From assembly GCA_950097015.1 (NCBI GenBank), contig CATNEN010000003.1, positions 6,262,001 through 6,326,000 on the forward strand: a stretch of 64,000 nucleotides of DNA, in the 5' to 3' direction. This DNA is from Macrostomum hystrix. Its lineage: Eukaryota; Animalia; Platyhelminthes. A model generated the notes under the pieces. The model was not told the origin of the DNA. It saw nothing but the letters and a program-made list of their open reading frames with translations, and did not search any database. A program made the translations under genes and the position numbers. Positions 1 through 64,000 of the stretch are shown here, in pieces; positions within the stretch are counted from its first letter, which is position 1; each line of letters begins with the position of its first letter.

Positions 1-93
1 GCGGCTGCGCCCCAAATGAATAAGGCCTCGCCGCAGAATCGAGCTCAGGGACCTCGGTGCGAGAGGTGCTCTGCCACTTGACCCCTTTTGTAC

Positions 94-2668
94 CCGTAAA
101 AGCTCCGAATATGACGACGGTAAACATCCACCAGAATGCCATGACAGTCCGGGGCGACATTGCGAATGGATAAAAGTCCTGGCCCTGCTGCAAGAAGCTG
201 CCAATGATACTCCAGATGTACTCTTGAAGCCAGATCTCGTCCGCTACAGCGTACTCAAGGCGTAGATTGTAAGCTGAGAAGGGAGAGTATCTAGCCAGAA
301 TCCACATGAACAATGAGCCGAAGGCAACCGTACCAAGCAGTAGGAACCAGACTGAGGGGCTGAGCGGCGTGAACACATTCCAGATCTTCGTGTCTCGCGG
401 AGGCTTCGGTACTAGAACAGCGGTTGATTGGTCAAACAGTGGCGTCGAGAAATCAACAACTGAATCACGAATGGATGTCTTCGTAAAAGGACCGCAGCCT
501 AGATCTGAAATCTAAAGGCGATTTTATTAATACAAAATAAGGTATCAAGCAAAAACAATATTTTTGCTGTTCCTCAGAATTCAAGTTTACCAACCCCTCT
601 CTGGACCTCTCCGACACATCCGGAAAAATAAGGCTTGCCAGGTTGTGGAGCTCCCCAGTTTCCATCGTCGGGAGCTTTTGTTACGAAACTGAAGCGGTGG
701 TCGGCAACACGCATAATTAAATTCTTGAAACATTTAGTAAAAACAGAGAAACAAAAAAGACATCTCTCGTCATCCCAAAACCCACCGAAAGTCCATTTTT
801 GCGGCAACGATTTCCAAAATGTCACGAGTCATGCCGTGAATGATGACGGTTTTGTTTGGAAATTGTGCTACATAGTCAGTCATTGGAGATGTCTGTAAAA
901 AATGCGACAAAATAAAATACGAGCACGATCTAGTAAATATTTAAAAAATCCCTACTGGGGGAGCGCAGACAATGAGTGTCTCGTTCTTGAAGCCCATGAA
1001 GGTGTTGGGAAAGGCCAGGCTCACTCCCTTGTAGCGAAACTGCTTGCTCAGAGAGCCGCTCGACACATCGAACTCAGCGGACTTCAGCATCGAGATCGGA
1101 GACCATCGCAGCTCATTGTAGGACGCGACCACTTCGACACCTTGTGAGCTCAAGTGTCTGCTTGAGCTGTTGTACGAGATGAGGCCACGCTGAGTGTCAT
1201 AGTTGCTCATCTGCAGCATCGAGTGGGTTCATGGCAGGTGAGTGAGTAAGTGAGTGAGTGCAGCGACTCACTGGACTCTGACATCATGTCTAAATGTGAG
1301 CAGCTCACGCTGAGCAGTTTGCTGAGCACAGTCGATCCCGATGTCCAGTGCTGCAGCGGAAAGCACGAGGCGTTGCTCGGAGAGAATCCCGGATCCATCA
1401 GCGAGTCGTTCAGCGCCTTGGCCACGGCTTCCACCGCATCCACGAACCGAGCGTCCAGACTCTGCTCAATGTGGTGCGGTGCGGTGCGGTGCGGTGATTG
1501 AGCTGTGACTCACTCACTCACGCTGATGACAGACGTGAGCAAGGCAGCACTGCAGTGTGACAGTCTCACCCGAATTGAGTCCAGCTGGCACTGAGGAAAC
1601 ACATCCATCACTGCTGCTGTGCAGTGAGTGAACACGCTGCCTCTCAGCAAAGCAACGTTCGCGTTCGCTGGCGTCACGCTGAGCACATCCGCCTTGGACA
1701 GTCCAGTGTCGAGAATGAGCCAGAAGTAGTTCTGCTGCATGACTGCAGCTTCACTGGCCAGCCTCAGGACTGAGAGCGCATTGCGAGGACTGGCCAGCAG
1801 CAGCAGCTTGAACAGTCTCTTCTTCACCAGACGCTTGAGGTGCTGCACCAGGCTCGGAGTGACAGAGGCGTTGGCAGTGTTGTCCACTTGGAATGTGAGA
1901 CTGCTCACTCCGGCAGCGGTGAGGCCGCTCTGCAGGCTCTGCACAACGGTGCTGCCTGCAGGCATTGGTGTGTTTGAATCGTCACAACTTGTACATCAGG
2001 ACAGAGTTTGAGCAGTGTGTACTCACTCTGATGCCCGTCGAAGAAGATGACCACATCACTGACCACCGAGTCGGCTGTGATGACGGACACTGCAGCAGCC
2101 ACCATGTTGTCGGAGCTGTGACTGCCCACCGCCGTGTAGTCTGAAAAAATCACAAAGCACAGCATTTTGGTTCATGCCCGACCAGAGATAAGTGCACTTT
2201 TAGTCCAGTTACCTTTGAGCAGCTGGGCCGAGTCGCACAAGCCGGTGGGCAGGGCGATGAGCAGCAGCTGCAGAGACTTGCTGAGTGAGCCCACCTGATC
2301 GAGCAGAGAGCAGCTGCCGACACCAATCAGAGCTGACAGGCCGCTCTCCGAGCACACTGCGGAGCGAGACACACTTTCACAATCAGCACTGTGCTCAGCA
2401 TTTCACAGGCAGCGCACAGCAAATGGCGAATGCCAGCAGCAGCCAACTCACCAGTCCTGACAGCCTGCTGTGAACTGCACCAGCTCACATTCACATGCAC
2501 ATATGAGAGTGTGTGACCCTGCAGCACTCTCCAGTTGGAGTTCACGCGTCTGGCGAACGCCTTCTCCATCAGCGACTCGCTCACCTGCCCGTCCTCCGTG
2601 ACCACACCGATCCTCAAGTTGAGGGCCGCTGAACAGGTCACCAAGACAAACAGGACAAAAACGAACAT
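94..2668 (-). CDS. Ionotropic glutamate receptor-like subunit, paralog 1 (5' part; S2/M4 exons lie beyond the left edge of the window)
   Basis: ATG at 2668 with signal peptide MFVFVLFVLVTCSAA. ATD exons ~2452-2668, 2212-2357, ~2027-2140, ~1522-1955, ~1310-1462, ~955-1210. S1 exons (HGMTRDILEIVAAKMDF; DDGNWGAPQ..FSGCVGEVQRG). Exon 94-511 carries GPFTKTSIRDSVVDFSTP, M1, pore loop GSFLQQG and M3. GT-AG phases are consistent. Confidence 0.9.
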
Positions 2669-2777
2669 TGCTGCTAAGTATCAGTTGTTCGTCTCTGTAT
2701 GCAGCTTGTAACTTTGTTGGAAAATTTATAAAAAAGGTTCCTGATGAACGACCGTTAGCAAGCTGCTGTATTTTAGA

Positions 2778-2801
2778 TTTATACAAGCAGCTCAGTCCAA
2801 T
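2778..2801 (-). promoter_or_regulatory. Putative TATA box (TATAAA) with an adjacent CCAAT element upstream of iGluR paralog 1
   Basis: Minus-strand TATAAA at 2778-2783, about 110 bp upstream of the ATG, with CCAAT at 2797-2801. Confidence 0.35.
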
Positions 2802-4738
2802 CACTGCTGCCTTGCAATCAATAATTTCATGCTCTACTGGCAATTTGTGTTTCGTTTGCTGTCACTCTGCTGGCTGATTGGGTGTGGATGAATATTTCCT
2901 ATACTGCAGTCCAAACAGCATCGTTTGAGCTTGAGTTTCATCACATCTGCTTGCTTCGATGCCGCTTAAGCTGTGTTGCTGTAGTTGTTTGCTTTTTCAG
3001 TGATTGTCATGTTCTGTAATATTACCTTTGAAGTTCTCTTAAACATGATTTCTTTAGTTCAATTTTTGAACATTTAGAGCCAGTTTGATTGGAACTATTG
3101 AAATCTTGCTTTTGATGCATAAGAAGCGAAATCGCTTTCTTTTATGTTTTAGAAATAATTGAGACGGTTTGAACGAGCGTGTCATTACTTCCCCTTCTCT
3201 CTGTGCTTGTTTAAGTTGTTTGCTCTCGCACGCCCTCTTGTTTGTACTTTCTCCTCTCTCCCTCCATATGTCCAACTTATTATCTATACTTCACTTCTCT
3301 TTCCTTTCCCTCGTCTCTGATTGGCTAGCTGCTCGTCTCTCTTTCCTCACCCCCTCCTTTTCAGCTCTTACCCTCTGACCCGTCCTTACTCGTGTTACCC
3401 TTCTGCCCCCTCCTATCTCTTGGTTAAAATATTTTAATCATCGGCTAGAGTGCTTTGGCCTGCTGTTTTTGATTCGTTTAGTACCGTAAACACTTGCCCT
3501 TTTTGCGAAGACTGAATTCATTTTAAGAAGTCATTACATGCATGGTGTCCATGTAACTAACAAATATCAAGGACGACAATTGGTATAGGTTTACAACTTT
3601 TCGCATTTCTTTTTCACTGTTAATTTATCGTCACATTTAACGTGAATTACTTCATTCACTGTTATAACTTGCCTACAACGCTACTGACAGTAAGTTACTT
3701 CGGGAAATTTTAAGCTTTATTTGGTATTGAGAACTGCCGAATGAGTGCGAATTCTAATCCCCTGGTATTGTCCAATTTGATTCCATCCAAACTATTTTGA
3801 TCGCTGTTTTCCGATTACAATAGTCTCAGCAAATCTTCTTTTTACGTTTCCGTTTAATTTTGAAATCATTAAAAATGTAAATTGTTAATAATTTGTTGGT
3901 TCTTTTTGCTGCTTGGAGCAACGCAAGCACACGAAACTCAAGAACACGGACCAATATTTTGTTGCGCATCTTCTGAAACAAGAATCAATTCGCCAGCTCT
4001 TCAGACCATCGAGATATTCGATGGTTCTTGCCGAAGGTCTGATTTTTCCCAAAAGCGCTAGTGTATTGCATACAGCGCTACACACGAATTAGCACTGCGC
4101 CTCAGTGCGGCCTTGCCAGGCCTTCAAAATTTATCAGAATGTCACCCGAAAGTGCCTGCATCATCTCAGTCTTCTGTGGTTACCTAACTTTATCTAGTCG
4201 GACTGCTGGACCTTCAATGGCTACAACAGGTGGAAATAGGCCACTATGAACACCCTGACGCCAATTTCTAGATTTCCACTGATCAAGCCAAAATACTAGA
4301 TGCAGCTCAACCACAGGACACCCTCAGTTAGTCTGTCAACCAATCAGTCACCACACAACGCTGTTAGCATTCGGGCGCTGCTAAAAATGTTCTCGGGGGA
4401 GAAATTCTACCTAATTGGTATAAAAATGGCTTGGCAGTCCTACTGTTAATTAAATAAATGTGCTGCGAAGTAGTGCTGGTTTAAACAAGCAGTGAATTTG
4501 TGCTCAAATCAACATTTTTGTTAGAAAAGCATGCCGGTGATGAGACACATACGTGTAGTTTCGTTCGATTCCAAGATTCTCTGTAGATAAGTTTTTAAAC
4601 ATTCTTGCCTGCATGAATAGCCGTTTATCTTGCTAACTAAGCAAGCAATAAATCTAATGTGTAACTTGCAGTGCGGTGCAAGGTGCTGATATAAATAATT
4701 CACTCCATCCAGTCATATCCGCTGCGGGAAAGTCTTCC

Positions 4739-7700
4739 TCAGTAGATTATGCAATCTAGAGGCTTTTTATCGCCAAGTTGAGTCCAGACCAGCTCAATGA
4801 GCAGGATGAGCAGACCGATGCAGTACAGACTGCCAGTGACGATCAGACAGCCGCCAACGCCCTCCATGTCGATGGAGTCGGCCTCAGTGGATCGACCACC
4901 GCCGCTGCTGCCGCAATTGATGTAGCTCTCCTTGGACCAATAGTGACTAAACAGGCGCTGCATTAGGCCTGACTCGTGCATCGTCTGCAGACTGCGTTTG
5001 TGACGTCACAGTTGGAGTCAGGATTAGTTTGGGCAGTAATTTATAGTCTCTCATACTAGATACCTAAAAATTATACTTTTTGGTCCTTCTCAACTTCTAA
5101 ATAATAATAATAATTGCAAGAAGGCAGTTGGTCACTGGCACATCATTTGGTGACATTAGGCCCACAGCCAGCAGAAGCTCATTCCGCTGACTTCAAAACA
5201 CTCGTAAGCAAATACTGTACGAAGGAACGATCAAGGTGGTGTACATCTGCCATAACTTTTTGATTGCCATGGGCAGTGTACAGTCTCACCGTTTTTGAGA
5301 TTTGGTCCGTGAAGCCTTTACCGCTCAGCCAATCGCCCTCATTATCAATTCGTATTAAAAATGTCACAACCTACTCCAAAAACTCGTATTATTAATACCC
5401 GCATATGTTTCTTACTGAAAGTCAAACATTTCAGCATAGAATGCATCTTCCGGGTACATGAAAGCCACAGTGGCCTGGTTGAAAGTTTCAGACATCATGT
5501 AGAATTGGGAGCAGTTCTTGATTGCCATAGCTAGCAGGTAGGTGTAGTCGTTGATGCACGCGGCGTCACTTCTTGCTGGCTGAAAGCACAAAATATCTTA
5601 CTCTCACACTCGATTGAAACTGCGAGTAATATACTTAATATAATGTGAGTATTCACTGAGCAAAAATCTAGGAGAATCACGGAGGATCTAGCACACGTTT
5701 TATAAAGTGCAAATATTATAGTACTATTTGCAAAATGCATTAATTGTGGCCCTGAATGATTGCGGACGAAGCGCGGTAAAACTTACAATTTGAGGACAAT
5801 CCTCAGGCGGATGCATCACGACCATAGTGTCAGCCAACTGTTTGTAAATGCCAGATTTAGCGGTTGTCAGAAGCGTGTACACGTTTGTGTCAGCTGCCAC
5901 GTACGGCTTGATGGTCGCTTGTGACACCAGGTCCGAGAGCGTCTTGATAGGATACTCGGTGACTGTGACTGTTAGGTGAGCAGTCAAATCGCCTGGAAAT
6001 CAAATCAGAAGCAAAGAATAATAAAAGAATCAACTGACTAGCTTACTTAGATAGAAATGCAGCAGTGACTAAGGAATGGAAATTTTCTATTCCGAACCAG
6101 TAAATGCTCCATAGATTATGACAGTCAACATCCACCAGAATGCCATGACAGTCCGGGGCGACATTGCAAGCGGATAAAAGTCCTGGCCCTGCTGCATGAA
6201 GCTGCCGACGATACTCCAGATGTACTCTTGAAGCCAGATCTCGTCCGCTACAGCGTACTCAAGGCGCAGATTGTAAGCTGAGAAGGGAGAGTATCTAGCC
6301 AGAATCCACATGAACAGTGAGCCGAAGGCAACCGTACCAAGCAGTAGGAACCAGACAGAGGGGCTGAGCGGCGTGAACACATTCCAGATCTTCGTGCCAG
6401 GCGGAGGCTTCGGCACTAGAACAGCGTTTGATTGGTCAAACAGTGGCGTCGAAAAGTCGATGACAGAGTCGCGAACCGAGGTCTTGGTGAATGGTCCGGC
6501 TGCGAGATCAGCGATCTGAAAAAATGGGATGCAAAGCCTAGATAATTAAGGCAAATCTATTTGCTTTGCTTAGTTGGGGACCAATAACATGTAGTGAGCC
6601 ACTGCTTAGGGGCCTATTGGTGTCTCACTAGCTGTCAGTAGCCCCACCTGCAAGGTAGCTTAGGTGTCCCCTTTTTGCTAGCATTGAGTGGCTGCCCGGC
6701 CCGCCCTCTCTGGCGTTGTCTGGTCTGCCCCTCTCTGCCCTTCCCTTCCCGGTGGCGCCTGCACTTAGAGTGTGTCGTCTCTTCCCCCCAGGGATGAGTC
6801 ATCACCTCTTTGTCCCGCGCTGGCTTTGTTGTCCCTTGTCCTTTTCTTTGTGTGTGGTTGTCTGCACTCAGTCAGCACGTGATTCTCCTCATGCGACTGG
6901 CCTCTCTCTTTGTCTTTTAAAGTGCAAGTAAACATGTTTACTGCACTTGGGGCTTTTATTATGGGACAGGAGCCTACGTAGGAGTGACGTTTCTGGCGCC
7001 ACTGACGTCAGTTGCTATTTTTAGAAACCACGTGATTCCATCACGTGTTTTCTAACTCTGCACTGACCCTATGGGAGGCCCCTGCCTATAAAAGAAAGCT
7101 CCCCGCTCTTCTGGCCCTCACCCTTCCACTGTCTATCATTAACGTTTTCTCTGACTTATTTCAGTCTCTATTGTCAGTGCCATCGAGTGTCTAAGTTTCC
7201 TACTTCAGTCTCTGCATGTGACTGCACGTAAGCTCAGTTCTGGCTAAGTCCCGAAACTAACTTAGCCTTCCACCCCGAGCTACGCAGGACACTGACAGCC
7301 TGTAATTGCAACTGAAACTCTGCACTGTGTGCTTCTCGAGACTTCGTGACTTTATCTCTTTCGGGCCAAGGATCCTTCACCTCACCGAAGGCAGAAGTCC
7401 TGACGCCCTGGTGGCAGCGCTACTACTACACTACCTAGAAATCTTGGACTTCATATTGGAGTTCGCCGGATCCCGCATTGTTAGCAGGACGACCGGTACA
7501 ACAAACACTTTTGAATTTCGCACAAGGAAAATTTCTGAACTGAAAACTGTCGATTCCACCTTAGTCACACTGTTTGATTGTCTCGTTGACTACTCTAGCC
7601 TTTGTTATAAAATCTGCAATTTCATAGCTGAGCAGTCAATTCAGTTCCCAGTGAGATCTTCAAATTGGTAGAGTTTATTCCTTAGTTAACATCAACTAAT

Positions 7701-10450
7701 ATATCTACTACTAGTTATCGACGTAGTTCTAATATACGCCGCAGCTGTGTCTTGTTTAAGACAACGAAGACAGCTTGGGAAAAAAACTTCCGTTAAAGTC
7801 AAAAGCGTAATCAGTGAACATTTTCTTGTTTGGACGAGTAAACCCGTTTAAACCCTTCCCGGCCAGGCGACGTTTGCTATTTACTAATGCTTATCAAAGC
7901 TCTCTTATTTTGGCTGGAAAAAAGTCACGACCAAAATTTCGCAGAAAAACCATGGAAAAACCTCACGACGGTTATCCGCAAACAGCAAGCAGCACAATTA
8001 CACCGGCAAAAGCGAGCTAATGTGCAACTGAGAACACGATCCTAAAGCCAGCGACTAGACTCCTTACACAAGTGTGGTACTTCGTGTGCGTACTGACTTA
8101 GTCGACGAAATAGACAGAAATATCTCATTGAAGTCTGCGAATCAAATGTGGCAAGATGAGGGACAAGTGTCTTTTGCTAAGTCAACTCTTTACTTTGTTT
8201 GCGTAACTTAAACTTTCGGAGTTCACAGGAGACTGTAAACCAATATAGCTTTTATCAATACTTTCATCGAAAACCACCAAAAACAGAGAAACTCGCGTTT
8301 TTCGCAACCTACTCAAATGTGCTCAAATATCAAAGAACGAAATAGATTTTCGCCTCACGCCTCGCTGAATCTCCCCAACGCATCCGGAGAAGTACGGCTT
8401 GCCCGGCTGTGGAGCGCCCCACGCCTCGTCATCCGGAGCCTTTGTGATGAACCTAAAAAGCAGAAACAATCAATCATTGATTCGACCAGTCATTGGTGCT
8501 CCGCAAAAGAGTGAAGCGCCATCTTGCCGAAATTCCATTTTGGAGGAGACTAGGTCCAGAATGTCGCGGGTCATGCCGTGAATGCTAACAGTGTTGTTGG
8601 GATACTTGATGTCGAAATCGGTCATTGGCGAACTCTAAAACAATTAGAACAATGTTATTTGCACAAAAAATAAAAAGACATATATATTGTTAACCAGCCA
8701 GGAAAATCACAAAAAAACCCACTGTTGGGCTACAAATAACAATAGTCTGGTTCTTGAAGCCCATGAAGGTGTTGGGAAAGGCCAGGCTCACTCCCTTGTA
8801 GCGAAACTGCTTGCTCAGAGAGCCGCTCGACACATCGAACTCAGCGGACTTCAGCATCGAGATCGGAGACCATCGCAGCTCATTGTAGGACGCGACCACT
8901 TCGACACCTTGTGAGCTCAAGTGTCTGCTTGAGCTGTTGTACGAGATGAGGCCACGCTGAGTGTCATAGTTGCTCATCTGCAGCATCGAGTGGGTTCATG
9001 GCAGGTGAGTGAGTGAGTGAGTGCAGTGACTCACTGGACTCTGACATCATGTCTAAATGTGAGCAGCTCACGCTGAGCAGTTTGCTGAGCACAGTCGATC
9101 CCGATGTCCAGTGCTGCAGCGGAAAGCAGGAGGCGTTGCTCGGAGAGAATCCCGGATCCATCAGCGAGTCGTTCAGCGCCTTGGCCACAGCTTCCACCGC
9201 ATCCACGAATCGAGCGTCCAGACTCTGCTCAATGTGGTGCGGTGCGGTGCGGTGCGGTGATTGAGGTGCGATGCTTGAGTCACTCACTCACGCTGATGAC
9301 AGACGTGAGCAAGGCAGCATTGCAGTGTGACAGTCTCACCCGAATTGAGTCCAGCTGGCACTGAGGAAACACATCCATCACTGCTGCTGTGCAGTGAGTG
9401 AACACGCTGCCTCTCAGCAAAGCAACGTTCGCGTTCGCTGGCGTCACGCTGAGCACATCCGCCTTGGACAGTCCAGTGTCGAGAATGAGCCAGAAGTAGT
9501 TCTGCTGCATGACTGCAGCTTCACTGGCCAGCCTCAGGACTGAGAGCGCATTGCGAGGACTGGCCAGCAGCAGCAGCTTGAACAGTCTCTTCTTCACCAG
9601 ACGCTTGAGGTGCTGCACCAGGCTCGGAGTGACAGAGGCGTTGGCAGTGTTGTCCACTTGGAATGTGAGACTGCTCACTCCGGCAGCGGTGAGGCCGCTC
9701 TGCAGGCTCTGTACAGCGGTGCTGCCTGCAGGCATTGGTGTGTTTGAATCGTCACAACTTGTACATCAGGACAGAGTTTGAGCAGTGTGTACTCACTCTG
9801 ATGCCCGTCGAAGAAGATGACCACATCACTGACCACCGAGTCGGCTGTGATGACGGACACTGCAGCACCCACCATGTTGTCGGAGCTGTGACTGCCCACC
9901 GCCGTGTAGTCTGAAAAAATCACAAAGCACAGCATTTTGGTTCATGCCCGACCAGAGATAAGTGCACTTTCAGTCCAGTTACCTTTGAGCAGCTGGGCCG
10001 AGTCGCACAAGCCGGTGGGCAGGGCGATGAGCAGCAGCTGCAGAGACTTGCTGAGTGAGCCCACCTGATCGAGCAGAGAGCAGCTGCCGACACCAATCAG
10101 AGCTGACAGGCCGCTCTCCGAGCACACTGCGGAGCGAGACACACTTTCACAATCAGCACTGTGCTCAGCATTTCACAGGCAGCGCACAGCAAATGGCGAA
10201 TGCCAGCAGCAGCCAACTCACCAGTCCTGACAGCCTGCTGTGAACTGCACCAGCTCACATTCACGTGCACGTATGAGAGTGTGTGACCCTGCAGCACTCT
10301 CCAGTTGGAGTTCACGCGTCTGGCGAACGCCTTCTCCATCAGCGACTCGCTCACCTGCCCGTCCTCTGTGACCACACCGATCCTCAGGTTGAGAGCCGCT
10401 GTGCATGTCATTAGAAAAGAAATGACAGTCAGAATCACCGCCGCCATCAT
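4739..10450 (-). CDS. Ionotropic glutamate receptor-like subunit, paralog 2 (complete, multi-exon)
   Basis: ATG at 10450. ATD block ~8720-10450; S1 exons ~8358-8452 and 8528-8635; exon 6098-~6515 (AAGPFTKTSVRDSVIDFS, M1, SFMQQG, M3); S2 exons 5787-5992 and ~5415-5579; final M4 exon 4739-4991 ending PLDCIIY*. Confidence 0.92.
6590..7430 (+). mobile_element. Putative solo-LTR-like insertion in an intron of iGluR paralog 2
   Basis: Begins TGTAGT and ends ACTACA (TG..CA with a 6-bp inverted repeat); internal TATAAAAG at ~7086. The homologous intron of paralog 1 is only ~80 bp. No TSD found. Confidence 0.4.
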
Positions 10451-10949
10451 GGTCAAAAGTTAGTTTCAGTTGGAAGTGATCAACCAATTCCGACTATTTG
10501 ATATTTTCGCTTGTCTTATAGTTCTTGCCTCAACCAATCAGAAGCCTCCTGTCTCGTCCAGGAAGTCACAGCAAATCTCTAGGATCGATTTGGGCACTAG
10601 CAACGAACCTTTAGGCGTCGTACTTTTTGTTTGATGCTGTTCTATAAGTCTATTATGCAGAACAAAATTATAGAATTCCATTTGCGCTTCTTTCTGCTAG
10701 GTAAATGTATTGAAGTTTCCATTTTGATGGTCTTGCATTCAGGTAACCGGATACGACTAAATTCTTGACACTCTTTAGATTTCCGAACTCTGGAATCGAT
10801 TTTCTCTTTTGTGACCTGGCATAACCAATATATATTAAATTGTTATATTTTCACTTTAATGACTGTTATCATGCCAAGTTTTTATACATAGGCTTTTATA
10901 GAAATGAAAACTTGACTTTAAACGTAAATGGGCTGTAAGGTCTGCCCCG

Positions 10950-11620
10950 TGGATTGCCCACCGAGGATTTCCCATCGAGGATTGCCTGACGAGGATTTCA
11001 TGCCGAGGATTGCCCACCGATGATTGCCCACCAAGGATTGCCCACCGAGTATTTCCCACCGAGGATTACCCACTTATGATTTCCAACTGAGGATTTCCCG
11101 CCGAAAATTGACCATCAAATATAATCCACCGAGGACTACCCACCAGGGAATACACACAGAGGATACCCACCGAGGATTTCCCACCGAGGACTACCCACCA
11201 GGGAATACACACAGAGGATTACCTACCGAGGATTTCCCACCGAGGACTACCCACCAGGGAATACACACAGAGGATTACCCACCGAGGATTTCCCACCGAG
11301 GACTACCCACCAGGGAATACACACAGAGGATTACCTACCGAGGATTTCCCACCGAGGACTACCCACCAGGGAATACACACAGAGGATTACCCACCGAGGA
11401 TTTCCCACCGAGGACTACCCACCAGGGAATACACACAGAGGATTACCTACCGAGGATTTCCCACCGAGGACTACCCACCAGGGAATACGCACAGAGGATT
11501 ACCCACCGAGGATAATTTCCCACCGAGGGTACCCACCAGGGAATACACACAGAGGATTACCCACCGAGGATTTCCCACCGAGGGTACCCACCAGGGAATA
11601 CACACAGAGGATTTCCCACT
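10950..11620. repeat. Minisatellite: 56-bp higher-order repeat of four 14-bp subunits
   Basis: GAGGATTACCCACC-GAGGATTTCCCACC-GAGGACTACCCACC-AGGGAATACACACA repeated, with degenerate 14-mers at the edges. Confidence 0.95.
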
Positions 11621-12009
11621 TAGGATTGCTGACCAATGACTGCCCACCAAGAATTTCTCCCCGACGATTGCAGTCACAGTTTGGTTTCTAAGCAATCTTT
11701 TTGCTGGAACAAAGCTGGTATATTTTACTTGAATACGCAGTCTATGCACAAGCCTGGCCCATCGTATACTCCCATTAATTATCGATTAGGGAGTTGTACT
11801 TTTAAAATTAGGCTTGCAGCATTTAAATGGAGTATTCACTCGAATATGAGTATCTATGATAGCTCGTACAGTAGCCTAACGATTATTCACAAAAAATCTT
11901 TTAAGTGTAACTCAAAGAAAAAAAGAGAGACTTCTGAGAGATAAAATTTGAGTCACCTGTCTAAACTCTCACAATTAATATCCAGCAAGCCTAACTGATT
12001 TTGCCCTTG

Positions 12010-12340
12010 CAGTCACAGACACATTCACAGTTTGCTGTCACAGACATTCACAGTTTGCTGTCACAGACACATTCACAGTTTACTGTCACAGACACATTCA
12101 CAGTTTGCTGTCACAGACAAATTCACAGTTTGCTGTCACAGACACATTCACAGTTTGCTGTCACAGACATTCACAGTTTGCTGTCACAGACACATTCACA
12201 GTTCACTGTCACAGACATTCACAGTTTACTGTCACAGACACATTCACAGTTTACTGTCACAGACACATTCACAGTTTGCTGTCACAGACAAATTCACAGT
12301 TTGCTGTCACAGACACATTCACAGTTTGCTGTCACAGACA
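12010..12340. repeat. Minisatellite, ~25-bp unit
   Basis: TCACAGACACATTCACAGTTTGCTG tandem copies. Confidence 0.95.
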
Positions 12341-12798
12341 AAAAAACATCCAGTGTGTTGTGGATGTGGAAAAATGAAAAAAAGTACTTTCAGCCATACT
12401 GATATATAGTATCCGGCTGGTATGAAGCTAAGATGTTCGACTAAACATGAAGCAAATCTATTTATCTTTAAGAATTCTACTGTGAAATATCTTCCAAGTA
12501 GATTTGCTTTAAACAAAATCTCAAAGACAAAGGCTTTGAAATAAACTCGAATTTTACTGTCTTGACTGCCTCAAAAAGGCTGCCGAACAAAGTTCAAAGT
12601 CTGAGGATCGGAATCACGTGAGCTGCACGCGCCACGTGCGTGATTGCATGAGTGGTTCGTCCTTGACCTTGATCTAGAAACGACAACAACCTCAAGATCA
12701 CGTGATTGGCTTCCCTGGGCTGAGAACCAAGGGGTGGGTGCACGCCTGAGATGTGATTTACACGTATAAAGATTAAAAAGAGGTATAATTGTTAGTGC

Positions 12799-15700
12799 TC
12801 AGTAACAGACGCAGTCTAACGGTTGTCGGTTGGTTAATTTAGTCCAGATCAGTTCCATCAGCAGTATTAGAAGTCCGATTGCGTACAAACTGAGGGCCAC
12901 AATGAAGACACCCCCAGCGCTGTCCAGATTGATGGAATCGGCTTCAGTGGCTCTGCCCTCAGTGCAAACGTTTTCGTTAGACCAAAACTGTTGGAACCAG
13001 CGCTGCATCTGGCCAGCCTCAATCAGTTTCTGAATGCTGAAATGTGGCGGTGGAAATCACGGGTATAGATTAATCATGGGTTCCAAATCGAGCATAGAAG
13101 CCAGGTCTGGAATCGAAGCTAGGCGTGGAATCGAAGCTAGGTGTGGAATAGACGAAAGGCGTGGAATCGAAGCTGATTTAGAATCGAAGCTAGACTTAAA
13201 ATCGAGGCTAGATTTAGTTTCGATGCTAGATTTAAAGATTTAGAATCGAAGCTAGATTTAGAATCGAAGCTAGATTTAGAATCGAAGCTAGACTTAGTAT
13301 CGAAGCTAGACTTAGAATCGATGCTAGATAAAGAATCGATGCTAGATTTAGAATCGAAGCTAAACTTAGAATCGAAGATAGATGTGGAGTCGAATCTAGG
13401 TGTGGAATCGAAGCTAGATGTGGAATCGAAGCTAGACTTATAATCAAAGCTAGATAAAGAATCGATGCTAGATTTAGAATCAAAGCTAGATGAGGAGTCG
13501 CAGCAGGAATCGAAGCAACGAGAACCTTAAGAACCATGGGAATGTGAACCATAAAAAATTAATTCCTTTTTAACCTACTAAAAATTGAAGGCCTGAGTGT
13601 AGACAGAATCCTCAGGAAATGCGAAGGCCACAGAGGCTGTGTTAAATAGCTCGTTTGCCAGGTAAAAATCTGTGCAATTTTTTTTAGCTAGATATAGCAG
13701 GGGAGTGTAGTCACCAAGGCACGCATTGTCTGTTCTCGGTGGCTGGAATAGATAAAATGGGCAGGTCATGTAATACAAAGATCTGCTATAGCGCATTAGA
13801 GGAGTCATTAAAACAGTTGGACCTTGAAAGGGCCGTTTTAGTTTAACATTTTAATATATATTTCTTTATAATTAAGCATTTCAGTTTTCCCTGTTCGTTA
13901 CTGGGAGTAGAGAAAGACAAATTATGCTCCAAAGTTGACATGATATATTTGATTTAACTTAATTAGACCAAGAAAAAGGCCTCAGCCTATATAATATTCT
14001 TACGTTGGATGGACATTCATAATCTCGGGCCTCCAAAGCGACCATCATATCAGCAACTTTCTTGTAAATCCCAGACTCAGCCGCTGTGAGCAGGGAGTGA
14101 AGATTTGAGCCAACGCGAACGTACGGCTTGATTTCGGTTTGAGACACCAGATCTTGCAGCGTCCTGATTGGATAGTCGGTGACAGTCACAGTGAGGTGGG
14201 CGGTTAGATCGCCTGAAGATTAGTCCCAAAGTGGTTTTGGTAATGTTTGTAAGAGTTCAGCCTCAGAGACGTTCAGCACATCTCAGACGTTCAGCGCGCC
14301 TCGCAGACGTTCTGCCAACTTCGAGGACGTTCAGCAAACTTTAAAGACGTTCAGCAAACTTTAAAGACGTTCAGCACACCTCACAGACGTTCAGCCAACT
14401 TCGAAGACGTTCAGCAAACTTTAAAGACGTTCAGCACACCTCACAGACGTTCAGCACACCTCACAGACGTTCAGCACATCTCACAGACGTTCAGCACACC
14501 TCACAGACGTTCAGCCAACTTCGAAGACGTTTAGCAAACTTTAAAGACGTTCAGCACACGACACAGACGTTCAGCACATCTCACAGACGTTCAGCACACC
14601 TCACAGACGTTCAGCACACCTCACAGACGTTCAGCACACCTCACAGACGTTCAGCACATCTCACAGACGTTCAGCACACCTCACAGACGTTCAGCACATC
14701 TCACAGACGTTCAGCACACCTCACAGACGTTCAGCACACCTCACAGACGTTCAGCACACCTCACAGACGTTCAGCACACCTCACAGACGTTCAGCACATC
14801 TCACAGACGTTCAGCACACCTCACAGACGTTCAGCACATCTCACAGACGTTCAGCAAACCTCATAGACGTTCAGCACACCTCACAGACGTTCAGTACACC
14901 TCACAGACGTTCAGCACACCTCACAGACGTTCAGCACATCTCACAGACGTTCAGCACACCTTACAGACGTTCAGCCAACTTCGAAGACGTTTAGCAAACT
15001 TTAAAGACGTTCAGCAAACGACACAGACGTTCACATCTATTACTTCGTACCGTGCTTACCATTAAAAGCTCCTAGTATAATGACAACAAACATCCACCAA
15101 ATAGCCATGGCAGTCCTTGCGGACATTGCAAACGGATAGAAATCGTGTCCTTGCTGCAGCAGGCTTCCAGTGGTGCTCCAGATGTACTCCTGCAGCCATA
15201 TTTCATCAGCAATAGAGAATCCCAGCTCTAAATTGTAGGCCGTGAAAGGTGAAAAATAGGCCAACAGCCAGGATGTGAAGGCCATCACAATCAGAGCTAC
15301 CAGAGTCAGTAGCCAGGAGTTCATTGTGAACGGTGTGAACACTCTCCACATCTTCGATGCAGGCCTTGGTCTGGGCAGTAAAATAGCGTTCGACTCTTGA
15401 AACAGAGGCGTCGAGAAGTCGATAACAATCTCGCGAGCGGCAGTTATCGTGAACGGGCCAGCAGCGAGTTGCACAGCCTGGAGAGAAAATAAACGAGTAA
15501 ACTAATCTGCTGATTGAGCGATGCTTGAAAATTATTCAAGATCTCACAGATAAATAATAATATTATTAATAATGATAACTGATTACACCTGCCCTACCAA
15601 TATGGGCCAGATGTGCAGCCGACAGCACATCCACAGCTATTGCGCGGCGCATCTGAAAGCTGCGAATGACTGTTCAGTCCATGGACTGATGAAACGTCAC

Positions 15701-18007
15701 ACCCATACCCTGAATTATTCCAGCTAATAATGGTACACATTTCACAACTGGGTGAACTGAAGCAATGCAAAGTTAAGTGTCTTGCAGAAAAGACAAAAAT
15801 TGTTCAATTAGAGTCGGGAATCGAACCCACGACCTCGAACGACTATGGTTACGATTCCTGCTACGTCCTCTGAAGTCACAGACTACAGATCCCACAAAAA
15901 GAGATCTCGCAGAAGATCGTACCCCTCTCTGCAATTCGCCGACGCAACCAGTGAAGTAGCTGGAGTTAGCCTGTGGGGCACCAAACCTTGCGTCAACTGG
16001 CCGCTTAGCAATAAACCTGAAAAGTTTTCATGAGAATCGCTTTTTCACGTACCGCACAAAATGAGAAACAAAAGCTAAATCAAACATGACTTTACCCACT
16101 TACTCAAAGTCTAAAACGACAGACAAGAAGCGCAGAAGCTCAAAGGTCATACCTCGAATCACAACAGTGTTGTTTGCTAGTGCTCGGTCGAAGATGGTCA
16201 TGGGAGATATCTGAAATTTCGTCGCGAAAACTTTCTAGGTTATGCGAGCTTAAAACAGAAGCCAGAAACACAAACCTCAGGGGTACAAATGACAATAGTC
16301 TGGTTCTTGAAGCCCATGAAGGTGTTGGGAAAGGCCAGGCTCACTCCCTTGTAGCGAAACTGCTTGCTCAGAGAGCCGCTCGACACATCGAACTCAGCGG
16401 ACTTCAGCATCGAGATCGGAGACCATCGCAGCTCATTGTAGGACGCGACCACTTCGACACCTTGTGAGCTCAAGTGTCTGCTTGAGCTGTTGTAGGAGAT
16501 GAGGCCACGCTGAGTGTCATAGTTGCTCATCTGCAGCATCGAGTGGGTGCATGGCAGGTGAGTGAGTAAGTGAGTGAGTGCAGTGACTCACTGGACTCTG
16601 ACATCATGTCTAAATGTGAGCAGCTCACGCTGAGCAGTTTGCTGAGCACAGTCGATCCCGATGTCCAGTGCTGCAGCGGAAAGCAGGAGGCGTTGCTCGG
16701 AGAGAATCCCGGATCCATCAGCGAGTCGTTCAGCGCCTTGGCCACAGCTTCCACCGCATCCACGAATCGAGCGTCCAGACTCTGCTCAATGTGGTGCGGT
16801 GCGGTGCGGTGCGGTGATTGAGGTGCGATGCTTGAGTCACTCACTCACGCTGATGACAGACGTGAGCAAGGCAGCACTGCAGTGTGACAGTCTCACCCGA
16901 ATTGAGTCCAGCTGGCACTGAGGAAACACATCCATCACTGCTGCTGTGCAGTGAGTGAACACGCTGCCTCTCAGCAAAGCAACGTTCGCGTTCGCTGGCG
17001 TCACGCTGAGCACATCCGCCTTGGACAGTCCAGTGTCGAGAATGAGCCAGAAGTAGTTCTGCTGCATGACTGCAGCTTCTCTGGCCAGCCTCAGGACTGA
17101 GAGCGCATTGCGAGGACTGGCCAGCAGCAGCAGCTTGAACAGTCTCTTCTTCACCAGACGCTTGAGGTGCTGCACCAGGCTCGGAGTGACAGAGGCGTTG
17201 GCAGTGTTGTCCACTTGGAATGTGAGACTGCTCACTCCGGCAGCGGTGAGGCCGCTCTGCAGGCTCTGTACAGCGGTGCTGCCTGCAGGCATTGGTGTGT
17301 TTGAATCGTCACAACTTGTACATCAGGACAGAGTTTGAGCAGTGTGTACTCACTCTGATGCCCGTCGAAGAAGACGACCACATCACTGACCACCAAGTCG
17401 GCTGTGATGACGGACACTGCAGCACCCACCATGTTGTCGGAGCTGTGACTGCCCACCGCCGTGTAGTCTGAAAAAATCACAAAGCACAGCATTTTGGTTC
17501 ATGCCCGACCAGAGATAAGTGCACTTTTAGTCCAGTTACCTTTGAGCAGCTGGGCCGAGTCGCACAAGCCGGTGGGCAGGGCGATGAGCGGCAGCTGCAG
17601 AGACTTGCTGAGTGAGCCCACCTGATCGAGCAGAGAGCAGCTGCCGACACCAATCAGAGCTGACAGGCCGCTCTCCGAGCACACTGCGGAGCGAGACACA
17701 CTTTCACAATCAGCACTGTGCTCAGCATTTCACAGGCAGCGCACAGCAAATGGCGAATGCCAGCAGCAGCCAACTCACCAGTCCTGACAGCCTGCTGTGA
17801 ACTGCACCAGCTCACATTCACGTGCACGTATGAGAGTGTGTGACCCTGCAGCACTCTCCAGTTGGAGTTCACGCGTCTGGCGAACGCCTTCTCCATCAGC
17901 GACTCGCTCACCTGCCCGTCCTCCGTGACCACACCGATCCTCAGGTTGAGAGCCGCTGTGCAGGTCATTAGAAAAGAAATGACAGTCAGAATCACCGCCG
18001 CCATCAT
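12799..18007 (-). CDS. Ionotropic glutamate receptor-like subunit, paralog 3 (complete, multi-exon)
   Basis: ATG at 18007. ATD block ~16276-18007; S1 exons ~16104-16210 and ~15922-16016; exon ~15060-15477 (AAGPFTITAAREIVIDFSTP, M1, SLLQQG, M3); S2 exons ~14004-14212 and ~13579-13742; M4 exon 12799-~13036 ending PLDCVCY*. Confidence 0.92.
13095..13520. repeat. Intronic minisatellite, 18-bp unit
   Basis: GAATCGAAGCTAGATTTA variants in the last intron of iGluR paralog 3. Confidence 0.9.
14265..15033. repeat. Intronic minisatellite, 20-bp unit
   Basis: TCACAGACGTTCAGCACACC repeated ~38 times. Confidence 0.95.
15585..15850 (-). mobile_element. tRNA-derived SINE (family A, CORE-like central segment)
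   Basis: Minus strand: B-box GGTTCGATTCCC, central GCAAGACACTTAAC..CACCCAG..AAATGTGTACC segment, (TTA)n-like tail. Shares CAGATGTGCAGCCGACAGC with the copies at 20710 and 58672. Confidence 0.75.
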
Positions 18008-18616
18008 GGTCAAAAGTTAGTTTCAGTTGGAAGTGATCAACCAATTCCGACTATTTGATATTATCGCTTGTCCTAAAGTAATAATTTGCGTGAAGGTACT
18101 CAGTATTTGTCCCTCTATCAAGAGAAACTTGTATTTGGCAGGGATCGAAAATGAATGCCTCCCGGCCTGGTCCGTAGCTGTATGCCAATATACATTCGAC
18201 GGTTCGTGCTTCACTTTCTGGATCTGTCGAGTGTGTAGGAAGTCTTTGAGTTGTGCCACTCTGCAAACAAGCGTAACCACTCCGATGAGTGTTTGGAATC
18301 AATAATACACCCGATGCATGCTCTGCAATATAGCAGTTCCAACAATAGGCTAACGCACTGTGAGGCTGAGCTAAAATCTATCGATTCTTAAAATTTGCTC
18401 AACTTCTTCTCCAATCCCGTTTTTGTCATTGTGACGACTGATATGTTGGTGCTAATTTATTCATAGAGAACTCACTCATTGAATTGAATGCAAATTATTG
18501 TGAATCGCTGGTTCGGATTTAAACATCTAGAATGATTAATGGCACACCAGTGCACCATTGATATTTTTCTCGTAGAAATTCTATTGATTTTAGAAGAACT
18601 TTAATTTTTAATGGTT

Positions 18617-19226
18617 TGAAGGACTTCAAGAAGCGTGTGTTGGTTGATGCACCATTTAAGGACTTCAAGAAGCGTGTTGGTTGATGCACCGTTGAAGGAC
18701 TTCAAGAAGCGTGTTGGTTGATGCACCATTGAAGGATTTCAAGAAGCGTGTTGGTTGATGTACCATTGAAGGACTTCAAGAAGCGTGTTGGTTGATGCAC
18801 CGTTGAAGAACTTCAAGAAGCGTGTTGGTTGATGCACCGTTGAAGAACTTCAAGAAGCGTGTTGGTTGATGCACCGTTGAAGGATTTCAAGAAGCGTGTT
18901 GGTTGATGCACCGTTGAAGGACTTCAAGAAGCGTGTTGGTTGATGCACCGTTGAAGGATTTCAAGAAGCGTGTTGGTTGATGCACCGTTGAAGGATTTCA
19001 AGAAGCGTGTTGGTTGATGCACCGTTGAAGGACTTCAAGAAGCGTGTTGGTTGATGCACCGTTGAAGGACTTCAAGAAGCGTGTTGGTTGATGCACCATT
19101 GAAGGACTTCAAGAAGCGTGTTGGTTGATGCACCGTTGAAGGACTTCAAGAAGCGTGTTGGTTGATGCACCATTGAAGGACTTCAAGAAGCGTGTTGGTT
19201 GATGCACCATTGAAGGACTTCAAGAA
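18617..19226. repeat. Minisatellite, 37-bp unit with an internal palindrome
   Basis: GAAGGACTTCAAGAAGCGTGTTGGTTGATGCACCGTT, ~16 head-to-tail copies, no spacers. Confidence 0.95.
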
Positions 19227-20709
19227 GGCAAACAATACACACTTGATAATTCAGTTAAGAAAACATTTTAGTAAAGTTCAAAAATAATATTGTTAGCAAA
19301 AATTGCTTATATTTAATTTAATCGTAAAAGCGAGCAAAAATAGAACATTGATATAATTATACTCTAGACAAAAAAGTGACACGCATACATGTCAATTTAT
19401 GTTGGTTAACACAGAATGGGAAAATAACTGAGGATGTACGTGCGCGTCAGTGTGCTGTGCCGCTGATTTTTGTGGAACTGTAGAAAACGAAAAAATTCTT
19501 TCAATACAAAGGCCTCCAATTAGTAGAGTAAGAAGACGTGTCTAATTTTCACCGTATAAAAATTACAGGTACAAAAATAGGTAACGAGTTGCAACATACG
19601 CTCGTATCAACCTGTCAATTATAAAAAATCTGAAAATTTCGAAATTTGGTAAGAACTCGTACAGTAAGGTACAGGTAAGGTACAGCCGCGATACACGTTA
19701 TATTAAATTTATTTTTTATTTCCCATAATTTTTAGCGGGTTTTTTTTAAATCCGTCAAAGTTCTTAATTTATATAAAGTGGGAGGTGCGCAAAGAATGGA
19801 ATGGTTGGCTCTGGGAGTGAGGTGGGCTACCATAGAGAGCCGGGGGTAGAAAATCTTGAGTCAGTGTACAGTCAGTGTACAAGGCAATGTACAGCTATTT
19901 AAACCACCAACCACCAACCAATACAATTAAACAGGCATTGTTTTAAACAGCAAATAATTCGCAGAAAATATTGTCCATATAATAACTCCGAAAAATGTGT
20001 CTGATAGCAATAAAAACTGTCTGAATAAATATACGAAAGTCTGCATAGAATGAGGTTTTTTCAACACGCTTCTGCTAAAAAAAGGAATTTAAAATGTAAG
20101 ATTTTGAAATCAAAACAAGCATTTGCACTTATAATTGCGTCAATTTTTTTCTTACAAGAGAATAAAAACACCAATACCTAGAGATTCGAAATAAAAATCA
20201 AAAAGGATACTATAGGCAACGGTTGTTAGATCAGTAATAACATGCTGTTAGATATTAAACTTATGCGGTATGCGTTATGCGGCAACTTTGCCGAAGCGAT
20301 AAAAAATAGACAGACAAATTTTCAGTATATTTATATCGTTACGCGAAGCACTTTACGCATAGCAATACTATTAGTAGACTAATAGGTGTAGGAAAAAAGT
20401 TGGCGTTTTTTGTTAATAAATTGTTTATCTATTAGCTTGGCAGTATTTACAAAAAACTACATCTGTCCTTCACTCTCGTTAAATGATTTTTTATAAAAGC
20501 AATCAAAATCGAATGAGCCAGATCTAGAAAAAAAATTGGTTAATAGTAGGGTAAGAAAATCATAGTCAAAACAGTAAATAAGAAACAATGTTACAAAAAG
20601 TTACAAGGAAAGCCCGGATAATAAAAAACTCACACAGCCCGGCATCACTTCCGTTTCGTGCGGCACATTTTTCGATTTTATTTTTTAATCAATAGATGAT
20701 TTTACCTAA

Positions 20710-20903
20710 CCTCATTTGGTCAGATGTGCAGCCGACAGCTCAGCTAATGCTGGTACCCATTTAACAGCTGGGTAACCTGAAGCAATGCAGATTCATGTGT
20801 CTTGCCGAAAGGCACAAAATGTTACAGTGGAGTCGGGAATCGAACCCCCCCAGACCTACAAGTCGCGAATCGAACGCTCTAACCACTAGGCTACAACCCG
20901 CTC
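20710..20903 (-). mobile_element. tRNA-derived SINE (family A), internally deleted copy
   Basis: Minus-strand head with A-box TAGCCTAGTGG and B-box GGTTCGATTCCC, followed by the CORE-like segment shared with 15585-15850. Confidence 0.75.
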
Positions 20904-21071
20904 TGGAAAGCACTCAACTTAAATTTAAAGCCGCAGAGAGAAGGCTTGTGGGCTTGTTGTGAAATTTTCGCGATAAAATAATGTCGAGCAGAAGCACGCA
21001 ACTAATAAGCAAGCCAGGACTGCTTCAAATCAAAGCAAGCATTCTCCGGAAATCCTGAAATCTAGAGATCC

Positions 21072-22535
21072 TCAGCAGCAGCCCGATCCGCTCCGCTTGC
21101 CATCAGTCTGGATGACGCCACCGGGCGAAGATGAAGAATTGCCACGGCCGATTCTGAAAGCCCCATCCGCTGCTTCGGCGGCTGCGGGCGCTGACCCTGC
21201 CGACTTGGCGGCCGCCGCGGCAGCCTCCGCTTTTGACCTCGACAGCCAGGTGGCCGCCACGTGAGCGAAAGCGGCGTCGACATTGTCGGCACTCTTGGCC
21301 GACGCTGTCATGTGACGCATGGCGTACTTCTCCGCCCATTGGTCGGCGTCTTCCGCGGTCACCTGCGGCGACTCGACGTCGCTTTTATTGCCGACCAATA
21401 GGAAAGGAAAACTGGCTCCGTCGGCCTCCATAATGTCTGCGTAGTGGAAGAATTCCTGACGCCAGGTTTCAACGTTGGCGAAAGAGCGAAAATCGTCCAG
21501 AGCGTAGACTAATATGCAGGCGTCAGCGCCTCTGAATAATTGAACGGGGAGAAGAAATGAATGAGCATTGGTTCCTTAGTTATTCCTTAACACCCACTCA
21601 TCACTCAACGACTTGTCAATGTCAATTGTTATGCGAGACAGCAACCTCACTGCCCGCCAACAGACACCCAACTGACTATTAGCCAGTAATAAACTCCCAC
21701 CTCACTCCCAACCAATTAAAGACGCCCAATACTCCTAGCCTACTAATAGACTACCACCTCACACCCAGCCAATAAGAGACGCCCACCCAATGATGAATCA
21801 CACCCACCTCACTTCCAGACAATAAAAATGCGCCATCCCCGGCTTAAGCGGCTGTGGGTGGAGGCCTAGCTGACTTACCGGCTGCTGCGGCAGTCTCCGG
21901 GTGAAGACACACTTCTAAACCCGCCTATAAAATACACCCAACTTACTTCACGCCAATCAAAAACATCCACCTCACTTCACGCCAATCAAAAACACCCACT
22001 TCACTCTCAGCTAATCAAAGATACCCACCTCTATCGCTGCAAATAAAATACACCTACCTCACGCCAGCCAATCAGTCACCCAACTCACTCCCTGCCAATT
22101 AAAGACACCCAACCAACTCTCAGCCAATCAGACACCCACCTCACTCTCAGCGAATCAAAGACACCCACATCACTCCCAGCTAATTAAATACACCCATCTC
22201 ACTCCTGACGTATTAAAGACACACACCTCACTCCCCGACAATAAAGACATCCACCTCAAAGCCGCAAAGGCAAAATTTGTAAAACACGAAGCTACAAACC
22301 TATAGAAGGGCGTCCTTAGCGACCGATACCGCTCCTGCCCGGCCGTATCCCAGATCTGCAGCGTGAAATGAGAGCCGTCGATGGTTAACTCTTTAACAAG
22401 AAATTCAACGCCAATCGTATGCTGCGGCCGCTGATCGAAGCGCTGATGAACGTAGCGGGCCATTAGCGACGACTTGCCGACGCCGCCATCGCCAAGAAGG
22501 ATCACTTTCAGCAGCTGAGAGCGCGGCTGAAACAT
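21072..22535 (-). CDS. RAB9: Rab9-like small GTPase a (exons 22300-22535 and 21072-21531)
   Basis: LLKVILLGDGGVGKSSLM, HTIGVEFL, QIWDTAGQERYRSLRTPFYR|GAD, GNKSD, SAK, C-terminal CC. The KVILLGDGGVGKSSLM and RSLRTPFYRG segments are Rab9 signatures. Confidence 0.9.
21600..22260. repeat. Degenerate C/A-rich intronic minisatellite (~31 bp)
   Basis: CACCCACCTCACTCCCAGCCAAT-type units. Confidence 0.75.
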
Positions 22536-23225
22536 CGAGATAAGTTATTGATTTTTCTAATTCGAACTAAAACTAAAAAAATACTTTTTAAGTAGCGGCA
22601 AAAAAATCAATTTTTTGTTTCTCCATAGCCGAGTTTTGTTTGGATGGAATGCGAGCAGACTATCTGCATTGCATATATTGCACGTATTTGGGAGAGTAAA
22701 TTCAAAATCTTCCAAGCCAATAATAAAGAATAGAAGACAATTTTTCGGTCAAAATTGTTTAGAAAACGTATCAAAAGACAAATCTAGAATATTTAGAATA
22801 CAATTAAAAAATTGATCAAATCATGACTATTCTTAGAAAATAGAAATGACACATTTACAAAGTCAGGCCAGATTTACAGAAACATTTAATTTGGCAAAGC
22901 AAAAAGACATAAAAAATCACAGTAGCATAGCTGCTAGACCGGATAATGATTTGTTAAAAAATAATTAACAGCTTTTAGCTATTGAGTCTGTAAACAGGGC
23001 CACATCCACCCTAATCTCCAATTTCCCATTAAGCAATGAGGAATTGAGTTTTGTTAAAGGACGCCAACTGTTTATTTACCCTACACTGAGATTTGAACTC
23101 ATGACGAACAAGTTAGACTAAAAAACGTTGTTCGAACAATTGGATAATTTAGAAAGACCAGGTCTGATGCAGATGTGTAAACAATAGCCTCTGATTCAAT
23201 TGAGAAAGTGTTTTAACACACACAT

Positions 23226-24445
23226 CTAGCAGCACCTAGACTTGTCTGCTTGAACAACGTCAACTGGTGACGACAAAGAAGTTTCAGCATTTAGCTTGAT
23301 GACGCCAGTAGACGTGTCAATATTCGACCCAGTCTTCGCTTTCGACTGAGCCAGCCAGGTGGTTGCTAGGTGCGCGAAGGCGGCGTCAACATTGACTCCA
23401 CTCCTGGCTGACGCTGTCAAGTGACGCATGCCGAGCTTCTCAGCGAATCGGTCACCTTCATCAGCTGTCACCTGGGGCAACTCGGTGTCGCTTTTATTGC
23501 CAACAATTAGGATGGGAAAACTAGCTGCGTCGGAATCGGAAATGTCCGCGCTTTTAAAGAACTGTAAACGCCAGGCTTCGATGCTGTTGAATGACTGACG
23601 ATCGTCCATGGAGTACACTATAATGCACGCGTCCGCGCCCCTGCAGTGGAAATTTGTCAAATTTTTATCAACTGCCTCACTCCCAGCCTCAAAAACTCAC
23701 TCCCAGCCTCAAAAACTCACTCCCAGCCTCAAAAACTCACTCCAAGCCTCACTAACTCACTCCCAAACTCACTCACTCCTAGCCTCAAAAACTCACTCTA
23801 AGCCTCACTAATTCACTTCCAGCCTCACCAACTCACCCTCAGCCTAACTCACTCCCAGCCTCACAAACTCATTCTAAGCCTCACTAATTCGTTCCCAGCC
23901 TCACAAACTCACTCCAAGCCTCACAAACTCACTCCAAGCCTCACAAACTCACTCCAAGCCTCACAAACTCACTCCAAGCCTCACAAACTCACTCCAAGCC
24001 TCACAAACTCACTCCAAGCCTCACAAACTCACTCCCAGCCTCACAAACTCACTCCCAGCCTCACAAACTCACTCCAAGCCTCACAAACTCACTCCAAGCC
24101 TCACAAACTCACTCCAAGCCTCACAAACTTACTCCCAGTGTCACCAACTCACCCCCAGCCTAACTCACTCCCAGACTCACAAACTCACTCCCAGCCTCAG
24201 GTTGCACACAATCCGCACCTATAGAAAGGCGCGCGCAGAGAATGAAAGCGCTCATTCCCGGCCGTATCCCAGATCTGCAGAGTGAAATCGTAGCCTTCAA
24301 TGCTGACATCTTTAATAAGAAAGTCTACGCCAATTGTTGCAGATTGCAGATGATCGAAACGCCGACGAATGTAGCGAGTCATTAAAGATGTCTTGCCGAC
24401 AGTGCTATTGCCGATCAAGATCACCTTTAGCACCTGAGCGCGCGG
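23226..24445 (-). CDS. RAB9: Rab9-like small GTPase b, divergent tandem paralog (exons 24219-24445 and 23226-23640); no genomic in-frame ATG
   Basis: PRAQVLKVILIGNSTVGKTSLM, ATIGVDFL, WDTAGNERFHSLRAPFYR|GAD, GNKSD, C-terminal CC. Same intron position and phase as paralog a. Confidence 0.85.
23675..24198. repeat. Intronic minisatellite, 20-bp unit
   Basis: TCACAAACTCACTCCAAGCC tandem copies. Confidence 0.95.
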
Positions 24446-24599
24446 CTGTAACGTAAGGAATCAGATGTCTTTAGTGAATATATTATTCAGTTTAATTTTT
24501 AATAGCGCGAGACTAACATCCAGAAAACAAAGCTGAAGGCGACGAACATCATCCAGTTTCTTAATTCAGACAAAGACTTCCAAATCTAGTGCTAGAATT

Positions 24600-25100
24600 T
24601 GGACAAAGACCCCTAATCCAGTAACATATTTTGGACTGGACAAAGACCAATAACATTATAAAAACAAGGACCCACAATTCAGTAACATAATCTGAATAAA
24701 GACCCACAATCCAGTACCATGTTCTGGACAAAGACCCACAATTCAGTAACATAATCTGAATAAAGACCCACAATCCAGTACCATGTTCTGGACAAAGACC
24801 CACGATTCAGTAACATAATCTGAATAAAGACCCACAATCCAGTACCATGTTCTGGACAAATACCCCAATTCAGTACCATTTTCTGGACAAAGACCCACAA
24901 TTCAGTAACATAATCTGAATAAAGACCCACAATCCAGTACCATGTTCTGGACAAATACCCCAATTCAGTACCATTTTCTGGACAAAGACCCACAATTCAG
25001 TAACATAATCTGAATAAAGACCCACAATCCAGAATTATGCTTTTGACAAAAACACACAATCCAGTGTCACAAATGACATAAACTGGACAAAGACCCTTAA
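24600..25100. repeat. Minisatellite, 32-bp subunits (64-bp dimer)
   Basis: AAGACCCACAATTCAGTAACATAATCTGAATA alternating with AAGACCCACAATCCAGTACCATGTTCTGGACA. Confidence 0.9.
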
Positions 25101-25689
25101 TACAGTGCCAAAATCTGAACAAAGACATCTTAAAACAGAATTTGGGTGTGACAATGAAAACAAAATAATGTTTGTAATTCTCGAAACAGAGACAAAAAAG
25201 CAAGCTAGCCAATGAATGCACTTAGATGTATCTTTTGTATTTGTTAATTCTTTTCAGCAAACAGATCGTGTAATAATACAAAAAATAAATACATCAAACG
25301 AATTTGCTAACAAGATGAGAAGATTTGTGCATTCAAAACAGCAAATAGGCGTTCTTTAAAAAAGACAGGTGTGAAGAATACGTTGGTTCTGCTGCTAAAT
25401 CAAATCAAAGTACTGCAACCTGAATATTAACTGTTTCTACTCATAAAGAAGTTGTACATTATTGAATAAACTTATAAGGCTAGCTAAATGGGCGTACACT
25501 ACAATTTTAACTAACATTCAAACGAAATGAAGTAGATGGACCAACGAATAAAACTCTGTCACTGGCGTTATTTAAAAACTCTTTTGTTTGCAAAAATAGC
25601 TTTCTAAGACATAATCTTAAGACATGCTATCAGACAATTAGCAATTGTAAGATAAAAACTTTTTTATTTATACTCAGCTCACCCACACC

Positions 25690-25950
25690 ACTGCCTGCCC
25701 CATGAGGCACCCACTACACTCCCTGCCCACTAAAACAGCAACCTCACTCGCTGCCCACTAAGACACCCACCACACTCCCTGCCCACTAAGACACCCACCC
25801 CACTCCCTGCCCACTAAGACTTCCACCTCGCTCGCTGCCCACTAAGACACCCACCCCACTCCCTGCCCACTAAGACAACCACCTCACTCCCTGCCCACTA
25901 AGACACCCACCTCACTCCCTGCCCCTCACGTACCCATTTCCCCTGTCCAC
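25690..25950. repeat. Minisatellite, ~30-bp unit
   Basis: CACCCACCTCACTCCCTGCCCACTAAGA units. Confidence 0.85.
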
Positions 25951-26136
25951 TGAGTCACCCACTTTACCAATTGTCTCGTGAGACACCAACCTCACAGCAA
26001 GATACATTAAAACAGCGTAGTCTTTGAAAATTTCAACTTAATCTCTTAGAACTATGCAAAAAAGTTCACAATCCAAGAATCAAATAGACCGATAGGGACA
26101 GACAGAAAAATGCTCAGTTGATTATGAATAAAACAT

Positions 26137-28974
26137 CTAGCCAGCGCCACCGGCAGCCTCAGCTTCCGCTGCCATAATGCTAGGCATAACTCGAGTGATC
26201 ATAATGCCTACGCCTTCAATCAGGCCTAGCAGCACAGCGCCAATCAGAGCTTGAGCAACCATAGCTGCTGGACCCTGTCGAACAGCCAATAAAGCGCCGG
26301 TAGCAGCGCCAGACATAATGCTATTGTATGGATCTTCTTTCTGTCTAACGTAGATTAGCGAGCATTCGGTTGTGGCAAATGTACCGCCCCACATGGCAAA
26401 AGCGCCGCCTAAAACTGGCGCCCTCTGGCGGACATTGGACAGAGCCGAGATGAGGCGCATGTGCTGACTAGATGGCGCCGTGCGGTAGCCTTTGTAGAAG
26501 TGCACTATACTGCCGCCGATGGCGCCCATTGTGTAAGCACCACCGAGGTCCGATACAATGCGCCAGGGACTGAGAATTTAGTTTCCAAAGTAAGGCTAGT
26601 ATAAGTTTCAGATTGATGATTGTCTTTTAATACTATGGTCAAAATTGCAGAACATAAAAAAAGCTTTCTAAATAAATATTGTATTTTATAACTATAGAGA
26701 CACAAGTGTTTTTAAGAGACATTGGGTACAGAACTAGTCTTTTTTAATTAATGATTAATGAATACATAAAAAAATAACTCAGCATTAAAACTTTTCAAGT
26801 AGAAAAAAATAATTAGCAAAAATCAATTCATTTATTTGATGACACATTTTGCACAACAGTGTGCATCTTCAGGTTTATTTTAAATGAAGAAAATGAGTAG
26901 TGAAGTGAATAAATATGAAATTTTTCATGGTGTACATTTAATCAACATTTTAAGTACATTTTTGTTAGTCCATAAGTTGAGAGGCAAAGTCCAGGGACAG
27001 ATTGTAAGTGTTGCAGCCAACAATACAGAATGTATAGCCAGTGCCCCCTCCCTCAGAACACACGGAGAACATGGCCTATGTGACTGTTGGAATTGAGTGT
27101 TGAGGTTGGGGGAATGTGCTTTAATGTAGAATGCTTCAAGAATCTGCAGTTTGGAGTCAAATGAGCATTGGTCAATGACTTTGAAGTGCTCTTAGGGTCT
27201 GCAGCTAGAGCAGCTATTACATTCTAAGAGATGGTTTTGAATAGCCTATGGCTTCAGAAAAAATAGAAAAAAAAACATTTTTATAAAAAGCTTTGGCTCT
27301 AGAAACCATTGGCTAGCAACCCTAAATTTTTTCACTGACTCCTCTTTGTGCATAGTTAGTTCTCTTAGTGCATAGTTAGTCTATTAAGATTCTACAAAAA
27401 AGGAAAGATCTTCATGCAGTTCTTTGAGAAGGGCACACAATAAGGTAGCCAAAGGCCAAGTTATTTAACTTTCTAATTGCTGTTCTTTAAGCTGTATGTA
27501 GGGTAATGTATCATCAACCGAACAGTGTATCTTCAAAACCGAACAAGAATTTTGACTTCTTCCTTGGTCTTATGCAAGACAGAAACAAGCTATTGTGTTT
27601 CACAGAACAACTAATTTGAAAGTTGAAGAAATTATCTACAAGCTGAGGCATGATGTGCAATGAAGCATTAAGAGGAAAGAAAGATATTGATGTTTCAGTA
27701 GAAATTTTTATTGCAAAAGCATACTTTTTAACAACATTTTTTCAGTATGTACTTTAGACTAAGATTGTATGTGGTTGCTTGCCAATTAAATGACCATAAA
27801 TGTAGTTATTTATAGAGCATGAAAAATGCCTTCAAATGACATAATTCATGATAGTTAACTCCTTAAAATAAGATTAAACCACTCACTCAAATTTTAAAAC
27901 CAAACATCAAATTCTCTGTTTGGTTTGAAGATGCATGAAAATCATTGTTCGGTTTTAGAAAAAAAAGCAGGAATAACTTTTTTCTATTTGATAAAATAGC
28001 AAAAGCAGATACTTTTTAGAAAGATGTAACTGCTTTCTATAACTTGGCTTTTGATTTATCATCATATCTTAAATAGAAAATCTGTAGCTTAGGTTTGAAG
28101 TTAAAAAAATACACATTCTTGTTTGGTTGATGATACATTACCCTAGGGGGAATCAGAATGAAAAAACATTTTCTTTACAATATAGCACTTCAATATAATG
28201 ATAGCTAGTTTCTAGAATAAAACAAGAATTAATCATTTTTCTAACTTTCATAATTGGACTACATACTTTAACTAGGAATTAAATATAAATATAATTAAGT
28301 GAACCTAAAATGTGTGATCCTTATTTGTTGCTCTATTGCCATTGGCAATAAAAAGTTCTTTGTGAATGAAAAAAACATTAACAAACAAATGGATGAAAAA
28401 AAGATTTACATTATCAATTAAGAGCAGTTTTTAGGAATTAGAACAAATAACAATAGTACAATAAACAAATAGAAAACCTGCATAGCTATCTAGTCAACAA
28501 ACAAATATAAAATCAATCAGACCTCTTTGACATAGTCATAGGGCAGTAGAATAGCAATAGGCCTACTGTATGCTAGCAAATACAGGTGGTTGTCTGTCAT
28601 GCCATTGTAGCTACAAATAAGACAGAACAATATTAATTGGACGAGCTAGAACTTGCTGGCTAAATTATCAATTATCAATAGGGACTAGCCCTTCAAAAGT
28701 TCAAGCAATTATCAAAATTTATTTATTACTTACATAACTGATAACACACTGCACTTACCCATACTACATTATTATCTAGCTATAACAGGTAAAAATGCGA
28801 CAATGTAGTTTAATAAGCTTTTTATAAGATCATTTTAGTCTAGTTTTATGAGTCTTGCGAAATAGTAGGGGGGCCTACATAAAGAAGCGATTTATTTAAA
28901 AAAATATTTCGAAACAAATTTGCTTAAGTTCATAGCCAAATTACTTACCACGGATCTCTGGTATATTCTTCCAT
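26137..28974 (-). CDS. TIMM17: Mitochondrial inner membrane translocase subunit Tim17 (exons 28949-28974 and 26137-26569)
   Basis: Spliced N-terminus [28 protein letters not shown], then [14 protein letters not shown] and [17 protein letters not shown], all Tim17 signatures. Confidence 0.95.
27090..27245 (-). mobile_element. Degenerate Penelope-like (GIY-YIG endonuclease C-terminus) relic in the Tim17 intron
   Basis: Minus translation [39 protein letters not shown] resembles the PLE endonuclease terminus; contains a stop. Confidence 0.6.
27501..28143. mobile_element. Non-autonomous DNA transposon (MITE) with a TA target duplication
   Basis: TIR GGGTAATGTATCATCAACC(G/A)AACA at both ends, flanked by TA on each side. 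Confidence 0.8.
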
Positions 28975-30161
28975 TAATAAGCAGGTGACTTCGTAAAGTA
29001 ATTTTAGCACTTAAACACACTTCGTAGCAATATCGAGACAGACAGCCCCGCTTGTAGTATATACTGTGTCTAAAAATAAATCGTAAAAATTTAATCTCTA
29101 AAATAAAAAATAATTCTGATTTTAAATTTATAGCAAATCATAACAAACTAGAGTAAACTGCGATTTATTTATCGTTAGAACTATCTATAAAAGTGAATAA
29201 AAACTTTAAAAATACAAAAATGTAAAAAGCTGCGATAAAATTTAACTTTTTGGCTATTGGAGACGTGAACACTTTTTTCTACATTTTTTACATTGTCATG
29301 TCTCGGAACTTCAGATCTAACTAGCTAGTTTTCTGTTATTCTTCGTGTTGCACAAAGAATCTTCACTGACAGTTGCAGTCTTGTGGTGTTTAAACCGGCC
29401 ACAGTAGTTTATAGAGAATACTAGATAGTAAAAGTAACACTAGCTCGGATGCTCGGATGATTTTAACAAAGTTTTATTCGAACCGCTGTCTCATAATTTT
29501 GATTATCGTAAATAGACAATGCCTGTCAAGTAAGCAAAGACGGAGTAATCGAGTATGTGTATTCCAGTTCTAAATACAGAGGAAGCTTTGGCGGACTTGA
29601 TCAGAGTCAGTGACCATGCATGTTAACCCTAACATGAAACATTAATGAAACTATTTGAGTTGAAAATAAGTAAACATATCCTGTGCTGAATGAAAGGGTC
29701 GAATTGAGTTAGTAAACAAGTATTCTCTCTGTTTTCAATAGTTACGTCACTTTTAATGCAATTAAATGCCTAGCTTAATTACAATACAATGCATTAGAGC
29801 GTCTCAGAGATACATCGAAATTTAAATTACATGATTTGCAATGTTTTATCAATTAAATAATGAAATTAATCTTTTAAAATGTACCGACATTAGGCAACTA
29901 CTTACAAATTTGAGTTTGTAAGTAGGATATAAAAACTATTGGAAGCGGATAGTATGCCAAGCGGCAGCAAGGAATGATAGCTCGTAAATTATTGAGGGAC
30001 TGAGAAACACACCTAAAAGACACCTGGCACCTGTAACGTTACGGCAAGAAAAGTTTCACCATAAACCATTAGAATATCAGTAATAGAAGAAAAATCCGAT
30101 TTCTAATTGAATTTTTAATTTTTTTGTCCACAATCTTTGCCACAATCACAACGCTACCAGA

Positions 30162-33100
30162 TTACCACCAGGAAGTAGTTAATTGTTTCTGCATTGCCCT
30201 ATGCCGTTCAGAGTCTGAGAAATTGAGCACAGTGCACAATGCTGTTAATACTGTTTTCTTGGCACCGCAATCATCGGACAGAGTGAGGTATCGATAGACC
30301 AGATTGCGAACGTATTCAGCAGATTCCAATGTTGGCTGCTGACAGCGAGCCAGCTGTACTCGCAGGTCGGCAATCACCTGACGCTGCTCAGCCATCTCGG
30401 CTTGAAGAGAGCGCAGCCGGTGCTCCGCCTGTCGGCGCGCATCGCGCAAAGCGGCAACGTCGGCCTGAGCGATGGCGCCTTCCAACTGGGCGTGGACGCT
30501 GGTGCAGGCGGCGGCGCTTGACCGCAGGCTGGATAGCTGCAAAAACGAATGTAAAACGAATTGCCTCTCGCACCACGGTCCCTAAGTTCGATTCCACAGC
30601 TTGGCAAATTTTTTTTGGGGCGCAGCCGCGAAGAGAAGGCTTGTCGGCTTGTCGTGCAATTTACGCTGTTGAGGGCCAACCTCCAAGGCACAGTGAGGGT
30701 TTACACTGCCTGACGATGAGAAAGTCAGGGCAGATGTACACACCTGTGTGAGCGTGTGCCTGCGTTCAGTATCTGTGTGCTTGTGTGCTCAGGAGTCAGC
30801 GAAATGGGCAGAATTCGCCTCCTCGCTGGCTGTGGGTCTAGTGCCACTAAAGTGCCTGTATATTTGCCTGATTTCACTTTTCGGGAATAAAAGCTTCGTA
30901 AAATTCGTTGGAGAAACATATTACGTAAGTTACGTAAGTCAAACAAAAAGCAAAAACAAAAAATATAACCATTTTATGAGAAAATTTAACTCTTTTTTAA
31001 TTAGAAGCCACCTAAATAAACCACGAAAGAAGCGATATAATTGTAAGGTGATTCATTTTCATATACGCACAATAGTACAAATCCGTTTTAAATAAAAATA
31101 TTTACGAAAAAATTAGGGAATTTTGTATCGTTTTCGTAAAAAAAGAAATTTTATAGTTCAATTGATTTATTCAGTTCTCATTTAAATATTGCCTTTCTGT
31201 GATGGTGATGGAAAATCACGCGATTTAACAAAGGGGGCCTCAATCCAAAACTGGTTCAAATAGAATTTCGATAAGTCAAAGAAGTGACGTATTCTTAGAC
31301 AATTACCTAGACCCATTCACAGACTAAGGTAGCGTACTTAGAATATCTCCCAGTTCTAACGTCCTAACTCACCAAAAGTGCGGCGTCAGTTTCGCCGGCA
31401 TCGCGTCCAGCCAAACTGACACCTCCAATTCTGTTGGCCTGCGTTGCGGCCTGCAGAGCCCTCAGTTCGGCGTCCTTGTCGGCCAATAATCGCAGCGTTC
31501 TATCGCGATGCCTGGCTAGCTCTGCTTCGGCCTCCAACGCTCGCGCGGTCAGTTCTCGACGCAGTCGACAGATTTCGTCGCGTTGACGACGCTCGGCCGT
31601 TGCAAGCCGTTCCTGGAAAGTCTGCTCACGTTTAGACGCTTCAGTCTCTAAAGCTTGGCAGCGGTCTCGACAAGTTCTTAGGTCGCGTTGCAGTCGCTGC
31701 AGTTCACTTTGTGTCATGGCTGGGGCTTGACTCGAAGACGTCAAAGGTGGCGGAGGCGTTGGAGGTGTGGTTAGCAGTCGAAGCCTGTAGGCATCTAATT
31801 CCCCGCGCAATTGGCGAATCTAGAATGGAGATAAACTGTCAATAATCAATCATTCACAGCTCCGAATTTGAACTGCTGGCATTCATTACCATGGCTTAGT
31901 GACAAGTATGACAAAGATCGAAATATCACAACGTCGAACGACACTATCATAAGATCGTAATGTCACAAACCTCGAAAGACACTCTTTTATCAGATCGAAA
32001 TGTCACAAACCTCGAAAGACACTCTTTTATCAGATCGAAATGTCACAAACCTCGAAAGACACTCTTTTATCAGATCGAAATGTCACAAACCTCGAAAGAC
32101 ACTCTTTTATCAGATTGAAATGTCACAAACGTCGAATCACACTCTTTTATCAGATCGAAATGTCACAAACCTCAAAAGACACTCTTTTATCAGATCGAAA
32201 TGTCACAAACCTCGAAAGACACTCTTTTATCAGATCGAAATGTCACAAACCTCGAAAGACACTCTTTTATCAGATTGAAATGTCACAAACGTCGAATCAC
32301 ACTCTTTTATAAAAGATCGATTTTTCACAAATTCGAAGCTACCCCTGCTTGTAGTGACGTAGACTTCTCTCACCTGTTCCTGACATTGTGCGTGAATCTC
32401 TGTCATAGCAACAGAATCAGCGTCAGAATTCAAAGCCATAGCGGAGCTATAATAGAATGCAGACGAGGCATCATCTGATTTGCCTGACTCAGTGGAAATT
32501 TGCTGGAATGCAAAAAGTAAAATCAATAGTCTGTGTTTCTATTATCATCAGAAAGACCACGGCTTCGTATTTCAACTACCCGCTGCCTACGTCACGATAG
32601 CTCCCAAACCAAATGACCGATTTTCGTGAAAGTCGGAAAATTTATGGATCTTAAATCTGTCACCCATTGTGATGAACTAACTTTCAAAGTCGTCCGAGTC
32701 AGCATAGCCGAGATATTCAGCGATTCTGGTTGAAGACGCTGGCGGCAAGGACAACGAACATTGCTCTGTGAAAACCTTTATGGCGAATCCATTTAGGTGG
32801 TCCGTGGTCTTTCGACAGTTGAAAAGCTAATGCCCAATAAAGCATATCTCAAGAATGTCTTTCAAAAGCACAAACCTGAGCTAGTGATCTTCGCTGGACC
32901 GGCTCGACAACTGCAACAGGGTGGGCGCCAACGCTGGCGCCAACTTCAACAGCACCGACGGCGCCGGTGCCGGCGGCAGTCGCAGCCGCTTGCAGCAGTT
33001 GACGCAGTTGACGATTCTCGCAATCCAGACATTCGATGCGCTCCCTAAGGCGACCAGCTGATTTTGCGTCCGCCTGACGACCAATTAGCAGGTAACCAAG

Positions 33101-36100
33101 GGTTTATGCTTGAGGATTTCAGAATCTTGGATACAAATTTACCGCATTATGAACTAGGATCAAAATAAGGGACGTTCGACCTTAGAAACTGGGGAGATGA
33201 TGCATGAATTGAGGATCTGGGAAGATTGGAATCGAACCTGAGGATTTTAGAAGATGGGAATCGTACCTGAGGATCTGGGAAGATTGGAATTGAACCTGAG
33301 GATCAGGGAAGATGGGAATCAAACCTGGGGATCTGGAGATGGACCCCAGTCAAAATCCCGTCAGCACGAACCTGCCGCCTGCGTTCGGCCTCGCCCAAAC
33401 TTGCAGCCAGCTGAGCCACTCGAGCTTCTAGCTCGGCTGATCGCGATTCTCGCTCGCCCATGGTGGCAGCAGCTTCGGCCAGACGCGATTCCATGACTCG
33501 CTCCAGTCTAGTCAAGGCCTGACGATGAGCTACCTCCAGGTTGGCGACTGCTCTGTCAGCGTCTTCGAGCTTCTGACGAAGATTGGCCAGTTGGGATTCG
33601 GCCTGTGGGCAAGAGTGGGCATGGGATCTTAATAATGGCCTGAACAGACAGTCTCAGACACACACAGACAGTCTCAGACACACACAGACAGTCTCAGACA
33701 CACACAGACAGTCTCAGACACACACAGACAGTCTCAGACACACACAGACAGTCTCAGACACACACAGACAGTCTCAGACACACACAGACAGTCTCAGACA
33801 CACACAGACAGTCTAAGACACACACAGACAGTCTCAGACACACACAGACAGTCTAAGACACACACAGACAGTCTCAGACACACACAGACAGTCTCAGACA
33901 CACACAGACAGTCTAAGACACACACAGACAGTCTCAGACACACACAGACAGTCTCAGACACACACACAGACAGTCTCAGACACACACAGAAGTCTCAGAC
34001 ACACACAGACAGTCTCAGACACACACAGACAGTCTCAGACACACACAGACAGTCTCAGACACACACAGACAGTCTCAGACACACAGAGACGAGGCCATAC
34101 TCACAGCCTGTCTTGCGCTAGTCTCCTCGGCCAGTCGGGCGCTGATGGCTCCGCTATCAAGCTCCAGTTTAGCCTGCTGTCTGGCTCTAGTCCGGAGCTC
34201 ATTCAGTTGGCTTTCTAAATCGCGTCTGACTATTGCGCAAGAATCTAGATCGCGCTTCTGCTCAGCTACAGTGCGTTCGAATTCCTCCTGGTTTGAGTCA
34301 GAAAAAGAAAATCAATCATTGCCCTATAGTCAATATTTCAAGTCACAGCTCCATTATAATATTTAAGACGTTGCTATGGCACGATAAATCCATGAAATCA
34401 GGGATAAATAATTGGGGGAGGTGAGTGGAAGAGCGGTTTGCCTCTCGCGTCAAGGTCCCTGAGCTCGATTCCGCGGCGAGAGCACATTCATTTGTCGAGC
34501 AATTTAAGCCATTGAGAGCCAATCTACCAGGCACAGTGAGAGTGTACACTGCCTGACGATGACAAAGTAAGGGCTGGTGAACACGTCTGTGTCACCACAT
34601 GATGTGCCAGTAAGACAGGGCTCTTGCAAAAATCCTTTAAAAAACTCCTACTCCTTTAAGCTCCTACTCCAAGCCTGGTATTCTGTGGAAAAGGAACGCC
34701 CGGAATACTGACTGGACGGCCTTTGCGGAATCCGTGAAGCGCCAGACCAACCAGTTAGAATCCGTTGTTCCTGCCACCTGTCAAGAAGTGGACGATCTGG
34801 CTGATCTACTCAGCATGACCATCTTGACAGCTCATGAAACCTCTTGCCCTCTTAAAGCCTACAAAGGCAAAAAATCCGCTCCCTGGTGGAACCCAGCGCT
34901 TGGAACCCTCCGGCGAAAGGCCAAATCCCTCCAGCGGATTGCGCGGAAAAGCAAGGACCCAGCTGACCTGACCGCCTACCAGAATGCGATTCGTGACTTT
35001 AAGCGTGACACCAGGAAAGCGAAGTCCGAAAAGTGGCGCCAATACTGCTCCGAGCTGGAGGGCGCCCGCCCAACTTCTCGCGTTGTAAAAGCGCTCACTC
35101 TTGACAAAATGTCGAAGCTCTCAGTGATCAAAAGACCGGACGGCCGGCTTGCTGAGAATCCTGGCGAATCGCTGGACATCATGCTCGCCAGCGCCTTCCC
35201 CCAGACTGCGCCGCTTCAGGACCCGCCGGACCACACTCCGGGTGGACACATCCTTGCGACAACTATTATCACTAGAGAACGGACAGCTCGCGCTGCTAAC
35301 TCCTTCTCGCCTTTTAAGTCGCCTGGACCTGACAACATTTACCCCGCCTTCCTACATGAAGCGGTAAAAAATGACAGGTTCCTCGGCCTCCTTTGCAACC
35401 TGTTCAAGGCCTGTATCACCCTCGGGTACGTACCCAGGTCTTGGCAGGAAGCCACTATCGTCTTCATCCCCAAACCTGGGAAGGGAGACTACCACTCCGC
35501 CAAAGCCTTCCGCCCCATCAGCTTAACATCTTTCTTTCTTAAGCTGCTTGAAAGGCTTGTTCTTTGGCGCCTCCTTCACGTTGAGCTGAGGAACTCCCCG
35601 CTCTCCGCCAACCAGCACGCCTTTCGATCCGGACGTTCCATCGAAAGTGCTCTGCATGCCATTGTCGACAAGCTGGAGCGCGCCGTGCTTGGCACCGGTT
35701 TTGCTCTCTCGCTTTTCCTCGACATTGATGGTGCCTTCGACAATGTGCTCTTCGGAGCCTTTAGGCGAGCCCTGGAACGCCGGGCTACGCACGAGCACCT
35801 CACCCGCTGGATCATGTATATGATCTCTCACCGAACTGCCACCTCGCACCTGCTTGGACACTCCCGTTCTGTGAATGTCCAGAAGGGAGGCCCGCAGGGT
35901 GGCGTTCTCAGTCCGATCCTTTGGAACCTTGTCATGGACGAACTGCTCTGCAGCCCTGACCCGGACCCGGTCCAAAAAATCGGCTATGCTGACGACGTCA
36001 CCGCCACCGTGGCCGGACCGTCTCCCCCGGTCCTTAGAGACCTTCTGCAAGCTTTCATCCACCGTGCCGAACGCTGGGCCAATGGCTGCGGCCTCAAACT

Positions 36101-38885
36101 CTCTGAGTCCAAGACCGTCGCCATTATGTTCACCAGCAAACGAAACTGGAGGATTGAGCCTCTCCTTCTCTATAACAAACCAATCGCCATGGAGAAGCAA
36201 ACCAGATGCTTAGGTGTCATCCTCGACCACAGGTTGAGCTGGACACCTCACGTCAAATTCAAAACCCGTAAAGCTCTTGCGACGCTCGCGCAGATTCGCA
36301 GAGCCTTCGGCGCCACCTGGGGCCTCACCCCCCGCCGTCTCTGGTGGATTTACACTACCATTGTAAGACCGGCCATCTCTTTTGCCGGCTTCATCTGGAA
36401 TAGTGCCCTGGAGACCAAAGGGGTCCTGGAGGCCCTAAACAAGGTGCAGGGCCGTGCTTGTCGAGCCATCATGAGTGCGGCACCCTCCACTCCCTTCGCT
36501 GGCATGAATGCCTTCCTGGACCTTCCCCCTTTAGATCTTTTTATCAAGGGGGAGGCGATGAAGACGGCTCGTCGTCTTCTGGACGCGGGTATCTCCATCC
36601 GGAAGCAACTTGCTTTCAGCAAGCGGAACCTCCAGCCCCATGGCGACCTCAGCCTACGGGACCTGGACGCAGCAGGAGGTCTCAAAATTCTCTCCGACGG
36701 AATCCCGTCGACGCTGTGCCCACCGCAAAAATTCAAAACCAGCATTCCGCCTCGCCAGGAAGTACGTGACCACGGCCAACCCCGTGAAATTCACTGCTTC
36801 ACCGACGGATCGCAAATCAACTCGGTCTCTGGTTTCGGCTACTGCATTATGTCCGGAGGGAAAACTGTGGCGACCTTCTCCCAGCACACCGGCATAAACT
36901 CTACTGTTTTCCAGAACGAAGTTCTGGCCATCAGCTCCTGCGCCCTGGAGCTGATCTACCAAAACGTCCATGGAGCAGAAATCTTCCTCCACTCGGACAG
37001 CCAGGCGGCGATCCATGCCCTTGGACGCACGCACACCTGCTCGCGCACAGTCCTTGACTGCGTCGCGCAACTCAACCGCTTAGGGACCCACAACAAGGTG
37101 TCCCTAAGGTGGATTCCAGGGCACTCTGGCCACCCTGGTAACGAATTGGCCGACAGCCTCGCCAAGGCCGGTTCGACGGGTTCGCTTTTTGGCCCCGTGC
37201 CTGCGGTCTCCACCCCTACCGCCGTCGTCAACACTCGGATTAACCAGTGGGTGACCTCAAAGCACAAGGACAGATGGATCAATACCGCCGATTGTCGGCA
37301 GTCTCGCGCTGCTGTCCCTTGTCCCTCCACTGCCCTTCGCAAAGCCTTGCTTGGACTGAACCGCAAGGACATCAGGGCAGTCACCATGGCCCTCTCTGGC
37401 CATGGCTGTTTCGCCAGGCACCGCTTCCTGCAAGGCAAAATCCGCAGTGAGGAATGCCCCTTCTGCCTCTCCTATGTTGAGGATGCAGAGCATTTTATTT
37501 GCGACTGCCCCGCCTTCACTCAGGACCGGCTCACCTATCTCGGCCCAAACCCGGATCTCCCCGACGTTTTCAGGCCTGAGAACATCTGCCAGCTCGTCCG
37601 ATACCTGAGGGCCACCGGGCGAGCAACCCTCCACCTCCTGGACACTCCGGAGGAGGACCGCGCTGCGGACGCCGGCACCACCGGATCCCCCTGCGCGACA
37701 CCGCAGCTCTAGTTGCCCGTGGTCGCCAGGGGCTAGCGGAATGGGCGGCAACGCCTCCCCGCTGCATCCGGAAGATGCCCCCTGCAGCTAAGTCAAAGTA
37801 AGTCAATGGCACGATAAATCCATGAAATCAGGGATAAATAATTGGGGGAGGTGAGTGGAAGAGCGGTTTGCCTCTCGCGTCAAGGTCCCTGAGCTCGATT
37901 CCGCGGCGAGAGCACATTCATTTGTCGAGCAATTTAAGCCATTGAGAGCCAATCTACCAGGCACAGTGAGAGTGTACACTGCCTGACGATGACAAAGTAA
38001 GGGCTGGTGAACACGTCTGTGTCACCACATGATGTGCCAGTAAGACAGGGCTCTTGCAAAAATCCTTTAAAAAACTGGAGATAAATGACTTTTTAAACCC
38101 CAAAACCTCTTACCCTCATCTTCCGCTTATCAGCCTGATAGCTAGCCAACATTTCATTCTTCTGTTGTGTCAAAGCGTTGACACTCTCCAACAATTTCGC
38201 AATTCTAGCCTCGTAGGCTTCAGCGTCAACTTGTTCGACCTTCGCGTCGGCACTCTTATTTTCGACGGCTGGAGTGGACTTTTCGTCAGTTGAAGATTGA
38301 TCCTTAGCTGCTGTTGTTGTGGTAGCAGCAGCAGCAGCAGCAGCTGGCGGACTTCTGCGCTTCGTGCTAGCGAAGTCCACTTGACGAAGTGTGTCCTCTA
38401 GGGCGGCCTTCTCCTTTTGTAAGTTCTTGAACGCGACAACAACGTCTAAATAATTCAAGCGGTCAGTGTGTACAATTGGAGTGGGGTGGCGGTCAGTGTG
38501 TACAATTGGAGTGGGGTGGCGGTCAGTGTGTACAATTGGAGTGGGGTGGCGGTCAGTGTGTACAATTGGAGTGGGGTGGCGGTCAGTGTGTACAAATGGA
38601 GTGAGGTGGCGGTCAGTGTGTACAATTTGAGTGGGGTGGCGGTCAGTGTGTACAAATGGAGTGGGGTGGCGGTCAGTGTGTACAAATGGAGTGAAGTGGC
38701 GGTCAGTGTGTACGATTTGGTGGGGTGAGGTCAGAGTTTTTAATTATTATATAAACAATTAATTAATAATTAATTATATAAATAAAAAACTCACCTGTTA
38801 AACGCTTTTCATATCGTTCAATCTTTTTATCTCTTATCTTTATTTGTTCCAACAGTTCTTGTCTGTCTGCTTTGTTTTCAGCCAT
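30162..38885 (-). CDS. GCC1: GRIP and coiled-coil domain-containing protein 1 (GCC88-like TGN golgin); exons 38795-38885, 38114-38445, 34105-34287, 33372-33602, 32876-33073, 32374-32502, 31373-31819, 30162-30536
   Basis: N-terminus [32 protein letters not shown] resembles GCC88; long coiled coil; C-terminal GRIP domain [28 protein letters not shown]. Splice phases are consistent. Confidence 0.88.
30545..30770 (+). mobile_element. tRNA-derived SINE (family B)
   Basis: TTGCCTCTCGC..GGTCCCTAAGTTCGATTCC head and GGCACAGTGAG..TACACTGCCTGACGATGA body, shared with 34413-34646. Confidence 0.65.
31960..32312. repeat. Intronic minisatellite, 40-bp unit
   Basis: TGTCACAAACCTCGAAAGACACTCTTTTATCAGATCGAAA repeated ~9 times. 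Confidence 0.95.
33645..34086. repeat. Intronic minisatellite, 20-bp unit
   Basis: CACACAGACAGTCTCAGACA tandem copies. Confidence 0.95.
34376..34646 (+). repeat. 271-bp direct repeat, left copy (contains a family-B SINE)
   Basis: Identical by eye to 37806-38076, from ATGGCACGATAAATCC to CCTTTAAAAAACT. Confidence 0.95.
34647..37805 (+). mobile_element. 5'-truncated non-LTR retrotransposon (I group, Loa/Lian-like) antisense in GCC1 intron 2
   Basis: Intact RT-RNase H ORF, short 3' UTR and (AAGTC/AAGT) tail. Starts just before the post-endonuclease motif RNARNTDW; no ORF1 and no APE domain. Confidence 0.92.
34734..37712 (+). CDS. LINE ORF2 fragment: reverse transcriptase, RNase H and CCHC zinc knuckle
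   Basis: [34 protein letters not shown]; RNase H FTDGS, FQNE, SDSQAA, WIPGH..GNELAD; CPFC..H..C. The frame is open from ~34647. Confidence 0.93.
37806..38076 (+). repeat. 271-bp direct repeat, right copy
   Basis: Identical by eye to 34376-34646. Confidence 0.95.
38461..38730. repeat. Intronic minisatellite, 30-bp unit
   Basis: GGTCAGTGTGTACAATTGGAGTGGGGTGGC x9. Confidence 0.95.
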
Positions 38886-39597
38886 CTGGCATTTAGGCTC
38901 AACTGTAAGTTCAGTTTCAAGCAAATCTAAAAAATATTTTTTATCACAAGTTAACTAAAACTTTTTTGTTAACTCAAGGAGAGATCATTACAAGGAGTTA
39001 TATCTAATCCAACTTTTAGATCTAAAAGCAATAAAAGTGACTATTCTTATATTATATTATATATATATTAGTAAGAACTGTAATAGAACTTTGCCTTTTT
39101 TCCTTAAGATATTTTAACATTTATTTAAAATTTATGCATCTAATTTTTTGCAATCAATCAATTCATATTTAAACTTGATTTCAAAGAACACACAAAACAG
39201 CTAATTGGAATATAACTATTTATACATTGCAGATAATAAAAAACTACTTATTAACCTGATAACTTTTACTTATGAGCACAGGAGTTATACAATTCAATAA
39301 AAGAGACAAAACTTAGTTTTTCATGCTTAAATAAAAAAATTATTTTATTGAAAGAGTACAAATATTCAGATGTAGTAAAACCAATAACATTTGTTAAGTG
39401 GAAAAGCCATATAATATTTTCTAACTAAGAAATTTGACATGGTCCCTACAGAGCTCACTTTTGTAATGAGGCCACATTTTTGGGACATGCCTGCATACAG
39501 TATCTCACTTGCTATGTGCCAATGTATATTTGTGTGTCTATGTCAGAATGGCCAGATCTGGAGGTCAACTGATACCTAATTATATGCCAGTACCAAT

Positions 39598-40301
39598 CCA
39601 TATTTAGGAAGGTGGCCTCTGAGGCGGAAAATTCCGGCGCACACAAAGGGTCTCGGAGCACATCGGCGCACAAGCGCGGCGCACACAAAGGGTCTCGGTG
39701 CACATTGGCGCACAAGTGCGGCGCACACAAAGGGTCTCGGCGCACATTGGCCCATAAGCTGCAGTACACACTATAAATTCCTAGAAGTTGTAATTTGTCG
39801 TAAATTGCATATTTGTTATTCTAATGGCATTTTTCAAATATTGAAATTGTTCATCATTTTTGAAATCGTATGATTGAACATCTTGTAACATTGTCGTAAC
39901 TCGTAAATATTTTTCGTATTTCCTGTTTCCCATCAACTGTCCGAACTGTGTTACAACTTACAATTACTGCTTTCGTTTCAATTCAGTTTTTTCAATATTA
40001 CATATATTTGCTTAGCTGTGCTTAGATCTGCGATGTGCGATCTGCAATCTGTGAATGCGATAACCTAACTGTATGATGAACATATTTTATTTCGTAACAT
40101 TAATACATCATATAACCCTTAGGTTAACATAGGGTGCTTTTCTGTGTAGGGTCAGGGCTAGGGGACAGAAACAGCGTATAGACAGCACACAGATGGCGCA
40201 CAGACGGCGCACAGATGGCGCACAGACAGCGCACAGACGGCGCACAGATTGTCCCTCCAAAATTTATTCCGGCGCACACTCTGCCACCTTCCTGACTATG
40301 G
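39598..40301. mobile_element. Non-autonomous DNA transposon with an 8-bp TSD (hAT-like)
   Basis: TIR CCATA(T/G)T(T/C)AGGAAGGTGGC; TSD GTACCAAT/GTGCCAAT; arrays of GGCGCACA subterminal repeats near both ends. Confidence 0.75.
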
Positions 40302-40945
40302 GTGCCAATAGCTTATCTGCAAAATAAGCTGCTACAAATTAGGCTAGCATTTATTTTCAATAGGCCCTACTTAAATAATTCACAGCAGGGCATGCGAAAT
40401 TGAAGATGAACATGGGACAGAACTAGGCTTCACTACAGGCTTAGAATAAGCTAGGAAAGGCAATAAAAAATATATGCAATATAATAGAAATAAGTATTGA
40501 TCTTAGAAGATTGCTGCATATGTAACATTTTCTTAAATCAAATCAACTGATTATGATAATCAGTTTAGTTTAGATTAGAAGTTTAATATTTAGTATTAGG
40601 CCTAAAATGAATAATTTAAAGACAATTTTTCTTTAGGGGCCTAAGAATTATCATAATTGCGAAAATACGAAAACGTTTTTCTGGTTCAGTTAGTCAGATT
40701 TAAGGCCACGGGACGTATTACAGCTCAAGTGACTAACACACTGACTGTCCACACTTATTAGCTATGCTCATATTCATTATCAGGTTTTTTACTAAGAAAA
40801 CACCATATAAAAAATTTGTTCACGTCAGTAAAAATTAAAAAATTGAAATTCTAAGAAAAACATTTATACATTTTTATAAGACTGTGCCGGATGTATTTAC
40901 GTGTACTACGTTGTCAATTTAACTACGACTTTCTATTTGGATGAT

Positions 40946-41196
40946 GGTAGTGGCTATTCGTACGGCAGAATCTCCTATCTTGTAGTGCATTTCCAAAGAA
41001 ATGATGAAACGAGTTATAACAAATCGAAAATGTAAACAGCGATGCTTGTAGATTTTTCATATGAATAAAAACTGTTTGATAATCTTCTGCACGGTTAGAT
41101 GATAAAATTATACGTGTTCGCCAACCCGTGGCAAGCTTCCTCATGATGAATTATTGGATTTTATATTTCCGGAGTGCCGTACGAATAGCCACTTCC
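40946..41196. mobile_element. MITE with a 9-bp TSD (Merlin- or MULE-like)
   Basis: TIR GG(T/A)AGTGGCTATTCGTACGGCA; exact TSD TTGGATGAT at 40937-40945 and 41197-41205. Confidence 0.85.
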
Positions 41197-42514
41197 TTGG
41201 ATGATTTCGTTTGTTAACGAACTGTGTTTGCTTCCTAGCCATCGGCAAATGATAGAGTCTCTAAGACCTACAAATTAAGGCAATCACACCTGTTTTTTCA
41301 CGTTTCATATTCCATGCCTAATTATAAGTTTTGTTACTTTTTTATTAACTGGGTTAATTGGAATCATAAATTTCGTGAAATTTCAAGTATACGAGCTCAG
41401 ATGCGCTCTAAAATCAACCTGCGATTTTAAACATGTGTTTTGAGTATTTTTAGCTAGACTTCTGAAAATACTTAAAATATGATATTTTGATGCCCGAGTC
41501 TTAAGCAGCAACAATAATATATGCATGATACTGCATTGTAGGGCTTTACTATTCGTTCATTTGTACCCCTCCCTTTGTGCCCTATCAAATGTAAGTTACT
41601 TGTGTAATTTTGCCCCAATGGGGCTCTTGATGCACAGACCGGAAGTCTCAGAATGTTCAAGCTCAGACTGACTATTTTTGTATTTAGTGAGAGTTCAAAT
41701 TCCCGTTGAATCGCAATCACGACGTATATTCGCAATCAGGGAAATTAATACTGACGAAATGAGTTTTCGTTTTTATTTGCTTTCAGGTGTGCATGTTTTG
41801 TCCTTCTGCATTACACAAGATTTTTTGTCTGAACAGTATAGTGCCCCCCTTGGGGGGCTTATAGTGTGCTAGCATTTGTACTATAATTTTATTCTATATA
41901 GATTTCATTCTGAAAGTCTGTCGAGCAGGCCGACTTAGATTGATCAGATTTCCCAGTTTTTTACTTGTTATAACAAGCGCACCAGAAAAATAAAAATAAA
42001 TGCTCAGTAGCTAATTATCTTTTTGTTATTTGTTTTAATTATCTAATTAATTACTCATAAAAGCTAGTTTCGTTTGAATTAATTTTGGGCGTCTCATAAA
42101 AGAGATTTAGTTTCATCATTTAAATGAGCGTACTTGCGTACTTGGTTTACGCGTGGTCGAGTGGTTCTAATTAATCCCCTCCCCTTATAAGAACCCAACA
42201 GATCCTGCCTGAAAAGGTGTCGGATCAATCAGAAAAAAAGAAACGGCGATGAAAAGTAACATCTGTCACACTCGATTGAAATCTGCCTTTCCTGTTTGTT
42301 CTTCTTATCCTGTTTGGGGAAGGATGGGGAAAAATATCCCATGAAAAAAAAGATTGTCATCAAGCCCTTGTAGCTGTGTTTGTGTTTTCCTGACTGTTTG
42401 TTTGGGAATATGGGATGTGAAAGCGACTGCGACTGTGTTTTCCTAAGTTGAACAGCGCACGGATGAAAAAAGCAATATAGAGTGTCACAGATTTGCAATT
42501 TGCCGTTGCCCGTT

Positions 42515-43120
42515 GATTAAAATTCATTGCGAGACCGAAACTTGGTACAGGCACCTCTGATGACGGCAGGGCCCTGAGCTGACCAGGCAGCACTAACAGC
42601 AACTTGGAGAGTCTCCACGGTAGCATAAGTTGTTAAACATGCAACGCGGGCCACGTTGTTCCACACAAAGTAATCGAGAGGGGAACAGTCTGGACTCGAT
42701 GGTGGCCAAGTGGTCGCATCCCAGAAGTCCTCGCCGAGCTCCCGGCGAAGAAATTCTTGAGTAGCGACAGCCGTGTGGGCAGGAGCGCCGTCCTGCTGAA
42801 AAACAAACGTACCTGGGGCAAAGTTGTGTCGAATCCATGGCAGCTAGTACATGATCCTGCAGCATGCGGATGTACTCGGCTGAGTTGATTTTCACTCCAG
42901 CTGGTACCTGTGCTGGGCTTATACCCCGCGCGAGCTGGTCTACCACCATCAAACGTTTAGCGCGATTCATGGCTAATGCTAAGTTGCCGAAAATTTTCGC
43001 GGCAGCTACAGACTATATAGATACTATTTTGTCTATGACCAAAACTATTATGCTCTAGCTACCGCTGGCTTTGCTTTCTTCTATTTTTAAGGTTGTCCTT
43101 AAACGCATGGGCCCCCCGGT
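42515..43120 (-). pseudogene. Tc1/mariner superfamily (maT/DD37D-like) transposase relic with one putative TIR
   Basis: KINSAEYIRML.. then a frameshift, then FVFQQDGAPAHT..WPPSSPDCSPLDYFVW. N-terminus deleted. Terminal TA-CCGGGGGGCCCAT..GGACAACC at ~43090-43120. Confidence 0.8.
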
Positions 43121-43334
43121 AAAACAGAAATTCAAACGAAATTGTGTATGGCGGGATGGACCACATGTAAAATAACGAAATGACGAGTCGGCCCGCGACA
43201 CTTGTCTATGGTAATATAGAAGCATAGCGAGAGAGAGACGCGTCTAAGTAGAGACGGCCATAGTACTCGTGCTCCTCTGTAGCGAATCTGCTCTGTTAAA
43301 ATTGCTTGCACCAGATCTTGACGCAGACTTCAAG

Positions 43335-46300
43335 ATGAGACGATTTCAAGAAATCAAAGAAGAGAAAGTGCTTCCTAACTGGACACCACAGGAACTGAAG
43401 AAAATTGCCAAGGTGTATAATAAGCAAAAATCGTCCATTTATTATCTGGACCTAGAGTTACCAGAAAACCGCTCAAGGAGCCATTCGGAGACCTCGGAAA
43501 GTACAGTTTGTACAACTAAAGTGAGCCCGATGCAAAATCGGAAGTTTTACTTCACTTGCCTTAGAGCCCTGAAAAACCCAGAAAATATTTTGTCAGCTCT
43601 CACACTGTTGTCAATGATTCTCGCTGTGCCAGTTGGCCTTTCGATTAGCCGACTGAAGCCCAGAGAACTGACTGTCGAGCTTATCGGCTTACCCGGTGAA
43701 TTGCTGTCCAACATGCTCAACCTGATGGTTTTTCCGCTGCTTTTCTCCTCACTAGTGTCCGGTTCGTGCTTGCTCGTGCTTTTCTGTTTGATCATTTTTA
43801 CTTTTAGCTCAGAACGAAAGTGAGCAAGCAATCGAACAACAGAAGGGTTTGGGAGTGGGAGAAAACTTCTACTGGGAAGTGGGGGTTTACCAGCCAATAA
43901 TAAATGAGCTGGGGTTGGAGCTCGGAGGAGACACTCCACTGAGTACAGGGGTTGTTGCAGCCAATTATAAATGAGCAGGGTTGGAGGTAAGAGAAGACAC
44001 TCCCTGAGGACAGGGGTTGTTGCAGCCAATTATAAATGAGCAGGGTTGGAGGTAAGAGAAGACACTCCCTGAGGACAGGGGTTGTTGCAGCCAATTATAA
44101 ATGAGCAGGGTTGGAGGTAAGAGAAGACACTCCCTGAGGACAGGGGTTGTTGCAGCCAATTATAAATGAGCAGGGTTAGAGGTAAGAGAAGACACTCCCT
44201 GAGGACAGGGGTTGTTGCAGCCAATTATAAATGAGCAGGGTTAGAGGTAAGAGAAGACACTCCCTGAGGACAAGGGTTGTTGCAGCCAATTATAAAGCAT
44301 CCGGGAGTTGGGAGCTCAATATTGCGACCTTAAAACGCAGTAAAATGTGCCTAAATATGTGTCTAAAAAACTTTCCAGGGATCTCTAATCCGACCATAAA
44401 ATCTATGAACCGGATTGGCGTCTTCATGCTGTTTTACTTCTTCTTTTCGAATCTGGCTGCTGTGTTAATCGGCATCGTTCTAATGGTCATTATTCAGCCA
44501 GGCAATAACAATTACTTAAAGAATATAGTCCAGAGTAGCGGCTACGTGACCGATAAAAGCCAAATAAGCCAAGTGTTTGAAACTATTAAAGGCCTTATAC
44601 TGTGCGTTTCGAATTGTCTCATAAAAAATTGATGTTATGAATATATTCTAAATCATATCGAACCATCGTTTGATTCTCGCTGCAACTAGAATAAAATAGC
44701 TATCCATATCCCTTGATACCTTCTGCATGGAGTGGATTAGCAATTCATATCCCTTGATACCATCTGCATGGAGCGGATTAGCAATCCAAATCCCTTGACA
44801 CCTCTGCATGGAGTGGATTAGCAATCCAAATCCCTTGACACCTCTGCATGGAGTGGATTAGCAATCCAAATCCCTTGACACCTCTGCATGGAGTGGATTA
44901 GCAATCCAAATCCCTTGACACCTCTGCATGGAGTGGATTAGCAATCCAAATCCCTTGACACCTCTGCATGGAGTGGATTAGCAATCCAAATCCCTTGACA
45001 CCTCTGCATGGAGTGGATTAGCAATTCAAATCCCTTGATGCTCACAATATAGAGTAGACTGATAATAAATAAACTTACAACCTTTATTACCATTTGATTC
45101 GTACTGCATGAAACGCCCCATTTCAGAAGCATTTTCTCAGATGGCTTACTTCAAGCAGCATTTCCCATCGATAATTTTACTGTAACATACATTAATCGCA
45201 CCAATGGCACCAATGTGAAGGTGCATTATAGCTATAATAAAGGGATTAACTTGATGGGTAAGTTTTAAATCTACCTGTGTGCTCAGTTTCATAATTAGCC
45301 TGTCACTAAGGCGTAACCCAACCCCAATTTCAGCTTGCGTCAGTTTCTCAATTTTCTTCGGTTTGGTGATTAAACGCTTGTCAAATCAGACGCGAGAACT
45401 GTTTGACCTGATGGTTGCCATCAACGACACTTGCTGCTCGATGGTGCGGATCATGATTTGGTGAGTACTCGGTGCAATCTAATGACCGAAAAAGCAACTG
45501 ACCAATTCTCTAACTGACCCAATCTCTAACTGACCCAATCTCTAACTGACCCAATCTCTAACTGATCCAATCTCTAAGTGACCCAATCTCTAACTGACCC
45601 ATTCTCTAACTGACCCATTCTCTAACTGACCCAATCTCTAACTGACCCATTCTCTAACTGACCCAATCTCTAACTGACCCTATCTCTAACTGACCCTATC
45701 TCTAACTGACCCAATCTCTAACTGACCTATTCTCTAACTGACCCATTCTCTAACTGACCCATTCTCTAACTGACCCAATCTCTAACTGACCCAATCTCTA
45801 ACTGACCCAATCTCTAACTGACCCATTCTCTAACTGACCCATTCTCTAACTGACCCAATCTCTAACTGACCCATTCTCTAACTGATCCAATCTCTAACTG
45901 ACCCAATCTCTAACTGACCCATTCTCTAACTGACCCATTCTCTAACTGACCCAATCTCTAACTGACCTATTCTCTAACTGACCCTATCTCTAACTGACCC
46001 TATCTCTAACTGACCCTATCTCTAACTGACCCAATCTCTAACTGACCTATTCTCTAACTGACCCATTCTCTAACTGACCCATTCTCTAACTGACCCATTC
46101 TCTAACTGACCCAATCTCTAACTGACCCTATCTCTAACTGACCCTATCTCTAACTGACCCAATCTCTAACTGACCCAATCTCTAACTGACCTATTCTCTA
46201 ACTGACCCAATCTCTAACTGACCTATTCTCTAACTGACCCAATCTCTAACTGACCCTATCTCTAACTGACCCAATCTCTAACTGACCTATTCTCTAACTG

Positions 46301-49300
46301 ACCCAATCTCTAACTGACCTATTCTCTAACTGACCTATTCTCTAACTGACCCAATCTCTAACTGACCCAATCTCTAACTGACCCATTCTCTAACTGACCT
46401 ATTCTTTATTCTTTTTTTTGTCTATCTAAAAAATTCATTTCAAACTTATCTTATTTTAATGCAACGTTTTGAAGGGTTGCCATATAAACTTCGATCTAAC
46501 CTCTCACCTCACTAAACCAAGGTACACACCTGTTGGGGTGTTCTCGTTACTGATAAAAACTACATTGGAAATTGAGAAATGGAGCAAGAAACCATCTGCT
46601 AAAGAGATATTTGAACAACTCGGCTACGTCTTGCTGACTCTTTTAACTGGCTTTCTATTGCAAACCTGCCTTCAGGCAATGTCCTACCTGGTTCTGGCTA
46701 ACAGGAATCCGATCAAAATTTTTCTGGGCTCCTTCCAGGCTTGTGTGACGGCTTTTGGCACCGCATCGTCAGCTGTCACCCTGCCGATCACTCTCCGTTG
46801 CATGGAGGACAACCTGGGCATTGATAAGAGAATCACTAAAATTGTGGTGCCGATTGGTACAGCAGTAAACTTGAACGCAGCTGCAATGTTCATTGCTGCG
46901 GCTGGGGTTTTCGCTGCACAGCTTTTTGACATCAGACTTACCCCTGATCGGATAATAACCGCCAGGTGAGAAGTACTGTGTCACCTGTTAGACCAGAGTG
47001 TCATCTGTTAGACCAGAGTGTCTCCTGCTAGACCAGAGTGTCACCTGCTAGATTGGAGTGTCATCTGTTAGACTGGAGTGTCACCTGTTAGACTAAAGTG
47101 TCACCTGTTAGACTGGAGTGTCACCTGTTAGACTAAAGTGTCACCTGTTAGACTGGAGTGTCACCTGTTAGACTGGAGTGTCACCTGCTAGACTGGAGTG
47201 TCACCTGCTAGACTGGAGTGTCACCTGTTAGACTGGAGTGTCACCTGTTAGACTAAAGTGTCACCTGTTAGACTGGAGTGTCACCTGTTAGACTGGAGTG
47301 TCACCTGTTAGACTAAAGTGTCACCTGCTAGACTGGAGTGTCACCTGTTAGACTGGAGTGTCATCTGCTAGACTGGAGTGTCACCTGTTAGACTGGAGTG
47401 TCACCTTCTAGACTGGAGTGTCACCTGTTAGACTAAAGTGTCACCTGTTAGACTGGAGTGTCACCTGTTAGACTGGAGTGTCACCTGCTAGACTGGAGTG
47501 TCACCTGTTAGACTGGAGTGTCACGTGTTAGACTGGAGTGTCACCTGCTAGACTGGAGTGTCACCTGCTAGACTGGAGTGTCATCTGCTAGACTGGAGTG
47601 TCACCTGTTAGACTGGAGTGTCACCTTCTAGACTGGAGTGTCACCTGTTAGACTAAAGTGTCACCTGTTAGACTGGAGTGTCACCTGTTAGACTGGAGTG
47701 TCACCTGCTAGACTGGAGTGTCACCTGTTAGACTGGAGTGTCACGTGTTAGACTGGAGTGTCACCTGCTAGACTGGAGTGTCACCTGCTAGACTGGAGTG
47801 TCACCTGCTAGACTGGAGTGTCACCTGCTAGACTGGAGTGTCACCTGTTAGACTAAAGTGTCACCTGTTAGACTGGAGTGTCACCTGTTAGACTAAAGTG
47901 TCACCTGTTAGACTGAACACCTGTTAGTTGAGCTGACTGGATTACCACCTGTTAGACTGAAGTGACAATATCAATGCAAACATTGCAGACTCATCTCTTA
48001 CTCAGCTCAACCCAGCAAAATATCGCTATATCCATCCGCAGCTTTCTAGCAATGATGGCTTCTATTAGCACGCCTGGCGTACTTGGCGGCGTTCGATTAA
48101 CAATGTCAGTTGTGGCCTCTGCATTCGGCGTGAATTGTCCTAAAATTTGGATTTGGGTTGAGCTAGTTGACTGGCTAATGTGAGTGTCGCATTTCTTTTT
48201 AATTAAACTTTCTACGTAAGTAGCTGGTAGAAAGGCAGACGGGGCTTCCTGTGCTTCAACGCTGTAATATTAAAGAATAAGCTAAGAATATTAAATAATA
48301 AAGTTTGACCAGCCAGTGAAGTCATTAAGACAGCACGAGCATCATCCGCCCCACCTTTTGCTTTGAACTGAAACGTCAGACAGAAGTCGCTCTTCAGACA
48401 ATGCACGCTAACCAGAGACGACCAACCGTTGTATGTAGACGTCAGTGTTTGACCATGCAGGACCGAGAATAGTTTCATTATGATTTTCCTGAAAGGGAAT
48501 TCTTCCTTTTTTCCGCTTTCTACAGTTTTGCTTTGTAGAAAACTGGTGTTTAAGGATCTTTCGTTTTTTATGTTCAGAAGAAATGAAGCGAAAAGAAGTG
48601 ATATCCTTTGTAGTACCAGTTACAGTATCCTTTATCTTTTAAGCTGCAGTGACAACACTTCCAACTGACTTAATATTGTATTTGTTTTCGCTTATAACCT
48701 TCAAGATCTTAGCACCCTGTGACCCTGTGCGATTATATCAGCAATGCCGTGGCCAGAACATTCTTTCCTTGGATTGTGACAGCTGCTGCGAAGAGCCCGG
48801 ACCCACGTCTCATAAGATGGAGTTCCTCCTTATCGTAGTACCCCTAAGTACCCTAGCTCTAACGCATAGACAATCTATGCAATGTGGCATTTATTTTCTA
48901 ACTCGTGGATCTCAGCGAATCTGAATGGATAAAGTCTCTGTCTAAATGGTAGGTATCTGTCTTGCAGTGTTAGTAACAAGCGGTCACTACAATCGCGTAC
49001 CTCAAAAGCTGACTTAGGAGTAAATTATACCGTGTCTACACAAATTATAACCCCCAAAATTGCAGAGATAGATGCGGCACAGTCGTCAATCTCATGGGCG
49101 ATGTCTTTTGTGCGGCAACTTTGCAGCACATTTGCAAATTCGAAGAAGATGGCCCCTCGGTGATTCCCAACAGCGACATGGCTGAGGAGCTTAAAGAAAT
49201 TGACGAGGGTAAGTTAACAAAAAATAGTACTTTTTCAATAAGAGTATGCTTTCATGTAACCCCAGCTATTACCTTTTCAGATCCCGCTGGTGAATCACCA

Positions 49301-49318
49301 CGTGAAAATGATATTTAG
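43335..49318 (+). CDS. SLC1/EAAT-family (dicarboxylate/amino acid:cation symporter) protein, divergent; exons 43335-43761, 44379-44601, 45127-45257, 45334-45460, 46522-46966, 48042-48179, 49066-49208, 49281-49318
   Basis: IGLPGELLSNMLNLMVFPLLFSSLVSG, IIQPG, GINLM, WYTPVG, AFGTASSAVTLP (HP1), DKRITKIVVPIG, VDWL.DR.GT.VN..GD (TM8). GT-AG phases are consistent. Confidence 0.9.
43945..44296. repeat. Intronic minisatellite, 65-bp unit
   Basis: About 5 copies of ..CAGGGGTTGTTGCAGCCAATTATAAATGAGCAGGGTTGGAGGTAAGAGAAGACACTCCCTGAGGA. Confidence 0.95.
44700..45040. repeat. Intronic minisatellite, 40-bp unit
   Basis: GCAATCCAAATCCCTTGACACCTCTGCATGGAGTGGATTA x~8. Confidence 0.95.
45495..46405. repeat. 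Intronic minisatellite, 16-bp unit
   Basis: TCTCTAACTGACCCA(A/T) tandem array. Confidence 0.95.
46978..47960. repeat. Intronic minisatellite, 20-bp unit
   Basis: TCACCTGTTAGACTGGAGTG tandem array. Confidence 0.95.
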
Positions 49319-50204
49319 AGACACCAAAACAGAGATAATACTGTGGTTTTTGCGAAACTGTCTGTAGTTTTTAATACGTATATTTGCCGCTTTCTTTTAA
49401 TTCTCGATGAAATACACAAATTGCTCGAGCACAAAGCATTCTCGACACTTTTTCTTGCTTGTCGTGAATATTCTTATCATAATGACAATTATCAATAGTT
49501 GCATTCAATTTTCAAGAAAAAACTAAATGCCTATTATGTATTATATGTCCCAAACGTGACGACACCAAAAATTGAAGTCAAAAAGGTAGCATATTTGCGC
49601 AACACTCTACCTGCAATTTAAATGAGGAGCATTAAAGCTCACGGACTATAAAGATATTTACATGATTTTATTTGAAAATTACAGCGTTTTAATTTAGTAA
49701 TTTTACTAGGACAGACGATTAGCAAACTTCGTTTAAAATTTACGTGATTTAGTTACGTAAATTTTTAACAAAAGCACTGCGCGTAAAATCAAATAGTGGA
49801 ATGTTCATGACGATAATATGCATTAAAAAACTTAGAAAACTAATTTCATACTGTTTAAAAGTGGTAAATAAAAATTCATATTGCTTTTGCCACTAACAAG
49901 AGTTATTGAGCTCGCGTGTCGTGGTTTCTAAAAAGCTACGAAAACAATGAAGGGCAACTGCAGTCACATGAGCGTACAGTTCTGCTTTTCAGAGCTAGAA
50001 CAGCTCTTTTAAAATATATTTAAAACAAATGTGGCTTAGAATCTTTTTTAAGCCTGTTTCATAACAAGATGTTTTCAAATAAATAAATAATGTAGCACTT
50101 CTGGTTGGGTGGTGGCTGTTCGGCTATGTAAACATCTTCCTGCTTTTTTTCAACCTAATTATACAGCCTGCAGATATTTAAGTAGCAGACTTTTATTACC
50201 AAAA

Positions 50205-51172
50205 TTAATTGGCTGAAAATGATGTTTCAATCTCTTTCTGCTTGTCTAGCAGGCCCTGGCGAATTGTTGACAGCTGTAGCATGATGGCGTCCTGTCGCGA
50301 AGTCGGCGAGTCCTTCACCAGTCCCGGATGAAATATGGGGTCCTGGGAAGCAATTGATGAGGAATTTGATTAGAGCAAAGTAGATAATCAAATATGACTT
50401 CATAAGACGAGCTTAGCAACCTTCAAGGATTGCAGTAGTAAACATATTTTCTCAGCACACTATTTGTTTCACAAGTCCACTGGACATAGCCTCGAACTCC
50501 TAAGCCGAGGGGTTTGAAGTTCGAGTCTGGGCCCAGAGTAAATAGTTTTAATGCAAGAAACTCGATATATTCCCTATAGTGAAATTTTAGCCTTTTCCGT
50601 GCCTCATTGTGGACACAATCAGCGGTTTTAGAGTAGAAATTTTTTTGCGTCGTATTCACATTGCATATTTTTCTCGGCTGACGGCCTTATGAAATCTGTA
50701 CAGGGTTTGTAGAGTGTATTAAAATCGTACAGCATGCTCAACGAGCTACTTAAAGTAATAGTTCAGGGAAATCGAAGTTACAGCTGTTAATCTTTTTTTA
50801 GGAATGAGTCATCATTGCACATGCTATTTTTAGAAACAATGTCATGTGACCTGGTAAAATGCTCACCCCAAAACCCTGCTCTGCAAACACCACTGATCCC
50901 ATTGACCCCATTGGCTCACCTTGCCACCCTAGGTGGGTCGTCCAACCCCCACCCTTGGTGGGCGGCACACCTGGATGCTTAGCAACCAGCACAGCTGGCG
51001 CCATTTCGTATTCATAATTTTCGATAGCAACGCCATGGTGAGACGGATTCAGGCCCCGAATGTAGGCACGGCGGGCCAGTTCGCGCGCGGTGGTCTCTCG
51101 GCTGATGGGCAGCGGTTTGCCCGCCGCGGCCGGGTTGAGAAACGCCGAGGTTCGGATCAGTCCGCCGTCTGT
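50205..51172 (-). other. Putative exons encoding a CCDC66-like C-terminus (partial gene or duplicated fragment)
   Basis: Terminal exon 50205-50342 after a good acceptor: DPIFHPGLVK..RQDAIMLQLSTIRQGLLDKQKEIE..*, which resembles my recollection of the CCDC66 C-terminal motif. GC-rich upstream open segment IRTSAFLNP..PLPISRETTARELARRAY. Splice phase between the two is unresolved. Confidence 0.45.
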
Positions 51173-51583
51173 CTGGCCGTATTATCTGCATGTCCTAAAG
51201 TGACGATCTTCTTTCTGACTGTTCTACTTCGTATATCTAGAGCCATGGCCATAGTTATTTGCTACCTTTTCAGCCTATAGGCTCTTTTGATCTCACAAGC
51301 ATAATTAGGCACAATTGTTAACATCGGCACGGATTTCTATTATCGCGAGTAGAGTTCAGTTAAACAAATTTAGCACCAATTTAAGTTTACTATTTAAACT
51401 GCAAGCCTGCAACAATACACGCATAAAAGTTATGACCATCACGATAACACGATGACTGACTGCAGACTGACCAGCTGATAAATTTCTTGGTTAATTGATG
51501 AACTTATTATTTGCAATATTCTATAAAACATTTCCATAGGCATAGACACCCCCTAACAGAACTGAACTCTATTTCGGTTACAG

Positions 51584-52871
51584 CAGGGGTAGGCAAACTT
51601 ATTTGCTGGCGGGCCAAAGAGAGAACCTAAAAGACGACAGCGGGCCGCATTAACTGTATAAATATGAGATAGGGGAGAGATGAGATTAGACACGGGAGAG
51701 ATTAGACACGGGAGAGATAAGACATGGGAGAAATTAGACACGGGAGAGATTAGACACGGGAGAGATTAGACACGGGAGAGATTAGACACGGGAGAGATTA
51801 GACACGGGAGAGATTAGACACGGGAGAGATTAGACACGGGAGAGATTAGACACGGGAGAGATTAGACACGGGAGAGATTAGACACGGGAGAGATGAGACA
51901 CGGGAGAGATTAGACACGGGAGAGATTAGACACGGGAGAGATTAGACACGGGAGAAATTAGACACGGGAGAGATTAGACACGGGAGAGATTAGACTCGGG
52001 AGAGATTAGACACGGGAGAGATTAGACACGGGAGAGATTAGACACGGGAGAGATTAGACACGGGAGAGATTAGACACGGGAGAGATTAGACACGGGAGAG
52101 ATTAGACACGGGAGAGGTTAGAAACGGGAGAAATTAGACACGGGAGAGATTAGACACGGGAGAGATTAGACACGGGAGAGATTAGACACGGGAGAGATTA
52201 GACACGGGAGAGATTAGACACGGGAGAGATTAGACACGGGAAAGATGAGACACGGGAGAGATTAGACACGGGAGAGATTAGACACGGGAGAGATTAGACA
52301 CGGGAGAAATTAGACACGGGAGAGATTAGACACGGGAGAGATTAGACTCGGGAGAGATTAGACACGGGAGAGATTAGACACGGGAGAGATTAGACACGGG
52401 AGAGATTAGACACGGGAGAGATTAGACACGGGAGAGATTAGACACGGGAGAGATTAGACACGGGAGAGGTTAGAAACGGGAGAAATTAGACACGGGAGAG
52501 ATTAGACACGGGAGAGATTAGACACGGGAGAGATTAGATACGAGAGCGATGAGACACGAGAGAGATTAGACACGGGAGAGATTAGACACGGGAGAGATTA
52601 GACACGGGAGAGATTAGACACGGGAGAGGTTAGAAACGGGAGAAATTAGACACGGGAGAGATTAGACACGGGAGAGATTAGACACGGGAGAGATTAGATA
52701 CGAGAGCGATGAGACACGAGAGAGATTAGACACGGGAGAGATTAGACACGGGAGAGATTAGACACGGGAGAGATGAAACAGGACTCTGTAGATGTCAGAA
52801 GGGGCAACGGGCCGGATTTGGGAGCTTCGAGGGCCGCATCTGGCCCGCGGGCCGGAGTTTGCCGACCCCTG
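51584..52871. mobile_element. Non-autonomous hAT element carrying a 16-bp satellite
   Basis: TIR CAGGGGT(A/C)GGCAAAC; exact 8-bp TSD GGTTACAG (51576-51583 and 52872-52879); GGGCC subterminal motifs; internal ~1.1-kb GAGAGATTAGACACGG array. Confidence 0.9.
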
Positions 52872-53233
52872 GGTTACAGCATGCACATGCACACAATTAT
52901 ACCATGCAACGCTAACCTCATGTCTGATTTCTCATCTCGAGCCTTCTCGCATTCGCAAATGATTCGCAAACACAAAACAGGTTTGATCTTAAAAGCAATT
53001 TCTAGATGATTAAACTAGTGACTAACATTATTGACATTTGAACGGTTTGTGTAGTTTCCAGTTTCCTAAATGGTTTTGGAAAGAAGCCATCTTGACTATT
53101 GCAAATCTAAAATGTGCGTAAAGTAATTAGTTTTAAAGCGAAGACGAGAAAAGCTGTCAGATAATAGATATAGGGAGAGTTGATTTCTCAGGCGTGAGAA
53201 AGATACAGGGCATTTTTGTCCCAGTTGACACTG

Positions 53234-54956
53234 TCAATCACTAGTGAATGGCTTATCAAAGGCCTTAAAGTAAATAGCTTCGACCTCCTCGTGAATTCTC
53301 GCGTAGACCTCCGTGCTGGCCAGACTGTCTCTCCTCTTAGCCAGCCAACGCAGTGTTAGGTCGCACTTTTCCATCACCGGTCGTCGCTTCTCTACATCAG
53401 GACAGATCTCGGCGAGGCGACTTTTCATTGACTGCAAAATTTCAATAACATTTTACTTATTTTCAACAGAAAATATTTTTATGTTCGACTTACATTACTG
53501 AGAGTAGCTACAAATGCATATATTTTATAACTGTAAAAAGGTGTATCTGTTACATTTTGAATGCGCGTGTCAGGGAAAAAATTTAGCTGTTAGACAGGAA
53601 CATCACCTGTTAGACATTAACATCACCTGTTGGACATAACATCACCTGTTAGACATAAACATCACCTGTTAGACATTAACATCACCTGTTGGACATAACA
53701 TCACCTGTTAGACATAAACATCACCTGTTAGACATAAACATCACCTGCTAGACATAAAAAACACTTGTTGGACATAAACATCACCTGTTAGACATTAAGA
53801 TCACCTGTTAGACATAAACATCACCTGTTAGACATAAACAACACTTGTTAGACATAAAAATCACCTGTTAGACATAAAAATCACCTGTTAGACATAAACA
53901 ACACCTGTTAGACATAAAAATCACCTGTTAGACATAAACATCACCTGTTAGACATAAACAACACTTGTTAGACATAAACATCACCTGTTAGATATAAACA
54001 TCACCTGATAGACATAAACATCACCTGTTAGACATAAACATCACCTGATAGACATAAACATCACCTGTTAGACATAAACAACACTTGTTAGACATAAAAA
54101 TCACCTGTTAGACATAAACATCACCTGTTAGACATAAACAACACTTGTTAGACATAAACATCACCTGTTAGATATAAACATCACCTGATAGACATAAACA
54201 TCACCTGTTAGACATAAACATCACCTGATAGACATAAACATCACCTGATAGACATAAACATCACCTGATAGACATAAACATCACCTGATAGACATAAACA
54301 TCACCTGATAGACATAAACATCACCTGTTAGACATAAACATCACCTGTTGGACATAAACATCACCTGTTAGACATAAACATCACCTGTTAGACATAAACA
54401 ACACTTGTTAGACATAAACATCACCTGTTAGACATAAACATCACCTGTTGGACATAAACATCACCTGTTAGACATAAACATCACTTGTTAGACATAAACA
54501 TCACCTGTTAGACATAAACATCACCTGTTAGACATAAACAACTCTTGTTGGACATAAACATCACCTGTTAGACATTAAGATCACCTGTTAGACATAAACA
54601 TCACCTGTTAGACATAAGGATCACCTGTTACAGGTACAAACAAAACTCACCAGGATTCTATTCACCAAACTTTCATGAGCTTTTAGTCTCAACTCAGCAT
54701 TCAGCTGAAGCTTTTGCAATTCCACCAGCTGGCGAAATTGTTGCAGGCAATTTAAAGGATTCCAGCCCGCGGCTTGCCTGTACCGCCTGAACAGTCTTTG
54801 TTTCCACGTGTTCTCCACATAGAGATCATCGTAGGCTGATTCGTTAGCGAAAGCGTGATCACCGAGCAGGGACAATTGAACTCTTAACTCACCTAAAGAC
54901 GGCAAGGCATTTTCCGAGCCTTCATAACAAAAGTCTCCTCCAAAATGGTCAGTCAT
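53234..54956 (-). CDS. Uncharacterised ~167-aa helical protein (exons 54651-54956 and 53234-53431)
   Basis: ATG preceded by an in-frame stop; CTG|GTGAGT donor and TTTTGCAG| acceptor, both phase 0, join two non-repetitive ORFs. No family recognised. Confidence 0.6.
53585..54632. repeat. Intronic minisatellite, 20-bp unit
   Basis: TCACCTGTTAGACATAAACA tandem array. Confidence 0.95.
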
Positions 54957-55299
54957 AATTTTGCAGTGAAATTCTTATCTAACTGAAAGATTTCAAAGTT
55001 TTCGAAATGCTTTCTTTATTTATCATTGAGGCATAGATAATTATAAATTTTGCTGATTTGTTTTGAAGTTCGGCCATAGACTATTACTTGACTGTCACTC
55101 GTTACGAATGTAGCATCAAGGGCTGCAACTGATTGCAAATTTCCTGTGATATTCAGAAGTCCATATTGAAGCATTAAACCGAAAAACTCCTAAATTCATT
55201 ATTTTCTTACTTTTAAATGACCGATTCTACAGCGTAAACTCCTCACTCTTTCAAAAAATCCCATTTTTCGGAAATCCCTCGAAAAAAGGGTATCAGATT

Positions 55300-56035
55300 T
55301 CAGATATCCCAATCTCTCTCAAATCCCAACCTCTCTTCAATCCCAATCCTTCTCAAATCCCAATCCTTCTCAAATACAAATTTTTCTCAAATCCCAATCT
55401 TTCTCCAATCCCAATCTTTCTGAAATCCCAATCTTTCTGAAATCCCAATCTTTCTCAAATCCCAATCTTTCTCAAATCCCAATCTTTCTCAATTCCCAAT
55501 CTTTCTCAAATCCCAATCTTTCTCAAATACCAATTTTTCTCCAATCCCAATCCTTTTCAAATATCAATTTTCCTCAAATCCTAGCCTCTCTTAAATCCCA
55601 ATCTGTCTCAAATACGAATTTTTCTCCAATCCCGATCTTTCTCCAATCTCAATCTTTCTCAAATCCCAATCCTTCTCAAATCCCAATCTTTCTCAAATCC
55701 CAATCTTTCTCAAATCCCAATCTTTCTCAAATCCCAATCTTTCTCAAATCCCAATCTGTCTCAAATACGAATTTTTCTCCAATCCCGATCTTTCTCCAAT
55801 CTCAATCTTTCTCAAATCCCAATCCTTCTCAAATCCCAATCCTTCTCAAATCCCAATCTTTCTCAAATCCCAAGCTTTCTCAAATCCCAATCTGTCTCAA
55901 ATACGAATTTTTCTCCAATCCCGATCTTTCTCCAATCTCAATCTTTCTCAAATCCCAATCCTTCTCAAATCCCAATCTTTCTCAAATCCCAATCCTTCTC
56001 AAATCCCAATCTTTCTCAAATCCCAAGCTTTCTCA
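55300..56035. repeat. Minisatellite, 17-bp unit
   Basis: AAATCCCAATCTTTCTC tandem array. Confidence 0.93.
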
Positions 56036-56794
56036 CCTGAAAAAAACAAGATAGTTATTTGTTTTCTCATATTATGGCAGATTTCGAAGACAAATTCTTC
56101 TGAAATAAGCCAAATCACTACGATTTCAATGCCCTTCTCTTTCGCGGAATTATGTTTAAGCTAGACAATTTAAAGCTCGCATTAATTTAGAATCAACAAC
56201 TTTTGTTCTCACGATGTGACAATCAAAAATGCACACCAGGTTTGGTTTGATTTTAATAAAATAAAGGCACAATTTTAGCATACTTATGCCGTGAACTGTG
56301 AGACTATTCCCTACATCAGCGTTCGGCTATGCGGGCAGAGCAGACATCAAAAAGCCCGCTAATCTTTTCATTTGATGCTTCAAAGATTCGGCATCAAAGA
56401 TAAGTGTCCATTGAGTATAATTATACTGTTTTTATTCATTTCGAATCATGCTTCGAGTAACTATGCAATACAATTGCATTGTATCTATATTAAACGGTTT
56501 GTCTCGTGAGAAAATTTCACGACATAATGCACAAGAGAGATAGTCATAAAACGACATATAGCTTTTGAAAAAGGCCAAAAAAGCAAATTGCTAGAACAGT
56601 CTATGGAGGTGCTGGCTAATTATGATGCAGACACGGTTCTAGGAATTTCAAACTAACGTTGAGATAACTTTGCTGAGCACGTTGAGGCCGCTATAAGGGC
56701 TTGCATACCGTAATAAAACATTGGTTCAAAATTCTAATAGATCTCTTCTCTGGGCACGGGTGCACAGGTACTAAAAATATTTCTTAGAAGTTGC

Positions 56795-57120
56795 CTTCCG
56801 AATTTCTAGTTTTTTTTCCGAAATTTTTGTTTCTTTTCCGAATTTCTTGTTTCGATTACGAATTTCTAGTTTTTTACCGAATTCCTAGTCCTTTTTCGAG
56901 GTTATAGTTTCAACTTCTTCCGAATTTCTAGTTTCGTATCCGAATTTCTAGTTTCTTATCCGAATTTCTAGTTTCTTATCCGAATTTCTAGTTTCTTTTC
57001 CGAATTTCTAGTTTATTTTCAGAATTTCTAGTTTCTTATCCGAATTTCTAGTTTCCTCACGAATTTCTAGCTTTTTTTCCGAATTTCTAGTTTCTTCCCG
57101 AATTTCCGAATTTGTTTCTT
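56795..57120. repeat. Minisatellite, ~20-bp unit
   Basis: CCGAATTTCTAGTTTCTTAT variants. Confidence 0.85.
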
Positions 57121-58081
57121 TCCTGACAAATATCCTGCGAAAGATCGGGATTTGAAAATTTCTTTTTCGAAGTTCTATTTCATTTTCCTCATGTCTAGTT
57201 TCTCCCCCAGCCAAATTTCTAGTCTCTTGTAAATTTATCGTTGGCGCAGTGTTCTTAAATCGTTAGTTTTAAAATAATTTTTGATCCATTTAGCCGCTAC
57301 AAAGCTTGGTTAACGATAGGCGCTGTCTTAAGACGCTCCGAATCATGAGAATAGTCTCACACACAATGAGAGCATCGTAAATTATCTTTTAGAAGATATA
57401 GAAAAATAAAAAACTTATTGGCCTTACCTGCAGTCTGATAAAATTATTATTATTATGGGATAATGAAAGAATGATCGGGCCAACGAATTTCCGTTTAAAA
57501 TTAGTCGCACCGCAAAACCCGTTCGGATTGGTTGGGCGGCCAGTTTCTGTTGGCAGACCTCCACCTCTCCCTCCCCGGGTGGCGCTCCCTCATCGCCGCC
57601 TTCCAGAATCCCCTCTCCTTCCTTCCTTCCTGCCCGCGACCCCCCTTCTACCACAACTTCTGCTAGACCCATCAGCCAATGACGCGCTATTCTCAGGCAA
57701 GGCAAGAATCGTGGCTTCTTGAAAATGATAAATTAGAGATTTTTTCTTTCCATCAGAAGTCGCTTATTTAAAGAAAGGAATCATAAAAAGGCTTGGCTAT
57801 ATTTGCTAATTTCCTCTTCTAGAAGATCAAGCTGAGCTGGAAGGTATCAAGCCGATTCAATAAGGTAGGAAGAATCATCATCATCAGCGGCCCAGAGATC
57901 GGAAGTAAATTCCGCGCCCATTGTCTGTTGAAAACTTCTGATTGGACCCCGAATTGAAAGACTGACTGCTTTTTTCAACAATCAGCGGTGTGACAATTCT
58001 AATTTGAAGGCTGCAAAATTGCCTCAATAATTGAAAGCATCATTGAGGAGTTAATTGAGTAGGCGACGACTCTGAGGAGGG

Positions 58082-58126
58082 TATTAAATTTGAAATATCC
58101 TCGAAGTGTCAACCCCACTGTCAGTT
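58082..58126 (+). promoter_or_regulatory. Putative Msx core promoter (TATA-like element and Inr)
   Basis: TATTAAA at 58082 and TCAGTT at ~58121, about 105 bp upstream of the ATG; ATTGG at ~57941. Confidence 0.3.
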
Positions 58127-58228
58127 TCTCTACTGATCGATGTCTATAAGTTAGAAGCTGCGTAAAATATAATCGAAAATATCAAATCTAAGACTCACTT
58201 TGCAATCAAGCTTTTAAGCGAAAACAAA

Positions 58229-58324
58229 ATGGAAGAGAAAATAGGTGAAAATTGTCCGAAACGATTTAAATCATTCGGCATTGACGATCTTCTGGCTTCG
58301 GAAGAGCAAGCAGCGCCACGGAAT

Positions 58325-58377
<53 letters not shown>

Positions 58378-61300
58378 TTCAGCTTGGATGGACTTTGTGC
58401 AGCAGCCTCTACAGCGGTCGACATTGGCGTCGTTATTCAGTTCGTCCAGCAGCGTCCAACGATGCCCATTAAGGAAGCACAAGGCGAACAGGAAGCCTCG
58501 AACACCGTTCACAACGCAGCAGCTGATGGAGTTAGAAAACAAGTTTGTCTCCAAGCGATATTTGTCCATTGCAGGTGAGTGAATTATGACATTAATGAAT
58601 TTTGTAGGACTGATAAGACGAGACAGGTAGTATAGAGACATTAATAATAAAAATAATAATAATAAATTTATTACACCTGTCGCAATTGGGTCAGATGTGC
58701 AGCCGACAGCACAGCCGCAGCTATTGCGCGGCGCATCTGAAGGCTGCGCACGGCTGTTCAGTCCATGGACTGGGGGGGGACGCCACACCCACCCTCAATT
58801 ACCCCAGCTGATGCTGGTACCCATTTAGCAGATGAGTGAACAGAAGCAACTCACAGTTAAGTTTCGTGCTAGAGGATACAGACAGGTTGGATAGAGACGG
58901 GTAGGAGAGTGACAGGAAGGATAGAGACAGGTAGCATAGAGACGGGTAGGATAGAGACAGGTAGGATAGAGACAGGTTGGATAGGCGACATGTAGGATAG
59001 AGACAGGTAGGATAGAGACGGGTAGGATAGAGACAGGTAGGATAGAGACAAGTAGGAGAGAGACATGTAGGAGAGAGACAGGTAGGATAGAGATTCGTAG
59101 GATAGAGACAGGATACAGTAAATAGAGTAGGATAGAGACAGGTAGGAAGGAAGCAGGCAGGAAGGAGGCAGGTAAGATGGAGGCAGGTAGGACGGAGGCA
59201 GGTAAGATGGAGGCAGGTAGGACGGAGGCAGGTAGGACGGAGGCAGGTAGGAAGGAGGCAGGTAGGATGGAAGCAGGCAGGACGGAGGCAGGTAGGATGG
59301 AGGCAGGTAGGACGGAGGCAGGTAGGAAGGAGGCAGGTAGGATGGAGGCAGGTAGGACGGAGGCAGGTAGGATGGAAGCAGGCAGGACGGAGGCAGGTAG
59401 GAAGGAGGCAGGTAGGATGGAGGCAGGTAGGACGGAGGCAGGTAGGAAGGAGGCAGGTAGGATGGAGGCAGGTAGGACAGAGGCAGGTAGGACGGAAGCA
59501 GGTAGGAAGGAGGCAGGTAAGAAGGAGGCAGGTAAGAAGGAGGCAGGTAGGAAGGAGGCAGGTAGGATGGAGGAAGGTAGGACGGAGGCAGGATAGAGAT
59601 AAAAAAATATCATGAGTCAAAGCCAAGCTGTAATTAATAACAAACTAAAATGGTTTCGCCAGAATGACGGTAACTTTACAATATGCTAATTTCTAGTTTA
59701 AACGGTGGGTTGGGACCCATATTTAAAAGTGATTAGAAAATGCAATTTGCCAGCCTTCAAATTTAGCTTAAACCAAATTCGTGCCATTAACAGTTTAGGC
59801 TGCATGGGATTTAACCAAGCGTGTTTTGAGTTCTCTGAGCTAATGAGTCGTAAAACTGAAGTGACACGAGTTATCAAGCGTCCTAGCGGAGAGAGGGGGT
59901 GCTTAAGAGGTGAGAAGTTTAGAATTAATTTTCTTATCTAAATTTTGACACTTTCACACCGCGGTTGAGTTTTGTGTCGTGGGTCAATATCGTCTATAAC
60001 CCCACTCTTTGTTCAGATTGGTCCATGCTAAAAATAGAATCACCATCTTTTGAAGGATATAAATTAATTATTAATGATGGAATTTAATGAGCGGAATAAT
60101 TTTAAATATAAATCTAAAGGATTGAATCTCATATAGTTTCGTCTTGAATTTTTCCAAGCTTTAAACACCTGACATATCACTGTTGCTATGACATTTGACA
60201 GACTGTTCATAGCTCAGTCCTCTAAACTAAAATCTTTGTTATGAATTCTCAATTCCAACTTTCATTTCGTAATTTAGTTCCATAAAAATAGCAATTGTTC
60301 ACTAACTAAACAAGTAATTCTCAAATTCTGGCTTCTCTCCAATCGGCCTCTTCCCCTTACTCTCTACCCTCTCCCCTCCTGTCCTCTCCCCTCCTGTTTT
60401 CTCCTCTCCAATCTTCTCCCCTCCAGTCCTCTCCCCTCTAGTCCTCTCCTCTTTAGTCCTCTCCCCTCCAGTCCTCTCCCCTCTAGTCCTCTCCCCTCCA
60501 GTCCTCTCCCCTCCTGTCCTCTCCCCTCCAGTCCTCTCCTCTCCCGTCCTCTCCCCTCCTGTCCTCTCCCCTCTAGTCCTCTCCTCTCCCGTCCTCTCCC
60601 CTCCTGTCCTCTCCTCTCCCCTCCTGTCCTCTCCTCTCCCGTCCTCTCCCCTCCTCTCCTCTCCCCTCTAGTCCTCTCCCCTCCAGTCCTCTCCCCTCCA
60701 GTCCTCTCCCCTCCTGTCCTCTCCCCTCCAGTCCTCTCCTCTCCAGTCCTCTCCCCTCCAGTCCTCTCCCCTCCTGTCCTCTCCCCTCCAGTCCTCTCCT
60801 CTCCCGTCCTCTCCCCTCCTGTCCTCTCCCCTCCAGTCCTCTCCTCTCCCGTCCTCTCCCCTCCTGTCCTCTCCCCTCTCCCGTCCTCTTTACTCTCTCC
60901 CCTCGATTATTAAAAAAAGTTAAGGACATAAAAATGGGTCTCTCAATACTCGCAAATAACATACATCCCTTTTTGTGAATTTTCTACCACAGAGCGGGCC
61001 GAATTCTCCTCAAAGCTGAGCCTGACCGAGACTCAGGTGAAAATTTGGTTTCAAAATCGGCGCGCCAAAGAGAAGCGCCTCCAGGAGGCCGAGTTTGAGA
61101 AGCTGCGCCTCTCCAAACACTTTCTCAGCCAGCAGGACTTCGGTGAGAAACTGCTTACTTAGTGTGCGATGGAACAGGCAGGAAGAAGAGAGAGTGAAGA
61201 GGGAGAGAGTGAAGAGGGAAGAGAGTGAAGATGGGAGAGAGTGAAGAGGGGAGAGAGTGAAGAGGGGAGACAGTGAAGAAGGGAGAGAGTGAAGAGGGGA

Positions 61301-62414
61301 GAGAGTGAAGAGGGGAGAGAGTGAAGAGGGGAGAGAGTGAAGATGGGAGAGAGTGAAGAGGGGAGAGAGTGAAGATGGGAGAGAGTGAAGAGGGGAGAGA
61401 GTGAAGAGGGGAGACAGTGAAGAAGGGAGAGAGTGAAGAGGGGAGAGAGTGAAGAGGGGAGAGAGTGAAGAGGGAAGAGAGTGAAGAAGGGAGAGAGTGG
61501 AAAGGGAGAGAGTGGAGAGGGGAGAGAGTGAATAGCGGAGAGAGTGAAGAGGGGAGAGAGTGAAGAGGGGAGAGAGTGAAGAGGGGAGAGAGTGAAGAGG
61601 GGAGAGAGTGAAGAGGGAAGAGAGTGAAGAGGGAAGAGAGTGAAGAAGGGAGAGAGTGGAAAGGGAGAGAGTGGAGAGGGGAGAGAGTGAAGAGGGGAGA
61701 GAGTGAAGAGGGGAGAGAGTGAAGAGGGGAGAGAGTGAAGAGAGGAGAGAGTGAAGATGGGAGAGAGTGAAGATGGGAGAGAGTGAAGAAAGGAGAGAGT
61801 GAAGAGGGGAGAGAGTGAAGAGGGAGAGAGTGAAGAGGGGAGAGAGTGAAGAGGGGAGAGAGTGAAGAGGGGAGAGAGTGAAGATGGGAGAGAGTGAAGA
61901 GGGGAGAGAGTGAAGAGGGGAGAGAGTGAAGATGGGAGAGAGTGAAGAGGGGAGAGAGTGAAGATGGGAGAGAGTGAAGAGGGGAGAGAGTGAAGAGGGG
62001 AGAGAGTGAAGAGGGGAGAGAGTGAAGAGGGGAGAGAGTGAAGAGGGGAAAGAAGGGACAGAGATACGAGAAATCTAAGAGTTAGAAAGGCTAAAATAAA
62101 TGCTACAATTGAAAATGATGGCTCAGAATGAAAGAAGCATTACACTAACCAGAGTATGAGTACAGCATAGGAGTCAGAATGAAGATGCGGTACAGTCGCT
62201 ACTATTGGGCGTACAGCTGTTCAGTCCATGGCTACCTTATGCTCATCTGCTCACGGTAACTGTTCTCAAACGATTCTCAGAGTTCGCAGCCCTAGCTGTC
62301 ACCGGCCTTCTAAACTTCAAGGAGCCCGCGGCAACAGCGGCAGCCGCCTCCGGGACGTCCGGCAGTGCCGCAACCGCCGGCTCGCGTCCTAGACTCGAAC
62401 CATCGACCTGCTAA
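58229..62414 (+). CDS. MSX: Msx/Msh homeobox transcription factor (exons 58229-58574, 60993-61142, 62281-62414)
   Basis: eh1 motif FGIDDLL, polyQ17, and [26 protein letters not shown]|[34 protein letters not shown], which is diagnostic for Msx. Confidence 0.95.
58672..58870 (-). mobile_element. SINE family A copy, 5'-truncated
   Basis: Shares CAGATGTGCAGCCGACAGCAC..GCTATTGCGCGGCGCATCTGAA..GCTGGTACCCATTT with 15585-15850; flanked by an (AAT)n tail. Confidence 0.7.
58875..59598. repeat. Purine-rich 15-bp minisatellite in Msx intron 1
   Basis: GGAGGCAGGTAGGA(C/T/A) and GATAGAGACAGGTAG units. Confidence 0.95.
60345..60903. repeat. Pyrimidine-rich 15-bp minisatellite at the end of Msx intron 1
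   Basis: GTCCTCTCCCCTCC(A/T) units. Confidence 0.95.
61183..62050. repeat. Purine-rich 16-bp minisatellite in Msx intron 2
   Basis: GAGAGTGAAGAGGGGA units. Confidence 0.95.
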
Positions 62415-62504
62415 TGGATTCTTTTCTAATAATTAGCTAAACTTTTTGCTTACTTTTAGACTGAAATTTTGTTTGCTAATACGAATGTAATATGCCCCCT
62501 AAAC

Positions 62505-62727
62505 CTGTCCTTCAGGACCTTAGCTGATCTCTTACCCCCTACCCTTCAGGACCTCAGCTGATCTCTTTCCCCCTATCCTTCAGGACCTCAGCTGATCTCT
62601 TACCCCCTATCCTTCAGTTCCTCAGCTGATCTCTTACCCCCTATTCTTCAGGACCTCAGCTGATCTCTTATCCCCTATCCTTCAGGCAATTAATTGATCT
62701 CTTTCCTCCTATCCTTCAGGACCTCAG
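62505..62727. repeat. Minisatellite, ~34-bp unit
   Basis: CTTCAGGACCTCAGCTGATCTCTTACCCCCTATC units. Confidence 0.9.
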
Positions 62728-63614
62728 AAGCTTCAGAACCGATTTTTCACTTGGAAATAAATTTCAGTTTTTTTGCTTAAGGTTTAATTCGAGTTAATTT
62801 AACAAAAGAGCCACTATAGTTGCAGTAGCAATGTGGCAATTATAAATATTGATATGTATAAAAACTGCACTCGTTCTATAATTGTGTACATAACAATGAT
62901 ATATAATTTTTTTTATACCGAATGGCACATTAAAAAAGTTAACTTTTTGTTTTTTCAAACGTGATGCTATCCACACTTTCCTTTTGAAATATATACACCA
63001 TTAAAAAAGTTAAACTTCTTGTCTACTTGTCTGCTTAAATATTGTTAAAACAATCTATTATCAGTTGGATTGCTAAACCTTGCATCCAATTTCTCGACCC
63101 ACTGATCACAGTCAGTCATCATCTCATATCGGTGTTTTAAACTAAGGTTGAGGTTGAGAAGGCCGATAGCCAGAGTGAGCAGTTTATATTCTCCCTTGGG
63201 AAGACTTGCTCTATGATGCAGCAATTTTGATAACGGCTAGAAAGTTAATTAATTTTACACTCTGAGGAGAAGTATATTGGGGTGGGGATGGGGAAGGTTA
63301 GCCGCCTAGAAACTCCCTAGGGATGAATTTGAAACAAATTTACACGAGCTAATCGACAGAAGTGTGAGCTGGGCGAAGCAGATAAGAAAGCGCGGGTCAG
63401 GTCTCAGCTGTTGCTACTGTGTCAAGAAGTGTTTAAAGAGAAAAAATTGAAATCAACATCAAATCAAGCGTGTTATGAACGGGGGAGAAATTTGGAAGAA
63501 TTAATTTCAATTGCTGATGTGGAAAGAAATCTTCTGATTGCTGCTGAAAGTTTGTTGTGGGCGAAAACTGGAGAATGTTATTTAGGCTCCTAATTCGAAA
63601 AAACTGTGAATCTT

Positions 63615-64000
63615 GAAATTCTAAGAATCAGAAAAATTAAAAAATTCGGAAATTCTAAGAATCTAAAAGTTCTAAAAATCTAGAAATTCTAAGAATCTGG
63701 AAATTCTAAGAATGTAAAAGTTCTAAGAATCTGGAAGTTCTAAGAATCTAGAAATTCTAAGAATCTGGAAATTCTAGGAATCAGTAAATTCTAATAATCT
63801 GGAAGTTCTAAGAATCTGGAAATTGTAAGAAGAATCTGGAACTTCTAAGAATCTGGAAATTCTAAGAATCTGGAAGTTCTAAGAATCTGGAAATTCCAGG
63901 AATCAGTAAATTCTAAGGATCGGGAAGTTCTAAGAATCTGGAAATTGTAAGAAGAATCAGGAAATTCTAAGAATCTGGAAGTTCTAAGAATCTGGAAATT
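63615..64000. repeat. Minisatellite, ~17-bp unit (runs off the window)
   Basis: ATTCTAAGAATCTGGAA variants. Confidence 0.9.

What the first reader, a model, noticed from the sequence alone, without database searches (positions are those of the whole stretch)
984..17959. Constant-ATD / variable-LBD iGluR array: a 1.65-kb N-terminal block is homogenised across three otherwise divergent receptors
Seen: 984-2632, ~8751-10402 and ~16303-17959 are nearly identical, including five introns, with only scattered private SNPs and indels. Identity ends abruptly at the ATD/S1 boundary (FKNETLIVCAPP vs FKNQTIVICSPT vs FKNQTIVICTPE). S1, S2 and M4 exons and their introns are highly diverged (e.g. GMTRDILEIV vs GMTFELLRFL). 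Known: the ATD directs subfamily-selective tetramer assembly and the LBD sets ligand specificity. Inference: recurrent domain-restricted gene conversion keeps one shared assembly module on old, diversified ligand-binding cassettes, giving freely co-assembling subunits that could form a combinatorial, possibly chemosensory, receptor system.
Basis: partly seen in the sequence, partly recalled or inferred. Interest (0 to 1): 0.85.

Follow-up and report, generated by a model that had tools for sequence, protein, structure and literature searches.

The report
Receptor genes sharing one copy-corrected front domain
Nine glutamate-receptor-type channel genes of a Macrostomum flatworm carry an almost identical front (amino-terminal) domain on old, very different ligand-binding and pore halves, because repeated gene conversion keeps overwriting that one domain; a sister species shows the same pattern, and whether the shared domain serves subunit assembly is untested.

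Summary
**Observation: confirmed and larger than reported.** Three minus-strand iGluR genes (A, B, C) share a 1.65-kb block at 98.3-98.9% identity, five introns included. Six more intact genes 400 kb away (D-I) carry the same block at 95-98%.

**What the block is.** It is the mature amino-terminal domain (ATD). It starts just after each gene's own signal peptide and ends at the FKN(Q/E)T linker.

**Evidence for gene conversion:**
- Synonymous divergence is 0.008-0.074 in the ATD. In the ligand-binding and pore half it is saturated (about 1.0 for A-B, at least 1.9 or incalculable otherwise).
- In trees with Macrostomum lignano proteins, ATDs group by species. Ligand-binding/pore halves pair as orthologs across species (AU tests 1e-4 to 1e-51).
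- The block also shows raised GC3 (0.73-0.76 against 0.52-0.64), mosaic site patterns and unconverted islands in two genes.

**Artefact excluded.**
- Short-read depth over the block is 7-12 times the flanks.
- Spliced transcripts from an independent study cross the border.

**Verdict.** Recurrent domain-restricted gene conversion is well supported. The co-assembly and chemosensory reading remains untested. The process is known, for example from fish protocadherin clusters. I found no report of it for iGluRs. Earlier notes of this scan (s1-344295, s1-355510) describe the same thing on other DNA of this genome.

The parts
978..2631 (-). Homogenised ATD block, copy in gene A (exon 1 from just after the signal peptide to the linker in exon 6, with five introns)
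   Evidence: It is 98.4% identical to copy B and 98.3% to copy C.
8745..10401 (-). Homogenised ATD block, copy in gene B
   Evidence: Short-read unitig depth is 540-940 here against about 79 in the flanks, and the unitig breaks at 8751-8768.
16298..17967 (-). Homogenised ATD block, copy in gene C
10402..10522 (-). Extension shared only by B and C: signal peptide and about 70 bp upstream of the start codon (copy B)
   Evidence: 8727-10522 = 16280-18079 at 98.9%. (B-C identity 0.94-1.00 where all other pairs fall to about 0.4).
17968..18079 (-). The same B/C-only extension, copy C
1..2668 (-). Gene A, iGluR-type, cut by the window edge. ATG at 2668; pore exon about 92-511. Exons 10-12 lie outside the window, and the last exon is 8.1 kb further on.
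4739..10450 (-). Gene B, complete 12-exon iGluR-type gene (ATG 10450, stop 4741-4739)
12799..18007 (-). Gene C, complete iGluR-type gene. ATG at 18007. Ligand-binding/pore exons lie at about 16103-16234, 15896-16027, 15043-15501, 13962-14219, 13581-13850 and 12799-13056; these are HSP limits, not exact splice sites.
10222..10450 (-). Gene B exon 1 (own signal peptide, then start of the ATD)
   Evidence: (intron 10127-10221 seen in RNA).
9983..10126 (-). Gene B exon 2 (ATD)
9797..9910 (-). Gene B exon 3 (ATD), core of the variable island
9340..9725 (-). Gene B exon 4 (ATD). The nearest ESM Atlas clusters are ANF_receptor.
9072..9224 (-). Gene B exon 5 (ATD)
8723..8977 (-). Gene B exon 6 (end of ATD, linker, first residues of S1). 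The block border at about 8745 lies inside it.
   Evidence: (intron 8978-9071 seen in RNA).
8528..8634 (-). Gene B exon 7 (S1). The only in-frame donor is GC, not GT.
8359..8452 (-). Gene B exon 8 (S1)
6098..6515 (-). Gene B exon 9 (end of S1, M1, pore loop, M3). Pfam Lig_chan 7.9e-13.
5787..5992 (-). Gene B exon 10 (gate motif GAFTG|DLTAHLTV, S2)
   Evidence: One search shows transcript contig X5 record 24 with 0 mismatches, spliced to exon 11.
5416..5579 (-). Gene B exon 11 (S2)
   Evidence: (loose end that matches 5565-5579, read).
4739..4991 (-). Gene B exon 12 (end of S2, M4, short tail, stop)
9727..9997 (-). Variable island inside the constant block (exon 3 and the adjoining parts of introns 2 and 3). 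The copies fall into four types: A/B/C, E/G/H/I, D and F.
6520..7640 (.). High-copy repeat inserted in intron 8 of gene B (not part of the homogenised block)
   Evidence: unitig depth is 4000-9000 against about 79.

Best explanation
**What it is.** The window holds three members (A, B, C) of a family of at least nine intact iGluR-type channel genes. All lie on one contig of a Macrostomum genome. The assembly size and contig count match the published M. hystrix assembly.

**Two halves with different histories.**
- Each gene keeps its own promoter, its own signal peptide and its own ligand-binding, pore and tail exons. These are old, and older than the split from M. lignano.
- The stretch coding for the mature amino-terminal domain, about 1.65 kb with five short introns, is repeatedly overwritten between paralogs. 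The process is non-allelic gene conversion.
- All copies in one species therefore stay 95-99% identical. The domain as a whole still drifts between species.

**Why the borders are sharp.** Tracts are confined to the zone of continuous high identity. That makes the borders sharp and self-sustaining. An island around exon 3 escapes conversion.

**Shown here.**
- The discordant histories of the two halves.
- The mosaicism of the block.
- The GC3 footprint.
- The true multi-copy state of the block.
- Transcription and splicing of gene F across the border, and of gene B at its exon 10-11 junction.

**Inferred.**
- The molecular route: conversion without crossover. It fits because both flanks of every copy stay unique and because copies in opposite orientation take part.

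**Consequence and open question.**
- All nine subunits present one nearly identical ATD surface.
- In AMPA and kainate receptors the ATD is the domain that pairs subunits. That statement rests on established knowledge of those families.
- Whether the sameness is selected for co-assembly, or is a neutral or GC-biased by-product, is open.
For: **Identity of the block and its extent.**
- Block identity and borders.
- Nine copies at 95-100% in two clusters 400 kb apart and in both orientations.

**Divergence of the two halves.**
- ATD core, 346 codons: dS 0.008-0.074 (mean 0.045), dN mean 0.0098.
- Within the block, intron diversity is 0.030 and third-position diversity is 0.033.
- Ligand-binding/pore half, 412 codons: dS 1.06 for A-B; otherwise at least 1.9 or incalculable. 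Protein identity is 54-68%.

**Trees with M. lignano proteins.**
- ATD tree: nine M. hystrix and six M. lignano sequences split by species. Support is 94/100, the branch length is 0.24, and all bootstrap trees agree.
- Ligand-binding/pore tree: D-P0166 100/100, E-P0004 100/99, A/B-P0001 96/100, C-P0152 97/94, F-P0005 92/51. M. hystrix monophyly is rejected at p-AU 1.3e-51.
- The same ortholog groupings are rejected for the ATD at p-AU 6e-41, 4e-6 and 1e-4.
- ATD protein identity is 96.5% within M. hystrix, 95.8% within M. lignano and 80.6% between species. Orthologous ligand-binding/pore halves are 64-83% identical.

**Footprints of conversion.**
- GC3 is 0.73-0.76 in the ATD against 0.52-0.64 in the rest of the same genes.
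- 208 of 561 pairs of informative sites fail the four-gamete test.
- The islands of D and F have no other match in the genome.

**Not an artefact.**
- Short-read unitig depth is 540-940 over the block against about 79 in the flanks. One 281-nt unitig at depth 680 has no mismatch.
- Spliced transcript contigs from a 2020 study join the constant ATD to gene F's own 5' end and to its own S1 exon.

**Identity of the domain.**
- ANF_receptor scores 4.5e-16 in the M. lignano ortholog P0166.
- P0166 aligns end to end with GluK2 at 8.9e-41.
- The AF2 model of P0167 matches the GluK3, GluD1 and GluA3 ATD structures, best E 5e-17.

**Recurrence.** The same pattern occurs in two other clusters of this genome.
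Against: - No conversion event was observed directly.
- M. lignano was available only as protein. Several of its gene models are fragments or fusions, so its dS and introns could not be compared.
- The short-read run with the depth signal is probably from the same project as the assembly, so it is not an independent animal.
- Both borders coincide in nine genes. Random tract ends alone would not give this. It needs either anti-recombination at diverged flanks or selection, and I could not tell which.
- Transcript evidence covers genes F and B only. The B evidence is one contig at depth 2.6.
- Gene B has a GC donor at intron 7.
- Gene A has a transposon-sized insertion before its last exon, so not every copy is proven functional.
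Confidence: 0.88

Rival explanations
1. One recent burst of domain replacement, not a recurrent process. A single ATD segment was copied once into each gene by segmental duplication or exon shuffling, and the copies have simply aged since.
For: - All nine copies share nearly the same two borders.
- Overall divergence is low at 1-5%.
Against: - M. lignano shows the same within-species sameness around its own ATD version. The event would have to recur independently in each lineage.
- Pairwise dS ranges nearly ten-fold, from 0.008 to 0.074.
- 208 of 561 site pairs are incompatible with any single tree.
- The B-C tract runs further upstream than all the others.
- D and F each keep an old island flanked by converted DNA on both sides.
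Confidence: 0.07
2. Unequal crossing-over with birth and death of chimeric genes, rather than conversion, produces the shared front halves.
For: - The genes are arranged in tandem.
- B and C share the promoter-proximal DNA as well. A single crossover inside the ATD would give this.
Against: - A single crossover swaps everything on one side of it. Yet eight of the nine genes keep a unique signal peptide and 5' flank as well as a unique 3' half.
- Genes E and F lie in the opposite orientation to D, G, H and I and still share the block.
- The two clusters are 400 kb apart.
Confidence: 0.03
3. Assembly or polishing artefact: truly diverged ATDs were collapsed to a consensus.
For: - Near-identical repeats are a known weak point of polishing.
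- The best DNA run may come from the same project as the assembly.
Against: - Raw short-read unitigs carry the block's exact words at 7-12 times single-copy depth, and they break exactly at the border.
- Spliced transcripts from a different study cross the border.
- The independent M. lignano gene set shows the same pattern.
- The block (1.65 kb) is short for a PacBio long-read assembly to mis-join; PMC10468722 states that PacBio long reads were used, read lengths were not checked here.
Confidence: 0.01
4. Extreme purifying selection on the ATD alone, without any sequence exchange.
For: dN/dS in the block is about 0.2, so the protein is under constraint.
Against: - Introns and synonymous sites are as uniform as the protein.
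- Between species the ATD has changed at about 20% of residues. That is as much as the ligand-binding/pore half of orthologs.
- The trees of the two halves conflict.
Confidence: 0.01

Closest known systems
Regional gene conversion in clustered protocadherin genes of teleost fish (fugu and zebrafish; PMC1852091, which cites Noonan et al. 2004)
   Same: - Tandem receptor paralogs carry one part at more than 99% identity and another part that is old and diverged.
- Homogenisation is lineage-specific.
- GC3 is raised in the converted part.
- The diverged part carries the orthology signal (one search compared).
   Different: - In protocadherins the tract lies inside one large variable exon (EC4-EC6), and the genes also splice to shared constant exons.
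- Here the tract spans six exons and five introns, and every gene has its own physical copy.
- The tract matches one folded domain from its first strand to its linker.
- It links two clusters 400 kb apart, with members in both orientations.
AMPA, kainate and delta type ionotropic glutamate receptors (GluK2, GluK3, GluD1, GluA2/3)
   Same: - Full ATD, S1, M1-M3, S2, M4 architecture.
- End-to-end alignment of the ortholog P0166 to GluK2 (E 8.9e-41).
- ATD fold match.
- The S1 Pro-x-Thr ... Arg motif is kept in all nine genes.
   Different: - The gate motif is GAFTG/DLTAHLTV (variants AYTGDLTAHL and CFGGNLAAYL) instead of SYTANLAAF.
- The position aligned to the alpha-amino-binding Glu (GluA2 E705) is Ala, Tyr or Asp. 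This is my reading.
- All close relatives found are from Macrostomum.
- No known iGluR subfamily has paralogs with one shared ATD.
Earlier notes of this scan on other pieces of the same genome (s1-344295, s1-355510)
   Same: They report that the ATD, and in one case the promoter, of iGluR paralogs was overwritten by a neighbour's copy.
   Different: - Those notes concern other clusters with two or three genes each.
- Here the group has nine genes in two clusters.
- Here a cross-species test with M. lignano was run.

Membership tests
Ionotropic glutamate receptor (iGluR) superfamily | Pore and transmembrane module (Pfam Lig_chan PF00060) | tested here: met
   Window exon 6090-6545 scores 7.9e-13, 48.9 bits against a cutoff of 30.8. 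The M. lignano orthologs score 1e-21 to 1e-26.
Ionotropic glutamate receptor (iGluR) superfamily | Bilobed S1/S2 ligand-binding domain (PF10613 / SBP_bac_3) | tested here: met
   A single window exon scores below the cutoff (20.7 bits). The ortholog P0166 scores 1.6e-14, 54.4 bits. S1 and S2 align along GluK2. The joined window model was not handed to any search tool.
Ionotropic glutamate receptor (iGluR) superfamily | Amino-terminal domain of LIVBP / ANF_receptor type, as in AMPA, kainate, delta and NMDA subunits | tested here: met
   - Single window exons give no Pfam hit.
- Window exon 4 is nearest to ANF_receptor clusters in the ESM Atlas (score 0.94, 21 of 30 hits).
- Orthologs P0166, P0170 and P0167 (about 80% identical to the window ATD) score 4.5e-16 to 4e-17.
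- The model of P0167 matches the GluK3 ATD 3olz at E 5e-17, TM 0.62.
Ionotropic glutamate receptor (iGluR) superfamily | Canonical SYTANLAAF gate and the Arg/Thr/Glu amino-acid-binding triad | tested here: not met
   - The gate reads GAFTG/DLTAHLTV and variants.
- Arg and Thr of S1 are kept in all nine genes.
- The residue aligned to GluA2 E705 is Ala in six genes, Tyr in two and Asp in one. This is my reading of the alignments.
- So this is a divergent branch, and glutamate itself need not be the ligand.
Concerted evolution by interlocus gene conversion | Paralogs within a species are more alike than orthologs between species, in the tract only | tested here: met
Concerted evolution by interlocus gene conversion | Uniformity extends to introns and synonymous sites | tested here: met
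Concerted evolution by interlocus gene conversion | Mosaic tracts: site patterns that no single tree can explain | tested here: met
   208 of 561 site pairs fail the four-gamete test. The islands in D and F add to this. GENECONV and RDP themselves were not run.
Concerted evolution by interlocus gene conversion | GC enrichment of the converted tract (GC-biased conversion) | tested here: met
   GC3 is 0.73-0.76 against 0.52-0.64. Block introns have GC 0.54.
Concerted evolution by interlocus gene conversion | Direct observation of conversion events, for example polymorphic tracts in a population | not testable with these tools
   Only assembled contigs of public runs were available.
Variable-exon / constant-exon gene cluster (protocadherin or UGT1 type) | One physical set of constant exons spliced to alternative variable exons | tested here: not met
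   Every gene has its own copy of the constant part, with private differences and its own flanks.

The most novel reading that the evidence does not exclude
**Claim.** The shared ATD is kept uniform by selection, as a common assembly handle.
- Any of the nine subunits can then pair with any other and form mixed tetramers with different ligand-binding domains.
- Each cluster-specific ATD type (this one, the C34 type and the C1 type) would define a separate assembly group.
- The exon-3 island would tune pairing within a group.

**Significance.** This would be a constant/variable receptor code built by gene conversion instead of alternative splicing. It would be a new way to organise an iGluR family.
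Probability: 0.25. Interest if true: 0.8.

Novelty: new member of a known kind. Interest (0 to 1): 0.6.

Why it matters
- **A clean natural example.** One folded domain of a multi-domain receptor evolves in concert across nine paralogs in at least two species, while the rest of each gene keeps its own deep history. The borders sit at the domain's edges.
- **For iGluR biology.** It yields a natural set of subunits with the same ATD and different ligand-binding domains. At least two further sets in the same genome carry other ATD types. This is close to a ready-made domain-swap experiment on whether the ATD decides which subunits assemble.
- **For annotation and phylogeny.** Trees built on whole proteins or on the ATD will mis-date these duplications and hide the orthology with other Macrostomum species. 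Only the ligand-binding/pore half carries the gene history.

Tried and rejected
- **Pfam on single ATD exons** of the window gave nothing at E up to 1. The domain was identified through M. lignano orthologs instead.
- **The joined spliced model** of the window genes was not given to any search, fold or complex tool. Exons were sent by reference, and database proteins served as full-length stand-ins. Concatenated codon alignments were built only inside scripts, from the session's files.
- **The search for homologous proteins with P0151** returned only three proteins.
- **First dN/dS run** was wrong. MAFFT dropped stop symbols and shifted codons. It was redone.
- **Complex prediction** of an ATD homodimer (P0166 residues 30-432, two copies) gave no answer, score 0.05 against a mark of 0.32. 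It is no evidence either way.
- **Rfam** found no RNA family in 1-19000, so no embedded RNA gene explains the conserved introns.
- **Literature.** No paper combines gene conversion, ionotropic glutamate receptor and amino-terminal domain. The two papers with 'concerted evolution' plus iGluR terms, judged by their titles and abstracts, are about insect genomes rather than this family. The sixteen Macrostomum papers that mention glutamate receptors have titles and abstracts on other subjects.
- **Import of the D and F islands** from the more distant clusters was tested and rejected. They have no match elsewhere in the genome.

Full report
**1.

Self-comparison of the window gives three copies of a block.
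- 978-2631 = 8745-10401 at 98.4%.
- 978-2640 = 16298-17967 at 98.3%.
- 8727-10522 = 16280-18079 at 98.9%.

Translation of all frames shows three iGluR-type genes on the minus strand.
- Gene A has its ATG at 2668 and runs off the left edge of the window.
- Gene B runs from ATG 10450 to the stop at 4739.
- Gene C runs from ATG 18007 to the stop at 12799.

I built a 12-exon model of B from open frames and splice signals, and from spliced transcript contigs where they exist (joints 8978-9071, 10127-10221 and 5580-5786).

The block covers exon 1 from just after the signal peptide, exons 2-5, most of exon 6 and all five introns between them. In 60-bp steps, mean pairwise identity falls from about 1.00 to 0.71 and then to 0.36 at window 8745. 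That point lies inside exon 6, at the FKN(Q/E)T linker.

**2. It is bigger than three genes.**

The window is C3:6262001-6326000 of a 220,453,370-base genome in 42 contigs. The block has six more copies at 95-98% near C3:5.83-5.87 Mb. There are more distant relatives at 72-74% on C34 and C1.

I fetched that region and the DNA left of the window. Exon mapping shows six further complete genes, D to I, in both orientations. Each has its own S1, pore, S2 and M4 exons.

Projected onto B's model, eight of the nine ATD reading frames are open with AG/GT splice sites. F differs around exon 3 and needs its own splice sites there.

Each gene has a different signal peptide. Only B and C share theirs, together with about 70 bp upstream.

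The 3' border of the block falls within 18 bp in all nine genes. The 5' border falls within about 46 bp, B-C apart.

**3. The two halves of each gene have different ages.**

| Part | Codons | dS | Other measures |
|---|---|---|---|
| ATD core | 346 | 0.008-0.074, mean 0.045 | dN mean 0.0098 |
| Ligand-binding/pore half | 412 | 1.06 for A-B; otherwise at least 1.9 or incalculable | protein identity 54-68% (A-B 82%) |

- Within the block, introns are as uniform as third codon positions (diversity 0.030 and 0.033). First and second positions are more uniform still (0.012).
- Introns beyond the border are unalignable.
- Selection on the protein cannot explain uniform introns and synonymous sites.

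**4.

A search of 1.84 billion representative proteins with B's pore exon found only 11 hits at E up to 1e-30. Eleven of the thirteen best hits looked up are named Macrostomum lignano. The other two are P0009, an unnamed ENA entry, and P0015, from the monogenean Cichlidogyrus casuarinus.

Several M. lignano entries carry an ATD about 80% identical to the window's: P0166/P0169 at 847 aa, P0170, P0167, P0171, P0168, and both halves of the fused model P0151. Each has its own signal peptide.

- **ATD tree.** Nine M. hystrix and six M. lignano sequences separate by species. Support is 94/100, the branch length is 0.24 and the within-species branches are about 0.01.
- **Ligand-binding/pore tree.** Each M. 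lignano protein pairs with one M. hystrix gene: D-P0166 100/100, E-P0004 100/99, A/B-P0001 96/100, C-P0152 97/94, F-P0005 92/51. Holding M. hystrix together costs 300 log-likelihood units (p-AU 1.3e-51).
- **Converse test.** Forcing the ATDs of D+P0166, C+P0170 or A/B+P0151b together is rejected at p-AU 6e-41, 4e-6 and 1e-4.
- **Protein identity of the ATD.** It is 96.5% within M. hystrix, 95.8% within M. lignano and 80.6% between them. Orthologous ligand-binding/pore halves are 64-83% identical.

So the ATD is not unusually constrained. It changes between species as fast as the rest of the protein and is made uniform within each species. This is concerted evolution. It has run in both lineages since they split, on gene lineages that are older than the split.

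**5. Further footprints of conversion.**
- GC3 is 0.73-0.76 in the block against 0.52-0.64 in the rest of the same genes. This is the footprint used for protocadherins (PMC1852091).
- Of 561 pairs of informative sites in the block outside the exon-3 island, 208 show all four combinations. No single duplication tree fits, and some variants are shared across the two clusters.
- Around exon 3 the copies fall into four types: A/B/C, E/G/H/I, D and F. For D against the other types dS in the island exceeds 1 (1.1-1.9); F's values are also above 1, but its alignment is uncertain in part of this stretch. Their islands of about 400 bp match nothing else in the genome.
- The islands look like old remnants flanked by converted DNA on both sides. 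That needs at least two tracts per gene.
- Conversion rather than crossover is inferred for three reasons. Both flanks of every copy stay unique, inverted copies take part, and the clusters are 400 kb apart.

**6. Not an artefact.**

Contigs of four public runs were laid on gene B.
- In the DNA run X1 the unique parts sit at word depth 77-81 and the block at 540-940. That is 7-12 times, matching nine assembled copies.
- A unitig ends and the next begins at 8751-8768, exactly at the border.
- A 281-nt unitig at depth 680 has no mismatch.
- Run X5, from a different study in 2020, holds spliced contigs. One joins gene F's private 5' sequence to the constant ATD. Another joins the constant exon 6 to F's own S1 exon across a GT-AG intron.
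- A third X5 contig joins B's exons 10 and 11 without a mismatch (read).

The genome's size and contig count equal those published for the PacBio-plus-Illumina assembly of M. hystrix (about 220 Mb, 42 contigs; PMC10468722). Earlier notes of this scan name the same species. I did not verify the species in any other way.

**7. What the proteins are.**
- B's pore exon hits Lig_chan at 7.9e-13.
- Single ATD exons hit no Pfam family. Exon 4 is nearest to ANF_receptor clusters in the ESM Atlas.
- The ortholog P0166 has ANF_receptor (4.5e-16), Lig_chan-Glu_bd (1.6e-14) and Lig_chan (3.9e-26). It aligns from residue 41 to 824 with GluK2 (8.9e-41).
- An AlphaFold model of the ATD-only entry P0167 (pLDDT 81.9) matches the ATDs of GluK3, GluD1, GluK2 and GluA3, best E 5e-17.
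- The branch is divergent. The gate reads GAFTG/DLTAHLTV.
- The S1 Arg and Thr are kept in all nine genes. The residue aligned to GluA2 E705 is Ala, Tyr or Asp, by my reading. The ligand therefore need not be glutamate, and it may differ between paralogs.

**8. The pattern recurs.**

Three genes on C34 share a 1.7-kb front block at 97.5-99.3%, while their pore exons are 88% identical. Genes on C1 share 1.0-1.2 kb at 97.5-98.7%, while their pore exons are about 74% identical. Each group has its own ATD type.

Earlier notes of this scan (s1-344295, s1-355510) describe such cases on other pieces. The scan has therefore found this before on other DNA.

**9. Function.**

Nine subunits with one ATD surface is a fact of the sequences. 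That this serves free co-assembly is inference from what the ATD does in AMPA and kainate receptors.

The one binding prediction gave no verdict. Expression could not be compared between genes, because the runs are held as contigs.

A neutral account also fits. Once the ligand-binding halves had diverged past the point where heteroduplex can form, conversion was confined to the ATD, and GC-biased repair did the rest. The coinciding borders and the exon-3 island, which is variable in both species, remain unexplained (notebook).

**10. Standing.**

Regional gene conversion in tandem receptor families is well known. I found no report of it for iGluRs or for Macrostomum.

I file it as a new member of a known kind, with moderate to high interest. 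The case is unusually clean, it is replicated across species, and it offers a natural test of ATD-directed assembly.

Noticed in passing
window 9727-9997 (gene B); L035:2529-2922 (gene D); L009:2451-2862 (gene F): A variable island around exon 3 sits inside the otherwise constant ATD. The versions in D and F are unique in the genome. The same exon-3 stretch is the variable part of the M. lignano ATDs. It could be a cold spot for conversion or a selected patch; this is unresolved.
   Followed up: partly
L039-L041 (C34:2356001-2384000) and L042-L044 (C1:5652001-5680000): Two further iGluR clusters show the same front-half near-identity. On C34 it is 1.7 kb at 97.5-99.3%. On C1 it is 1.0-1.2 kb at 97.5-98.7%. 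The pore exons are far more diverged in both. In C34 the last exon is also about 96% alike.
   Followed up: partly
window 6520-7640: A high-copy repeat lies in intron 8 of gene B. Short-read unitig depth is 4000-9000 against about 79 for single-copy DNA.
   Followed up: no
window 8526-8527: Intron 7 of gene B has a GC donor. No in-frame GT donor exists there. Whether B splices normally at this site was not seen in the transcript contigs.
   Followed up: partly
L034:5480-5731 and L038:2-973 (left of the window): Gene A's last exon lies 8.1 kb beyond exon 11. A PWWP-domain ORF (3.9e-17) sits on the other strand in between.
   Followed up: partly
window 21075-22544 and 23229-24460, minus strand: A tandem pair of Rab-type small GTPase genes (Pfam Ras 3e-20 and 2e-19), about 75% alike in DNA.
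   Followed up: no
window 26140-26577, minus strand: An ORF of the Tim17/Tim22/Tim23 family (2.3e-31).
   Followed up: no
window 34376-38076: Two identical 271-bp direct repeats (34376-34646 and 37806-38076) flank a 992-aa ORF with reverse transcriptase and RNase H domains. It looks like a young LTR-type retroelement. Observed only.
   Followed up: partly
window 10899-11513, 11957-12390, 13053-13563, 14181-15060, 18526-19375, 23614-24225, 24640-25104, 25652-25959: Many minisatellite arrays with periods of 14-37 bp. Several lie inside introns of gene C or between the iGluR genes.
   Followed up: no
window 15550-15788 and 58640-58873: A dispersed repeat of 240 bp at 80% identity. One copy lies in an intron of gene C.
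   Followed up: no
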